64,000 bases of DNA, from NCBI GenBank assembly GCA_964036045.1, contig OZ038378.1, positions 187,364,001-187,428,000 on the forward strand. The letters are read 5' to 3'. The stretch is from Eutreptiella sp. 'Long Island Sound 2002' (Eukaryota > Protista > Euglenida). How positions within the stretch are numbered: the stretch's first letter is position 1; each line of letters begins with the position of its first letter. The notes beneath the pieces are model-generated. The model ran no database searches, was not told the origin of the DNA, and saw only the letters and a list, made by a program, of their open reading frames with translations. Both the position numbers and the translations under genes were made by a program. Shown here piece by piece: positions 1 through 64,000 of this stretch.

Positions 1-817
1 CAAAGCACCCAACGGCCAAACAGCGTGCAAAGCACATGAAAGAAGGTGTAAAACATACTTTACTTCTGATGTTCGATCATTGACTCCTCAGAATATCAAA
101 AAAATCCATTCTTGAAGTTTTTACTCTTGTGAGCTATTGAGGCTGGAAAACCCCCTTTTCTGACCCTGTTTTTCTAAGTGCAGCCACTCATTTCGCGTTT
201 TTCAAACGAGCCATGGCCGGCCACAGACAGGGCTCTGTAGGCTGCAGACCATGCCCTTGTGCATCCTACCATGGGTACACTGTCACAACTGTGGGCGCTG
301 AGTTATGTCAGAGACATCAGGAAGAGTGGGCAGTGCAAACTTCAGTAAACAGATTCGGAGCGGACAGGCCAACAAACGCATGAGCAGATGGGTAAGGGGG
401 GGCGGAGTACGCAGAGAAACAAGGAGTGTCACCAAGAGAGACAGTGACAAGAACACCGGTCCTCCAAGGGACAACATACCGCGGGCTTTAGGGGCAGTAC
501 CCCGACGGGGACCCGCTGCGCGCGCCCGCTGTGGAGGCCAGCAGCAAATGCCGCAACCGTGCTACTGCGGAATCCAAAGCTGCGAAGCTGTCGCTTTGGG
601 TTCCGGGTTTGGGCAGGTTTGGGTTCGGCAACGAACGCAAACCTGCACCATTTCTATGTCCTGCACAGAAGGTGCCTCCATCCTCCCCAACTCCCCCCGC
701 CCCACCCTCCCTCCCAACCCCCCTGCTCCCTTCTCGTCCTCGTTCTCCTAAGCCCCCCCCCCCTTCTCACACCCACAACGTGCCGCCCATCCACCAGGCT
801 CCCCCTCTTTCGCACAG

Positions 818-1134
818 GCCATGTCCTGAGCAACGTTGACTTGACCAGTGCCGATCTGACCCACGCGGACCTTTGCGGCGCCGATCTCAGCAACAGCGTC
901 CTCCGGGGCTGTGATCTGTCCGGGGCGCGGCTGCGCGGGGCGCGGCTCTGTGCCCTGGACCTGCGGCACCGCAGTCTGGCCGGCTTCGACCTGTGCGCCT
1001 GCGACCTGTCCGGCTCGGACCTGTCGAGTGCGGACCTCTCGGGGGCAAACCTCTCGGGCGCGGTCCTGACGGGCGTCAACATCACCGGCGCCTCCTTCAG
1101 CCGCGCGCTGTTGGTGGATGTGGATTTGCAGCGG
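818..1134 (+). CDS. Pentapeptide-repeat protein, first visible exon (gene is 5'-partial; exon starts in phase 1)
   Basis: Acceptor cgcacAG at 816-817 and donor CGG|GTgtgc at 1135. Translation is a regular 5-residue repeat (VDLTS ADLTH ADLCG ADLSN SVLRG CDLSG ... ALLVD VDLQR). No upstream exon or start codon was identified in the window. Confidence 0.9.
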
Positions 1135-1816
1135 GTGTGCCGGGGGTTGTGTGCAGCATGCACACGCGACGTCCGGGGGGCGGCTCTTGCGCGCGCCTGG
1201 TGCGCACGCGGTGCGCACGGCGACGGAGGATGTGCCATTCGGGCTGTCATTGTGGCTGCCGGCGCGCACGGGTTGCTCGGCGCTTCAACTTCACACCTTC
1301 GAGCGGTAACTCCGCGGCTTTAGATTCCCGGGCGGCCCCGTCTGACCATCCCCCTCTGGATGCGGCATGTGAAGCCCCCGTCTGCCGAGCGATGCGGGGG
1401 CGCTGCCGAGGTGAGGGGGGGAGGGGCGTGGTCTCTTGACCCTCCCCTAACGACGACCACCCTGGCGACCGTCCTTAGGCAGCGATGGTTCCCATCGTCG
1501 CCATAAGTAGGGAGGGACCACAGCCCAGTAGGGTGCAGGATTTGGAGGGGTTTTCCGGGTTCCACGTGTGCAGTAGTGGGCAGCGCAATTCCGCAGGGGG
1601 CACCACAGCGGCCGCGCCGCCCCACATGGGGCCTGGGATTTCTATTGCCGGGATCATCCGAAAAAGGTATTTGCAAGTTGAGTAGCGGGCAGCGATGATT
1701 TAGGGGGGTCAGCCCACATGGGGTTTCCAAATCTGGAAACCCCCGGCTTCTGGCAACAAACTTACAGTGTTTGTGTTGCTTCCCAGGACTGTGGGTCAGG
1801 CCGAGTCGAGGATAGT

Positions 1817-2016
1817 TGGCGGGTAGCCGGGTTCGAACTGAATACGAACGTTGCTGAAACGGAGATACCTGCTCCAGTGGTGGGTTGAGCGGCCCCTCCG
1901 GGCTCGAACACGCCACTTCTCAGGGCCTTCGCTGCGTGTCACTGGATGGGGATGGGAATCGAACCCGTGGCGAGACGCCTACGATGTTATGCCTCAGACC
2001 ACTGAGCTACGGGGAA
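1817..2016 (-). pseudogene. tRNA-derived element (tRNA pseudogene or SINE-like head) with three B-box-like motifs
   Basis: The minus strand reads CCCCG-TAGCTCAGTGG-TCTGAGG...ACGGGTTCGATTCCCAT (A box, B box, partial D and T stems). Two more T-loop-like motifs follow: TGTTCGAGCCC (1910-1900) and AGTTCGAACCCGGCTACCCGCCA (1839-1817). The acceptor and anticodon stems do not pair, so this is not an intact tRNA. Confidence 0.55.
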
Positions 2017-2258
2017 TACCCCTCGGCCGTTTAACCATCGGCCTTTGGCGGTCAATTGACGCTGTTCCGGCTTTTTTGTGGTTTGGGGTGCCCCTTTGCA
2101 TCCAAGGCCTCGATGCCTTGACACCTGCCGGCCCGCACGCAGTCGCACACAGGCCTGCACATCCCACCGCCTGTGCATCTGCCCAGATCTTGTCCATTGC
2201 CCTCGGAGCCATCCTGCGCTCAGGCGGCCGTCCTCTTTTTCTCTCTCACCCGTGATCA

Positions 2259-2642
2259 ATGGATGGCCTTTTCCTGGAAGAGTACAAGCGGGTCGCCCGC
2301 GACCTCGGCGCCACCGAGCGCGTGGACGTGATCCGCCTCGAGGGCTCGCCCCACCTCCAGCTCAACGGCAACTGCACGACGCGGTTCGCGGCGCACGTGC
2401 AGGACCTGGACGCCGTGGCCATCGTCCAGGCGCTGCAGGCCGCGAGCACCGGCGTGGAGACCATGGACTTCAGCTACAACTTCCTGGGGAACCGCGCGGC
2501 GACCACCCTCGCGGAGTTCATCCGCAAGGACAGTGCCCTCAACGCCCTCAACCTGGCGTTCAACGAGATCACGTCGGCGGGGGGGCGGGCGCTGGCGCAG
2601 GCCCTCGTGATCAACAAGAGCATCACCCATCTCAACCTGCAG
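2259..2642 (+). CDS. LRRC34: LRRC34-like RNI-type leucine-rich repeat protein, exon 1 of 3
   Basis: ATG at 2259, GC3-rich codons, LRR units (MDFSYNFLGNRAATTL, LNLAFNEITSAGGRALA). Donor CAG|GTgggc at 2643. Confidence 0.85.
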
Positions 2643-3920
2643 GTGGGCCCCTGCTACGGGGGGGGAGGGAGGGGGGGGTCTGTGGTGTGTGTGTGTGGGG
2701 CGGGGGATCGCACCAGAGATGCTGTTAGATCATTGTTCTGTCGGTTACGGGCGAAGGATGTATGGGTTCGCGGCGGAGGCTGTCCCTTATGAATGAGCCA
2801 CGTCTGTTTTCGTTTTCCACTGAGACCGGCCTGGGGTCTTGGGTGGCAGGATCGCGGTTAACCGACGGCGGATACCGACCACCTGGTGCACCGTTGTGGT
2901 CCAGGTGTCTGGAGTCTGGCAGACGTTTTTTTTTTGGTCACGGAGCACAGCCCTGGTTCGGCCCTCCCCCCCTCCTTCATGCCGTGATTGCTGCCGTATC
3001 GGGGTCCTGAGAACAGGGAGGCACGGAATGGCCATCGCCCCTACCGTCTTGCCAATCCCCTCGACAAAGCAATGCGCATCGATAGTGGCCTGAAACGTGC
3101 ATTGAATGGTCTATTCTTCAACCAGTGCCGAAAGGAACGTCCCCTGCCTCCCCAGGTGGCCCCGAGTGCCGACATGGTCGTTGCCCCCCCCCCCCCCCCC
3201 CGCGAGATGGTGACCCTCCGAACCCCGCAATCTTGGGACAGACTTTGTGTGGAGGATGCCGGCGCCGGCATGGGAGGGACGCCAAGGGGCAGAAGAAGAA
3301 GCAGCATTTTGTGAGCAGAGGGACAACTGTCCTCCTCTCACCTATTGAGAGTAATTTCCCCCGGCTGTTAGGGGTAACCAAGCAGGCTCTCCACCTCTCG
3401 CAGTTTTTTTTTTGTGAACCCTCTTCGCCCCCGATCCAACGGGTGGGCACCCAACCTCGCCCATCCACGCGTGGAGGATCCCCTCCTCAAAAGTCGAACA
3501 CGTACGTACACCCGGAAGTACCAACCGGCATACTCACTCAGCTTTGATGGCACAGACCCCGTCCCTTGCCCCCCCCCAGAGGCATCTGGTTGGGCGTGGG
3601 TTGTGAAGGGCTGTCGTACGTTGTCGGGAAGGTTGCTGGGTTGTCAGCGGCGAAGGCAAAGTTGGGCTGCACAGGACTCAGGACCGCGTTCCTCCGCCTC
3701 AGGCAGGCATGCATTAGAAGGGGGGGGGGGGTGGTAACCCACGCCCAGCCTACGCCCAGCCACTGTTCCCCTGATGCCAAGTGCCAGCTTCAATGGCATT
3801 TGCAACCGACAGTAACCGCCTCCAACCGCTTTCGCGGCCTCCTCCAACCGCCTGTCTCACCGCTTCTGCGGCCACCTCTGACGTCCCTTCCCTTCTCATG
3901 CATCTCTGCCTCCGCCTCAG

Positions 3921-4248
3921 GGCAATGATATCGGCGAGGAGGGCGGCATGGCGATCGCGGACATGCTCCCCGCCAACCCCACGCTGCGGACCCTCAACCT
4001 GTCGTCCTGCGGGATTAAGACGGGCACGATCATCGGCCTGGCCACAGCACTGCGGGAGCATCCGTCCCTCACGTCCCTGAACATCGACAAGCCGCTGCTG
4101 CCTGGCGTACAGGAGGGGCTCAGCGTCGCCACGCATCTGTCGGGGATGATCAAGGTGAACACGGCGCTGACGGAGCTGCACATGTCCAAATGGAAGATGA
4201 ATGACGACCAGTTGGAGCTGATGCTGCCGTCCCTGACCGCAAACAAGG
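3921..4248 (+). CDS. LRRC34: LRRC34-like protein, exon 2 of 3
   Basis: Acceptor cctcAG at 3919-3920. The join ITHLNLQ|GNDIGEEGGMAIA completes a canonical LRR. LNIDKPLL...E...HLSGMIKVN...LHMSK resembles the LRRC34 signature as I recall it. Phase-1 donor G|GTctgt at 4249. Confidence 0.9.
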
Positions 4249-4749
4249 GTCTGTCGTGTCGCTTTTGCGTGTCTGTGGTCTGCGTGGGCTTGCTCGGCGG
4301 TGGGCTGCGTCGTGTCGTCTCGTATCATCTCGCGTGGCGTGGTGCACTGTGTTTCGCTGTGTCATGTCCTGTTGTGCCTGCCAAAGGGTCCCTGTAGAGA
4401 ACTGCACGGGCACACAAGAGCGCGAACAATGGCACCTCGAAGAATGGCTACGGACCTCAGAATACCATGACATAATTGGGCACATTTTTGGTGTGCCACA
4501 TTTTGCCGTTCCAAATCGAGGTGGTCGCGCCTGTTCCCAATCCCCGCCCCCCCCGCAACGGTCCCACGGAAATAACAACCACCATTCGCAGTCATGCTTG
4601 TTGTGCCACGATCTGGGGATTTTGCCGCAAAAATTTCGGTGGTATTTAATACTTGACGTCAAACCTGCTCCGCTCCAACTTTTGCCATTGCAGACTCGGG
4701 CGTACCAAAATCAACCCCCCCCCCCCGGTATGTTGCGTCATGGCGTGTC

Positions 4750-5138
4750 GTCTTGTCTTGTCTTGTCTTGTCTTGTCTTGTCTTGTCTTGTCTTGTCTTG
4801 TCTTGTCTTGTCTTGTCTTGTCTTGTCTTGTCTTGTCTTGTCTTGTCTTGTCTTGTCTTGTCTTGTCTTGTCTTGTCTTGTCTTGTCTTGTCTTGTCTTG
4901 TCTTGTCTTGTCTTGTCTTGTCTTGTCTTGTCTTGTCTTGTCTTGTGGTTTGTCTTGTCTTGTCTTGTGGTTTGTCTTGTCTTGTCTTGTCTTGTGGTTT
5001 GTCTTGTCTTGTCTTGTGGTTTGTCTTGTCTTGTCTTGTCTTGTCTTGTCTTGTCTTGTCTTGTCTTGTCTTGTCTTGTCTTGTCTTGTCTTGTCTTGTC
5101 TTGTCTTGTCTTGTCTTGTCTTGTCTTGTCTTGTCTTG
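4750..5138. repeat. (GTCTT)n pentanucleotide microsatellite, ~390 bp, with GTGGTT variants, in LRRC34 intron 2
   Basis: Seen directly. It generates the spurious (VLSCL)n and (QDKTR)n ORFs. Confidence 0.98.
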
Positions 5139-5245
5139 CGGTTTGTCTTACGTCGTGCAACTGTGTCGTGCAGCGTTGTGGTGTGTTGTGTCCCGTCGAG
5201 TGGAGGTCCCTGTTGACGCTGCATCGCACTGGCACCCCGTCGCAG

Positions 5246-5658
5246 GCATCGTCTACCTCGACCTGAGCTGCAACAACCTCTCCAGCATCGGTGCCACGTT
5301 CGTCAGCACCGTGCTCTCCAAACGCGCCGACATCGTCCACCTGAACCTCAGCAGCAACAAAATGGGCGACGAAGGGGCCACGGCGCTGGCCCGCGTGCTC
5401 CGCAACCACCAGACGGTCCAATACCTGGACCTCACGTCGAACGGGATCGAGGGCCGGGGCCTTGTGGCGGTGGCGGAGATGATGGACCTGAACACGAGCA
5501 TCCTGCACCTGAAGCTCTGGGGCAACACCTTCTCCGAAGAGGCCTGCGCCAAGTTCCACGCGCTGAAGGGCCGCCTGGAGCGCCTGCTGACCGTCGATTT
5601 TGACATGTACACCGTCGATGAGAAGGCGCAAGTGCTTCTGAAGACCGACACGGAGTAG
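5246..5658 (+). CDS. LRRC34: LRRC34-like protein, exon 3 of 3 (spliced product 374 aa)
   Basis: Acceptor cgcAG at 5244-5245. The join NK-G|-IVYLDLSCNNLSSIGA is in frame. The C-terminus ILHLKLWGNTFSEEAC...VDFDMYTVDEK matches the LRRC34 C-terminal pattern as I recall it (not searched). Stop TAG at 5656-5658. Confidence 0.9.
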
Positions 5659-8099
5659 CGGGCGACAGCAGCCCCCCCCCCACACCCATTCCGCTCACCG
5701 TCTTCCTGACCCGTAACCCTTTGGCTGCTGCCATTTGCACGGGGAGGGCGGGTAAGCGACGCCATTACGGTTTGCCGCGTCTCCCCCCGGGGCCTGTGCC
5801 TGAGGCCCCCTTCCATGCTCCTGGGGAGATCGTCCAGTCCGCTGCAACACGCGCCCGGCCGCCCCCGTTTCGTAACCGCAGCACCCCCCCCTCCCCCCCC
5901 CCCACCCGCTTTGCCAACGGCCAGTGACCGTAATTGTATTCGGTCTCGAGACCCTCCTCCAGCCCCTCTGCGTTTGAAGCGCCGGGCTTGCCCCTCCTTT
6001 GGTCAATGCCCCTTCCTTTTCTGCCGCCGCGCGACGCGCCTCCGCATGCGCCTCCGTTTTACACTCAGGGCTCGGCGGGGGGAGGGGCAGCGAGTCCTGG
6101 AATGTGGGGACCGCAGTCCCGGGCGGGGCATCCGGGGTCTCTGTGGCACGGGGCGCACGTGTGCTGCACGGCACCGTGAGGCGACCGCCAGTGGCAAAGG
6201 CTCTCTGCAGCCATCGCGTGCAGACCTTTGCTGGAGGTGGGCCCCACTGGAGTAGGGGTGCGGCGCCACTGGCATGCGGCGGGCGCACAGTCGGCTGTCG
6301 GCGCCGGAAGGAATGACTGGCCTGTTAACCATCCGGAACATGCCCATCACCTGTGGTTTGGGTGCCAAGGGTCCCTCTGCACACGGTTCACAGTACACAG
6401 TACAGTCCACGTACAAACTTGTCTTTCACACATGCGGCAATGGGCCATTCACCGTTTTGCGTGGGCAGCCGAGGTGCTTGATGCCCCGGTTGTGTTCATC
6501 CGCCAGGCGTTGGCATCCCAACGAGGAGGTGTTGCTGGGCCCAAATCCAGCTGCTGACTTCCCGGGGTTGAACTGCAGGGCCATTGTTGCGAGGCACGTG
6601 CCGCTACCCTTACCCTACCTCGAGCCAGGACCCCCCCCCCCCCCCACTGAGGCGCCCCCCCATCCCGGCAGCTCGGAAGCCCTCCTGAATCTGCCTTCAT
6701 ACCGCACCCCCCACCCCACCCACCGCCCCTGAGGCCTCAAGTAGTGGGGGTCTGGGGGGTTGGGGTATGGACCTGCGGAGAGGAGGAGACCACACGGGGG
6801 CATCCTGGGGTTGAGGCGCGAGGCACGGCTCTTGCGGTCATGCTGGGCAGACTCCATGCGGCCATCCTTGGGTTTAGCCATGGGGCCGGGGGGCGGCCCG
6901 TGCGGTGCTGGTTTAGGAGCGATCGGTGCAATACTTCTGCCTACGATTCAATGGCCTGTGGTACATATTCTGAGACGGACGGGACCCCACAGCCTAACGA
7001 AAAGACCAAAGGGGAAGAGGGTGTCCCTGTGTCCGGGTGTGAGGGCAAAGGGGGGGGGTCCTTTTCGTTTGCTTTCCGGCGGCCGGACCGGTGGTGAGCC
7101 AAAGTAGACCAAGGCGTTGGTTGGCCGTACATGCCGCCCCGGGGGTGGGGCGCATCATTTGGCTGGTGCACGAAACAAAATTGCCCGTGGAGGCGTGTCG
7201 GACCATGCCCGCTGGTCGCGTTGCCCGCGGTTTGGTTGCTTTCCTCACACGCCCCCTGCGGAGGTCGTTTGGTGGGCTCTGGTGTGTGTGGTGGTACTTC
7301 TTTGACCCCAAGTTGTTGGTGCGATGTTGTTTGCTGAAGTTGTTCCGTCCCTTTTTCTAGCATTATCATCCCTGTTGTCGTGCCAGTGCCCGGGGCTGGG
7401 GCTACAGGTACCCACCCTTGTACACCACAAGGTCTCGTGAACAAATGGACAAACCACGCCAAGAACGCACATGATGCGCAGTGCTGGATGCAGGTCGGAT
7501 CCAACTCGAGGCCGGGCTCCATTGACGCTGGCGTGTACAGGAATGGCAATGCTTACTGTTCGTGCCAAGAAGCATCTGGAGGTTTAAGTGGCTGCTGCGG
7601 AGTTTGCGGTTGACGGTGGCTGGCGGTTAAGCGCGGTTGACCAACAGCAGCTGCGATTACCTCCCACCAGTTGGTGGTCGGCCGGTGCCCTCCTGTGACC
7701 TGGATGTACCGCAGTCCAGTGTTTCCGTCAAGGGTAGCGCTGTGCGTAGGCAGGGGCCCGGAACCGGAGTGAAATTTGTGATCCTTAATCCCGTTTGATG
7801 TTGTCAGTTGTGCCATGATTTTTAATAGTTTCTTTTTTAATTTATGCAATCACTGCCGAAGGTATTCGGATGGGCTGTGTGTGTCACCATGTGGGTGTGC
7901 ACGGTATTGGCAATCTGCCCAGTCCCCCTTATGGTGCCCCCATGCCACTGCATGTTGTATGTCTGGAGCCATGCAAAGGCCCCTCATTTTTGCGGTAGGA
8001 TATCGGCGCAGGATGGGCCTGAAGAGCGGTCTGTCGGGGGTGGCGTCGGCGTAGAGTATCGTTTGCACTGTCTGAGCTTGTATGGTCATGTACTATGCA

Positions 8100-9640
8100 C
8101 TCGGAGGTTGAGATATGGAGGTCACTGACTGGCGGAAGACTTGTGCCCCATTTGTTGATGTGTTGTTGTTGTCAGTGATGTGCCATGTTGCCTGTCGAAT
8201 GAAGGGCATCCCGTCGCAGCTTGCAGCGAGTACTGCCCAGCACTCTGTACCCTTTGCCCCATTGCCCCTCTGTACCCACTGCTTCACGCTGGGATGGGCT
8301 TGAGGGGGAGAGAGGCTTGAGGGTTGTTTCCAGCGCACCGGCCAAACCGGTTCCTGGAAAAGTGGTTCTCGGACTACAGCAGTACTGTAGCAGTTACGAA
8401 GCGGGTGGAGGGCTGTCGGAGGGACACACCCCACCCTTCCTTCCAAACACATCCCTGGCTCCAGAGCCCTCCGTACCCTCCATGTCCCTGTGTACCAATG
8501 GCCTGCACCCACCTCATCTGGGTGCCCACCAATACACGGCCCTTTGCTTGGACAAAGGGTTTGGCAAGATGCACGGGGGGGGGGGGGGGGCAAGCGGGGC
8601 AGATGCGGCTCCTAGGCGTCTTGCATCCCCACTTGGGACCCCAAAACTCCGCCATGTTCATGTTGGTGTAGCCCATGGCCTGTCCGTATGCCATTCCACG
8701 AACGAAACCTGTTTTGATTGGCGCGGTTTCATGGCAATTGGAGTGGTAAAATTTAGGGTGGAGAACTGTGGATGCGCATACTTGTTGCGGCTCACCCTTG
8801 ACAGCATGACCAGTATTGCCACCTGCCCGTTGAATGAAGAGGTGCAAGCCCGCATCCATATCTGAGGGGGTCTAAGTTCACATCCTTCATGGTGGAAAGT
8901 AGGACTTCCACCTAGCAAGGGCCATGGTGGATGAGTGGCGGAGCTCAGCAAACATTTGTGATAGCCTATGTCTCTCCCGCACCACCACCCAGGGTCTGGA
9001 AGTACTGGGCACCTGTGTAGGAACGTTGGTGGTGTGGGCACTCACATGTGAAGTGTTGTATCAAGGATTTTGTGGCAGCCTGCATTGCCAAGTTGGAGGT
9101 CTTGTAGGGTTTCAGTCGCTCAAAACAATTTTTCCATTTTGTTGGGATGGCAGTAGACTATGAGGATCCACAGCCCGTCTACCCCTCAACAAGTGAAACT
9201 CAACAATTGATGACCACAGAGGGGTGACAACTGTAGAATGTACATCCAATCAACTTTGTAAACATAGCCCTTGGAAGCAAAAAGGGTTGTGCTGAACAAC
9301 GAGCCCATACAGGAAACCATTGGGCAAACACAAGTATACCCAGACATTACAACTAGTGCATCAATAGTGGTGAACATGTTAACATCTCCCTTTTTTCACC
9401 AATTTGGCAAGCCTGGCAAACCTCTCTAGCGGCTTGGTAAATTGTTGAGGCGTTGAGGTAGGTTTTCTGCCCAATATGCGGGCATTCCATTGTTCAACCT
9501 CCTCATCACTTTGACCACAAGGGAATGCAGTGCACGCAGTGCAAACTTTTGTATGTCGGCAACTACTTGAACCCTAGTTTTTGCTTTTTTTTCACTAGTT
9601 GGTTTTTTCCATAACAGATTTTTTTTACGCTTCTTGTGCA
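8100..9640 (-). mobile_element. Probable decayed 3' fragment of an RNase H-bearing non-LTR retrotransposon
   Basis: Broken minus-strand frames carry eroded motifs: KFALRALH (zf-RVT-region-like), GNTGHAVKG and TNMNMAEFWG (GNPG.AG.G / TNN.AE RNase H-like), WHITDNNN. Boundaries are approximate and there is no intact ORF. Confidence 0.35.
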
Positions 9641-10556
9641 TTCATTTGAATTGCCATCCATTTTCACCCATTTTCAGCCATTTTAGCCCATTTTTACCCA
9701 GTTTTGTTGCACGTTCTTTGTTGTAGGTGGATGCTGGATTATGATGATGGGGAATCCCAGGTTTAAAACCTTAAACCAGAGTTTAGGCCACCCGCGTCTC
9801 CTCCCTCATTAGTGCTTTAGTTTTGGTGGCGGTGTGGTGGGAGCGGCGTGCCTAGGCCTACCCGAGAATGCCAGTGCATTGAGACAGAAGCCCGAATTGT
9901 GCATGCGAATAGGGAGGGAGGGAGGGTAGTGGTGCGGGCAGGGCATGACAGTGAAGGCGGGGCTGGGTGCAGAGAGCGAGGGGGGGGGGGGGGGGGAGCA
10001 GACACGGTACACCCTAAACACCAGATGTCGTCTACATTCACAATGCCACAAATCGGCAGGTGGGTTGTTACACACTCCAAAGCGGATTCCAACCTTCATG
10101 GTCATTGCCTTGCTATCTCTAGGACACAATGAACTTGCCCTTGAATGATCCGCAGTCCCGGATCATTGTGAATCAGTAGCATGGCTTATCAGTAACGGAC
10201 CACATAGGGGATGCCATGCACGTAGTGCGAAGTTTTGGATTCAAGCGCCGTTCGGATATCAACGTTCACCAACAAGGTAAGGCACTCAAGGATAACTCAC
10301 AACCCACATTCCTTCATTGCATTTGTGCATTTGCCTTGTGTCTTGGGGCTAAAGGGTCTTCAAGGAATCTCCACCCCCTAGACAGGTGACAGGTATTCTT
10401 GGGTCTTCATGTCCTTGGTGCTTGATGGCCGTGGCCAAGCGCAATCTACTGTTGCTGTTGCATGAGTGTGTTGGAAGATGGTGGTGGCCTTCTGGGGACA
10501 TAGGCATTCTGCCTTGACCCCATTGGGGCCAAACTTGTAGCAATATGCAGCACTAT

Positions 10557-10696
10557 GGCCAAGTTCTTGCACTGTGTGCGCACTGCGTGCGCACTGCGCA
10601 CGCAGAGGCTGGGATACTCACTCCCTGGCTAGGTTTCATTGTGTCGGCACTACACACAGTGCCCACGCAGTGCGCACACAGTGCACCAACTTGGCC
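10557..10696. repeat. 140-bp hairpin / miniature inverted-repeat element
   Basis: 38-bp arms GGCCAAGTTCTTGCACTGTGTGCGCACTGCGTGCGCAC (10557-10594) and reverse complement at 10659-10696, with 3 mismatches. No TSD seen. Confidence 0.75.
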
Positions 10697-13523
10697 CCAA
10701 GGTGATAAGGGGTGTAGTGGCTGAACAGGAATTTTACTCCAACACCAGATTCTCAGTCACAGACAAGCATAATACGTAGGTTGATCATACATGTACATGT
10801 TTGTGAAGAATGGCCTTGTACTTGGTGCTGAAGACATTCACTGTGGCGTCAAACAGTACTGGCACGAAACCATTGATCAAGATCAAACCTGCTCCCCTGG
10901 TCTTGGCCACCTATGTTTCCACCCTTCTACGAAAGAAGTTGAAGGAGTGGGAGGTGGCTTGGCTACATCGGGCTGGGGACATATGCCTCCCATGCCACAT
11001 GCCCCCACATGACTGCAAAACTGTACTATGTCCATGCAAGTAAATTGGGGCAGTAGGACGAAAGGACACACCGCACGCACACAGTATGCACACATTCACA
11101 TCCCCCCCACCACAATGCACTTTTTTGTGACAGTTGTTGCATTTTTTTTTGCAACTTCAATTTGCATTCAGTTCTGATTTGGAAAACAGGAAATCAATGC
11201 ACACCATGCACGGTACACACAATGCGCCCCCTTGCGGGTGGCTACACCAACCACCCCCAACCTTGTGCAATAGCCCATACAAGCGCCAATGTACTTTTGA
11301 CAGCAAAAATCCTTGTAAAATTGCCTGCACCATTGTTGGCTAGCAAGCAAAACTGCCTTTAAAATGCAGGTGTCATTGTTGGCCAACAAGTAAAAAAGGC
11401 TGGTGAAATAGCACGCACCGCTATGCGCGATTTTTTTTTTTGGCCATTGAATCACAAGTGAAAGTTTCCAAGGGGGTCACGCATCTTGCATGCAAATGGT
11501 TATGGAATGGTGGTATACATTTTGCCAAAACTGTACAACACACCCCTAAGGAATTTGGTCATTCCCAGTCAGTCGTTCCCAGACTGTGAATATTGCGGGG
11601 CTCTCCTAGTTGTAAGGGAGGATCATACTTGTATTCCCGGTATGGCACCTGTACCTTGTGCTTTCACCATGGCATCCTCAGAGGAGGGGATGGTGGGTGA
11701 CGGAAGCAGCAGGTCACTACGGAAAGAATGACGCCCCCCCCCCCCCCCCGCCCGCCAAAGGTGTCTCGCAACCCACGCAGCGACGCCTAGCGATTTGTAC
11801 AAGCTAGAATTTCTGCATTTCAAATTCTGTACGAAATTTTTGCACGCAATTTGTTCAGTGTTTTTCAGGATTTGTGCAGGGATACTTTAGGCATTGCCTT
11901 TGCGACTTGATGACCATGCCAGATGATTTGGTTAATGATAATTGGTTTCCCATGGAAGTTGCAGAAGTGCTGAAGCACAAAACGTTGGTCCACCAGGAAA
12001 TACCAGGGACTATGGACAGGACAGCAACCATCCAGAGTCAACCAGGAAATACCAAGGACTATCTTGAAACAAACTCTACTAGGAAAAACAGCAAGTGTCC
12101 ACTGTTTCTCATTAGCAATTTTTGGGAACCATACATAATTTGTTCGCTCACTTTTAAGAAATGGCACAGATTTTGTCGCGCCAAAATTTGTAGATTCATA
12201 TTTTTCATTGCACGGAATTTACCCCCCCCCCCCCGGTACCTTTGTAATCCCCCCCTGCCCTTCATTCCCCATCCCACACTTCTAGTCCCCCAGCCTCCTC
12301 GCTCGGGGAACGGTTGCTGAGTCGTAATACGCCCACCCCCCACAGGGTTGCCCCCTATCAGCGTCTCTATTTGGGGACATGCCTGGCATGCATGAAGCTA
12401 TTGGCTTTGCAACTCTTGCTGTACATAGTATCTGGGCCATGATGCCCACGCACACCATTGGCCTGACGCCCTGAACTGTCTCCGCTGTCAGAAAAAATAA
12501 ACTGCCACCCCCCACAATGGTAAGTTCTCCATACACAAAAATTGGGAAAATGAGGCGGGCACAAGACTTTGAGCCCACCGGTTGCGACATAGTGGGAAAT
12601 GAAAATGCAGAAATAGGCAATTGTAGAATGCTGAAAGCCGTAACGTCCCTACAATTCATTGTCACACACCATATTTTAGTGTACACATTGTGAGAAGAGT
12701 TTGTTGGCAGCCTCAGAGTTACAGGACCCCTTGATGTGATAAGGTCTCAATATCCATACGTGTGCTTGGATCATGGGGCATATTGATCCATGGCACACAA
12801 TTTGCACCAAATGGGCATGCATCAATGCACTGCATTTGGCCCTCATATATCATTTCTATGTCCACTGCCTACTATCAACCCAGACTGCAATGCCTTGGCT
12901 TGTACAACAGCTCTATTATCAGACTGCCTCTTGCCCAAAATGCAAGGCACAAAGTCTACGACTTTCTCTGGTAACCATGAGCCATATATGTCCAAAATGC
13001 TGCCTGCAACCATCTGCAAACGATTTTGGAACCTGTTAGTGAATGCAATGTCCCATCCCCGGCCCAAAACACTTTCGCCTTTATTTCGGTCTTTTCAGCA
13101 GCCATTCCTCTTGCTTCAATTGTTGTATTTTCAGCTGCATATTTCGCCCTGTGCATGGTTTGTTCTGGTGTCAGGTGGTTTTGGTGTTGGTCCCAGTAAA
13201 GTCACTCCAATAACAGGCGCTGTGCGCAGACTTTGTGCAAATGCAACTGTCAGGGTTTGGGGCAACCTCTCGTACAATGCTGTGCTAAAACTGCTCTGTT
13301 TAAATCGATAAAGGTGGACCAGAATTGCCTGCGAGCGGGAGCATCAGAATGTTCTGGCATTTCCTTCAGTTGCACCGCAGACAGCATTGCAAAAATGGGG
13401 AGGCTTCCAATGGGTGTTGAGCACGCACAACTGCATTGCATTGTATGGGTGCTTCAGCCTGTTCCATCCCTTACCCCACCCGTCTCTTCCCTCAGCCCTG
13501 TGTCACCGCCACTGTCTCTGCAG

Positions 13524-13685
13524 CGGGACCTCAAGGACGCCGATCTACTGCATGCAGATCTCTCTGGGGCCAATTTGGCGAGCACCAACTTGTCTGGGGC
13601 ATTGCTTGCGGGAGCCAAACTGCGCAATGCGAATTTGTCAAGCGCCCGTCTGCACAGAACCAATTTGGTGGGCAGTGACCTGCAG
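13524..13685 (+). CDS. Pentapeptide-repeat protein, second visible exon
   Basis: Acceptor ctgcAG at 13522-13523. RDLKD ADLLH ADLSG ANLAS ... SDLQ. The join VDLQR|RDLKD preserves the 5-residue register. Donor CAG|GTgtgc at 13686. Confidence 0.9.
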
Positions 13686-13765
13686 GTGTGCTGTGCCCGT
13701 TTGTCAAGCCCAGGCCATTGCATGGTCGGAAGAGCATGGTCGGAAGACCCGGGGGGGGGGGAGGG

Positions 13766-13809
13766 GGGGAGGGAGGGAGGGAGGGAGGGAGGGAGGGAGG
13801 GAGGGAGGG
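13766..13809. repeat. (GGGA)n tetranucleotide microsatellite
   Basis: Seen directly. Confidence 0.9.
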
Positions 13810-15169
13810 TTCGACCCATTTTGTGGCCATTTCCCCCGGCCATAATTTGGGTCTTGGGTCATTGAGGATTGGGAAGCTCCGGTGTTGGATGTGTTTCTTG
13901 CAAAGGATGGGTGAGCACCTGACGCGGTTCGCGCGCGGTGATGGTGCTTGCTCCCAGGCAAAGGGGCCGTCTTATGTATTTTCACCTTGGGAGGCGCAGT
14001 ACAGGGCAGGACGGAGGGATGTTTATGAGACATATATGCGAGTTGCGATGCCGGAACTATCATGCCCCAATTGTTGTCCAGCAATGGTTGTCATCAACCA
14101 TTTGTTTGCTTGCAGCTCGCAGGGACCTACCAGGCGACAGGTTCAGCAAGCACATGGCAGGGTAACAATCAAATCTGATGAGAAAAAATTTTCTTAAGCC
14201 ATTTTTCATACACAAACCCTTGGGTCCTACACAGTGCCTATGACTCCCTGCTCACACTGAACTACCCTCATGCCTGTCTTCAGGCGCAAGGGGGAGGGGG
14301 TCCAGTGTGAAGTGGGGGTGGTACGTGCCGAGATCCCGGTGAGTAGGCAATGGCAGGTGCGATGCGTACGGTCGGTGTGGGCGAGGACTCACCACGATGC
14401 TGCCCATTCCAACGGGTGGCGACCACTGTTGATCATCCCCCCCCCCGGGATTTCGAGCTGTTGTACCGCTATATATTGAAGGCTTATACAAACACCCTTC
14501 CCCCTCCCCCTAGGGCTCAGAGAACCTTGCAGTTTGAGCAGCATTTGACCGTAATGGCGGCCCCCCTAAGGTCCCTGGCGTGCGCGGTGCCAGGGGGCAT
14601 GGGGGCGCTAAAACACGTTCCCCAAGGTCCCCTGCCTTCAGGATCCAAAGAGGGTCAACCAGGGGGACCAGAGAGAGGAGCACATGGTTGGAGCCCATGG
14701 GGCTGCTCACCTCTGCTCCTGAGTACCCAGGCCATACCCACTGTCCATGTCCGGACCGACTGTCCATGCACTGCCCACTGCATGAACTTGCTGCAAGTGC
14801 CGCGGGTGCTGTGCCTAACATGACCACATACGTGAGGGTGGGGGCGCAAAAAATAAGTGTGCTGTTGAAAAAAGAACTCGAAGTCACGAGTTGTTCGAAA
14901 TAGTTCCGCCAATTCTCAGCATTGCAATGCTGCGCTTTTGAGCATTTTTTGTCTGAACCATAAATCACCCATGAGCGTTGGTGTAGTGCCTGGAGATTGC
15001 TGGAGCTTGAATCTAAGATGAAGCAATTGATCGTGAAATGTTTTTGACAATTTCCCTTCAACCTAAAAAGCAGTACGTCAACTTTTTCCCGGCACGAATT
15101 TTCTCACAAATAAAAAAAACGTGAAGCCCCCCACCCCCACCCCCGCCCTGTACCCGGTTGTTGCCTTAG

Positions 15170-15365
15170 GGGGCCAATTTTACGAAGGCAGACTTGGAGG
15201 AGCTTGACTTCACGCATTTCTGCCTTCGGCGAGTCAACTTCACCGATGCGAACTTAACAAAAGCCAAACTGTACCATGCAGACCTTCAAGGGGCCTGCCT
15301 GGCAGGTGCACGACTGAAGGATGTGGAACTCCAAGGCAGGGACCTCAGCCAGTATGACCTGACAG
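15170..15365 (+). CDS. Pentapeptide-repeat protein, third visible exon
   Basis: Acceptor ccttAG at 15168-15169. SDLQ|G ANFTK ADLEE ... YDLT keeps register. Phase-1 donor G|GTacc at 15366. Confidence 0.9.
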
Positions 15366-18300
15366 GTACCGGAAAGGGGAGTTGCGGGCCCAGGGCAGAC
15401 CTGTGCTTGAATAGGCAATTTGGAAGGGAGCCCCCCCCCCCCGCCTTGTGCCGCCTTGTGCCACCCCCCCCCCCCCCGCCCCAGGTCCGATGGTCCTAAC
15501 AAATGAGGCAATGCCCTCACCCCTATCCCTGGAGGACAGGGACTATTGCAGCACCCAAGCACCTTTGGCGCACTTGGTCCCGACTGAGATTGCAGTGAAG
15601 GCCGTGTGAGGACAGGTGTGGCTGGAGCCCATAAGGGGTGGGGGCAAAATGGTGCGTACACGGCCAATCATCCGACAATATTCGAGTGTATAAATTTGGG
15701 CCCCTCCCTTGGGTCTACCCCGGCTGACTCTGGATTACGTGCTCCACGGGATTTATATCTATCTATCCATCTATCTTTATATAACAGCCGACGCCCCCCC
15801 CCCCCCCCCCCGCGTCACAGGTTGGGGGTCCAAGGGGGATCCACATCCCCCCCCCCCCTTATTTTGAGGTCGCAAAAATAAACATGTTTCAAGTCAATCT
15901 GAGACGGTGGTGGGTCGCTATGGCCCTTCCAAATTCCTAAAAATAGGGTATTCCTGCCCAGTGACATCATCCCCCAAAATAGCCTCAAAAACCGAAAAAT
16001 AGCATTCTCTACCCCAGAAAACCCACCAGAATCCCAACCCATTGCCTTCGCTTAATCCTGTTTGCCTGTTGCAGGATTTCTCACACATGGGGGAGGGGGG
16101 GCTAGGGTGGGTGGGTCTTGGCGAGGCTGGATGCCCCAAGAGAGCCCCCCCCCCCCCCCCGTTGGTAAGCAAATAGCTGCCCCTGGGGTACACGATTGAT
16201 GTATTTTTCGAGTTGTTGCCGGGGCAGGAGGTCATGCTGAAATGAAGAAATCAGCTGAAATGAAAAAGTTTTGCGCAGAGCCAAGCAGTGTACATCATCG
16301 GGGTGTGATGTTCCTCCTCTCTGGCCCCAGGCCCTGTTGGTGTCTGTGTCAACCTCCAATTTTAGTTGTTCGTCGTTTTGTTATACATGAAAGACATGAA
16401 AGGCCGGGCCCGTAGTTGCAAATGTTAGACCTCACGCCAAATGTCCGCATTTGCCAAAGGGTTCACAGTGCCCAGTTTGTCTTTGTTTGTCTGCAGTAGC
16501 AACTGTGTTCGCTGGCCCATCCAGTGCAGATGCAGAAAGCATCATTTCTGCACTGAACACATCTGCTCCATACACACCCGATGTGTGAGAGTCGGCTGAG
16601 GCAACATCATTTTCGTCATTTTGCCAATTTATCATGGTGGGTGGGTTGTGCCTTGGGGGGGGGGGAGGCAAAACGCACCAATGCGACGCATCCGTGCACA
16701 CGTACTGGGGCGGCGGCGGCGGGGGGGGGGGGGGGGGGGCTTTTGGGGCCCTGTGGGGGTGAGTGAGTGGATGGGTGGGTGGGGGGTGGGGTCCTTGGGA
16801 GGGGGGGTCCTGGGGGGGGGGGGTTCGGGGCGCCCAGTGGGGGGGTCCGCGCATGGGACAGTCCACGTTGTACGGAGATGTGAAATCCTCGTACGGGGGG
16901 GCAGGCGGGTGGGACAGGAGGGGGTGCGCGACATGGGCACCCAGCAGCGCCACCAGACAGGGGGAGGAGCAACACAGACACACAGAACGCGGGAGCCACA
17001 CCAAGGGGGACAAGGGCGGGCACACCAGACAAGGAGGAGGGGCACAGCAAGGCAGGAGAGGCTACCAGAACGGCGGGAACAGGGAACCAGAATGGAGCGA
17101 ATGGTGGAGCGTGCGCATGGGAGGCAGCGACAATAAAGGGGATGGCTTGGCCAGCCAGCCCCGTCGCTACCGGGTGCCAAGGCAACCCCTGCTCAACCGG
17201 CATCAGGTGGGGGGTGTCTCCCGCAGCCCAGATGGGCTGTTTGCGCAACAGGAGCGGGAGCCCATCAGGGGCAGACCAACCGTGAGGGGGAAAAGGACAT
17301 ATGGTGGACGGCCCGGACAGCGCGTGGAGGAACAGGGCACCTGGGCCGCACAGAAACACAGCGAGGCAGGATATGGACGGCCTGTGGACAGAGGTGTGTG
17401 GACAGCAAAAACAGTCAAACGACCCCGACAACAACCAGCACATCCTCAATACGCCAACTATTGGGCGCTGCTGACACGCAAACGGCACACCATGCCACAT
17501 TCAGCACAGTCCCAACACACCAACTACTGGGCTCCGCGAACGCGGAAACGACACCAGCAAGAGCACCGGCCGCAGCGGCCGACCGAAAGCAGCGACCCGA
17601 CGCAACATGCGAAGGGAAGAACGGGTGAACGTCCAGGGCCCCGTAAAGGAGCAACAACCAGACGGAGTGTCACACAGGGGGTCCCGGGTACCCCAACATA
17701 CAGACCTCAAAATGATCCCCTTCTCACGCTGATCATTTCAAACACACCCCCTGGGGGTCCAATCCCAGCAGCCAGATTTGGAGGGGGGTGCCGGGGGGGG
17801 GTCAAGGGTGAAGAAAAATTTCCTGTTTTGCATGCATATTTGGCATTCTGAAATTCTGAGCATTTTGAGCATACACACAGAGGGTGAAGTCAATTTTTAC
17901 CCCCCACCGTATGCCACAAAAAAAACTTCCGGCGCCTTTGGCGCCAGGTTTGGGCCAAATGTGGTCCGAACCTCCTCAATATTTTGGACCTCCCAGGGGG
18001 TGGGGTGGGGGTGGGGGTCAGGATCTGAGTCTGAACACCCCCCCCAATGGACACTGCTTTCTTGTACCTCGCTTTATTTGGGACCGGCGCCACTGCAATC
18101 TACATCATGTCATATGACCAGCGGAGAGCACGGTCAGATTTCTGGGTCTCCGTGGCGAGGCGCACCCAAATTAGGCGTCAAAGGGCAACAGGAAGCATTG
18201 AATGCAAGATAAAACCCCAAATATCCGGGGGCGGCGGGGGGGGGGATGGTATGCCCGAAATTTGAAATGGCAAACTTGGAGCGGAGAAGATGGTGGCACC

Positions 18301-18705
18301 ACAAGCGTAGACTTGATTGGTGGTTGTTATTTCCTGTGGGCTTGTGGTTGGCTGCTGTTGTTTTCTGGAGGCTTGTTGCTCCAACTAGCCTGCCAAAGGG
18401 GCAGTGTGGAGCAGCCTCCGCAGACACAAGGGGAATGGGCATGCCAATGCTGCTGACAATGACACCGAGAACAATGGCTACAGACCTCAAAAACCTCAAA
18501 AACCAAAATACCACGGCATAATTTGGCACACTGTTGTTGTGCCAAACTTTGCCGTCCCAAATTTCGCCTGTTCAGGGGGCGGTTGGGGTCAGGATTTGAG
18601 TCTGAACACCCCCGTGGCAGTGTCACATTTTCTTTCCATTTCTGTGGCTCCTGGTGTTTCCGACCCACGCATGAGGCCAACACGTGAGGCTTCTGTGCGT
18701 CACAG

Positions 18706-18938
18706 GGTGCGACCTCACGGGCGCCAATTTATACTGCACCAGCCTCTGCGGCGCCACGCTACGCAACAGCTGCTTGAGGCAGGCCAACCTCCGCGACGCA
18801 GACCTGACCGACACGGACTTAATGGACGCAGACCTCTCTGACGCGGTGCTGACCAATGCCAATTTGTACGGCGGCGACCTGTCCGGAGCTCAGCTTTGTG
18901 GGGCAAATCTTTTGGACACCGACCTGACGGCGGTGAAG
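18706..18938 (+). CDS. Pentapeptide-repeat protein, fourth visible exon
   Basis: Acceptor cacAG at 18704-18705, phase 1. YDLTG CDLTG ANLYC ... TDLTA VK. Donor AAG|GTgtgc at 18939. Confidence 0.9.
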
Positions 18939-19152
18939 GTGTGCCCTTTCACCAGCCATGCCGCCAGGGCCCATCGCACTCCAGTTCTACCCACCCGCGG
19001 CCCTCAATAGCCCACCAACCGTTTAGTAACTGCCAGTCTTTCGCCCCCAACCGCTTCGCCGACCGCCAGCAACTGCTGTTGACAACCGCCTGGAGCGTCC
19101 CGCCCCTTGACCTCAGCCGCTGTGCCTCACCCCGTCATACATTTCGTTGCAG

Positions 19153-19248
19153 GTGACCGCCAATCAACTGTCCACTGCCCAGATCCCACGCGCTCTGCGT
19201 TTGGTCTCGAAGGCCTGGTCCGTCCGTGACGCTGTCCTTCGGCGCTGA
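19153..19248 (+). CDS. Pentapeptide-repeat protein, probable last exon
   Basis: Acceptor ttgcAG at 19151-19152, phase 0. VTANQLSTAQIPRALRLVSKAWSVRDAVLRR then TGA at 19246-19248. The repeat pattern is weaker here. Confidence 0.65.
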   Translation: MTANQLSTAQIPRALRLVSKAWSVRDAVLRR

Positions 19249-22200
19249 CCACCACTGCGTCATGGCCCGACTCTTCTTCGGAAAACCCATCCCTCCGCCT
19301 GACCCCCACTACAAGCCCCCCGTCCCCCCCCCCCCCCTTCCCCTTCCAGGGGCCGAGCCTGCGGCCCAGCCGCTCACTTCCTTCCCCCCCTGCCCACCGC
19401 AACCGCATTGATAACCGCCAGTAACCGCTCCGAAAGGTTTTATCAACCCTCTTCAACCACCTTCCTAGCCGTTCCCCGCTCCGGGCCCCTTCCCCTTCCA
19501 GTGCACCCCATGCGGCCGCCCTGGGGTGCCACGGCTCTTCTTGTGTTGCTGCGCCCCACGACTGAAGCGTTCCGAACAAATGCCTTACCTCACCCGAAGG
19601 TTACATGAGATTGACAGGAGGAGCCCTGGCGCCATCCAACCCCCGTTCCCGCACGCACGCGCAAGAGAGTCTAACTGGAGCCCGAGGGTTGAGGTGTTCG
19701 GGCCGCTGACGAGGAGAGCCTCATCCGAAACCATACGTGGAGCCAGCACCTGCCAAAACAATTTTGTGCACCTGCCAAAGCAAACCTATCACTTGCTAAC
19801 GCACGCACACTCTCTCTTTGTGTCTATGTACGTATGTGTGTCTGTGTGTGCGCGTGCGACCGTGACAGAAAGGCACCGAGTCGCGGAACTGTTTGTGGTT
19901 TGCGGCCTCACAAGGTAAATACCCCCAGACAACCGCTTTGTTGTTCTGACTCTTCGCTCTACGCGCGCGCGCGCGCGCGTCCATGTGCTCACCCGCCGAC
20001 ACCTGCCAAATCCAAACTGTGACACGTACCAACCCCTGCCAAAACCAATCGGTGACACCTGCCGACACCTGCCAGCGGCAGGTGCGAGCTCCATGTACGT
20101 CTGCAACCCGCCCACACAAGGTCACCGAGGCACGCTTGTGTGCGCGCGCACAGACAGGCCCTCGTTCGGGGATGCGAGCAGACATCCGACGCCAGCAGCG
20201 GGCCCCGATGAGTGCCTGCGAGTCCGGTCAGGGGATGGAGGAGGCGCTTGAGGGGGCCGTAAGCTCACGGTGGATTTCGAAAGCGGTTACTGCCGGTCAA
20301 CGAAGCGGCAGGGGACCAAAGACGTGGCGGTTGCGAAACGGTTGGGGGGTCATTGTGGGCGGACAGAAGGGGCTGGAGCGGAATGCCGAAGGGGGGCTAG
20401 GGGGGTTACCCCGAGCCGCCCCCCCTTCAGCCAGAGACACAAGCCGAGGCCCGACGGACGGCGAGCAGCCGACACACCGCACCGCTCAGCATTGACCGTC
20501 TGCAGCTCCGGGGGTGCGCCTCCACACCAGAGAATCAACCAGCAGACCTACTCCATCTTTGTGGTTCAGCCCCATGGGGGGCGGTGAACCACTACCCTTC
20601 GCGTCGTGGGCTGGTGTCAGCGGCACATACTTGAACCTTTGCTGAATGAGGGAAGGGCGATGTTTTGCCTCAGAGAAGACGGGCACTGATCCCCCCCCCC
20701 CCCCCCAAAGTGATCCCCCATTGACCTCTCACCCCCCATGACCTCCGTATGACCGCACCCCCCCCGATGACCCCCCAATGCCCCACAATGACCCAAATAA
20801 GAGAATGGGGGGGTTGGGGGGGTTTGTCACGGGTGCCAGTTTGGCGGTGCGTCGGCGTTCGCTGGGAAACAGTGCGACCGGGGCGCCGTGGCGGGGAGAT
20901 TGTTTCGCCACCTCTGGACATCCCAGCGGGATGTGTTTGCGCCGCTCACACGAGCCAAGAGCGCGGCTTGGCTAGGCCGGGTGCGGAGGGCAGAGCGGCA
21001 AGGCTGGGCATGGAGGGCGGGCAGGGCGGAGGATGGAAAGCGGTAGTAAGGTAGGAAAAGTGCTGGGAGCATCAACCCCAGTTGCACACAATGATACTGG
21101 GACCACGCTACTCGAAACCGGAGAGGTTCGCGTGCTCTCCGACGCATGGGGTCCCCAAAACCTGGTGCGTCTCAGCCTGCGTGTGCAATTGCAATCAACT
21201 ACTGAACTTTGGTGCAACCTTCGCCTCACCCCTGCTCTTTGCCAACAAAAAGCATGGGCATCAGCATATTCTTCCAAGCACTTCCAGGCCAAACTTCCAC
21301 GCAGACTGTGCCACAATAACTGTGTGCCGATGAACCCGAATGTGAGATCCCTCTCGGTGCTCGAATGATGCATGAAGGGGGGGGTCCATCAGAGCAAAGC
21401 AGGACGTGGCGCCATGCCTACGAATAGGGCACAGCATTGAACTGGGAGTTCCAACGAAGTTGTCGCGAGGGGCGAGTTTGATCATCCCCAACAATTACAT
21501 GGATCCTGAATGGTCTAAATGGTCATACTCACTCATGCATGCCCAGTTCAGTACCTGGGCGGGGGGATAGTGATCACCAGCGATATAGAAGTGGAATATG
21601 TATGTCAGTGGTGGGGTACTCGCGATACCGATCGGGGGGCATACACTGGTACATTCCGGGCTATGCCAACAGACGCAATAATGAGCACCTTGGGGACACC
21701 ATAACAGTGCATGCCTGCATGTGTTTCATGATGATACATAACAGCTCCTGAAGGAAGCAATATAAATGCCGGCAATGAGGCGCACGGGTGGGGGATGATC
21801 TGCGCGCCAGCCACCCGTCTATATATGGCCACAATCTCCTCCTATCTTCATCCGCACTGCACGGCTCCACTGTATCGTAACCACTGCACTGCCTCTTGTT
21901 GCATACCCGCACCCCATTCCCCCTATGGATATGTGTCCTCGGTGGGGGGTGAATGCGGGGGGGGGGGGGGGGGGTTAGACCACTTCCTTCATTGCGTATT
22001 GGACCGTGGAGGTGTTCCATACAACATGACATCCTCTGTAGAAGCACTGATGTCCAGATGATGCGAGGATTTGTGTTCGTGTGGATCTGTACGCTGATCG
22101 GTGGAAGCTGACTGGGTTTGGTGATGGCCGAACCAGAAACGTGACGTGATGTATTGTTGTTGGTTGATGCTTGTCATTGTTGTTGTCATTAGCTAACACT

Positions 22201-23258
22201 ATCCCCGCAGCACTCTGCCGCCTCCTCCCGGAGTTGACATGGACCGCAGGCCCGGCAAGCAGGATACCAGCAGATTGAATGTTCACGCACTATGGACGAC
22301 AAACGAATCAAATGTTGATGCCCTGCTGCCATTCTCTGGCCATATTTGCGGTCCAAGACAATGCCAATGCATGTCACAACAGTAGACCCAATTGGGGGCC
22401 TCTGGGGCTGTCGCCGCAGGCACACTGACCTCGGCTGTGTGCGTACTTGAGCACCCATGGGGACCCACTTAGTGGCCGCCAGGCCCATGCAACCAAGGCC
22501 ATTGCCCCAGAGCTGCAGCGTGGGGCGACCAGGGCAGTCCGTATTTTGAGCCACGAGGTCGCTGTGTGCAGGCCACTCTGAGATCAACACCAAGCCTAAC
22601 CACATGACCTTCGTCGCCGTCTTTGTCTTCCTTGTCCGTATTGTCACCAAATGACCGCCTAAACCCACAAAAGGGTTTTGGGAAAAGTCGAATTTTCGAA
22701 AATTTTGCTTGTGCCACCAAACAGCCAAAACAACGTCAATTTCGGGGTTTTCGGGGGTTGCATGATTTCAAGATCTTGTACCCCGCGCCCCCAACCAGCA
22801 AGGAATAGCAGTGCACATGTCTGCCATCATCAACCTGTATGCCACTGTACGAGTAGTATATGAATGATGGAACCAAGGCATCCAATTGGGGGCTGGTATC
22901 CGAACCCAGTGCCTTGGGAATACACTTTGTGATGCAAACAGTCATCATAGACAAGCAGCAGCAGCAACAAGCAGACGGGTAAAAAGTCTTTTTTGGTGTC
23001 ACTGTGGCTCAGAACCGGCACCACAATTATCAGGAGGGGGGGGGGGGGGGGGGCAGGATCCCACTGACATACCCACCATCCGAGCACGCAGGCGGCAAGG
23101 GTGGGGTGCTAATTCCAGAAATAAGCTGCCAATCATGAGTTCTGTCTTGCTGCTTGGTGTTAAAATGCATCGCTCACCCACAACCTGAAAAAGGGTCATA
23201 AAACCTCCTGGGAAACCTAGCTAGGTGATCAAAACTTGCAACCGAGCGTCCTTGTTGT

Positions 23259-23907
23259 TCTCTTGATCTTGGTTGAAAAGTGGTTCATGTTCAACCCAAA
23301 AGGGACCACGGCACGGCACCATGGCGTGAAAGACACCTCGTTGGACACCCATGTGCAATAATCTTGATCTTGGTTGAAAAATGGCTCCCCTTCACCTTAC
23401 AATGGACCACAACATGGCACCACGGCGTGAGAGACGCCTCATTGAACACCCATTTACAAATACTTTGATACCTAAATCGCTTTAGAAGAAGAATGGCCAT
23501 CGTTGGAGAAGCCTACATGACACATCGGTGATAGTCCTTATCTTTCAGGACGAGCGTGCTAATTTTCCACAAAGATCGTCCTGAAAACTAGCTGAAACTA
23601 GCCATTTTTGGACACTAAATCGGCCATGGAAAGGGCTTGATGGCTTGTAGTCGCACGAAACTTGTTTCGGGTGATGCGCCTTTGCTCTCTGTCTAGCTCG
23701 TTTTGTGGCCAATTTACTGTCAAAAAATGACCGTTTTCAGCCTGCTTTCAGGATGATCGTCCCGAAAGTTCAGGACGAGCGCCAGTGTCTCATGCCGGTA
23801 TCTCCAATGAGGGCCATTCTTCTTCAACATTGATGGGACCATGAAATGATTGCAGTGGGTCTTCAATGAGGTGTCTCTCACGCGGTGGTCCGACGCGGTG
23901 GTCCATT
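23259..23907. mobile_element. Fold-back (large imperfect palindrome) element with a duplicated outer unit
   Basis: Inverted pairs: 23401-23458 with 23851-23907; GAAGAAGAATGGCC at ~23486 with its reverse complement at ~23812; ~23575-23600 with ~23733-23760. A ~102-bp direct duplication lies at 23259 and 23362. Confidence 0.6.
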
Positions 23908-24499
23908 TGGATGCAGTGCGACGGAAAGTTGTTGGTTTCTTTACCCTGTTTACCCTACCTCAAACAGAAACACAGCGAGTGGTTTATTGCCCCACTCACC
24001 TGGTGGTCTGCAACCCAATTGTCATATGTCACACTGCTCATCAGCACCTCCAAATTTGATTGTGCTGTGAAGTGCTTTGTTGTTTTACGCTGGATACTCT
24101 GGCTGGGATTTCAGGAGACTTTTCAGGGCTCTGTGTTTTTGCCGCAAACAAAAAACTCTGGACGAGGCAACTCATGATATGGGTGACGGTCCTGGGACCC
24201 ATGTCATCAAGACGCACTGTCCACTCAGGCAGTTGGCCAGCAGTATATGTGCATGATATACTCCTGCCCCTCCCAAATTTCTGATGGTACTGTGCAAAGG
24301 CAAGGCAGACCATCTGCTTTGATTGCCAAGACAATACACTACAGTGTGGCCAAGTCGGTCAGGAGCATACAATGTGGGTGATGTTGCGGAGGGTCCGTGG
24401 TTGCCCACTTTTACATGCTGCTGACTAGAAACATGCGCCATTTTGTACCCCCTCGCTGCAGCTTGGCCGCTGCCACCGCAACCTGTCCGAATCATCTGG

Positions 24500-24509
24500 T
24501 TTTTGTCAG
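24500..24509 (+). promoter_or_regulatory. Candidate 3' splice acceptor (trans-splice or 5'-UTR intron) 11 nt upstream of the ATG
   Basis: TTTTGTCAG|GCAAATCTCTG-ATG. The same 11-nt AG-to-ATG spacing occurs in the paralogue. Confidence 0.5.
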
Positions 24510-24520
24510 GCAAATCTCTG

Positions 24521-27361
24521 ATGTTCGACCCCGCCACATGGGAGGACGGGGGTGCGCTGCTGTCCGCAAGAACCCCAAGGCTGTACACCACCGGGGACGT
24601 GAGCCCGGAGGGCATGGGTCGAAGGTGGTGGGTGCTGCTCACCACTGCCGCGGTGGCATTCGCCTCCGGTCTGGTTTGCACTCTCTTTGTCCTTGTCGCT
24701 GCACCGGAATACTACGCACATGCCTCAACGGAGCTCCACATCAGGCCACCCTCGCAGGCGTTCCCACGGCCGCCGGCTGCTGCTCGTGCTCCAAGAGCGC
24801 CGCGCGTGCCCCTGTGGGCTGCACAACATCCCGCTGGGTCTGCAAAGCCGGCAGCGTCCCCCATGCAGCCTACAAAAACGGCAGATGCCGAGGAGGCGCT
24901 GCAAGCCGCAAGTGCAGCCCTTGAGAAAGCCCTCGACAAGGCGGAAGTGATTCTGAGGTATATTCTGAGCGATGACGCCAAGGACATGGACTTGCAGAAG
25001 GCCCAGAAGGCTGCGCAGATAATCGGGGATCTGGTGGATAAGCGCAGGAAGGCAGCCAAAGGGGCGGCGGACCCTGCGAAGGCCCTCGCGCTTGTGGAGC
25101 ACGCGGAGAGAGAGCAGGCTCTCGTGAACGCCGTCGTGGCCGCAATGCTCTCGAAGCAGGACGCCGAGAACGCCCGTCCGCCCTCCAAGCGCAACGAGCA
25201 GCCCCCGTCCCGGGGCTCCATGCCTCGTGTTGAGGGCGCTGCCCAGCCCTTGCCATCGGTGGCCGCCAGCTCCGCGCCCCGCAACGCACGCGCGACCCCG
25301 GCCAAGCCGCCCGCGCCGAAGGAGGACCCAGACGATCCGCAGGAGGCGCTCAATGCCGCCGTTGCGACCCTCCACAAGGCCCTGGAGCGGGCCGAAGTGA
25401 TCCTCATGTACTTCCTGAAGGAGGAGGCCCGGGACATGACGCTGGAGAAGGCGGAGAAGGTGCTGGAGGCGGTCGGCGCCCTTGTGGCCACCCGCCGGGC
25501 GGCCGCCAGAACGGCGGCCGACCCCGCGCCAGCCCTGGCGCTCGTGGAGCACGCGGAGAAGGAGCAGGTCGTTGTGCGCGACCTCGTGTCGGCCTTGGTC
25601 CGGAAGCAGGAGGCCGAGACGGCCCTGGCCGCTGCGGGCCGCGCCGCGCAGGGCCCGCCCGCCGGGTCCGGGCCCGCGCCGGCGGGTGTGCCGTCGACGC
25701 AGCTGGACGACCCGCACGAGGCACTGAAGGCGGCGGACGCGGCCCTGGACGGGGCCCTGGACAAGGCCGAGGTGGTGCTCGTGTGGGTGCTGGGGCCCGA
25801 CGCCGAGGACATGAGCCTGGCGAAGGCCCAGAAGGCGCTGACCGCCATCGACAATCTGCTGGAGAAGCGCTGGGAAGTGGCCGAGGCGGCGGCGGACCCC
25901 GTCCAACCTCTCGCCCTCGTGGAGCAGGCGCAGAAGAAGCAGCTGCTGCTGCGCAACGTCGTGGCCGCGATGCTGCTGAGGGAGGACGCGGCGCGGGCCC
26001 TGGGTCGCCCCGTGCGCCGGGCCGCGCGGGTGCCCCCCCCGGGGGCCGAGGCCGCGCCCCGGCCCGCCACGAACCTGGAGGACCCCCGGGAGGCGCTCGA
26101 GGCCGCGGATGCGGCCCTGCAGAGGGCCCTGGGCAAGGCTGAGGTGGTGCTGACGTGGGTGCTGGGGCCGGACGCCCGCGACATGAGCCTGGCGAAGGCG
26201 CGGAGGGTCCTGCACGTGATCGACGATTTGGTCACGAAGCGCAAGGAGGCGGTCCAGGTGGCGGCAGACCCGGTCCAGGCCCGTGCCCTCGTGAAGAAGG
26301 CGGAGAAGAAGCAGCTGGTGGTGAGCAACGTCGTGTCCGCGATGCTGCTGAAGCAGGAGGCCGAGCAGGCCCTTGGGGCCTCTGGTGCTGCACAGCCATC
26401 GCCGCCTGCGACACCAGTTACCGCCGCCCCCCGGCCGGCGTCGACGCCTGCACCGAGGGACTCCCTCCACACCGACCTGGCTGACCCCGAGGAGGCACTC
26501 CAAGCGGCGAACGTGGCCCTGGACAAAGCCCTGGACAAAGCGCAGGCGACCCTCATGTTCCTTCTCGGCCGCGACGCCCAGGACATGAGCATCGAGAAGG
26601 CGGAGAGGGCCCTGAAGCTGATGGCCGACAAGGTGCAGCAGCGCAAGGAGGCCGCCAAAGCGGCGCCAGACCCTGTTCAAGCGCTGGCACTAGTGGAGAA
26701 GGAGGAGAAGCAGCAGCAGCTTGTGCAGAAGGTCGTGTCAGCGATGGTGTTGCGGAAGGATTCTGAGCAGGCTCTTGGTGTCTCCGCCGTGGCCGTGCCA
26801 TCGTCGGCAGCCAAGTCGGCAAAGGGTTTGTCCCCCACTAACCTGGACGACCCTGAGGAGGCACTGACCGCCGCGTCCGCGGCCCTTGACCAAGCCCTTG
26901 ACAAGGCAGACGTGATTCTGAATTGGGTGCTCGGCGCTGAGGCGCGGGGCATGACCCTTGAGAAGGCGCGGACGGCCTTGGCAGAGATGGAGAACTTGGT
27001 GGGCCGGCGCAAGCGCGCGGCCCAGTACGCGGCAGACCCTGCGCTGGCTCTTGCGCTGGTGGAGAAGGCAGAGCAGAAGCAGCTTCTCGTGGAGAACGTC
27101 GTTGCGGCAATGGTTTTGAAGGAGGACGCGGGGCGCGCCCTGGGTCGCTCGAAGGGGACCGCACGGCCATCGTTGTCTGCCGGGTCCGAGGCGGCGCCTC
27201 CATCTGCCGCGAAGGCAGCGCTGTCTTCGACGGAATCATCGCCTGCGCTGGGGCCAGACCAGTCGTCCAGCGAATCACCCACGCCGCAGTGGCTGCTGGT
27301 GCTGGTGAATATAGCTCTGCTCGGCCTACTTGTGTGTCTGTGCGTGTCGTGCCTGCAGTAA
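24521..27361 (+). CDS. Intronless 946-aa protein: N-terminal hydrophobic segment, six ~96-aa helical repeats, C-terminal TM segment; function unknown
   Basis: Long open frame with strong GC3 bias. Six DDP.EAL.AA.AALDKALDKAEV.L...DM.L.KA...DP..ALALVE.AE.KQ.LV.NVV.AM units. Start placed at MFDP (24521) by alignment with the paralogue N-terminus. Ends QWLLVLVNIALLGLLVCLCVSCLQ-TAA. Confidence 0.9.
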   Translation: MFDPATWEDGGALLSARTPRLYTTGDVSPEGMGRRWWVLLTTAAVAFASGLVCTLFVLVAAPEYYAHASTELHIRPPSQAFPRPPAAARAPRAPRVPLWAAQHPAGSAKPAASPMQPTKTADAEEALQAASAALEKALDKAEVILRYILSDDAKDMDLQKAQKAAQIIGDLVDKRRKAAKGAADPAKALALVEHAEREQALVNAVVAAMLSKQDAENARPPSKRNEQPPSRGSMPRVEGAAQPLPSVAASSAPRNARATPAKPPAPKEDPDDPQEALNAAVATLHKALERAEVILMYFLKEEARDMTLEKAEKVLEAVGALVATRRAAARTAADPAPALALVEHAEKEQVVVRDLVSALVRKQEAETALAAAGRAAQGPPAGSGPAPAGVPSTQLDDPHEALKAADAALDGALDKAEVVLVWVLGPDAEDMSLAKAQKALTAIDNLLEKRWEVAEAAADPVQPLALVEQAQKKQLLLRNVVAAMLLREDAARALGRPVRRAARVPPPGAEAAPRPATNLEDPREALEAADAALQRALGKAEVVLTWVLGPDARDMSLAKARRVLHVIDDLVTKRKEAVQVAADPVQARALVKKAEKKQLVVSNVVSAMLLKQEAEQALGASGAAQPSPPATPVTAAPRPASTPAPRDSLHTDLADPEEALQAANVALDKALDKAQATLMFLLGRDAQDMSIEKAERALKLMADKVQQRKEAAKAAPDPVQALALVEKEEKQQQLVQKVVSAMVLRKDSEQALGVSAVAVPSSAAKSAKGLSPTNLDDPEEALTAASAALDQALDKADVILNWVLGAEARGMTLEKARTALAEMENLVGRRKRAAQYAADPALALALVEKAEQKQLLVENVVAAMVLKEDAGRALGRSKGTARPSLSAGSEAAPPSAAKAALSSTESSPALGPDQSSSESPTPQWLLVLVNIALLGLLVCLCVSCLQ

Positions 27362-29356
27362 TGCTGACCTATGACCTATTTGGGACTGGGGGGGGGGGCG
27401 TCTGCCTCCCACAGCGGGTGGGGGGGGGGGGTCCGGCATTTTCCCTCTCTTCTCAACGCAAACGCAAAGTAGGAGTTGCGCTGTTCAGCCTGGCGCCAGC
27501 ATTTGTGCATATCGCTGCCGAAAATCGCCTCTCATGGTGATCTGCTACTGCCGGGAACCATCCGCCGCTCTTGTTGGCACTGTCCTTTTTGTTGGCACTG
27601 GCGCGTGCCCTCGTACTGTCAGAACACGGGTTTTTTTGTAGTACGCTGTGCTGGAGGGCCGGACGCTGCTGTGCACTGTTGTTTAGAAAGGTACCCAGAA
27701 CAGGCTGAACACTCCTACGCTCTACGCGCCGTGTTGCTGCTCTGCGTGTTTCGCTCCCGCGTGTGTGGCCTGACCCAGTTTCCGCACACGCTGCCGGACC
27801 TGCAAGAGGTTCCGTGAAGTGTCCATCAACGTGCAACGCTTGACCTTGCGGGCATGGGCTGCGCGCGAGCGAACCCCCCCCCCTTTCCCCGCCCCGGCTT
27901 CCACAGCGCTCGCGGTGGCTTACGATCCCGGTGAGGAAGTAGTCGGAAAAGAGGAAGGGTTTGGAAAAGGGAAGGTTGTGCTTTTCTCTGGGGCACTGGA
28001 GGGGGGTGGCTGGGGCGGCATCCCTGTGGGGAACCGATGTGTGATACCTGTCATAAATCCAACAATGCGGTGAAAGCTGCTGAAAGGATGCGAATCAGCA
28101 TTGAGGTGGTGGAAGGCTTGTGGATCGTCGAAGTTGGGTCAGAGTTCTTGGGAATGCTACACCCAAGTGTTGGGAGTGACATCAGCAAACTGGACAGGAT
28201 GAAAGCAATACCCAAAGGTCACAGAACGCCTCCAACCCGAAGACTTGACGCACCACATGCAGACAGTGCAGACATGTAGACCGTATATGCCACAACACAC
28301 CCCGGCAGGGAGAGGCATGCACCCACGGCCTGAGCCCCAGGGGAAAGCCGAGAGCAGTACCCCCCCGAGCCCCAGGCAAGGAACGCCACACGGTCGGATG
28401 GCGCCAAGTGCCGCCGAACCGGCGGGGGCTGCAATAGGGCCACGGCTGCAGGCGTGCAGAGAGACAACACTTCGATTGCTTCTTCTACCGCCGCACAGAA
28501 GCAGTCGCAGCTGCAGAAATATTGAAGATCTCAAGCTTTTCGCTTTTTCTGGGGACAAAACGTGGTCACGCGTGCCCAAGCACAGGTACTCTCACATACG
28601 GCCTGTGCTCACCGCGGGGTAATACACACGGCCTAGCTCACTAAGCTGCACTCGTTTGCACAATGGGACTCCAAAGCCCTCTGCACCGCAAGCGTGCAGT
28701 ACCGCAGGCATTCCAGTGCAGTGCTTACGGAGGCACTGGCAACGTGTTGGTCCGGGCAGGCGCTGGGGCAGAGAGATATGAAGATGTGGCTTTGCGCTCG
28801 GGCTTTGCATTTGCGGAGTCCGAGCCTGCAAGGCAGAAGGGAATTACGGCACTGCTTTCGCACTGATCATTTGAGCCGGGATCTACCCTCCAAATTGCCT
28901 CAAGCCCAACTTGACCCAACTTTGCCCATCTGCAATGCTGGAAGACACGCTGTATGGGAAGCCCCCGTGCCATGCCGCTATCTGGGGCGGCAGAGGCACC
29001 ATCAGGAGTTCCGTGGGCCCGGTGTGCTGCTTTTCGGTGCTTTACAGTCAGCATTGGTATGCGTGTCTCCTCCTTCCGTGACGTGTGTGCGCGCGCGCGT
29101 TGTGTGTCTGACTGACTGACCGACCGACTCGAACTGCTCAGGAACAGTCCCAACCTGCTGCGGCTGAACCGTGTGGGACGAACTCCCCGCATTTCTTTCC
29201 CTGGCAGAAAGGCGCCATGTCATCATCCATGACTGCATGACATCGTTTCCGCCCTCACCGGGGGCTTGGCAGCTGCCAGACGAGATCGCTCCTGCAACCA
29301 GCGCCCGCGTCTTCTGCTTCTGTTGGTACCAAAGCGTGATCGTCTCCTGTCACTCC

Positions 29357-29474
<118 letters not shown>

Positions 29475-29645
29475 CGTGCGTGTGGCCGAAGGCGCTGTTA
29501 CACAAAGGCTGTGGCCGGGATGTCGTACCCGCAGGAAGAGGTAGACGGTTGGGCCCTGGACCTAAACCCTGAGGTACCCTGCGGCCCGGAGTGGTAGCGG
29601 TGCGAGGTCTGTCCCTGTGTTGACCTGTTTGCCCTCGTGGCAGCA

Positions 29646-29946
<301 letters not shown>

Positions 29947-32167
29947 CTCTGCAACCCATGAACCTGGGCATCCGATTCAGGGGAGGTCCGTGCATTCATT
30001 TCAGGCCACCCGCACCGAACACCGCCAGCCCTTTAGCCCTCTTCAGGCGGTTTCCAAACAGCTCCCGAGTTGTCTGTCTGGCCCCTTTGCTGCATTTGAC
30101 CGACGTGAATCAGATTATTGCGGAGCACGAGAGCACGCAACCCGTGCGTCATAGGGTAGCGGCGCTTCGGACAGCTGATCCAATACAGCATTTGGTGATG
30201 GGCCTGCAGGGTGGGGAGAAGAACATGATGGCCCTCACTGGCCCCTCATGCTTTCGATACCTCGAAATCTGACCTCCTCAGAATTGTTGTCTGAAGCTTT
30301 ATGATGGACCCAGCCCAGAGTACTGTGCTTTGCCGAGGCAAACAAACTAACACCATGGCCTCGTGCCAGCCCCCCTCCCCCAACTGCGAGAGCAACACCC
30401 TTGTCAGAGCAACAGTAGACTTTGTTTCCGCCACCTTTGGAACCGTGTCCTACTTTGCCCTTTATGAATAGCCCCCCTTGTCAGAGCAACGGTAGGTGTT
30501 GTTGCCGTCAAGTCTTGGGACTTTGGTGTTCCTGTCGCAAGGGATGGGGTTGCCTTACATGCACACGTGTGCACCTGGACGCCATCGCGCATCATACCGC
30601 CTGTGCATGTAGGCACCATCGTTTACCATACCTGTGTGTGCACCCATACGCCGCGTAAGGGGTGGGGGAGCATGCCAAAAAAAAAAGCCCAATTTTGCAT
30701 GATTTTGCATAACGGGGCTTGGGGCATAATTTGCACAATTATGCAACTCCGAACCTGGCGTTGGTTCCATGGTTGGCAGTTTGCTGTTGTGCGTGTTCCC
30801 TTTTGTCACTGCTGTTTGCTCTTTTCAACAACGGACAAAAATTTTGAAGCCACCGATTGTCGCGCAGCTACCATCAGATGAGCTTGACGATGACGACGTT
30901 CCTGAGTTTGATGATGGTGGCAGTGGGTAGTGGCACATTATTGGACCAGTCATATTTCTGAGCCCAGGGTGTTGTGCATTGCTTTGCCTCTTCTCTGCAT
31001 TTTTTTCTTATATATTTTTCTTGCAGAATTTTTGCATACCCTTTCATGGCCTAATTGGAGGCACCGATTTGCATGAATGTCCCACACCCCTGGGCCATGA
31101 CGCATCATACCGCCTGCATTTAGACGCTTTCCTTACCATAGCCTGTGTGCACTTAGACGCCACCACTTGCCATACGCCACCACTTGCCATACCGTGTGTA
31201 CACTTGAACACCATCATTACACTCGTTGTTTGTGCAGACTGCTGTGCGCACCACTTGAATATTACATCATATTTACATCACTGGACAATGAAGTGTTTGC
31301 CCAGTGCAGGAAGAACTTCAATGAGGCTACATCACAACTCATGCAGCAGTCATCTGATTTTGACATTGAAAAGAAGTGCATCTCCTCTGCCACAAAATTG
31401 CGTTGCGCTCTTCCAATAGACACACATTGCCCTTTTCCAACAGAATTGCATTGCATTCTAATGGAGTTGCCCTGCCCTCTTCCAAGAGTACCTCTTCCAG
31501 CTGACCGTTGCAGGAGGTATTGTCCGCCTCTTGCTTTCCTGCTGGTGCCGTCTTCACAGTGCTCTCCGCCCTCCCAGGGCAAGGGCATTTGATTGATGCC
31601 CTAACCTCTGGTTGAGGGCTGAGAGGCAGCTATTATGCTTTTGCTATTGAATAACCTTATGAAGGAATCAAAAAAGCCACGTGCACATTTCAATGCCTCT
31701 CGTTCTCTTTGGGCCATATATCCGGCACAGCAGTGCTCAGCTGTGAGTCCGTCCGGCCTTGGCTGCAATGCCCATACACTAAATATATCTCAAGAACATT
31801 TCCTTCTCATCCTAGCAGGGCTCACTGACACAATGCAAGTTTTTTACAAACAGCAGCAACCGGTGCTGTTGTTTTTACACAGTGACTTTTTAAGCTCTGT
31901 TTTGGTTCTGTCCTGTTTTGCTCTTAGCCGGCGTTCCAACGACGGGCCTCACAGTGGTTGGCGGTTCAGGAGGTGGGTGATGGTTGGTGGTAATTGATAG
32001 CGCTCGCCGATGTCCCCTTAGTTCTTTGTATCTTTCCCTCGCGCTAAATCACTGGTCACAAACTCCCTCGTCCACTGGACACTCGGTGTGACACCACTAA
32101 TCGCGTGTTTCCGCACAACTGTTTGTATCAGCACTCGAAATTTCACAAAATAAGACAGTTCCAAAGG

Positions 32168-32282
32168 GGGAGCGTTAGCGCGCTGGCCATCCTTTTTGAC
32201 CCATGCCCCCCAGCTGACCTTTTAGGGGGTGCACTGAGTGCAGTGCGCGCGCAGTGCAACTATTTGGACGTCTAGCCATCCT
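32168..32282 (+). repeat. Dispersed repeat, copy 1 (direct copy at ~35020-35135)
   Basis: GGGAGCGTTAGCGCGC...TTTTTGACC...GACCTTTTAGGGGGTGCACT...GCGCAGTGCAACTATTTGG is shared by both copies. Confidence 0.75.
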
Positions 32283-35019
32283 GGAACCCCATACTTTGTG
32301 GTACTTGGGCATTATTGTTGTTTGAAAACGGGTATTTTGATGCTTCTTTCACATTGGGGATATGGTATATTTGGATTCTCACCCAGTTTCACCCATTTTC
32401 ATCCATTTTTTGCTCGTTTCCACCACATCCACTCCTTACTAGGTTGATTTCTCCCCACCATGGGGACCCTGAGAAGGCAGGGGTAATGTAGCCAATGCTG
32501 AGTTTGCGCTTCGTTCTTGCGACATGAGGGAGCAAAATCTATGGGAAAGGTAAAGGCAAAGTACCGTCAAATGACCGCTGGCCACAATGCTGGTAACAGG
32601 CATATGTGGTATCCGATCGCCGTCAAAAGTCTGGAGCGCCATTCCCATTTGAATTCACCGCTATTGCCTGATTATGCAACGTCCTTTGTAGGGAAGGTGT
32701 GCAGTGCAACGTGGTCTACTTGGGGAGCTTCTCCATGAGAGGGTAAGTCTGGGGCTGAAGTCGGAATTGTTAATAGAAAAGTAGTGCGCTGGGCAAACGT
32801 TCCCCCAAACAGCATTAATCACGATCATGCGAGGCTCTGTCAGTCGTTCTTCATCTGCTGCTAGAGACAGCAGTGCGATGTCCAACCACACTTGCGCACA
32901 CACCCCACACGGCATCACACTGCACGGTGTGCACGCGGTGGATACATTGCGGTTGTGCCAGAAACCCACACACACTTTTGGGGACAGTTATGGTGCATTT
33001 CAGAGACCTCCAAGGAAAAAGTTTTCAGGGCCTGTTGGGGTGTCCACTGGGCCTGGTTTTGGTCCAGACCCCTGCATGTTGTGCCCGCAGTGCCCGCACC
33101 GTGCACAAGTGGTGGAGACACTCCCTCAGTGAGGCCCTCAGTGCATTGCCTACTTCATACCCTACATTTCCTTTGACCTTCACACTCCAGGCATTTGCAG
33201 TGCTCCCACACGCACTAACGCAGGGTCCGATATTTCCACTGACATATTGGCTCTATCACACGATGCCTCTTTTGGGAAATAACCAGGCCACTCAGATGAT
33301 CCCAGGATCAAATTTCAGACATGCTATTTTTTTTGGATGGTGTTTTGTTGCCGGGGCTTGAGGGCTTGAAGGGGAGCGTGGCATGGTGTGGCACATGGCA
33401 CCATGGCAATGTGGAGGTAGGCAAAGGAAAACCAAAGAGTGTATTGCACGCAGTGAGGAGGAGGATGAGATGCAAGTTGAGAGGCAAGCACAAGCACAAA
33501 TAGGAGTGGAAAGATGAGCTCAAGGGCACTGCTCTGTGTACGCACAGGGGACACTTGGTGGAACAATCGTTACGAGTTAAACAAAAAAGATGAGCTCAAG
33601 GGACGAAGGAAAGCACAGCACCAAGGGAAGAGACATGAGAGCAGAGAGACACATTTCAGCACTGTGAAATACGAAATATTATTGAAATGCGATGAAATAT
33701 GAAATATTACACAACCAGTGTGGCCCATGATTGTTGCACTAGAGTGCTCACATGAAGACCTCACATGACAACCGCTCAACCGCTCAACAACTCTGGGCAA
33801 AACTGAAATCATCTTGAAGAGGGTTGTCAGATCAAGCGCAGGCACACGCACCAATTACCCTCCATGTAGAGTGTGGGGGGTGTTCCTGAAGCATACCCCT
33901 ATGTATGAAATTGGATGTTTCACACCTTGAAAATCCCAATTTTGGTAGACAAAATGATCCCCCAATGAATTCTTTTATTTTCACCCCTAAGGCGCTTGTA
34001 GCTGGGTACTAGTTTAATTTTTTTTTGGGGTTACACCTCTTGTAGCAACACATGTCCTTGGCGATACATGTTCTACAATCCACCCACTCCCACTCCCTCC
34101 ACTCCTCTCCACACCATGGGGGCATCTTGTGTGCCGTATGCGCGCTGTGCACAAAGTTTCTACAGGACCATACCCAGGCAGCATTGTAGTGCCCAAGAGC
34201 AGTAACAATGAGCCTTGTCATGCATTCGTGCGAGTTGCTTGGCATGCTTTGCCTCCATTTCTGGTGCATTTGTGTGTGTTGTTGTGCATCCTTTCCTATA
34301 GTTTCATGGTATCTATCAAGAATTTGGATTTGGATTCCGAGTACCATTTATGCTGGTACATTCAAAGTAACCTGCATACTCCACGGCTTGTGGTGCCATT
34401 CCATCAATTTCTTTAAGTTTCACCCTTGAGACCATGGCTGGGGGTGAGGTGAAACATGAGGCCGTCCAACATTGTGGGGGTTGATATGGTCTATATCGGC
34501 AAGAATATTGCCAATTGTAGCAAAATCCCCCCTTGGCTTGGCCTAGCACCACACTTGATATTGCCACACCTCCCTCAACGCGCCCAGGTCAAGCCCGCCA
34601 TGGCACAACTCACGAACCTACAACACCCTAGCCGCAATGAATTTCGAGGACAAACTTTTACAAAGGACCATCACTTGTCACCATCTGCACCCTGTAGGTG
34701 GTCTCTGCTTACCCCAAGATTGCCCCAGGCTCGCCTTCACCTCGATTTGGGGTGACCTTGGGCACCCTCTGGTCCTAGCCTCCATGCTCCTATGCTTGGC
34801 CCTCTGCACCTCCCTACAGCATCTCAATCTCAAACTCTTATGTGAATTTAGAGCTTCCATTTGCTTGGCCTCTTTTTAGCACGGGGTGGGGGCGACTCCG
34901 CGGGTCCTAGGACGCCGACCCCCCCCCCCCCCCCAAGGGGCCTCCGGCCAACAGTTAGTTGTCAAAGGTACTAGCCCAAGGAGCTGATGGGTGCCGAAGG
35001 CGCCAATTGTACACAAGGA

Positions 35020-35135
35020 GGGAGCGTTAGCGCGCAGGGCAACTTTTTTGACCAGTGCCCCACCGATGACCTTTTAGGGGGTGCACTAAGGGGGCGCACT
35101 GAGCGCAGTGCAACTATTTGGGCGTCTGGCCGTAC
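35020..35135 (+). repeat. Dispersed repeat, copy 2 (direct copy of 32168-32282)
   Basis: Same motif order as copy 1, with substitutions and a small indel. Confidence 0.75.
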
Positions 35136-36876
35136 CAGAGACCCATACTAGGGGAGATACTAGGGGCATCATTGTTGCCCCTAGCGTAGGTTTTGACTTC
35201 CGATTTTGTCCCCTTGTTTGGGGACCCCCGAGGCTGCGGAGGTTTAGCTACTTTCATCAAACTGTTCATGCCATGAGCGCCAGACTCTGCAAGATGAGCC
35301 CCCCCCCCCGATGCCCCCCTGGCGCTCCTCCCAGAACCCCCCCTCCTAGCCCCCCCCCCCCCCCTCCCCCCCCCAAGGGGCCTCCGCCCAACAGTTAGTT
35401 GGGTGTAGTTGGCGTCCAGAACTGAGGGGTCCCCCCCCCCCCGTGCTGTTTAGACACCACAATATGGATGGATGAGGCTGTGGACGCTGAGGTTCTCTTT
35501 TGATGTTTAGGATTTCTGGGTTGTTCCCAAATGGGCAAACCGCGGCACATATATTGAGGATGTGTATGGTGTTGTGTTGTAGGATGCGGATGAGGATGAG
35601 GATAGTGGTGATGAGGATTTGGATCATCTCGCGTTGTAGGTCACAGGTGTGGGTAGGTGTAGGTGCAACCAGCCAATGTCCAAAGGCTCCAACCCAGCCT
35701 CACCCGATTCCTTTAACCTAGCCCCATTCCTCTCTGTCCTCTAACCCCATTCCTTGCCTTGAGTTTAGATATGATGATGGTTCAGCGGTCATGAGGGTAT
35801 GCTGCATGAGTGGATAGTTGTGGGGTTTCAAGTTGGCGTGGCCTAATTTTGAGGGTGTTTGGAAAGGGTGTGCATGGGGCTCTTCACGAGGTTATTTAGT
35901 CTAAAAGTAGTGCACGGTGCGCGCCATGCAAGGGTTCCCCCTATGTTTGTGGGAAGGAGGGGTGGATACACAATTTTTGTTGACAAAGCGGTTGCTATCC
36001 TGAGGTGCTATTTTGGGAGGGGGTGCAAATGAGAACATTTAGGTGTACTAGCTGCAAAAGTACTGTGTAGTGCATTTGATGAGCCTCCTCCCTATTTCTT
36101 GTGCCAATGACGCAGGCTACAACATCTTCGACGACGGTAACAGTGCACTCCACAGGCCTCCAAGGGACAGCATCTTTGGGGGCTGTGAGGGCAGACCACT
36201 GACCCTAGTTTTGGGTGAAAAGGGCCGTACTGTGCAGCCTAGGTGGGAGGATGGGTGGTGCAACGTGACAGAAGGGGGGCAGGTGGAGCAGAGAGGTGAG
36301 GTAGAGCGAGGGTCCGTCCTAACCAGCCAGCCTTGCCCAAGGATATGGATATTGAGGCTTATGTGTGCGCCCTTTGCCCTTTGGAGGAGCCAGCTTGGTG
36401 GTGTGCCTATGTGGCCCCCCAAAGCTAGCGCCGCAACCCGGGAGTCCTCCCATGCAGGTTCCTAGGGCAAGGAAGTGCTCTGTTCACCCTGGGACCCCTC
36501 CTACTGCTTTGGGTGTGCAAGTGGGATGGCAGACCTAGCAAATGTGGCAACACCACGTGCCGCATGCCTGGGCTGCCCCTGTGCCTTATCAGTCGTGGGG
36601 TGGCTTGGTAGCATGTCTTTGTGACATGGAGGCTGCATAGCCCTGGCCCATTTCTCCCCTGGTGGGCTCGTGGGCTCAACGTAAGCCTCCCCACGGGGCC
36701 TAGAGCTACCCCGCCCCCCTGCACACAGGCACCATGATGGCGTACCCCGCACACCGGCGCTACGCTGTGGTCCTTGGGGGCTGTCCCACTCCACTCGGCC
36801 TTGGAACCGGACAGCCAAGATTTGGGACCAGTGCTGCACAGGGACAGAAGCGCAGGCAATTCCCACCCGTATTGTA

Positions 36877-37644
36877 CCCTTCGTGAACCGGCCGTTTGAA
36901 TCCGAGATTCACGGTACCGTGAATTTCACCAATTTTTGCTTTGTTTTGCTCGTAACTTGGCGCCATCGTTTGCGCTTCTTGTGCCATCTTCGCCAAAACG
37001 TTGTCCTTAGGAATGTCTTGAAATTTGATGTTTGACCTTGTTGGTAACTTCATAATGTTGGGCTCAACCACCGTGAACTCAACGTGAATTTACCAAATTC
37101 ACGCATGCGTGAATTTGCGTGAATTTCACGTGAATTTGGGTGATTTTTTGCTGAAATTTGAAAATTTCGGAAATTCGTACGAAATTCGTACGAGATTCAC
37201 ACGAAATTCGTACGAATTTCGTATGAATCTGGAGATTCGGGTGAAATTCGCAGAAAGCGCGCGCGACATTCGCACGAATTTCGTACGAATCTGCCAAATT
37301 CGCACGAATTTCGTACGAATTTCCTACTAATTCGTACGAAATTCGTACGAAATTCGTATGAAATTCGTACGAATTCCTCGAATCCAGGCCCAAAGGGCCC
37401 CGGGACATAATTCCCGGATTTTTGTTGGGCGCCGTTTGGGCCTGATGGGTCCGTTTGGGACGGGACCTTCATTGAATCATGGGGACTGCAAATGGAACTT
37501 GATTTTTGCCCCCTCTAATGCGTCATATTGAAGCTAAAATGTAGTGTTTTCTCAAAAAAACACCAAAAACGGGTCAAATTCGCGTGAAATTCACGACCGT
37601 GAATCTCGGATTCAAACGGCCACTTAACCCCCGTTCACGAAGGG
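36877..37644. mobile_element. 768-bp MITE with ~55-bp TIRs, TA target duplication (Tc1/mariner-like) and an internal palindromic repeat array
   Basis: Left end TA|CCCTTCGTGAAC..GGCCGTTTGAATCCGAGATTCACGGT; right end is the reverse complement, ending GTTCACGAAGGG|TA, with an ~11-nt indel. Internal array of AATTCGTACG(A) units at ~37073-37380. Confidence 0.8.
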
Positions 37645-38303
37645 TACAATGGGGCCCTGTCCCAACCCAACCCAATGCCCCCCCCCCCCTCCCCCGGCAA
37701 AGTAATCACCCTTGTTCTTTACGTAGGGGTGCGAAGGAGCCACCAGTGATGCCATGTTCCCCGGTGTGAGGGAAACGTTGCGCACAGCTGATGTCAATAG
37801 GGTGTACGCGGACTAGAGCAATGTGGACCTGATGTGGCCTGGGACAGCAAAGTCAGCAATGGTTGACTATTGAAGTCCTCTTGATAAACCAACATGACAA
37901 AATATCGCACAGTGGGTGCGAGTGCACGCACACCACCCCTTCCCTTGTGGGGTTCCCCCTTGCACTAGCCGCTTGTTCTTAAGCACTGGTCTATAGTCCA
38001 ATTGGAATCTCAGAGCGCAAAATCCACTCTGCCGTGAAAGACCTCCTTTCCGTACACACGTGGCCCCCTGAATTTGAATGCATGAATCTATTTTCAACAT
38101 TGAGATTTTCCTTTTCAATGGCGGCCGCGTGGTCGCTAATGCTGCATGCACTAACATGCATTAGACACCGTGTGAATCTGAAACCTCTTGGTTGCAGGGC
38201 TCCGCTGTGGCAATGGATCTTCCATCTACCCCCCCCCCCCTTTGCCGCCACGGTACAAAAAGCTTTTCGGGGCCAGGAGCCCTACATTGTTCTATGTGCT
38301 CAT

Positions 38304-39635
38304 ATGTCTGAAATTGCGAATATCAACAGGGCTGTTGCTATGCTTACGGAGAATTTGCGAGCGGTGGGGAAAATCTCATTGGTGCTGCTTGAAGGGGTCT
38401 GTGACAATCCAGATGTGTTCTTGAACAGAGCTCTGACTGTCAAGGAGAGCGTGACAGTCAATCCAGCGATGCTACAGCTGGCGGACAGGCCTCTGATTAC
38501 CAAGAAACAGCAGTATTCAGTATGGGTAATTCATACCACAACCGCGAGCAGGCTGACGCGTGCCTAGCCTAAATTCCGGCAAATTCGCATGTTTGCCCCG
38601 GGGGATGAGCCCAATGTTATAGTCTTCAAGGTGCCAAAGGAGGAAGAGAAGATGATGGTACTTCAGTACCATGTACAGTGGGAGCAGGAACTTTTCGACA
38701 GTCTGTCTATTCAGAAAACGGAGGCGGTGCTGGTTCCGGGGGCAGATCCGGGACAGTCCAGATACTTATTTTGCCAATTGTCTTTAGACCATGCGCACGA
38801 GCTTGTGCGACTGTATGGCAATAGAGCGCGGTTTGGCATCATGCCGCTGAAATGGTATCAGGGGGACGCGGTGGACGATCTTCCAAGAAGGTTTGAAGTT
38901 TACGTCAGCGCAGAGGTACGTGAGAAACACGCACCGTTTATGTTTGCCTATGTGCTGTCGCTGTTTTGGGAGCTCCGGCCCAATGGGCTCTTGGCAGCAC
39001 AATCGGGTGTGGCTATTCAAGTGGTCGGGTACAATAAAGTTCGACTGGGACTGTCTAACGCTGCGCACAACGTGCTGGTGGAACAGTTGGACAAGTGCTC
39101 CTCGCAGTATGGCCTTAAATTCAAAGATGAGGGTTCAGGGGAGTTTGTTGGCCAGGGTGACACGTACATACAGCCGCCAGCTGAGTGGGGACCGGCAGAT
39201 AACTTGTTCCTGATCAATGTGCCGCCGTGGTGGGGGGAAAAGGCGATCGTGGCAATCATGCAAACCTCTGAAGTGGAGAAACTTATTGTGCGACGCATGA
39301 GATGGTCGGTGGGTGAGATACGCACCCTCACGTGGAAAGTGTGTGTGCCGCAGGCAAAAACGCCCAAAATACTGGGATCTGTGTTTCGAGGATCCGAAGG
39401 AGACTTCCTGATGCAGGTCATTTCTCAACCTGAGTATGCCATGCGTAGGGAGCGAGGCAATCCTAAAGGTGGAGGCAAAGGAAGAGGCAAAGGGGGAGCC
39501 GGCTCCAGTAGTGCGTCTGTGTCCTCGTCGCGTAGCTACAGTTCAGTGGCATCGTCTGGTGCCTCCACGTCAGTGGCGTCGTCGGCTGCCATGGAGTGTG
39601 ATGTGGATATGAAGTTCAACAAGCGAAAGCGATGA
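38304..39635 (+). pseudogene. Retrotransposon ORF1 (~443 codons) interrupted by one in-frame TAG at 38565-38567
   Basis: Track ORFs 38034..38567 and 38589..39635 share a frame and are separated only by TAG plus 7 sense codons. The C-terminus is basic, G-rich (RGNPKGGGKGRGKGG) and S-rich. The start at ATG 38304 is an estimate. Confidence 0.7.
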
Positions 39636-42600
39636 TTTCTCTTTCCTTAATGAGCCGACGTTGGGCGGCGGTAACCACCAACGTCAATGGGTGGCATAGG
39701 AAGCCACCGGATAAGGCGGAAATGCGTAAAGTTCTGTTGATCCGTATGCTGAGACAACATCATGTGGACATAGCGGCAGTGCAGGAGCACCATATCACCA
39801 CACAACCGGTGCTCGATTCGCAAAAGCTGTGGGCGGAGAAGCGAGGGTATGGGTTGGCGGCAGTGCCGACCCCAACTAACATGCGTGGTGGGGTGTTATT
39901 AATGTGGAGGACCCCAGTGTGGGAATTGCAGTCGGCGGAGTACATTGGACATCGACTTATTGTAGCTGTGCTCAAGCATGTGTCGGGGGACTCCATACAA
40001 GTGCTCGCGGGGCATTTACATCACGATGCGCCTCAGCGACAAAAACAATGGGAGCAACTGGGAAGGCGATTGAGCCCAGCAGGGGCCCCACTGATCGCGC
40101 TGTGCGATCACAACTCCCATATAATTCCGGGAGTGGACAGTGAAGGAATGAAGGAAAGTAAATTAAAAACACAGCTCAATGACAAGGCTAGGCAGCAGGA
40201 GGTCCAGATACTGGAAAAGTGTAAGTTGCATGATGCGTGGGATGTCCTGTATGGCGAGTGTGATGACCGCCCGAATGGGTTCACGTACGGGTGGGTGCAG
40301 AAGCCTGAGGTGAGATGGAAGCCCAGACGACTAGACAGGGTGCATGTGGCAGACTCCCTACGGGAATATGTCCAAGGAGTGTACACCACAACAGCAGTGG
40401 CTTCCGACCACAAGGCAGTGGTGGTGCAATTTGAGCAACCGCCGATGCGCAGGGTGCAACCGCGTCTGCGGTTCCCAACAGAAATGTTAAGTGATCAGTC
40501 AGCAGTGGACAACCTACGAGGTCTGTTGCAGGGATTGCAGGCGCCAGACTCGCAAAATGTATTCCAGTGGTGGAATGAAGCTGAGGCAATCATTCAAGAA
40601 CAAGGGGTCCAGTGGCGACGAATGAACCCACGAGAAGATCACTTGCCGATACAGGGCATTCTGCGATTGTCATCCCCCGGAAGGGTGGTCCCGGCTGGGT
40701 GGGAATATTTGGCAGACAAAGGGGTCTGCCCAGAAACATCAGCTCAGGCGTACCAGTTGCTGGTGGTATATGCTGACCGGGAGGCCAAAGACTCTCAAAG
40801 GCAATCACTGTGTCATATGCTCAAGGAGGAGTTTCTCAGCAAGCGGCAAGAGGCTGCTGCACAGGCTGAACGCCGGAGGAAGGTACATGTGCAATTGAGG
40901 GAGTTGCAAGCCAAGAGGCAGCTGTATGGTATCAAGAACAAACAGGGGGTGTACTGCACACGGCCGCAAGACATCGCGACCGCATTTAAGGAATTCTGGG
41001 AGCAAGTCATGAAAAAACCAGACCAGTCGGTAGAACAGTGCAGAGAGTGGATGCTAGGTCTGGGGGATACCGCGCAGGGTGCGACAGGCATTGCCCAAGC
41101 TGACAAAGGAAGTGCCCGAGGACACGGTGCAGGCTGCGCTCGAGCGCATGAAGAAGGGATTGTCGCCGGGATTAGACGGGATCCCGGTTGAGGTCTACTC
41201 AGCAATGGCAGAGGTGTTCATCCCTCCTATGACTATGGCGATCAAAAGCTGTCTTCAACAGCGTCAGGTGCCAGCACAATGGCTGGTGAGCTTGCAGCAA
41301 AATATACCAAAGGGTCGGGCAGCGGACACAGTCGGCGAGATGCGACCTATTGCATTACAGACGGTGATTTGGAAATGGATGGCTACAACCATCCTAGTCC
41401 TCATAGAGGACGCGTTGCAGGTAGCAGTGCCACCAGCCCAAAAGGGGTTTTTGAAAAATAGACAAATGCTCCAGCACATAATAAACGCCAAGGGCCTGTG
41501 GCACTCGGAGACAGAGGGCACATTTCTGTCAGTGGACTTCGCCAAAGCTTATGATTCAGTATCACACAGCTTCTTTGCAGCAGGCATGCAGTTCTTGGGA
41601 ATGCCGACTGAGATCACAGAGCTTCTAGTGCATTCACTGTCAGGACCGGTGCAGTTCTGTGTGGACAATGGTGTGGTTCCTGGCATTTCCATGCAGCCGG
41701 AGTCTGGGATTCGCCAAGGCGACCCACTATCCCCGCCAATCTTTGCGTTACTAACAGTCTTCCTGGTGTTCCAGTTCCGGAAACGGTGTCCGGAAGCACA
41801 GCTAATGCTGTATGCAGATGACTTATTAATATGGATACCTGGGGGGGATGAGGAAGCTCTGAAACAAGCAGAACGAGCTATGAGTCTGCTCAATGAGTTC
41901 GGGAAGTTCTCGGGACTACATGTCAATCCGTCCAAATCTTTTGCGGTACTCAAACGGGTGTGCGGTCCGTTGCCAGAGCGCTATGTTGGGTTGGAAGTGC
42001 GGGAAAGAGTCAAGTACCTGGGTGTTTTAATTGGACAGGTGAATGCGGAGCAGGCCTATGCTGGTCCAATGGCTAAAATGAAGTCCAGGGCGACTTTTCT
42101 GAAAACATTACCATTGGATCTGTGGGAACGTGCTGAAATCTACAAGGTGTGGGTGCAGCCTGTGGTGCAGTTAACAGCACGAGTGTATGAACCATCACAG
42201 AAGGTGTTGACGACTCTCAATGTTATATTCAAAATTGCCTTGGGGATCTCCACGTGGGACCTCAGCCCAGCGATGTTGGCGCTGCCGTACAACCAGGGTG
42301 GAGTGTGGACGTACCCACTGGCTGTCTGGGTGCGATTTCAGTATGGGCGCTTGTTCCAATCTGTTCTAAAGGATAAAGTGTGCTTCTTAGGCCAATGGGT
42401 AGCGAATTTCGAACAGTGGGCGGAGTCAATTGGGCTGTTCCTGAGGCCATCTTTCTTGCCATATCTGCAGCTAGCTGTGGTAAAAATGAGCGCGCGAACG
42501 TGGCTGCAAGCATCAGTGCTCATGTTTTCGCGGTTGCGCCAGCGGGCGGCAGCTCCGCCCTTGGTGGGAACACCCAGCAACATGCCGCTGTGGCACAACG

Positions 42601-44117
42601 TGCTCTTGAGAAACAAATTGGGACATACCTATTATTCTCCGAGTCTCGTGCGCAAGGGGATTAGCACATTGGCACAAATTGTGGAGGGAGGAGAGTTGCA
42701 GGCGGCGGTGAAACTACCTCCGACATGGGCGCCGGTGTATCGGACGAAAATACCACAAGTGCTTGCTTTACCAGTGCAGGATTTGCCTAAAGAGTGGACG
42801 CAACCAAATCAGAAAATGCTAGCAGTGCTTTGCCCGCTGGAGCCGCCACAAAAACGGCAGGAGCCAGAGGTGTGGGAACAGTTAGCGCAACTCAAGTTAC
42901 CGGGGGCGCAACGAGATTTCATGCGAAGGGCGCTGTGGAAAAAGCTAGCAGTGGGGGCGCGCACGCAGCACGCATATCATCAGCCCAACTGCATTTTATG
43001 CTCTGTACCCGAAACTATCAAACATGTGCTTACAGCGTGCAAATTCTGGCCAGTGGCCGTGGATATTGTGCGTAAAGCCTTTGGCCCGGTATGGGGCCGA
43101 GACGGGGCCATGTGCCCCATGGATACGTTGCTTGTGGCTCAGCCACTGTTATCGCTGAGCACCACGCAGGGACTGGCGCTATGGGCAGCGGCGAGAGCGT
43201 CCTGGGTCCTGCGATGTGATGCAAAATTTAGATCGCTGTCGGTGGCAATGCCTGACTTTGTAGTAGCCTGGATGACACTTGTAGAGGTGTGGGCGTCAGC
43301 ACCACAGTCATCATTTGTGAGACAAGAGGCCAAGCATCTGTGCAACTGTCTAAGGAAATTCTTGGATGGAGATCAGCCATTTCCCTCCATGCAGCCACAG
43401 GGGGCAATTGTCAGAGGACGGGGGGTACAAGTGCCAAAAAAGGCAAAATGGGCATCGGTTTTGCCGGGCCTACTGCAGAGAATTGACGCTAAAGCACAGC
43501 AAGGATGGAATGTGGCTTTTGTTGATGGGTCCAAGCAGGAGACAGGTGGTGTGCATCATGCAGGCTATGGTGTGTGGTTTGGGGACAATGACGCTCGCAA
43601 TGAGGAGCTGCCGCTATTGAACACAGAGCGGCAATCTATAACTCGGGCAGAGCTGAGAGCAGCCCTTCGGGCTGTATATCATAAATGCCCAGGACGGCCT
43701 CTCCTGGTGGTGACAGACTCGGAACTGGTGTATAAAGGGTTAACAGGAAAATGCAACAAGTGGTCCAGGCACAAATGGGTGGGCTCCAGGGGACCGCTGG
43801 CGCATGTTGATCTGTGGGAGGATTTGTGGGGGCAGTGGCAGCTACTAGGGGACAGTGTGGATGTGCTATGGGTGCCGTCACATGTGGGGGTCACGGGAAA
43901 TGAGCATGCAGACGCCAAGGCGTCCAAGGGAGCGAGAAAGGCATATGAATGTGTCATGAAACAAAAATCAGTGCAGGATATCTGGGGGGAGTTGGGACTG
44001 CAGGAAATGCCTGACTCGTATGACACGGACTCAAACTGCTCGGGGGGGTCCCACATTTCAGAGGAATTAAATGAGGACAACTCAGAGAACTGGCCCAAGC
44101 GGTGTCGGTACAGCTAA
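39632..44117 (+). pseudogene. Retrotransposon ORF2 (APE endonuclease - RT - zinc finger - RNase H), 1494 aa once one G is removed from the G5 run at 41062-41066
   Basis: CTG GGG G ATA CCG: deleting one G joins ...EWMLGLG to IPRRVRQALPKLTKEV... and fuses track ORFs 39632..41191 and 41079..44117. Confidence 0.88.
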
Positions 44118-44431
44118 TCGGGGCCATGGGGAGGGCAGAGTGAGGTGACCTGCGAACAATGCTATGTCTGTGAACAAACAGTGCTGCAGTGCAGCAGAAC
44201 AATGTTGTTGGCGATGACCTATGACCTGTGTCACGGGGGTCATATGGTAGCTGAGTATCCGTTGCTCCACACCCCCTTTGTAATCCCCCCCCCTGCAATC
44301 CCCCACTCCTATGGGGGGGGGGGCAGTCACTTTGATTTGCTTTTGACACGGGGTTGTTGCGTTGTGCTTCGTTGTTCTTTGTGTGCTAGTCCCCATTATC
44401 AGAGTTGACTCCTTTTCTCGGTCAGACACAA

Positions 44432-45026
44432 ATGTATGCCACCGGCAATCATGTCTGGTACCACTCTTGCAGCCGGGGTGCCCCACTGTTAGCAACTGTC
44501 ATTGGGACCTCACCCTCTAGGCCTGAGCTCCTCCACATTCAATACTGGGGCACTGTCAACGTTGTGGACCATACTTCAGCCGGGTTATCGGTTGGAGGCA
44601 GTGCAAGGGTCATTTCCTGTATCACCAAAATCTCTCTACCACTCTTCACAACCTTCACTTCCAGGTTCACCACAAGTACCTCCACCCACACTAGAGGCAA
44701 CTATACCCAAACCAGCACCCAAGCGTGCCGTAAAACAGACCCTCTGAACGTTTGCAGAACAATTTATGAAGCCCAAGACCCCTACCATAGATGACACCGA
44801 AAATGATGCCATCATGCTTTTGACCGGGAAGCCTCAGGAGCCTGAAATCTCACAACCGCCATCCCCTACTGCAGCTAGGGACGCAGTTTTAGTGGATGCA
44901 ATGAGACCTCCCGTGAAACGTTGCCCCAAGGCCTTGTGGAGCGGGCACGTTACAAAAATGACATCGATGTTTCAGTTGGATTGGTTCTACCGGTGTTGTG
45001 CATGCAATGTTGCAATTATCAAGTAG
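44432..45026 (+). pseudogene. Decayed ORF: ~55-aa beta-rich N-terminal module, P/S-rich linker, Cys-containing tail; probably from a mobile element
   Basis: ATG 44432 MYATGNHVWYHS...LATVIGTSP...HIQY...VDH. A frameshift near 44590 leads into RLEAV...; TGA at 44745-44747; the same frame continues to RCPKALWSGHV...WFYRCCAC. Similar module at 60748-60954. Confidence 0.45.
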
Positions 45027-45190
45027 GGGGGGGGGGTACAAGGAGTGACACGAACAGCACTGCTCATGTAGAGTCTAGGATGCTCTTCCCCAGCGCCTAC
45101 ATGTATCACATTGCTGGCATGTACACAGGCCTGAAAAACAAAGTTCCCCATCTCCCCAGCCGGTTGTCCCAATGACTTTCCGTGCATTCA

Positions 45191-45201
45191 CTTTCATTCA
45201 G
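45191..45201 (+). promoter_or_regulatory. Candidate 3' splice acceptor 11 nt upstream of the ATG
   Basis: CTTTCATTCAG|GCGAGGTTCCC-ATG, the same spacing as at 24508-24521. Confidence 0.5.
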
Positions 45202-45212
45202 GCGAGGTTCCC

Positions 45213-47645
45213 ATGTTGAACATCGCCGCACTGGAGGAAGCTGGGGAGGTGTTGCTGTCAAAGAAACGGCTGTACCACGCCCTGCATGCGAACTCGGCAA
45301 ACAAAAGTCGCTGGGTGGTCCCCATCACTGCAGCGGCAGCATTCGCCTCCGGTGTGATCTCGACCCTACTTGTCCAACAGGCTGCACCGGGTTATCACGC
45401 CTTTGACCCCACCGAGCTCCGTGTGATAGCAAGCCTACAAGTCATCCCGCAGCCACAAGTGCAGAATATTGCCGGTGCACCCAGAGCACAGCATGGGCCA
45501 CCAAGGTCTGCCGAGCAGCCCGACAGACCCACAACTGCAAAGCCACCACCACTGCCCATGCAGCCCACAAAAGTGGATGATCCTGCGGTGGCACCTGCAC
45601 CAAAGGACTCACTCCGCAACGAGCTGGTCAACCCCGAGGAGGCACTGAAAGCCGCAAGTGCAGCCCTTGACAAAGCCCTCGACAAAGCTGAAGTGATTCT
45701 GATGTATATTCTCAAGGATGACGCGAAGGACATGGACTTGCCGAAGGCCCAGAAGGCTGCGAAGATCGTCGGCAATTTGGTGAGTAAGCGCAAGAAGGCA
45801 GCCAAAGGGGCGGCGGACCCTGCCCTCGCTCTTGCACTTGTGGAGCACGCGGAGAAAGAGCAGGTTCTCGTGAACAACGTTGTGGCCGCAATGCTGTCGA
45901 AGCAGGACGCCGAGAAAGCCCTTGTCCGCTCCGTGGTCGCTGCATCGTCCTCCAGCGGATCCGCCCTTCCCTCGACGGACCTGCCCGTCACAAACCTGGA
46001 CGACCCACAGGCGGCCCTGGATGCCGCCACCGCGGCCCTTGACCAAGCCCTTGCCAAGGCCGACGTGATTCTCACGTGGGTTCTCGGCAGCGATGCGAAG
46101 AACATGAACCTGGAGAAGGCGCAGAAGGCCCTGAGGGCGATTGATGACCTGGTCCAAGGGCGCAAGGAGGCGGCCAAGGTGGCGACGGACCCCGCCCAAG
46201 CCCTTGCAATGCTGGACAAAGCCGAGAGAAAGCGGGTTCTGTTGAACAACGTCGTGTCAGCAATGGTCATCAAACAGGACTGGGAGCGCGCCCTGGCTCG
46301 CTCTGGGCGCACTGCAAAGCCCGGGGCATCCTCGTCCCAGTCGGCGAGAGCCAAGCCCCCACCAAAGGAGCTAACCCCCACGCACCTGGACGACCCACAG
46401 GAAGCGCTCAAAGCGGCACAGGCGGCCCTGAACAAAGCGCTGGACAAGGCAGACGTCGTTCTCTCGTGGATTCTGGGAGCCGAGGCACGTGACATGGACT
46501 TGGAGAAGGCCCAGAAGGCTGCAGCGATGGTTGATGGTCTGGTGGACAAGCGCAAGGAGGCAGCCAAGGCGGCGGCCGACCCTGCGCTACCCCTTGCGCT
46601 GGTGGAGAAGGCGGAGAAGAAGCAGCTGCTCATGAACAACGTCGTGTCAGCGATGTTGTTGAAGCAGGCTGCTGAGCAGACCCTGGGCCGCTCTAAGGGG
46701 ACTACGCCTTCCAAGTCGAAGGGCGCGTTGAAACCCGACAAGCTCCACACAGACCTGAGCAAGCCCGAGGAGGCACTGCAAGCGGCGAATGCGGCGCTTG
46801 GCAAGGCCATTGACAAGGCGGAAGTGACTCTGACGTTCCTTCTCGGGGACGACGCCAAGGACATGACCATCGAGAAGGCAGAGAAGGCCCTGCAGCTGAT
46901 GGACGAGTTGGTGCAGAAGCGCAAGGAGGCCGCCAAAGTGGCGCGAGACCCGCTTCCGGCGCTTGCGCTCGTGGAGCAGGAGGAGAAGCAGCAGCAGCTT
47001 GTGAAGAATGTCTTGTCAGCGATGATGTTGCAACAGGATTGGGGGCGAGCCGTGGCTCGCTCCAAAGAGCCTCTTCCAGCGGCGGTGGGGTCGATGCCAC
47101 CCAAGGATTTGTCCCCCACAAACCTGGACGACCCGCAGGAGGCGCTCAAAGCAGCACAGGCGGCCCTGGACAAAGCCCTGGACAAAGCGGAGGTCATTCT
47201 CTCGTGGGTATTGGGGGCTGACGCACGGGACATGACCCTGGAGAAGGCCCAGAAGGCTTTGGCGATGCTGGACGGTCTGGTGGACCAGCGCAAGGAGGCG
47301 GCCAAGGAGGTGGCAGACCCGGCGCAAGCGCATCTGATGGTGGAGAAGGCCGAGAGGAAGCAGCTGCTCGTGAACAACGTGGTGTCCGCAATGATCATCA
47401 AGGAGGACTGGGAGCGAGCTCTCGGCCGCGCCACGGGGACGGCACAGTCGTCGTCGTCTGCCGCATCGAAGACTGCCCCGTCCTCCGCCCAGTCGTCTGC
47501 TCAATCGAAGACCAGTCCGGAGGGGACCAGTCCCGAGGCTGCGAGTGCCTCGTTTACAACGGCCGTGCGCTGGCTGTCTGACTGGTGGACGTGGCTGACT
47601 CACCCCAGCACAACGGCTGCGGCTGAAGGGGCCGCCCCGAGATGA
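45213..47645 (+). CDS. Intronless 810-aa paralogue of 24521-27361 with five ~96-aa helical repeats; function unknown
   Basis: Same N-terminal hydrophobic leader (AAAAFASGVISTLL), same MQPTK motif, five copies of the same domain. Trp-rich C-tail (RWLSDWWTWL) replaces the long TM. Stop TGA. Confidence 0.9.
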   Translation: MLNIAALEEAGEVLLSKKRLYHALHANSANKSRWVVPITAAAAFASGVISTLLVQQAAPGYHAFDPTELRVIASLQVIPQPQVQNIAGAPRAQHGPPRSAEQPDRPTTAKPPPLPMQPTKVDDPAVAPAPKDSLRNELVNPEEALKAASAALDKALDKAEVILMYILKDDAKDMDLPKAQKAAKIVGNLVSKRKKAAKGAADPALALALVEHAEKEQVLVNNVVAAMLSKQDAEKALVRSVVAASSSSGSALPSTDLPVTNLDDPQAALDAATAALDQALAKADVILTWVLGSDAKNMNLEKAQKALRAIDDLVQGRKEAAKVATDPAQALAMLDKAERKRVLLNNVVSAMVIKQDWERALARSGRTAKPGASSSQSARAKPPPKELTPTHLDDPQEALKAAQAALNKALDKADVVLSWILGAEARDMDLEKAQKAAAMVDGLVDKRKEAAKAAADPALPLALVEKAEKKQLLMNNVVSAMLLKQAAEQTLGRSKGTTPSKSKGALKPDKLHTDLSKPEEALQAANAALGKAIDKAEVTLTFLLGDDAKDMTIEKAEKALQLMDELVQKRKEAAKVARDPLPALALVEQEEKQQQLVKNVLSAMMLQQDWGRAVARSKEPLPAAVGSMPPKDLSPTNLDDPQEALKAAQAALDKALDKAEVILSWVLGADARDMTLEKAQKALAMLDGLVDQRKEAAKEVADPAQAHLMVEKAERKQLLVNNVVSAMIIKEDWERALGRATGTAQSSSSAASKTAPSSAQSSAQSKTSPEGTSPEAASASFTTAVRWLSDWWTWLTHPSTTAAAEGAAPR

Positions 47646-49998
47646 GGGAAATGTGACCTGAGCTGCCAGTTCACAATATCATTTGATCCCAGGTTTCGCA
47701 GAAACCACAGTTTGGCCCCAGCGTCCCCCTACTTCTGCATACAGCCAGGTTAGGGACCTCGTTATTGTCCATCTCGACCCCACCTAAATCCTGGGATGCT
47801 CAGGTGACGGGGGGTGCGGAGGCGCAGGCCACAGCCCAGGCTATGGCTCAGCAGGAACGCCGCTGAGTTTGTTACTCAGACCCCAGATCTTTGGCTGCAA
47901 CCGTCGTGAATGGGGCACACGGGAGTTCGATGGCTTTCCCGTGCCCAGTCCGTTTGTCGCGCTCCCGCTCTTGTCGACACCGCCGGGTCGCCCCTCCGCA
48001 GGTTTTGTTTTGTTGGCAGGTCGTCAAGCCCCCTCAAATCCCGTCGTATTCCAGGTTTCCACGGCCCAGCGCCGTGCTTGCCGACAGTAGCAGCAGCAGC
48101 ATGGGGGCAGTGGCGCAGGAGCAGGTACGCATTGGACCAAAAGTTTTCAGGAGCGCCACCCCCACCCTCTCCATCGGCCCCCCTGTGAGGTGTTGCTGAG
48201 CTGGGTGACGAGGTTGCAGAAGTTTGGCCGTGCAGTGTGCTTCATGCGGCGCTGTGCATGTGTTGAGTCCCACTGCTGCCGCGCACCGCAACAGCCGTTG
48301 ACAGGACGGAACCCGCACCCTCCCCCCCAGGCCTCCACCAACCAGCAGGTCGCGCAAAACGTATGGCGCTGGACACCGGTTGTGGCCCCGCCAGCTTTTA
48401 TGGAGCGTCCCCCAGCAGAGCCCCACCCCTGCGTCCAAGCCTCTCTCGCCCCCCGCCGTGCTGTTGTTCCGCTGCGTCCCTGATCAGCAGCACCGCTCCT
48501 GACTCCCGACCCCTCCATGTGAGCGTTGTGTGATTTCACTGTGTGACCTCATGCCCCCCCCAGGGACGCCATGTCTGAGCATGCCTGTGCATCTCTATGT
48601 CGGTTCGCACCCGTTTGCTGGCATGGCTACTGGGGTGGGTGGGTGCCCGCCTGCGTACGGGCGTGCGTTCGTGCGTGCCTGGGTGTGTTTCCGTACCTAT
48701 ATAAATACCATCCATTCCTGTGCATCCAAGCCTCCGCCTAGCGCAGAGACTGATCCCTTCAGGTGTAGTACCCACGGAGAGCCTTCATATAATCGTTGCC
48801 CCTCGATGCAGCAGTAAACTCTTTTCTGAGTGGACGTAATCTCCTCTCTGTCTCTCTCTTCCTGCTGACCATTGCAGGAGCGCTTGGCCCCCCCTTCTCC
48901 ATCCTCGACTTGCGCCAACTGCTGGCGGAACGCTGCAGGGCTGTCTCCTCCCATCCTCCGGCTCTGTCTTCGGGAGACCAATGCCGCCAGACCACCTCTG
49001 CCGGTGCGAGCCTCTGTTGGACAAACACATGGGGGCATTGCCTCACTTCCGTCCGCTACTGCGCCACCTCGCAACATTGACCCGTCTGCCAAACGCTTTG
49101 CGTTTCCCCAATGTTCCAAGTGGGGCCCGCGGACACAGCACAGGTCTCGGGGGTTCTGGAGCAGAACAAGAGCTTCTGCGCCCGCTGTCCTTGTGCTTTG
49201 TGCCCCCCCCCAAAACTTGCGCTATACTGCCCCAATGCCCTTTGCCAGCGGTCAAAGCAAGCTCATTCCCACTGTGGGCCACAGCAAAGGGCATGGGCCC
49301 AACTGTGGCCTGCCTTGCCTGACGCGTGGCCTGTGCGGCGAGAAGCCCTGAAATTGCCAGGATCCGTCCGTTGCTGACCTTTATCCCCGCTACTTGCTGA
49401 TCCCTGACTCATTATGCCTTGCCCCTGATACAGCACTTTAAGGGACCTTTGAGAACGAATCTTCACATCTGCACCACCGCCTGTTCGGGACCGAAAGCGG
49501 GGCGTGTGTCGGGGGGTGTTACACTTCTTCCGGCTGCATGGAAAGACACGAGGAATTGCTGTTCAATGCCCGTTGCATGGCTGCCGCCGCCTGCTTGAAA
49601 ACTGGGCAACACCGATTGCAAAACGCCTGGAAATGCCGCGCACACCGCCGATCGGTAACACTCGGTGATTGGGACGCCCAGGCCCAGGTCTTTCCATGGG
49701 AATAGCTGCACGTTAAGCCTGCCGGCACGGGCAGGTGCAGCGGACGCCACAGGGACAGTATGCCGCAGTGGCGAGCGTTGGGACCAGCATTCTACCAGCA
49801 GGTCACACCAAAAATATGGTACGGGACAGCAGTTGTGTTGCACAGTAACTGAGCAGCCTTGGTGGAACAGCCCCCACAGAACCCAAAATATTTCGCCAAA
49901 GCAGAAGGTTTCCGTTGCATAGCACTGCAAATGGGTGATGTTGCAGGTCTCGTTGCTGGGCAGGTCCACGGTGCATCACCACACACCTATGAGCATTG

Positions 49999-50250
49999 GC
50001 AGAAGAGCAATTACTTACTCCCAAAAGACTGTGTTGCACACGGTAACAGCAGAAGCAAGGGGCAGAAGAGCAATTACTTGCTCCCAAAAGACTGTGTTGC
50101 ACACGGTAACAGCAGAAGCAAGGGGCAGAAGAGCAATTACTTGCTCCCAAAAGACTGTGTTGCACACGGTAACAGCAGAAGCAAGGGGCAGAAGAGCAAT
50201 TACTTGCTCCCAAAAGACTGTGTTGCACACGGTAACAGCAGAAGCAAGGG
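49999..50250. repeat. Minisatellite: 4 tandem copies of a 63-bp unit
   Basis: Unit GCAGAAGAGCAATTACTT(A/G)CTCCCAAAAGACTGTGTTGCACACGGTAACAGCAGAAGCAAGGG starts at 49999, 50062, 50125 and 50188, with no spacers. Confidence 0.97.
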
Positions 50251-50810
50251 AATGGCTGAGATCATTCGGGTGGATTTTGGTCGCCTCTGGGCTATGTGTG
50301 TGTGACCAAGCGAAGACACCTGTAGCACCACCCATCACCCCCAAAATGAATGTTGTTGATGTTTGCAAATTTGAAGGACTTAATTGTTCACATGAGGAAT
50401 GGAAAGCAAAATTTCACTTCACGTGGAGGTGGGCAACAGAGGGTCTGGCGATGAGAAATTACTTCAACGTCAAGTGTGATCTTGCAGTACTGTCAATTGC
50501 TGCAGTGCGACATAGGCTGGGGTGGCCTCCGGACTCGAAGGAAGGTGACAAGGTGTTCTTCTTGGCCCCAGGGTTGCAACCCCTGTTGGCGTAGTCGGGG
50601 ATGGTGGATCTGAATCACTATGGGCAACCATGCGAATGCTCCATCTGGCCGAGCGTGGAAACACATGGAGTGGAGCATTGGTACGTTTCTGCAATCTGGA
50701 GCTCAAGCAAAGTAGGCAACTGCTGGCAACGGAAGAAAAGGCAAACATGGCGCCAAAGCAGGCAAGTGGATGGTCAACAGAGCGAGGTTTGTGAGGTGTC
50801 CACAGATCTA

Positions 50811-51094
50811 CCTTCCCCCCCCCCCCGTGTCCATACCCCCCCCCGTGTCCATCCCCCCCCCCCCAGGGGGGGAACCGTCACTTGGCCCATGAACAATAAG
50901 AAATCAATAGGAAATCACAGGCGCCGAAGGCGCCGAAGAAAATTTTTAGTTGGGTTGTACTAGAATTCGCTGGTCGGGAGTGGTGTACGCCCCCCCCCCC
51001 CCCGGGGGGGAACCGTCACTTGGTGACGATTCCCTCCGGGGTGGGGGGGAACCGTCGTCCCTCGGGGGGGGGATGGACATGGGGGGGGGGAAGG
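50811..51094. mobile_element. 284-bp MITE with C-tract TIRs and TA target duplication (Tc1/mariner-like)
   Basis: TA|CCTT-C12-GTGTCCAT ... ATGGACAT-G10-AAGG|TA. Internal repeats of GGGGGGAACCGTC. Confidence 0.7.
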
Positions 51095-51704
51095 TACTGA
51101 TCTGCTCAACGTGAGGTGCCACAAGCTAGCTTAAGGGGTGAAGTTAGGATTTCGCGGGAGTTAATTGTCCCCAAGTGAGGACCACAAGAATATGACTGGG
51201 CGCTATAATGGAGGAGAGGATGAGCATGGGCGGATGACCACCCAGCATTGAACACCAGCCAGAACAATAATGCTTGCTGGTCCAAGGCCAAGGTTTGATG
51301 CATGTGCTACGGGTGTGTGGGCAAAAGAGCAAAGATCCCCCTGGATGGCAATGTAGATGGGTCTAGTGCTCTACAACCTCCGCACAAGGTGGATGATAAG
51401 GTTGTAGAGGGAACATTAGCGTGCCGGGCATGCCGGGCAAAGTTTCAACGGTCACCATCCCACCTCCAACCATTTGGGGGCATGTGTCTGTATGGGATTT
51501 TCTGACCTAGCCTAGCACAAAGGGGTCTGGGCACTATTTTAGTGCCCAAGAGAGCAAGCAAACGATTCCAAGAGAGGGAAATATTGTCATTTTACTCCCT
51601 CGCCACCACTTCTTCCAATCATGCATGAATGACTTGTGCTTTTGCAATTGTGAAAAGGGCACCCCAAGCTTGGTATGACGGGGGTAAAGCATTGGGATGG
51701 CTGC

Positions 51705-52068
51705 AGGGCGGTCCTTAAGGGACCAGATTTTTTTTTTGTTAAGGACCGCCCTTAAGGACCCCCCCAAGGGACCACCAACTGCTAACCGCCAACTGCCACC
51801 AACCGCCAACTCCCACCAACCGCCAACCGCCAACCGCGACCAACCGCCAACCGCCAACTGCTGCCAACCACCACCAACCACCCATCACCAACTGCCAACC
51901 GCCGCCAACCGCCGCCAACCACCAACCGCCAACCGCCAACCGGCAATCTCCACCAGCTGCCAACCGTCAATCGCCACCAACCATGGTTGAACATATGAGC
52001 TACACGCGGTCGTTTTTGAAAAAACCATGTTCTAGAACAGTTTTTTTTTCCCCTTAAGGACCGCCCTA
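51705..52068. mobile_element. 364-bp hAT-type MITE with 18-bp TIRs and a perfect 8-bp TSD
   Basis: TSD GATGGCTG at 51697-51704 and 52069-52076. TIRs CAGGGCGGTCCTTAAGGG / CCCTTAAGGACCGCCCTA. The body is a degenerate (CAACCGC)n array. Confidence 0.9.
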
Positions 52069-54460
52069 GATGGCTGGCCGGAACATTAATTTGGATGGCT
52101 TGGCGCACCCAAGCGAACGTTCCCTCATAGTATGGGGTGCAAGCTCCTGTTTGCATGCGGTGGGTGTGAAGCCGAGAACACTGGGAAGCGAGCGGAAGTA
52201 GGGAGAAAGAGCCATCCGGCCAGGGGGATCCAAGTGTTCGGGGCGTTGACGACCTGGACAGGACAGCCTAAGCCCCGAGTCACAGCTGCCCAAAGCAAGG
52301 CCAAGTTCAAAGGCCCATGACGGTTGGCAAAACGATTTTGCATGCGAGTGGAAGGAGAGGTAGATGGGGGGGGGGGGTTGGGGGAGAGAGAGCCAATTTC
52401 CTCTCCATCTTGCATGCATACTTTGGACTTATTCCAGGAAATCCTTCATCCACCCCCCCCAAAAAAGTTGCAGCTTTCATGGGATCCCATCATGCTGCAG
52501 ATGTTGGCACGTCCATGAATGCTTTTGGAGGTTGCTTGTGCTACTCCCTTTTATTGCTTGGCTTCCACCATTTTTGGCCTGTTGTGCACCTTTGGACCCA
52601 TTTCCCTAGGGGAATGCCTTGCCCGCAGTGTGCCCGCAGTGTGCCCGTAGTGCAAAGTTTTGTATCCTAGTTTTGGCCCTTTTCCACAAGTGTGTTGTTC
52701 CATAACTGGGTTTTCAAAGCTTCTTGTGTATTTGCGATGTGTCATATTTTACTTTTCACGTATTTTCACCCATCTTCCGCCATTTTGAGCCCCTTGAGTT
52801 AGGGATATGGACTCTCAACCCACGCTCTGTTGTGTGGCCCCTTGAGTGGTGGCCACCCCCGTGAATCCATATGCTTTGATTTCTCGCTGCACACGAGTGA
52901 AACTGATGGCATCCGATTGAGGAGATTATGGCCCACCGACACTGAGCTGACATAGTTTACAACGGTTAGACTATGATGGTATCTAATCATCTTCACTCCC
53001 CAAACTCTCTTTCTTGATCGCCGAACATGCTCCAGTGGATGTTGAGGAAAATGATGACGGTGTTTGTTGTCAACTGTGCTCACCATCATGAAGCTATATC
53101 AGAGTGTGGCGCATGTCATTTGAACATGTGCCCCTCTTGTATGCCTTTGCATAGTTGCAATTTGGATTTGTAATTGTAAAAACAAGGGATTTCACACATC
53201 AGATTGTTCCGCCGTGTTATTGCATCTGCATGTGTTGCTTGATGTTTCCTCCCTCCTTCTACTCTGGGTGGTCGTTGATACATGTGCCCACAGTGCGCCC
53301 GCAGTGCACCCGCAGTGCGCCCGCAGTGCACCCACAGTGCAAAGTTTGTCCCTAGATTTGTTCATGCTGGACCTCCCTGGGGGAGCATTTGGTGCCGCAC
53401 GCAGATGGTGCAACCATTAGGGCAACGGGGGGTAGGAGTAGCAGGAGCGGAGTGGACAATGGAAAATGGTGGAAACCAATTGTGGGAAATAATCCAGCTG
53501 TTTCCTCGACAACCACATCCAAAGGTGCACATGGGGTGCCCCTTGCCCCAAACCAGGGCAGTTTACCAAGATGCAAAAACTGCCGAAAGCAGGCCCATTC
53601 ACTGCGTCCCAACACTAGCTGTGGTGTCGCTGGTGCCCCAAACGATCGCAGGCAGGTCGCCCGAGGGTATGGCTGCAAGTAGAAATATGACAGTACGGCA
53701 TTGATTTCGCAGCACAGGGCACACGATACGTGCTGACCTGGACATGCACTGTGTTTGTTTTGTTTTTGGTATACGGAAGTTGCCTGGTTCGCAGTTTGTT
53801 TAGTTTGCATGAACTGCCGGTGTCTTCATGGCATTCGAACACTGTCTGGGCAGCGCCGGTACTGCGGGGCATGGGGAAGGATTCAATGGACGAACGGGAT
53901 TGCAATGTAATCCTGTTCTTGGTCTCCCTGTGATGTGTAACGCACTGTGAAGCAACGCCCTGGAGAGGCCCACTGAGGCATTGGGGTCTCCCAGGCTGCA
54001 GTAGGTACCACCCACCGCCATTCTCTCTCAAGCGTGTGTTACGTCGGTTTGTCCATTCCGTTCCTGTTGTTCTTGGCTTGTTTGCTACTTCGAGTCTTTT
54101 CCGCCAGTGGCGCCCTGCAGGTCTGGCAGACCTCGGTGGGAACCATCCCGCTCCTTAAAATGAATTCCTTCGGTGGAAACCATCCCGTTGTCCTGCTTGC
54201 GCTCTTGTGTGCCATCCGACGACATGCATCAAAAGGATTGCGGAGTAAGCGGAATGTGCACTTCCATGACAATCGGTTGTGTTAAACGGATGGTGGTAAT
54301 GCTCATAACTGGAGAAGGGCTGGGTTGGGGCTGGGCGGAGTATTGGGCTGTGTCATGCCAGGGGCTGGGCGGGGTATTGGGGTGTGTCAGTATTGAGTTA
54401 TGTCAGTCCAATCACACCCTCTGTTTGTGCTCAGGACCTACAGGTTTTGCCCTCAGCCCC

Positions 54461-56614
54461 ATGGATCTTGAATCGAGCAACTCTGAGGGTCCAAGGCGCA
54501 GGAAGTCGACGGTCGTCACCCCTCCTGCCACCGGTTCCTTCTGTGACCTTGAGTCCTCCTGCTCTCCGCCCGCCGCCGCCACAGGGAGCAACACCGGCCC
54601 GGCAGACGGCGAGCGCCAACGGGGTTGCTGCCGCGTCCACAGCCATGACAAAGAAACACTCAACCAACGGCTCTTGTTGTGCCTGATGTCGGGGCTGGGC
54701 TGCACAGTGGCAATGCTGTTGTCACTGCTGTTTTTCTTGCTTGGTCTCAAGTGGTCGGTGCTCAGCACGTGTCTGCAGTTCGTTGCCTTCCTGGCCGTCG
54801 CCGTCGTGGGTCTCTGGACCCAGCAGTACGCCCTCGCCCTCGGCGTCGGCGTGTGCGCCGGCACCGTCTGCGCGTTCCTGACGCACCTCTCCTTCGGGGG
54901 GGGCGCAGGCAGTGCGGCGATCGCCAACACGGTCTACTGCGGGCCGCTGGTGTTTCTGCTAATGGGCTGGTACCGGAGCGCCTCCGTGCTCCTGGTGCTT
55001 GACATTCTGATCATGTGGACGATGTGCATCTTGGCGCACGTTGTGGGGCCAGAGCACATGACCCCGCAGACGCATGCACTGCCCCAAACGTGGTACGCGG
55101 TGCTGCTGGTGTGCAACCAGAGCGTCCCGGGGGTCCTGCAGTTCCTGATGGCCGCCGCCGTGGTCGTGCAGCTGCGACGGAGCAAGCTGACGCTGTCGCG
55201 GAGCAAGCGGAGGCTGGAGGTGGAGCAGACGATGACCCACCGGCTGCTCTGCAACGTCTTCCCTGAGAGCGTGTGGAACGCCCTCAGCGACGTGCTCGAC
55301 ACGGTCTCCGCGTCGAAGGTGCGGTCGCCCACGACCGTGCGACCCGCGAAGCGGTTTTCCAGGGGTTTCACCGCGTCGCCGCGGCGCCCGACCCGGGCCA
55401 AGGAGCCCGCCCCCTCCGCAGAGCATCCCGACGACACCGGCCCACGTCGTTCCGCCCCGTTCGAGCCCTCCACCACCGGCCGGTGCAGCCACGGCACCGA
55501 CCCGGGCCTGACAGCCGCACTGGACCCTGCGGACGACGCGCGCCGAGGGCGGTGCAGCCCGAACCCCAGCTGCTCGTCCCCGTTCGTCGATCTCGGGCAC
55601 GAGCTGTGCACGGAGCCCCGCAGCAGCGCCGCCGGAGGCGCACCCAACGGCAGCACGCCGGTCATTCAGATCCAGGACACGTCGTCCGGGACCCCGCCCT
55701 CGCGGCTGCTGACCGCCTTTCCGATGAACCTGGACCCCCCCTCGTCCGAGAGCGAGGAGAAGGGCTCGTTGCCCGGGCTCATCGAGGACCGGCTGTCGAC
55801 CCAAGCCCTGCACCCCAACCCGCTGCACGACCCCGCCACCCCCGTGAGCCACCGGATCCACGCCCTGGTCTCGCAGCGGCTCGCGCCGAAGGAGCACCCG
55901 TTCGCCGTCATTCTGTTCGCGGACATCGTGGGCTTCACGGCCCTGGCCTCCACGTCGCACCCGACGACGCTGGTGCGGTTCCTGGACCAGTTCTTCGGCC
56001 GCATCGACGACGTCTGCAAGTCCCACGGGGTCGAGAAGATCAAGACCATCGGCGACTGCTACATGTGCGTCGGGTGGACGGACCGCGCCGCGGGGGGCGG
56101 GGCAGGGGGCCAGAGCAGCCCGGAGCATGAGGCGGTGCATGACGACGGCCAGGGCGCCCTCCGCATGGCCGCCAACGCACACCAGGTCCTGCTGGTCGCC
56201 AAGGCGATGCACGCCGTCATCCAGCAGACCCCCGTGAACGGCGCGCGGCTCTCCATCCGGGCCGGCATGCACATCGGGACGGTCATCAGCGGCATCATCG
56301 GCAAGAGCAAGTTCATCTTCGACATCTGGGGGGACGCGGTCAACGTGGCGTCGCGCATGGAGAGCACGGGGGTTGCGGGGGCGACCCAGATCAGCGCCGA
56401 CCTCCACGAGCTGCTGAAGGACAAGGAGGCGTTCCAGCGGCGCGGGCTGGTGCAGGTGAAGGGCAAGGGCGCCATGGAGACATACCTGCTGACGGCCCCG
56501 GCGCCCAAGGACGAAGACGCTGAGCCAGATATCAGCAGCCGCGCCCGTCTGACCCGCGCTTTCAATGCCGTCTACGTCCTTTCCAGTTTGATTGCAGAGG
56601 CACGGGCGAAATGA
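54461..56614 (+). CDS. Membrane-bound class III adenylate cyclase (about 6 TM segments, single catalytic domain), 717 aa, intronless
   Basis: FADIVGFT, KIKTIGDCYM, RAGMHIG, FDIWGDAVNVASRMES. The substrate-specifying Lys and Asp indicate ATP rather than GTP. Six hydrophobic segments lie N-terminal to LLCNVFP. Start placed at ATG 54461 after ccctcAG. Confidence 0.93.
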   Translation: MDLESSNSEGPRRRKSTVVTPPATGSFCDLESSCSPPAAATGSNTGPADGERQRGCCRVHSHDKETLNQRLLLCLMSGLGCTVAMLLSLLFFLLGLKWSVLSTCLQFVAFLAVAVVGLWTQQYALALGVGVCAGTVCAFLTHLSFGGGAGSAAIANTVYCGPLVFLLMGWYRSASVLLVLDILIMWTMCILAHVVGPEHMTPQTHALPQTWYAVLLVCNQSVPGVLQFLMAAAVVVQLRRSKLTLSRSKRRLEVEQTMTHRLLCNVFPESVWNALSDVLDTVSASKVRSPTTVRPAKRFSRGFTASPRRPTRAKEPAPSAEHPDDTGPRRSAPFEPSTTGRCSHGTDPGLTAALDPADDARRGRCSPNPSCSSPFVDLGHELCTEPRSSAAGGAPNGSTPVIQIQDTSSGTPPSRLLTAFPMNLDPPSSESEEKGSLPGLIEDRLSTQALHPNPLHDPATPVSHRIHALVSQRLAPKEHPFAVILFADIVGFTALASTSHPTTLVRFLDQFFGRIDDVCKSHGVEKIKTIGDCYMCVGWTDRAAGGGAGGQSSPEHEAVHDDGQGALRMAANAHQVLLVAKAMHAVIQQTPVNGARLSIRAGMHIGTVISGIIGKSKFIFDIWGDAVNVASRMESTGVAGATQISADLHELLKDKEAFQRRGLVQVKGKGAMETYLLTAPAPKDEDAEPDISSRARLTRAFNAVYVLSSLIAEARAK

Positions 56615-58621
56615 CCGTGGGGGATGGGTGGGCCTACCCAAGCCACAAGCACGCCCCACCCCAAGTCTCATAGAAGAAGCCACTTATAAAATCCACCCAA
56701 GCCCCAGCTGTAGTAGCTGTAGCCCCAAGATCAGCACCGTAGCAGCTGCAGCCCCCGGGTGTGGCAAGTGCAGCCGCCGAAGCACAGCTGTACGAGCAGT
56801 TTTACATAACATCTCTGTGAAGATTTCGCGTCTCGTCTTTCGCATCACTGCCCAGTACAGGTCGGCGCAGCACGCCTTAGCTTCATTCACACACGTCAGC
56901 GCACTTGCTTTACGCACCCTTCCGGGGTCCCTCCCATGCGCCGCTAAAGCAGCTGAAAGTTGCCACTGTAGGGGCACTTTCACATCTTCACGAAGTAGAG
57001 CAAAACAATCGTCCAAGTGGTTCGCAACTTGTGAGCCGCAGTGCCCAAGGGCAAATCCCTGGGGAAAGGGAATCGGTGAAGTACATGCTATGCTGGCCAT
57101 CATGCTGGCAACAGGGATGTGTGGTCTCTGAATGCCATCAAAGGATCTGATCTCTGTTCCATGTATCTTTCGTTGCCGCCGTGCCTTGCAGTGCCAGTGT
57201 CGTTTCCGAGGAAGGGGGTCAACCCCCCCCCCCCGCGATTCGAAAATGCTGCACAAAGGTCCTCACCTCACCTCACAATAGAGTAAGGTGCAGTAGTGGC
57301 GGAGTAGAAGTTGGCTCGTTGGAGGTGGCGGGCATGTACCCATGCATGACCGCTGCAGGCAGTACTGTCAATCTCCACCGTGTTGAGGAAGCCTTTTTTT
57401 TTGGTGGGCCGGGAAAGGGGGGGTGCCTGCTCGCCCTTTTTGGAATTGTGCGTGCCTCCGCTGGAACCACTCTTGCTGAAACTGTGCTAGCACTGTGTAA
57501 TCGCTGGGGCTGGTGTGTGCTGCCCGCCATAAACTTCACGGAAATGGCATTGCAGCACCACTGACCACACAGAATTCATACAGGGGGATTGGGGAGGGGA
57601 TGCCAATACACACGCGCACGCAGGCATGCACGCAACACACACAATAGAACCAACAACCAAAACAACATCGACAACAACAGCAGCAGCAGCCAGACAAACA
57701 ACACCAACAAATGGGACACACGGAGGACAACAGCGACTTCAGCCCCGACAATCGAGTAGTTTTAGATCTGCGGTTTGGCTGGAAGGACAGACACATTTCC
57801 CCTTCATGCCCACCGTAGAAATGACGTGCCATTTAACGCCTGAAATCAAACGAGTGCCAGGCTATACAGACACATGTGATTTTGTTTTCCAGCCTGTGAT
57901 GCTGAGTGGCCATTCTCATGAAGTCCATGGCAGGCAGCACACAAGCACAAGCCCATCGTGGTGCCATGTATTAAAAAAAAAAACATATGTATATATGTCC
58001 GCCAAATGTCTCCAATGGAAAACTCTTCCAGTGCTGGTGGCGGGCTCTGTTCAACAGGGTCAGCCTGCCGAAGGCTCCATCCACGCTATTCTGTTTCTGC
58101 CCCTGATTCCTGTCTTTTGCGGAAGGGTCTGCACATCTGGTCTGTCCCCAGGAATTCAATGAGTACGCCCATTGATTGTGTGTGTGTGTATGTGTGTCAG
58201 TCCCCACTCAGCGTGCCATAATTACCTTGGTAGCATCTTTGTGGGCGTCCTGAAGAATGGGTTGCTGTTGACCACCACCTGGAGCTGCGTGGTGGATTGG
58301 CTCCAGGTGGCGGTGCTGTCGGGTACGGACGGGTGCAGGCGATGAGAGGTATGCACAAGGCAGTGTACAGGGCATATGCAATGTCGCCACACGACGTGCA
58401 AGCCACACTGGAAGCTGTGCGCTCATTTTCGTACTGCCTCCAGGCGGATCCCCGGATGGTGGTGGGCAAACTGGCTGCTTGGTTGCAAACATGTGCACTG
58501 GGATGGCCCAGCGTACAGCAGCTAGTGTCTGCCCGCAGATATTGCAGTGTAGGGCCTGACTAGCATCTGCGACACGGATTTTGACTGCCTAGTTGTGCTG
58601 GCCTAGGACCAGCAATGGCGT

Positions 58622-58643
58622 TGTGTGTGTGTGTGTGTGTGTG

Positions 58644-58690
<47 letters not shown>

Positions 58691-58815
58691 AGGAGTTTTC
58701 TTTCAACCGCTTTTCTTGCTTCGTTCTTGTCTCGCGGTTCCCAACGTGTGTGTGTGTGCGTGTGTGCGCGTGCGCGTGCGCGTGCGCGTGCGCGCGCGCG
58801 TGTGTGCGCGTGCGT
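58622..58815. repeat. Compound (GT)n / (GCGT/GC)n simple repeat
   Basis: Two tracts (~58622-58688 and ~58746-58815) separated by unique sequence. Confidence 0.9.
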
Positions 58816-59983
58816 CAACCCAGCAACGGGTTGATCATGCATTGCACGTTTCGTTTCGTTTCCGCATCACATCCAACTGACATTGATGGTTGGCTGGCTG
58901 CAAGAGCACAAACACCGAGCAACGCAAAAACGCGCTTACTCTTGGGCGCCGCCAAAACCAAAATGAGTGCGGGCACGAGGCCACGATGTAACACGCTAAG
59001 CACCGCTAAACGCCGTCCCCGTGGCATATGTTCTCTTGCATACCATGTAGTGCCTTGCTTACACCAAGGAGCACGGAACCACGAGAGACATGGCGAGGGG
59101 GTTAGCTGGACATGCTGTGTGCCCCCGCGGGCAGGCTAATCCTGGCATGAGGCAGACAGTTCTCCCCTGGATTCGTGCCCAGTTCATCAAGTTGTCGGGT
59201 TCTTTTCAGCGAGGTTGTGGGGTGCAGGGAAGAATCCCCACCCAAGTCGTCGCTCAGCGTCGATTTTACTCTGATTGTGCTCATCAGGCGCTGCGCTGAG
59301 GGACTGACCCCCGACTGCACGCTGGGGCTGCTGAACATCCCACACTGTCCGAAGTACAGAAAGGTGCCTCATGCGTGTCGTGAACTGCTCTTTAGCTTGT
59401 TCTTTCTGACACGTGCCTGACGAGACCGTGTACACTTGCGCTGCTTTGACACAGTGCCTGTTTGTCGCATTTTTCGTGTGTGGATGTGTGTGTGTGGGGG
59501 GGGGGGTGGATGTATGCAAGCACTCACCCCCCAAAGTGCCCTTCCGCTCATGGCTGCTCCAAGTGGCTGCTCTGCTCTCCCCGGCTTGCAAGGGCCAGGG
59601 TACGGAAAAGATGGGTAGCCCCCATGCCACACAGAAACCCAAGCACATGCTTGTACATGCATGAGAGGACCAGCCTTCGGCGGGGGGGCATCCGGACCCA
59701 CTCTTCGTGGTTCTGGTTTGGTGGTTGTGTCTCCGCCGGCAGATGGAGCGGGTTGGGGGGTTGTGGGGCATTCAGCAGAGTGTACCAGCAAAGCTGTCCA
59801 CCTTGACCCAAGCATGACTCATGTGCCGACTCCCAAGCAAATGGGTCGTTACGGCATTCGTGAAGCATGCGGCTTGAACCCCGAACTCGGACCCAAAAGG
59901 CGCCTCAAGTCACATCGAAGCAGCATGACGAGTAGCAGAAACAGGTGTCCGGGGGCCTTGTTGTTTAGGACCCGGAAACTGAA

Positions 59984-60014
59984 CTGCACTGCACTGCACT
60001 GCACTGCACTGCAC
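59984..60014. repeat. (CTGCA)n microsatellite, ~6 units
   Basis: Seen directly. Confidence 0.9.
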
Positions 60015-62745
60015 AAACATCACGTGACCTCCATCTGGAGGTGCACAGGGTGGCGGGGCGGGGTAAAGGGGGGGGGGGTGAAATTTGTAAATTGAGGCGC
60101 TCCGCAGCACGACGATTCAGGGGTCGGAACACTGCGCTCACGAATCGCTCGGGCATGACTCCCTGCCCCCACAGTCAGCAAGGGCGGGGGGCAAACTTTC
60201 ACAGTGGGCCGCCCCCCTGTACGGCGCAACTTGAGGCCGGCTGGCTGGTGGTCTAGGGCGAGAGCAAGCTGCAAGGGAAGGACACACGTTACCAGAGGAG
60301 GGTGCGGGCTCGGAGGCTGAAAGGGCTAGCGCCAGGTTCCAACAAGGGGTAACTGTTGTGCATGGGGTTCTCCCTGGTGGGTGCACTGCTTGCTTCTGTG
60401 AGACGGCAACCTGAGAGGGCGTCCGAGGAGGACACTTCGTTGCCTCCTGTCGGTCCCTCTGTCGCGACGTACCTCACAAGGTTATCCTAGGGGCCCAGGG
60501 ATTGGATAAGACTTGCCACATAACCTGCAACTAACCCCTTGGCGCAACGGCACCTTGTTGATACACTAGTGGCCTCCCTAACATGACCTCGGGCATACTG
60601 TAACCTGCACCTGCATAGCAGCGTTTGGGACCTTGATGGGCAGATGCGTGCCCCCCACTTGCGCAGGCACGGCCTTGCCCAAGCACGGCCTGCTCATGCC
60701 AACATTCTGCTTGCAACTGCAACCCAATGCTGTTTGTTTTGATGTAATTGTCAGCCATGGCTGATGGAGCTATCGCTGGCACGGCTGTTGTGTACATCCG
60801 GTCTAGCAGTGACAATGTGCCCGCCACAATCATTGGTCCTTCTACTCGGGAAGATGATTTCTTTCATGTGAGGTGCATGTGGAATGGGCACGAGATTGAG
60901 CATCATGCTCCTTTGGACCATGTCCTCTCCCCAACTCAATTCAATTGTGGTTAGGGTGAGGTATGGGCAGGTTTTCGCTTCGTACATTCTTTGGTACCGC
61001 GCATTGCGTGCAAGCACAGCCTTGTCCGAGCACAGGGACCGCGTCTGACCGTTTCTTCCTGACTTTCAACGTGCTTGCGCAGGGGGGGGGGGGGGGTACT
61101 TGACTGCCAACCCACGCCAGTTCCTACTTCACTGAAAGCCACCGTTGGTCGACCAGTGCTCTGTTGAGATGCAGGCGTACCCGACTGTGGCAACCTTTTT
61201 TTTTATTTTGTTCCAAATTCTCATTCAGGGGCCGCCCTGGCCATGGCATTTTGTCCTGTGCACACACACATGCACACGTGTCCGTGCAGTACAAGCCACG
61301 CGTCCCACGCACAGCTGCCTAGAGATGGGGCCACCGGCCTGGATATGAATGGAGCACCATCACTGCACGCCTGACCTTGGTGACCCATCGTGACATCTCC
61401 CTCAACCCCTCTTCCACCTTCCTTGCGCAAGAGTTCCTTAGAATTGATTTAAGTCTTTTTGCCCTCCAGAACATGCCACCCGCCCAATCTTTCGCAGTAG
61501 ACCTTCCACTCATGCCCTCCTTATCGCCATGTTTTCCACCGTGTGTCCCACACACACTGTCGGACAATGGCTTACCAAAACTGCCCATGGCATGCACTGA
61601 GAGCGCAAATCAACCCCACGGCGGGGTGATTGGCAATTGGCACACACAGACACTTAAGACGCACACTGCATCTATACTCAAAGGGGGCTCACCGTGTGCT
61701 GTGCGAAAAGTCCGCTATTTTCCACCACCGATAGCCACGGGTCCCAGGGTGATATCTGCACCGTACAGCCCCTGCTGGTACACCACGGATTTTTCCCTTT
61801 TATTCTGATGCTTGCCACGGGTCCCAGGATTCTGAGTTCTGCACCCCATGCTGTTTTGAATTGATCATGCTTCTGCAGGTGGGTAGTTTTCGGGGGTGTT
61901 ACCGGGATAAACAATGTAATAATTGGCGCTGTGCGAAAAACGCCCCCAAGCCATGAAGGTGATTCCACCTCCCCGTGTGACAGCGAAGTGGTATGGGCAT
62001 CCTGGGTTGCAGGTCGTGGTAGGGGCAACATGCATTGTGCACACACGATGCATTTTTACTGTGGTGCCCGGAGGGAGGAAAAAGTCCAACGGGCACATGT
62101 GATCTCAAACATTGCTGCAATGCCACTTGTAGGATGGTATGTATGTTAGCGACCGTTATGCTGTTGCTTCAATGATATTGGGCGTCACACACACGCAAAC
62201 ATTAAGTGGCACGAAAGCAGGAGGGGAACCTCCGATGCTGCTGAATCAAAAGGAAACCCCCTGGTGTCCTTGCATTGTACATGTGTATTGCACATGCACG
62301 CCCTTCAAATGGTGTGCGCAATACAAGGTCCTCCCTGACAAAGGCGAACTGATTTTCCACAGAGTTTTGGTCCAATTCCTGCTGCACCAGGGCAGATCAG
62401 GTTTTGAGGGTTCAGTCTTTGGCAGCAATTCTCATGAGGGGCCGACTTTTAGGGGCTGCTGCATGCACTGTGCGCCCACTATTTGTCCCTAGGGATCTCT
62501 GCATCTCTCCTGAGGGCATGTAGGTCCCCGTCCACGTGCCAAGAGAACCGAGAGATCCACAAGCCTCCTTGAATTAACAGCAACCACCCAAAAGCCTTTT
62601 GGCTGGGCCTCTTTGGACTGGTTTAGCGGGTGATGACAACTGGACACTTTTCTGTCAAACACTGCACCACTTCTCTCCTTTGCCTTGCCTTACTTTGCTG
62701 ATGCGATGTATGGACTACCAAAGCTGTCCAGTGTGCTATCACGAC

Positions 62746-63364
62746 CACGGGGGGACGTCTCCTGGGTTTTGGTACGTGACCCCCCCCCCCCCGTCCTGCC
62801 CTCCGGGCCCACTTAGTTGCCAAGGGTCAATAGCTACCGGCCATACATGTGGTGGCGCCGAAGGCACCCGAAATTTTTTTTCCATTCCCCTTGCCCATTT
62901 TGTCCCCTTTGCACCCCAACACTACCCTTGAACCCAACCTTGACTCTAACGCCCACCCCAACCCTCAGCCTACTCCTAACCCTACCCCAAAACTTACCCT
63001 TGAAGAGTGAGTGCTGGAGTCCAAAATGGAGAGCAATGATGTGGCAAAAGCAGCCATGAACGAAATTTGGGGGATCTTGTTCAGCCCAATCAACATGGCT
63101 TGCATGGCCAAACCAACTGGCTGCAAAGGTTAGGGTTAGGTTTATGGTGATGGTATGTTTCGAGGGAGGGCAAGGGGAGGTAAGGGGAGCCTGCCCCCCC
63201 CCCCCCCCTCAAATCACCCCACCTTGAACCCCCCCCCCCAACCGACCCTCACCCCCCTCCAATGCCCCCCCCCCCCCCCCCCCCCCCCCCCGGGGGGCCT
63301 TCGGCCCACTTCTACTGGGGGGGGGGGGGATTCACGTACAAAAGCGAGGAGACGTCCACCCGTG
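62746..63364. mobile_element. ~620-bp MITE with ~33-bp imperfect TIRs followed by C/G tracts
   Basis: Left CACGGGGGACGTCTCCTGGGTTTTGGTACGTGA; right reverse complement CACGGGTGGACGTCTCCTCGCTTTTGTACGTGA. Flanks ATCACGAC / ATCACCGC match 6 of 8 and may be an eroded 8-bp TSD. Confidence 0.7.
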
Positions 63365-64000
63365 ATCACCGCGCGTTGTTGATCATTGTAGGCGTAGATA
63401 TGTGGTGGTAAAACCATTAAGGGACGGGGCAGGCCATGATTGACCCAAATTTCCTTCCGGTGCGTTGTGTGTACCACTAGTGACAAGTCATACCTAGGCC
63501 TGGCTACCGTGGGCAACTAAGTGCGGCCAAAGGGAGGTGTGTGTGTAGGTGTGTGGGGTGGGGGGGTTGCACCTAGGAACCAAGGGGCCCCAAGCTACCA
63601 GTATTCACCACCCTCCCTTGTGCAAGCACAACTTTGTTGACGAATTGGCGGATGGATGGAATCAGGGGGCAGGGATGGATGAAATGGGCATGGAACGACG
63701 GGATCAGCGTGGACTAGACGGACGTAATCGGTGGATGGACGGAATCGGAAGATGTGCGGATGGTGGGAATCAGGGGATGTGCGGACGGACGGAACGGGTG
63801 CGGATGGGCGGAATTGCACAGATGGACTGAATCCGTGCCGACGGACGGAATTAGTGTTAATGGACGGAATGGACGGGTAGAATGGGCGGACATCTCCCCC
63901 TCACCTCTTGCGCAAGCACACGACTGGGTTCTAAGGGCGGGGGATGAGCTGACTCAAGCCAGCCTATGCAACATTCGATAGCACAATGGGCAAACTCAAG

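Follow-up and report, generated by a model that had tools for sequence, protein, structure and literature searches.

Probable nesting of an LRRC34 gene on the same strand within an intron of a KCTD9-like pentapeptide-repeat gene in a spliced-leader trans-splicing euglenid

In Drosophila, 71% of nested genes lie on the strand opposite to their host, and 72.5% of the same-strand guests in flies are single-exon genes (PMC3814207). In the Euglenozoa, which have been reviewed (PMC8061765), the genes of Diplonema papillatum stand in unidirectional arrays (PMC10161547). Here we describe a locus of the euglenid Eutreptiella sp. at which a complete LRRC34 orthologue of three exons lies on the same strand as, and wholly between two consecutive exons of, a large pentapeptide-repeat gene. 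Positions refer to the window, the whole stretch of 64,000 nucleotides that was analysed.

The host is predicted from gene structure to be one KCTD9-like gene of ~64.6 kb. Its single BTB_2 (KCTD-type) start exon lies ~45.3 kb upstream of the window (PF02214, E 3.8e-10). An AG precedes its ATG by 8 nt and an in-frame stop precedes it by 18 nt. Downstream, sharing its strand and with compatible phases, come at least 22 pentapeptide-repeat exons, and the host has only one stop codon. The predicted combination of BTB_2 and pentapeptide repeats in one polypeptide fits the order of animal KCTD9, which likewise carries an N-terminal BTB_2 followed by pentapeptide repeats. Animal KCTD9 has ~389 aa and a KHA domain; a Pfam scan of the host start exon returned no match to KHA, and the host, at ~2000 aa and at least 23 exons, differs from KCTD9 about five-fold in size. 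Within the window the host comprises:

818-1134, + strand: host exon A, pentapeptide repeats (Pfam Pentapeptide, E 2e-29; codon score +0.78 per codon)
1135-13523, + strand: GT-AG host intron of 12,389 nt in phase 0, within which the guest lies
13524-13685, + strand: host exon B, pentapeptide repeats (Pfam Pentapeptide, E 3.8e-17), phase 0 at both ends
15170-15365, + strand: host exon C, ending in phase 1 at CAG/GTACCG
18706-18938, + strand: host exon D, ending AAG/GTGTGC
19153-19248, + strand: host exon E, the last coding exon, with its TGA stop at 19246-19248

Exon A is internal: its first 2 bases complete a codon, its end is in phase 0, and it is bounded by the acceptor cacag/ and the donor CGG/GTGTGC (slashes mark exon borders). 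Exon B is preceded by a pyrimidine tract and tgcag/ and closes with the donor CAG/GTGTGC. The original prediction that these two exons join by GT-AG in phase 0 and in repeat register is supported by the consensus sites and by a spliced distance of 15 nt from the final repeat centre of A to the opening one of B, so that both phase and register are kept. Register agreement is weaker evidence than that prediction took it to be. With respect to the repeat, the resolved host introns fall at just three positions, so a random host acceptor would fit donor A by chance at ~3/13 (0.23) and not at 1/15. Besides the junction of A and B, 12 host junctions fit in splice site, phase and register, including the one across a second guest-bearing intron described below, for which the chance level of phase and register agreement is ~0.54; six host junctions were left unresolved by a simple rule of GT-AG plus register.

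Between exons A and B, at 2259-5658, lies the guest:

2222-2223, + strand: candidate spliced-leader acceptor AG, the nearest AG upstream of the guest ATG, giving a 35-nt 5' UTR
2259-2642, + strand: guest exon 1, from the ATG to CAG/GTGGGC, phase 0 (codon score 1.21)
3921-4248, + strand: guest exon 2, acceptor cctcag/, donor G/GTCTGT, ending in phase 1 (Pfam LRR_6)
4750-5138, unstranded: (GTCTT)76 microsatellite in guest intron 2 (TRF score 678)
5246-5658, + strand: guest exon 3, ending at the TAG stop 5656-5658

The full three-exon, same-strand gene that had been proposed here thus stands, with an ATG, two GT-AG introns (the first in phase 0, the second in phase 1; exon limits refined in this work) and a TAG stop. 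Its suggested likeness to LRRC34 can be put more firmly. In tblastn searches against a 476-aa bird LRRC34, the three guest pieces were colinear with residues 80-437 (exon 1 with 80-198, exon 2 with 200-308 and exon 3 with 310-437), including the non-repeat C-terminal tail, at 31-41% identity; the first ~80 bird residues have no counterpart in the guest. The eight best protein matches of exon 3 were all LRRC34 (40-41% identity, E ~1e-31). LRR_6 was found on all three exons; the match of exon 1 is weak (E 0.004) and does not reach the curated cut-off. The reading frame is shut two codons before the ATG by an in-frame TGA (2253-2255), and exons 1 and 3 are each single copy in a search of the organism's own genome. 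On these features the guest, of 374 aa, is predicted to be an intact, independently translatable gene.

The phases at the exon ends would also permit other joins. Exon A ends and guest exon 2 begins in phase 0, as guest exon 1 ends and exon B begins, so both pairs join in frame, and the leucine-rich exons could in principle serve as alternative host 3' exons in a BTB-pentapeptide-LRR fusion, or guest exon 1 could be spliced to exon B. We consider such cross-splicing very unlikely. The guest has its own ATG behind the stop just mentioned, it aligns colinearly with complete LRRC34 proteins, it is the sole LRRC34 copy, and none of the LRRC34 matches listed carries the pentapeptide family in its precomputed Pfam domains. 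Joining exon A to the guest 5' acceptor (2223) would lead to a stop ~34 codons on, as read by eye.

The host holds a second such arrangement. Upstream of the window, another long host intron, of 12.2 kb, encloses an intronless ankyrin gene of 612 aa on the same strand. The two guest-bearing introns are each more than three times longer than any other resolved host intron, and each contains one complete same-strand gene; by codon usage, only the guest exons score as coding within either. Both guests begin 0.7-1.1 kb past the host donor and are followed by a spacer of 8-10 kb.

The remainder of the intron at 1135-13523 contains no other pentapeptide-coding or strongly coding-like segment, and ten long ORFs inside it gave no Pfam match. 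A tRNA-looking stretch near 1900-2000 was recognized by neither ARAGORN nor Rfam, and a promoter and terminator scan was empty, its bacterial models being not applicable to a euglenid locus. What the intron does hold is repetitive DNA:

1495-1768, unstranded: dispersed ~270-bp repeat between the host donor and the guest, copies at 76-88% identity (of 40 scored matches, 39 are at other genomic sites, a count that is a lower bound)
9511-10699, unstranded: dispersed-repeat cluster towards the 3' end of the host intron, with copies at 78-97% identity at many places in the genome
11795-12243, unstranded: dispersed ~445-bp repeat, copies at 75-91% identity on many contigs

Dispersed repeats of this kind invite the suspicion that the LRRC34 block was misplaced between exons A and B during assembly. 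We regard such an artefact as extremely improbable: the contig is 201 Mb long and has no N in the 344 kb examined, exon A, exon B and the guest all occur in one copy (exons A and B showing otherwise only generic repeat similarity in the genome), and the ankyrin gene is a second, independent case in the same host.

A more serious alternative removes the nesting altogether. Three tandem pentapeptide-repeat genes could run from the BTB exon to the last exon before the ankyrin gene (E13), from the first exon after it (E14) to exon A, and from exon B to exon E, with the ankyrin and LRRC34 genes as ordinary neighbours and the mRNAs resolved by SL trans-splicing and polyadenylation. Every gene here is on one strand, 1-10 kb is a usual spacer length in the block, and the matching of register and phase is weak evidence for nesting. 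Ahead of exon B the in-frame ORF extends back to 13200 and includes ATGs at 13395 and 13410; an in-frame ORF is likewise open ahead of E14. Against this, an in-frame ATG is absent from both exon B and exon C; a scan through exons B-D passes six out-of-frame ATGs before an in-frame one appears, in exon D, and out-of-frame ATGs come first in exon B and also in E14, where there are two. Codon usage points the same way. Exons A-D score between +0.17 and +0.78 log-odds per codon, and the intron reference windows have a mean of -0.75 (sd 0.28); the upstream in-frame extensions score like introns, at -0.54 to -0.62 for exon B and -0.68 for E14. In large part these extensions are pyrimidine tract belonging to a consensus acceptor that sits exactly at the onset of the repeat periodicity, and consensus donors close exons A and E13 exactly where the periodicity ends. 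Read-through after E13 scores -0.61 per codon; that after exon A, at -0.12, is ambiguous and not clearly non-coding, which favours the tandem genes. The BTB start and the stop-bearing last exon exist once each. No usable start follows either guest, the ORF extensions are intron-like, and the locus is better explained by a single spliced host than by three tandem genes, a reading that we judge unlikely. Splice sites, ATG content, codon usage and the single start and stop together support the predicted complete same-strand gene inside a host intron, and we find it highly probable that the layout represents a real host and nested gene pair.

Searches made exon by exon looked for traces of the transcripts. 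A word-index protein search with exon A and its surrounding ORF and with guest exon 3 found no near-identical transcript-derived protein: exon A recovered bacterial and metagenomic pentapeptide proteins only (at most 54% identity), and guest exon 3 recovered LRRC34 homologues, none from the euglenid's lineage. Two scans of metagenome contigs, among which close records may be lacking, gave no match to the 3' end of exon A or to the guest exon 1-2 junction, and a search of the organism's own genome for a fused A-B paralogue or retrocopy, or for an SL-tagged guest copy, returned just the locus itself and generic repeat similarity.

The genomic surroundings bear on the orientation of the guest. 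Allowing at most 1 mismatch, we found 3537 matches in the genome to the published 28-nt Eutreptiella spliced leader (Eut-SL), and a reversed control gave 0; SL relics were absent from the 144 kb formed by the 80-kb upstream flank and the window. Between -57 kb and +92 kb every gene is on the + strand, as is a Gypsy element further out (-80 to -75 kb); all genes from 112 to 157 kb are on the - strand and all from 224 to 254 kb again on the + strand. In this small sample of 15 genes over 344 kb, strand switches occur at 2 of the 14 adjacencies (binomial P ~0.0065). Given strand-coherent blocks and ~3500 SL copies, same-strand nesting is the expected orientation. The original prediction had treated it as unusual, a premise that comes from animals and is sound for Drosophila; the SL copies and strand blocks make it not transferable to this locus. 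It is moderately likely that the guest simply follows the strand of its block, as in other Euglenozoa, and is no exception.

We propose the following for the RNA level. The host mRNA would form by cis-splicing of the donor at 1135 to the acceptor at 13523, passing over the guest's three acceptors, two donors and 3'-end site. The guest mRNA is, by analogy with the genus, most likely SL trans-spliced at the AG at 2222-2223 and polyadenylated downstream of 5658; we infer the use of this acceptor from its position, and 5' UTRs of Eutreptiella average 21+/-25 nt (PMC3621762). Putative release of the guest mRNA by SL trans-splicing from the host precursor or from a polycistronic precursor is plausible. 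That host and guest share one long precursor is somewhat doubtful; if they do, any given precursor molecule would give rise to only one of the two mRNAs. As a whole, a nested pair with an SL-capped guest whose strand follows its block is in our view quite probably the best explanation of the locus.

A further, tentative reading extends this to both guests. Intron-enclosed genes may be promoterless, with host and guests as alternative products of one precursor whose expression is coupled and mutually exclusive per molecule. SL trans-splicing and polyadenylation of the guest would then compete with cis-splicing of the 12-kb host intron, the BTB-pentapeptide gene would be coupled to both the ankyrin and the LRRC34 guest, and the placement of each guest shortly past the donor, ahead of a long spacer, would be a kinetic arrangement. 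The lengths of the spacers on the two sides of the guests (0.7-1.1 kb and 8-10 kb) are also ordinary for intergenic DNA of the block.

Like the same-strand nested genes of flies, the LRRC34 gene is a complete protein-coding gene wholly within an intron, and splicing of the host has to bypass the splice sites and the 3'-end signal of the guest. It differs from them in that the guest has two introns and one host has two same-strand guests, and in that the organism uses SL trans-splicing and has strand-coherent blocks, for which reason the selective logic against same-strand nesting may not apply. With the arrays of Euglenozoa, described in Diplonema papillatum and in review (PMC10161547; PMC8061765), the locus shares co-oriented neighbours, spacers of more than 10 kb, transposable elements in introns and, as presumed here, the SL on mRNAs. 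The genes described there lie side by side, whereas here the cis-spliced introns of one unit enclose others; with one unit split around others, cis-splicing must span a presumed trans-splice acceptor. In euglenids, cis-splicing is abundant, SL trans-splicing is near-universal and transcription is probably polycistronic. A locus at which a cis-spliced intron must span a presumably trans-spliced gene, and where this happens twice within a single host, offers a natural test bed for how splicing selects a cis donor or the spliced leader and whether nested genes need promoters of their own. The animal rule that nested genes are mostly antisense is unsuitable as a yardstick of oddity in Euglenozoa. 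A guest gene inside a same-strand host intron is a known kind of arrangement, and beyond these points on splicing choice and the strand rule the one described here is ordinary.

Exons A and B of the host, a gene predicted to encode a BTB domain and pentapeptide repeats, flank an LRRC34-like guest gene and in the correct frame encode nothing but pentapeptide repeats. A ends and B begins in phase 0, and after splicing the last repeat centre of A lies 15 nt from the first of B. These positions and the splice sites bear out the original prediction of a GT-AG join in phase 0 with the five-residue register intact. Junction reading and colinearity with LRRC34 likewise uphold the complete same-strand, ATG-to-stop, three-exon gene placed between them.

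Host exons, guest genes and guest-bearing introns (coordinates of zero or below count back from the window start; slashes mark exon boundaries)
818-1134 (+): host exon A; acceptor cacag/, donor CGG/GTGTGC; Pfam PF00805, E 2e-29
13524-13685 (+): host exon B; long pyrimidine tract and tgcag/, donor CAG/GTGTGC; PF00805, E 3.8e-17
15170-15365 (+): host exon C; frame and register continued
18706-18938 (+): host exon D; frame and register continued
19153-19248 (+): host exon E; frame and register continued, ends in TGA
1135..13523 (+): host intron with LRRC34 guest, 12,389 nt
2259-2642 (+): guest exon 1; donor CAG/GTGGGC, phase 0; matches bird LRRC34 residues 80-198
3921-4248 (+): guest exon 2; donor G/GTCTGT, phase 1; matches residues 200-308
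5246-5658 (+): guest exon 3; TAG stop; matches residues 310-437
-22696..-10462 (+): host intron with ankyrin guest, 12,235 nt
-22008..-20170 (+): ankyrin guest; intronless 612-aa ankyrin-repeat ORF; Ank_2, E 1.7e-102

The host is far larger than could be seen within the window. In the 80 kb examined beyond the window start, + strand pentapeptide exons reach upstream to about -44.4 kb, and a first exon with its ATG at -45339 encodes a BTB_2 (KCTD/T1-type) domain (PF02214, E 3.8e-10). A TAG in frame 18 nt and an AG 8 nt 5' of this ATG fit the expectation for a trans-spliced first exon with a short UTR. Because the BTB_2 start exon precedes the pentapeptide exons, the predicted architecture is KCTD9-like, BTB then pentapeptide repeats, over a span of about 64.6 kb. 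Thirteen host junctions combine an xAG/GT consensus donor with a pyrimidine-rich cag/ acceptor and set the repeat centres a multiple of 15 nt apart. Six are unsettled by this rule, so the exon count (at least 23) and length (roughly 2000 aa) are estimates. Settled introns measure 0.16-3.95 kb, except for the two that carry guests. A (GGGA)15 run (13751-13809) lies shortly after exon B.

Aligned piece by piece, the three guest exons are colinear with the 476-aa bird LRRC34, and the best 8 database matches to the third piece are all LRRC34 (40-41% identity, E about 1e-31). The predicted product is 374 aa, a TGA lies in frame two codons 5' of the ATG, and the guest occurs once in the genome by search. 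The closest upstream AG, at 2222-2223, implies a 5' UTR of 35 nt; Eutreptiella 5' UTRs are reported as 21+/-25 nt (PMC3621762). A (GTCTT)76 microsatellite (4750-5138) largely fills guest intron 2. In the stretch separating the host donor from the guest, 1900-2010 (-) resembles a tRNA 3' half by eye; neither ARAGORN nor Rfam recognises it.

The two guest-bearing introns share a layout, in which the guest begins 0.7-1.1 kb 3' of the host donor and 8-10 kb of non-coding DNA follows (for the ankyrin guest, a start <1.1 kb past the donor and a spacer of ~10 kb). Screening of the LRRC34-bearing intron identified dispersed repeats in the non-coding DNA after the guest.

Since all local genes lie on one strand, the real question is whether there is one host or three tandem genes, running from BTB to E13, from E14 to A and from B to E, where E13 and E14 are the host exons flanking the ankyrin guest. 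We consider a single spliced host with a nested guest the likely arrangement and three tandem genes an unlikely one. The register match proves weaker evidence for joining A to B than first assumed, because the 13 settled introns fall into just three classes by their position in the repeat (7/8, 6/9 and 9/6 nt around its centre codon, Leu/Phe). For a host acceptor drawn at random, the chance of fitting donor A is about 3/13, and about 7/13 applies to the ankyrin-bearing intron. Those 13 introns, from -44024 to 18705, mostly interrupt a CAG/G-type site; the three classes could reflect proto-splice-site bias or introns duplicated together with the repeats.

Translation starts argue against three genes. 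Exons B and C lack an in-frame ATG, and the first, at 18822 in exon D, follows six out-of-frame ATGs and leaves ~70 codons; E14 has two out-of-frame ATGs ahead of its first in-frame one. With out-of-frame ATGs first, neither B-D nor E14 would give a pentapeptide protein as spliced leader (SL)-capped 5' exons. Three genes would be accommodated if these exons extended 5', as the frame is open upstream of B as far as 13200, a stretch that has ATGs at 13395 and 13410, and also upstream of E14; long open stretches 5' of acceptors are common in the host gene. By a per-codon log-odds score trained on confident exons, exons A-D score +0.17 to +0.78, the extension upstream of B -0.54 to -0.62, that upstream of E14 -0.68 and read-through beyond E13 -0.61. 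Intron windows taken at random average -0.75 (sd 0.28). Read-through past exon A, a GC-rich stretch, is ambiguous at -0.12. There is a single BTB start and a single stop-bearing last exon, coding-potential scoring of both long introns identified no coding-like segment besides the guests, and Pfam gave no hit to any of ten long ORFs within introns. Chimeric use of host and guest exons would be permitted by frame, whether exon A were joined to guest exon 2 or guest exon 1 to exon B; we regard this, or mis-assembly, as very improbable.

The published 28-nt Eutreptiella SL (PMC3621762) has 3537 genome matches with <=1 mismatch, against 0 for its reversed control, and the organism is therefore a euglenid of Eutreptiella type that uses SL trans-splicing. 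The approximately 3500 copies are spread over contigs, some in regular arrays (e.g. ~17.3 and ~27.9 kb spacing on one contig); the contig studied here, on which the window covers bases 187,364,001-187,428,000, is 201 Mb of a 2.28 Gb assembly. No SL relic occurs in the 144 kb comprising the window and 80 kb upstream, and searching the genome revealed no retrocopies of either the host or the guest. Sequence searches were done per exon: word-index searches with exon A and guest exon 3 returned no near-identical protein, and metagenome contigs gave no exact match to the exon A 3' end or the guest exon 1-2 junction.

At the RNA level, we infer that host mRNA would arise when 1134 is cis-spliced to 13524, passing over the guest's 3'-end site as well as its three acceptors and two donors, and that guest mRNA would carry an SL cap at 2224 and be polyadenylated past 5658. 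Were the precursor shared, trans-splicing at 2223 would sever it, making host and guest mRNA alternative products. A start site of the guest's own between 1135 and 2223 would instead make it an ordinary nested gene. Nothing in the locus requires a new mechanism, and it offers a good natural test of the choice between cis- and trans-splicing.

Other features lie nearby. A six-repeat three-helix protein (24443-27361, +) is followed 18 kb downstream by an 810-aa ORF (45213-47645, +) without a Pfam match, whose similarly worded helical repeats make it look like a paralogue. A LINE-type retrotransposon (38589-44117, +) carries one ORF for an Exo_endo_phos endonuclease and another for RT, zf-RVT and RNase H. 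An isolated eukaryotic SSU rRNA fragment (52864-53173, -; Rfam RF01960, 54.7 bits, model positions 619-1113) lies a short distance 5' of the adenylate/guanylate cyclase gene at 54173-56611 (+). At the upstream edge, -79999..-75083 (+) is a long open Ty3/Gypsy-type polyprotein ORF, classed by eye from its protease, RT, RNase H, integrase and chromodomain wording.

Across 344 kb, taking in the window with 80 kb before it and 200 kb after it, coding-potential scores with loci named by Pfam reveal strand-coherent blocks. From about -57 kb to +92 kb (about 150 kb) genes are + only: an ankyrin gene, the host, its two guests, two three-helix-repeat genes, adenylate cyclase, an unnamed locus, a BT1 transporter and a methyltransferase. 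The ~45 kb at 112-157 kb are - only (amidohydrolase, a TOD1/MUCI70-like gene, unnamed loci) and the ~30 kb at 224-254 kb + only (BART, MFS and ART genes). Excluding guests, strand switches at 2 of 14 adjacencies (binomial P about 0.0065, in a small sample where some unnamed loci may be exons of one gene).

The finding is real, its anatomy, homologies, copy number, SL genes and strand blocks being directly observed, and the nested-gene structural reading is probably right. Same-strand nested genes are already known; here they occur in a trans-splicing euglenid, doubled within one giant host, and a limited literature search found no publications tying Euglena to nested genes. The view that same-strand nesting is unusual holds for Drosophila, where 71% of nested genes run antisense to their hosts and 72.5% of the same-strand guests lack introns (PMC3814207), making a same-strand guest with introns a minority but known case. 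It does not carry over to this locus, whose strand-coherent blocks favour shared orientation. These blocks resemble the unidirectional arrays of kinetoplastids and match those of Diplonema, which have spacers >10 kb and are taken as polycistronic units (PMC10161547; PMC8061765). By analogy, because neighbouring genes form such arrays, a gene dwelling in an intron would be expected to share its host's orientation.

Follow-up and report, generated by a model that had tools for sequence, protein, structure and literature searches.

Gene A and its paralogue

The window, a stretch of 64,000 nt of the genome of the marine euglenid alga Eutreptiella, carries two related genes on its forward strand, here called gene A and gene B. 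Gene A lies in an open reading frame at 24443-27361 (+) that runs for 972 codons without interruption. Its uninterrupted coding sequence (24521..27361, +) encodes 946 amino acids followed by a stop, and the protein is identical to the gene A product called in ENA assembly ERZ25074135 (as P0001). The ATG at 24521 is the start codon, because the motif M..PA..E.GG.LLS..P.LYTT.DV is common to 10 paralogues and because a pyrimidine tract with an AG lies at 24500..24509 (+). Read from the sequence, this tract is the predicted spliced-leader acceptor of gene A; it would leave a 5′ UTR of 11 nt, a geometry identical to that of gene B.

The paralogue (gene B, 45213..47645, +) encodes 810 amino acids, comprising an N-terminal module as in gene A and five units, and has a 3′ UTR extending to at least 49550. 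Transcript contig L048 starts with TTTTTTTCG and then equals the genome from 45202 onward, placing the spliced-leader junction at the AG acceptor 45200..45201 (+), with an 11-nt 5′ UTR. The transcript is identical to and colinear with gene B and has a spliced-leader tail; gene B is therefore expressed and intronless. In the collections scanned, neither a transcript of gene A nor a 90%-identical protein turned up, and a metagenome scan with the unit alignment A1 and a 24-nt gene A pattern gave no match; entries near this genome may be hidden in such scans. A word-based protein search returned only the gene A protein itself and its paralogue P0002, whether the full sequence or the first 130 residues were used. 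We rejected P0002 as an orthologue from another species, since it corresponds to gene C23 of the present genome.

The repeated unit and its linkers

Six units of 100 amino acids were located in gene A and five in gene B, all on the forward strand, in agreement with a preliminary description that had counted six repeated units on a string and, with the paralogue, 11 copies in the window. Unit 1 of gene A (24869-25168) is of an N-proximal type and 79% identical to unit 1 of the paralogue (clade support 99/95), and unit 2 (25322-25621), the most diverged one, clusters with the same type. Units 3 (25697-25996) and 4 (26069-26368) are a recent duplicate pair. Unit 5 (26471-26770) is of a penultimate type, as are B4 and the fourth units of C23 and C7 (clade support 99/91), so that position-specific unit types extend across four paralogues. 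The unit alignment also delimits unit 6 (26837-27136) and the five units of gene B (45618-45917, 45990-46289, 46380-46679, 46749-47048 and 47118-47417).

Alignment A1 of the 11 units (six A and five B) has a mean column identity of 71% and 17 invariant columns. Pairwise identity between units is 45-64% inside gene A and up to 79% to the paralogue, a similarity that, judged from the alignment, is far above chance. The preliminary consensus string is in accord with the consensus of A1 and A3, and the expectation that 11 units would suffice for a profile was borne out: a new unit profile (A1/A3, 100 positions) matches all six gene A units over positions 1-100 (E 2.5e-38 to 3.2e-42) and recovers family members throughout the genome. 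Only units 3 and 4 still form a tandem repeat at the DNA level (372-nt period, 78% matches); the array is therefore old.

An AlphaFold2 model based on 46 units (pLDDT 94.8, pTM 0.84) places helices at positions 6-36, 41-62 and 68-99; the bundle of three or four helices proposed earlier is thus helical as described, with three helices rather than four. Conserved short stretches flank the units, TNLDDP before and ALGRS after. The linkers of gene A measure 51, 25, 24, 34 and 22 amino acids and are P/A/S-rich as noted before (A26 P21 S11 R9 G8 %), whereas the earlier range of 26-54 amino acids, a consequence of the shorter 96-aa unit used there, becomes 22-51 with the 100-aa unit. Units and linkers differ strongly in charge (pI 4.9 vs 12). 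The reported absence of Cys applies to the units, but the protein has four Cys, all in its two hydrophobic ends (C53; C939, C941, C944). No N-x-S/T sequon occurs in the gene A protein. DWERAL-like strings, present in three gene B units and in none of gene A, were considered as Chlamydomonas-type Rubisco-binding motifs and rejected, as they do not fit what we take to be the published pattern.

Searching the genome with the unit profile yielded at least 57 unit matches at ~17 loci; the intron-split paralogues C3, C5a, C7 and C8 were analysed exon by exon. Units are also fused to other proteins, namely a PQ-loop transporter, an epimerase-like protein with a plastid-type presequence (P0012, with a single unit as C-terminal appendage) and a giant acidic-repeat protein.

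Terminal modules and predicted topology

The gene A protein starts with a conserved tail (aa 1-35; 24521..24625, +) with the motif M..PAPMEAGG.LLSS..PRLYTTVDV.SE, delimited in an alignment of 11 paralogues (A2). The hydrophobic segment that follows (aa 36-61; 24626..24703, +; Kyte-Doolittle 2.38 in a 19-residue window) is conserved in A2 as well and predicted to be a signal-anchor or transmembrane helix. Between it and unit 1 lies a basic Pro/Ala-rich juxtamembrane region (aa 62-116; 24704..24868, +) with the motif TELH(V/I)RP...P.P...HxP. At the other end, a Ser/Ala/Pro-rich spacer (aa 873-923; 27137..27289, +) leads to a C-terminal hydrophobic tail (aa 924-946; 27290..27358, +; Kyte-Doolittle 2.83), which stops one residue short of the stop codon and by its sequence is predicted to be either a GPI-type signal or another membrane anchor. 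A hydrophobic C-terminal segment is likewise found in paralogues P0003 and P0017.

A profile of the N-terminal module (tail, anchor and TELHVRP..PQPH..HxP) matched gene A with E 2.0e-41 and gene B with E 4.6e-35. In the whole genome, the module is confined to 12 genes, all of them unit-bearing. We therefore rejected the idea of a general targeting presequence; the module is an integral part of these proteins.

The charges around the N-terminal anchor of gene A do not clearly fix its orientation. A hint comes from P0005, in which a PQ-loop core of seven helices (PF04193, E = 7e-35) follows the N-terminal module and four units. PQ-loop proteins such as cystinosin and PQLC2 have a lumenal N-terminus. 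Since the units of P0005 are N-terminal to the core, they would be on the lumenal side. The closest PQ-loop gene in this genome likewise has an extra N-terminal helix, but no units.

We see an even chance that the product of gene A is a modular, non-enzymatic protein that is tethered to a membrane, stays intact and belongs to a family of the Eutreptiella lineage; its topology, the uncleaved chain and the binding or spacer role are what we infer here. The conserved tail of ~35 amino acids would remain cytosolic, the hydrophobic segment behind it would serve as an ER signal-anchor, and the remaining chain would be non-cytosolic, that is, lumenal or extracellular. There, six rigid, acidic three-helix modules of ~100 amino acids would alternate with flexible, basic Ala/Pro/Ser-rich spacers, and the chain would close with the second hydrophobic anchor, as a transmembrane helix or GPI-type signal. 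The modules, in which catalytic residues are missing, would most probably bind other proteins or serve as spacers. On this view, the whole protein would form a long, flexible tether or coat, fixed to a membrane by one or both ends, instead of being a precursor of single units. In this topology, the ectodomain of gene A comprises ~800 residues free of Cys and sequons, which is unusual for a surface protein and counts against the proposed reading.

A bolder version, which we put forward as distinctly improbable, is a lineage-specific eutreptialean polyampholyte tether whose acidic beads and basic linkers would space or join membranes. Its ends might sit in membranes that other algae lack in such form; in the three-membrane plastid, the outermost envelope membrane, derived from the host, and its inner neighbour would be an example. 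Alternatively, the same polyampholyte might coat the surface of the cell or of the flagella; in both cases, the unit would represent a new protein-binding fold family.

Possible plastid residence or polyprotein processing

The protein might instead be a plastid-resident scaffold, which differs from the proposed reading in compartment only and which we regard as unlikely. It would enter the ER through its N-terminal hydrophobic segment and travel in vesicles to the three-membrane euglenid plastid, where the units would act in one of three places: the space below the outermost envelope membrane, the stroma or the thylakoids. All euglenid plastid proteins enter via the ER (PMC4938576), consistent with such a route, and the region behind the anchor resembles a transit peptide in being basic, Pro/Ala/Arg-rich and poor in acidic residues. 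However, no signal peptide precedes the conserved 35-45-aa tail of the N-terminal module; the module is conserved in sequence, which transit peptides are not; and it occurs on no protein outside the family in this genome.

Three other unit-bearing proteins, P0012, the C8 gene (behind P0026) and a 2520-aa frame of C21, have N-termini that do resemble euglenid class I plastid presequences, with a signal peptide, a Ser/Thr-rich stretch and a second hydrophobic segment. In the case of C8, the exons coding for the presequence are located upstream of its units in the genome. The enzyme part of P0012 is NAD-epimerase-like, a kind common in plastid-bearing eukaryotes, which we take as a lead only. Speaking against plastid residence, the class I presequences of P0012 and P0026 are not significantly similar to the N-terminal module (E 0.36-1.1), and the transporter fused to the units in P0005 is PQLC2-like, a kind typically found in the membranes of lysosomes or vacuoles. 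Judged by their N-termini, the units of P0012, the C8 gene and the C21 frame would reside in the plastid or cytosol rather than in the secretory lumen; the module would thus not be bound to one compartment.

The preliminary description had offered two alternatives, a tethered scaffold or a polyprotein processed into single units. Of these, the scaffold fits the anatomy, whereas the polyprotein lacks three of four defining features when compared with the RbcS of the same genome. Under the polyprotein reading, import of the chain would be followed by cleavage at the linkers, releasing six helical proteins of ~11 kDa. Euglenids do produce polyproteins from long intronless messages (PMC4938576, PMC6242988), and this genome encodes RbcS polyproteins of at least 11 units. 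Gene A shares with the euglenid plastid polyproteins (RbcS, LHC, EF-Ts) the organism group, a long intronless trans-spliced message (predicted for gene A) and tandem units behind a single N-terminal targeting region. Moreover, the semi-conserved ALGRS and TNLDDP residues at the unit borders might be sites of cleavage instead of helix caps.

The own-genome RbcS units, however, are ~90% identical (by eye) and separated by short linkers with the motif WAMAGTTGEKD or TWAVTGEKE; the Euglena linker reads NMAAMTGEKD (PMC4938576). A GEKD/GEKE-type motif is absent from genes A and B, whose linkers of 22-51 aa are not short (~10 aa) and conserved, but unrelated to one another and variable in length. Instead of near-identical units kept so by concerted evolution, gene A has diverged units of position-specific types that are maintained across paralogues, and in place of the tripartite class I presequence, both proteins have one hydrophobic segment behind the conserved tail. 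Anchors at two ends would hold only the end fragments of a cut chain in the membrane, and in P0012 one unit is fused straight to another domain. Processing of gene A as a polyprotein is thus disfavoured, and we consider it very unlikely.

Search for known relatives

The preliminary description had placed the unit outside described families, and the searches it suggested, a profile search of Pfam and a large protein set and a Foldseek run, gave no confident characterised family. In Pfam, the whole gene A protein, the 11 single units and nine paralogues returned sub-threshold noise only. The PDB sequence profile search yielded at best an unrelated polyketide synthase linker (E 0.024), together with weak matches to designed proteins. 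Foldseek with the unit model found no match under E = 0.5, Foldseek and VIA-align runs on two models found only generic helical hairpins or bundles, and the ESM Atlas gave no usable match for the one unit submitted. A profile search of 1.84 billion proteins produced 16 matches and drew in no member of any other family. With the exception of a single contig of another euglenid-like organism, the matches came from this genome or from Eutreptiella gymnastica transcriptomes. None of the contigs looked human. On these comparisons, we take the unit to be a real new domain family, so far seen almost only in the Eutreptiella lineage. A TPR, ARM or HEAT solenoid was rejected, as the period here is ~100 amino acids with three helices vs helix pairs of 34-47 amino acids; only TPR_5 was listed, in 2 of 11 units and sub-threshold (E 0.047).

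It seems highly improbable that the searches missed a strongly diverged spectrin-like, talin-rod-like, BAG/MIT-like or FIVAR/GA-like repeat. Talin, BAG, syntaxin Habc, MIT and spectrin do appear among the low-ranking fold rows, and the units share with spectrin-type repeats (PF00435) a length of ~100-106 residues, three long antiparallel helices, tandem arrays, a non-catalytic nature and a spacer or scaffold role. This likeness is one of form only: spectrin gave no match in hmmscan of the 11 units (E up to 10) or of the whole protein and no fold match over noise, and none of the 11 units reached any Pfam cut-off. Spectrin repeats are cytoskeletal and abut by a continuous helix, whereas the units of gene A are joined by disordered, basic, Pro-rich linkers and accompanied by membrane anchors. 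Nor did the large profile search recruit another family. Bacterial three-helix surface arrays (protein A, GA and the FIVAR modules of Ebh-type giants), whose modules serve as binding sites, resemble gene A in their beads-on-a-string layout, their anchoring and their Pro-rich spacers. Yet these modules are bacterial and measure 45-70 residues, and the sole tie is a sub-threshold FIVAR match in one paralogue (E 0.0088, 17 bits vs a cut-off of 29).

It is hardly credible that gene A has become a silent or decaying copy while only paralogue B functions: the missing transcript or near-identical protein and the higher GC content (68.8% vs 62.0% in gene B) would fit, but the collection scans may not show entries near this genome, 946 codons are open, the start motif, the two anchors and the six units are all preserved intact, the leader-acceptor geometry is kept, and the matched units of A and B are under purifying selection (dN/dS = 0.24-0.45).

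Relevance of the family

For the proposed membrane-tethered protein, mucin or hydroxyproline-rich-glycoprotein spacers offer a further parallel, combining Ala/Pro/Ser/Thr-rich low-complexity linkers with folded modules on the non-cytosolic side (a location predicted here). They differ in that the gene A linkers are strongly basic and its modules are Cys-free helices, not disulfide-rich domains.

Euglenids possess many lineage-specific structures with unknown proteins, among them the pellicle, the coats of the flagella and the three-membrane plastid envelope with its import by vesicles. Taken alone, a new helical repeat domain in a genus-level lineage is of moderate interest. The family described here, however, is expanded (~17 loci), expressed in the case of paralogue B, predicted to be membrane-anchored and endowed with a confident predicted fold. 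Its size, its predicted fold and its informative fusions make it a candidate set for localisation and interaction work in Eutreptiella. Furthermore, a single genome here contrasts a true polyprotein, RbcS, with a repeat protein that appears merely to resemble one.

Gene A and its paralogue

Gene A lies in DNA of eukaryotic character, marked by GC-rich coding islands, long (CA)n tracts and one LINE. Its frame is open and uninterrupted on the forward strand from 24443 to 27361, and the true start is ATG 24521, since the protein's beginning lines up with the N-termini of ten paralogues (M..PA..E.GG.LLS..P.LYTT.DV) and a pyrimidine tract with an AG ends 11 nt upstream, at 24509, in a geometry like that of gene B. 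The product (946 aa, 99.3 kDa, pI 6.1) begins with what we call the N-module: a conserved tail (aa 1–35), a first hydrophobic segment (aa 36–61) and a basic Pro/Ala-rich stretch (aa 62–116) carrying the family motif TELH(V/I)RP...HxP. The repeat region, six units and five linkers, occupies the chain after aa 116 and before aa 873, followed by a Ser/Ala/Pro spacer (aa 873–923) and a hydrophobic tail (aa 924–946) that stops one residue ahead of the stop. Cysteines are confined to the two hydrophobic end segments, and no N-x-S/T sequon occurs within the 946 aa. Runs of 10–12 G directly follow the stop codon (27388–27432), and a near-perfect (CA)n/(TG)n microsatellite of ~750 bp (29200–29950) begins 2 kb downstream.

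Five further units are encoded by gene B (45213–47645, forward strand), which in place of gene A's hydrophobic tail has a Trp-rich terminal segment (..RWLSDWWTWL..) resembling that of a paralogue on contig C23 (..IYDWWNNDRW..). Its transcript is represented by the JGI contig L048 (4377 nt), which is identical to window 45202–49550 except for one scaffold gap. In it, the spliced-leader tail (TTTTTTTCG) is joined directly after the AG at 45200–45201. The 3′ UTR is unusually long, at least 1.9 kb (47646–49550), with L048 colinear with the genome as far as 49550. The MMETSP0809/0810 proteins (Eutreptiella gymnastica, taxid 73025) share 90% clusters with proteins of this assembly; together with L048, this links the window to E. 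gymnastica or a very close strain. One protein from MMETSP0810, P0026, is an assembly chimera: residues 1 to ~413 derive from the unit-bearing gene on contig C8 and the remainder from gene B (46380–47642), with the joint inside the conserved LVEKAEKKQ stretch, as seen by comparison with L045 and the window.

A new unit, predicted to have three helices, found in few sources

The preliminary description had counted six repeats of ~96 aa in gene A and 11 copies with the paralogue, which is borne out by six and five units of ~100 aa, respectively. The alignment of these 11 units (A1) has a mean column identity of 71% and 17 invariant columns. Identity among the units of gene A is 45–64%, while matched units of the two genes reach 79% (first units of both) and 69% (A5/B4 and A6/B5), with dN/dS of 0.24–0.45, indicating purifying selection on the units. 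A tandem repeat is still detectable at the DNA level in gene A for units 3 and 4 only. The units are acidic (pI 4.9), the 22–51-aa Ala/Pro/Ser-rich linkers basic (pI 12).

Pfam returned nothing beyond noise for the gene A protein, each unit and nine paralogues; the best match of the unit profile to all PDB sequences (E 0.024) was an unrelated polyketide synthase linker; Foldseek against the PDB gave no match with E < 0.5, and the ESM Atlas none for the unit. AlphaFold2 modelling reached a pLDDT of 74.6 from 11 sequences and of 94.8 (pTM 0.84) from alignment A3 (46 units, 14 genes), with three helices at 6–36, 41–62 and 68–99. These null matches and the model support the earlier view of an undescribed helical repeat family, which is new in sequence and fold, although proteins made of small helical bundles in tandem are a familiar type.

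The proposed profile search with the 11 units, in which hmmsearch compared A1 with 1.84 billion representative proteins, yielded 16 matches at E ≤ 0.001; 14 reached E ≤ 1e-10, and none was from another organism group. The matches came from this genome itself (ENA assembly ERZ25074135, with genes A and B), from Eutreptiella transcriptomes (JGI/MMETSP/EukProt) and from one Logan contig, ERR9850604. The latter is from a different organism, with a GC content of 57.5% and 36–48% identity of its units to B5, the last unit of gene B. As EukProt is among the library sources, Euglena proteomes were probably covered. Within this genome, the unit profile detected 57 units at ~17 loci; some of the genes are intronless and others intron-split, the latter being treated exon by exon.

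Probably an intact protein rather than a polyprotein

Processing of gene A's product into single units had been considered alongside a tethered scaffold. Polyproteins of euglenids carry a tripartite presequence; their units are nearly identical, and the conserved decapeptides that link them are cut out in the plastid (PMC4938576, PMC6242988). As comparator we used the RbcS polyprotein of the same genome, encoded at two loci (G000:C11:15694405-15699510 and G000:C14:2151317-2156418) by single frames of 1693 and 1642 aa, each with at least 11 units. In the 1693-aa frame these are ~90% identical by eye; RbcS units come in a small number of alternating variants. Their linkers (..WAMAGTTGEKD or TWAVTGEKE) are clearly akin to the Euglena decapeptide NMAAMTGEKD, and from this resemblance the processing motif seems to be conserved across Euglenophyceae. 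In contrast, genes A and B have neither near-identical units nor GEKD/GEKE-type linkers nor a tripartite presequence.

Furthermore, when 46 units were placed in a maximum-likelihood tree, those nearest the N-terminus in A, B and the genes on C23 and C7 grouped together (99/95), and the penultimate units of these four genes formed a second clade (99/91). Thus, the ordered array is older than the duplications of these genes, and unit identity is specific to position. Processing is therefore disfavoured; position-specific units, the end anchors and a fusion with a single unit (P0012, below) favour an intact multi-module protein. Short conserved strings flank the units, TNLDDP before and ALGRS after. 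As the model begins helix 1 at the Pro, they fit helix caps; they could also have a part in cleavage.

Architectures, topology and compartment

The N-module is common to 12 genes and absent from every other gene of the 2.28-Gb genome, so it is an integral part of these proteins and not a generic presequence. Three core members (A, P0003 and P0017) have a hydrophobic C-terminal segment. In protein P0005, whose true start (MSSPAPIDLLSS..FYTP) precedes the annotated Met, the N-module and four units precede a PQ-loop seven-helix core (PF04193, E 7e-35). P0012, encoded on C22, comprises a signal peptide, a Ser/Thr-rich stretch, a second hydrophobic segment, an NAD-epimerase-like domain (an Atlas lead of 0.96, without Pfam or PDB match) and a single C-terminal unit. 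In the genome, the C8 gene carries exons for a class I-like presequence ahead of two units. A 2520-aa frame on C21 (L032 and L046, G000:C21:38295407-38302966, minus) starts with two hydrophobic segments and continues with ~1500 aa of acidic 15–16-aa EEEEAVEEAAAEVKA-type repeats; after these come two units, one more transmembrane segment and finally a helical tail.

PQ-loop proteins such as cystinosin and PQLC2 have a lumenal N-terminus and a cytosolic C-terminus. With an extra N-terminal helix and the units ahead of such a core, P0005 should have lumenal units and a cytosolic conserved tail. The closest PQ-loop (PQLC2-like) gene of this genome (L050:1900-2970; G000:C14:15298899-15299969, minus; 61% identical) shares the additional hydrophobic helix at the N-terminus, but its loop is only ~70 aa long and has no units; in different species, units may have been inserted into this lumenal loop or have disappeared from it. 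The start of this gene, MLPPAPML.., recalls that of the N-module. On the Logan contig, a light-harvesting-complex gene is represented by its 3′ end (L047:1-152; ..NGRLAMIGLFGF..), ~285 nt upstream of the gene for N-module, units and PQ-loop and on the same strand; either the two genes are very closely spaced, or the contig derives from a chimeric or read-through transcript.

By homology of the N-module, we infer the P0005 topology for gene A; the charges flanking its N-terminal anchor are ambiguous for orientation. The class I-like members argue that units are also at work in another compartment, which would be the plastid for imported proteins or the cytosol for type I membrane proteins, and hence that the module serves binding or spacing in a general way. 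A and B may reside at the cell surface or in the endomembrane system, or else in the space beneath the outermost plastid membrane. We see an even chance that the gene A protein is an uncleaved, membrane-tethered chain on the non-cytosolic side, in which acidic three-helix modules would serve binding or spacing and basic linkers provide flexibility.

Other elements in the window

Between genes A and B lies a LINE (38589–44117, forward strand), with an upstream ORF of 348 aa without Pfam match (38589–39635), an endonuclease domain (PF03372, 39632–41191) and reverse transcriptase, zf-RVT and RNase H domains (41079–44117), all on the plus strand. A long forward-strand frame at 54173–56614 encodes several hydrophobic segments and then a class III adenylate/guanylate cyclase catalytic domain (PF00211, E 6e-47).
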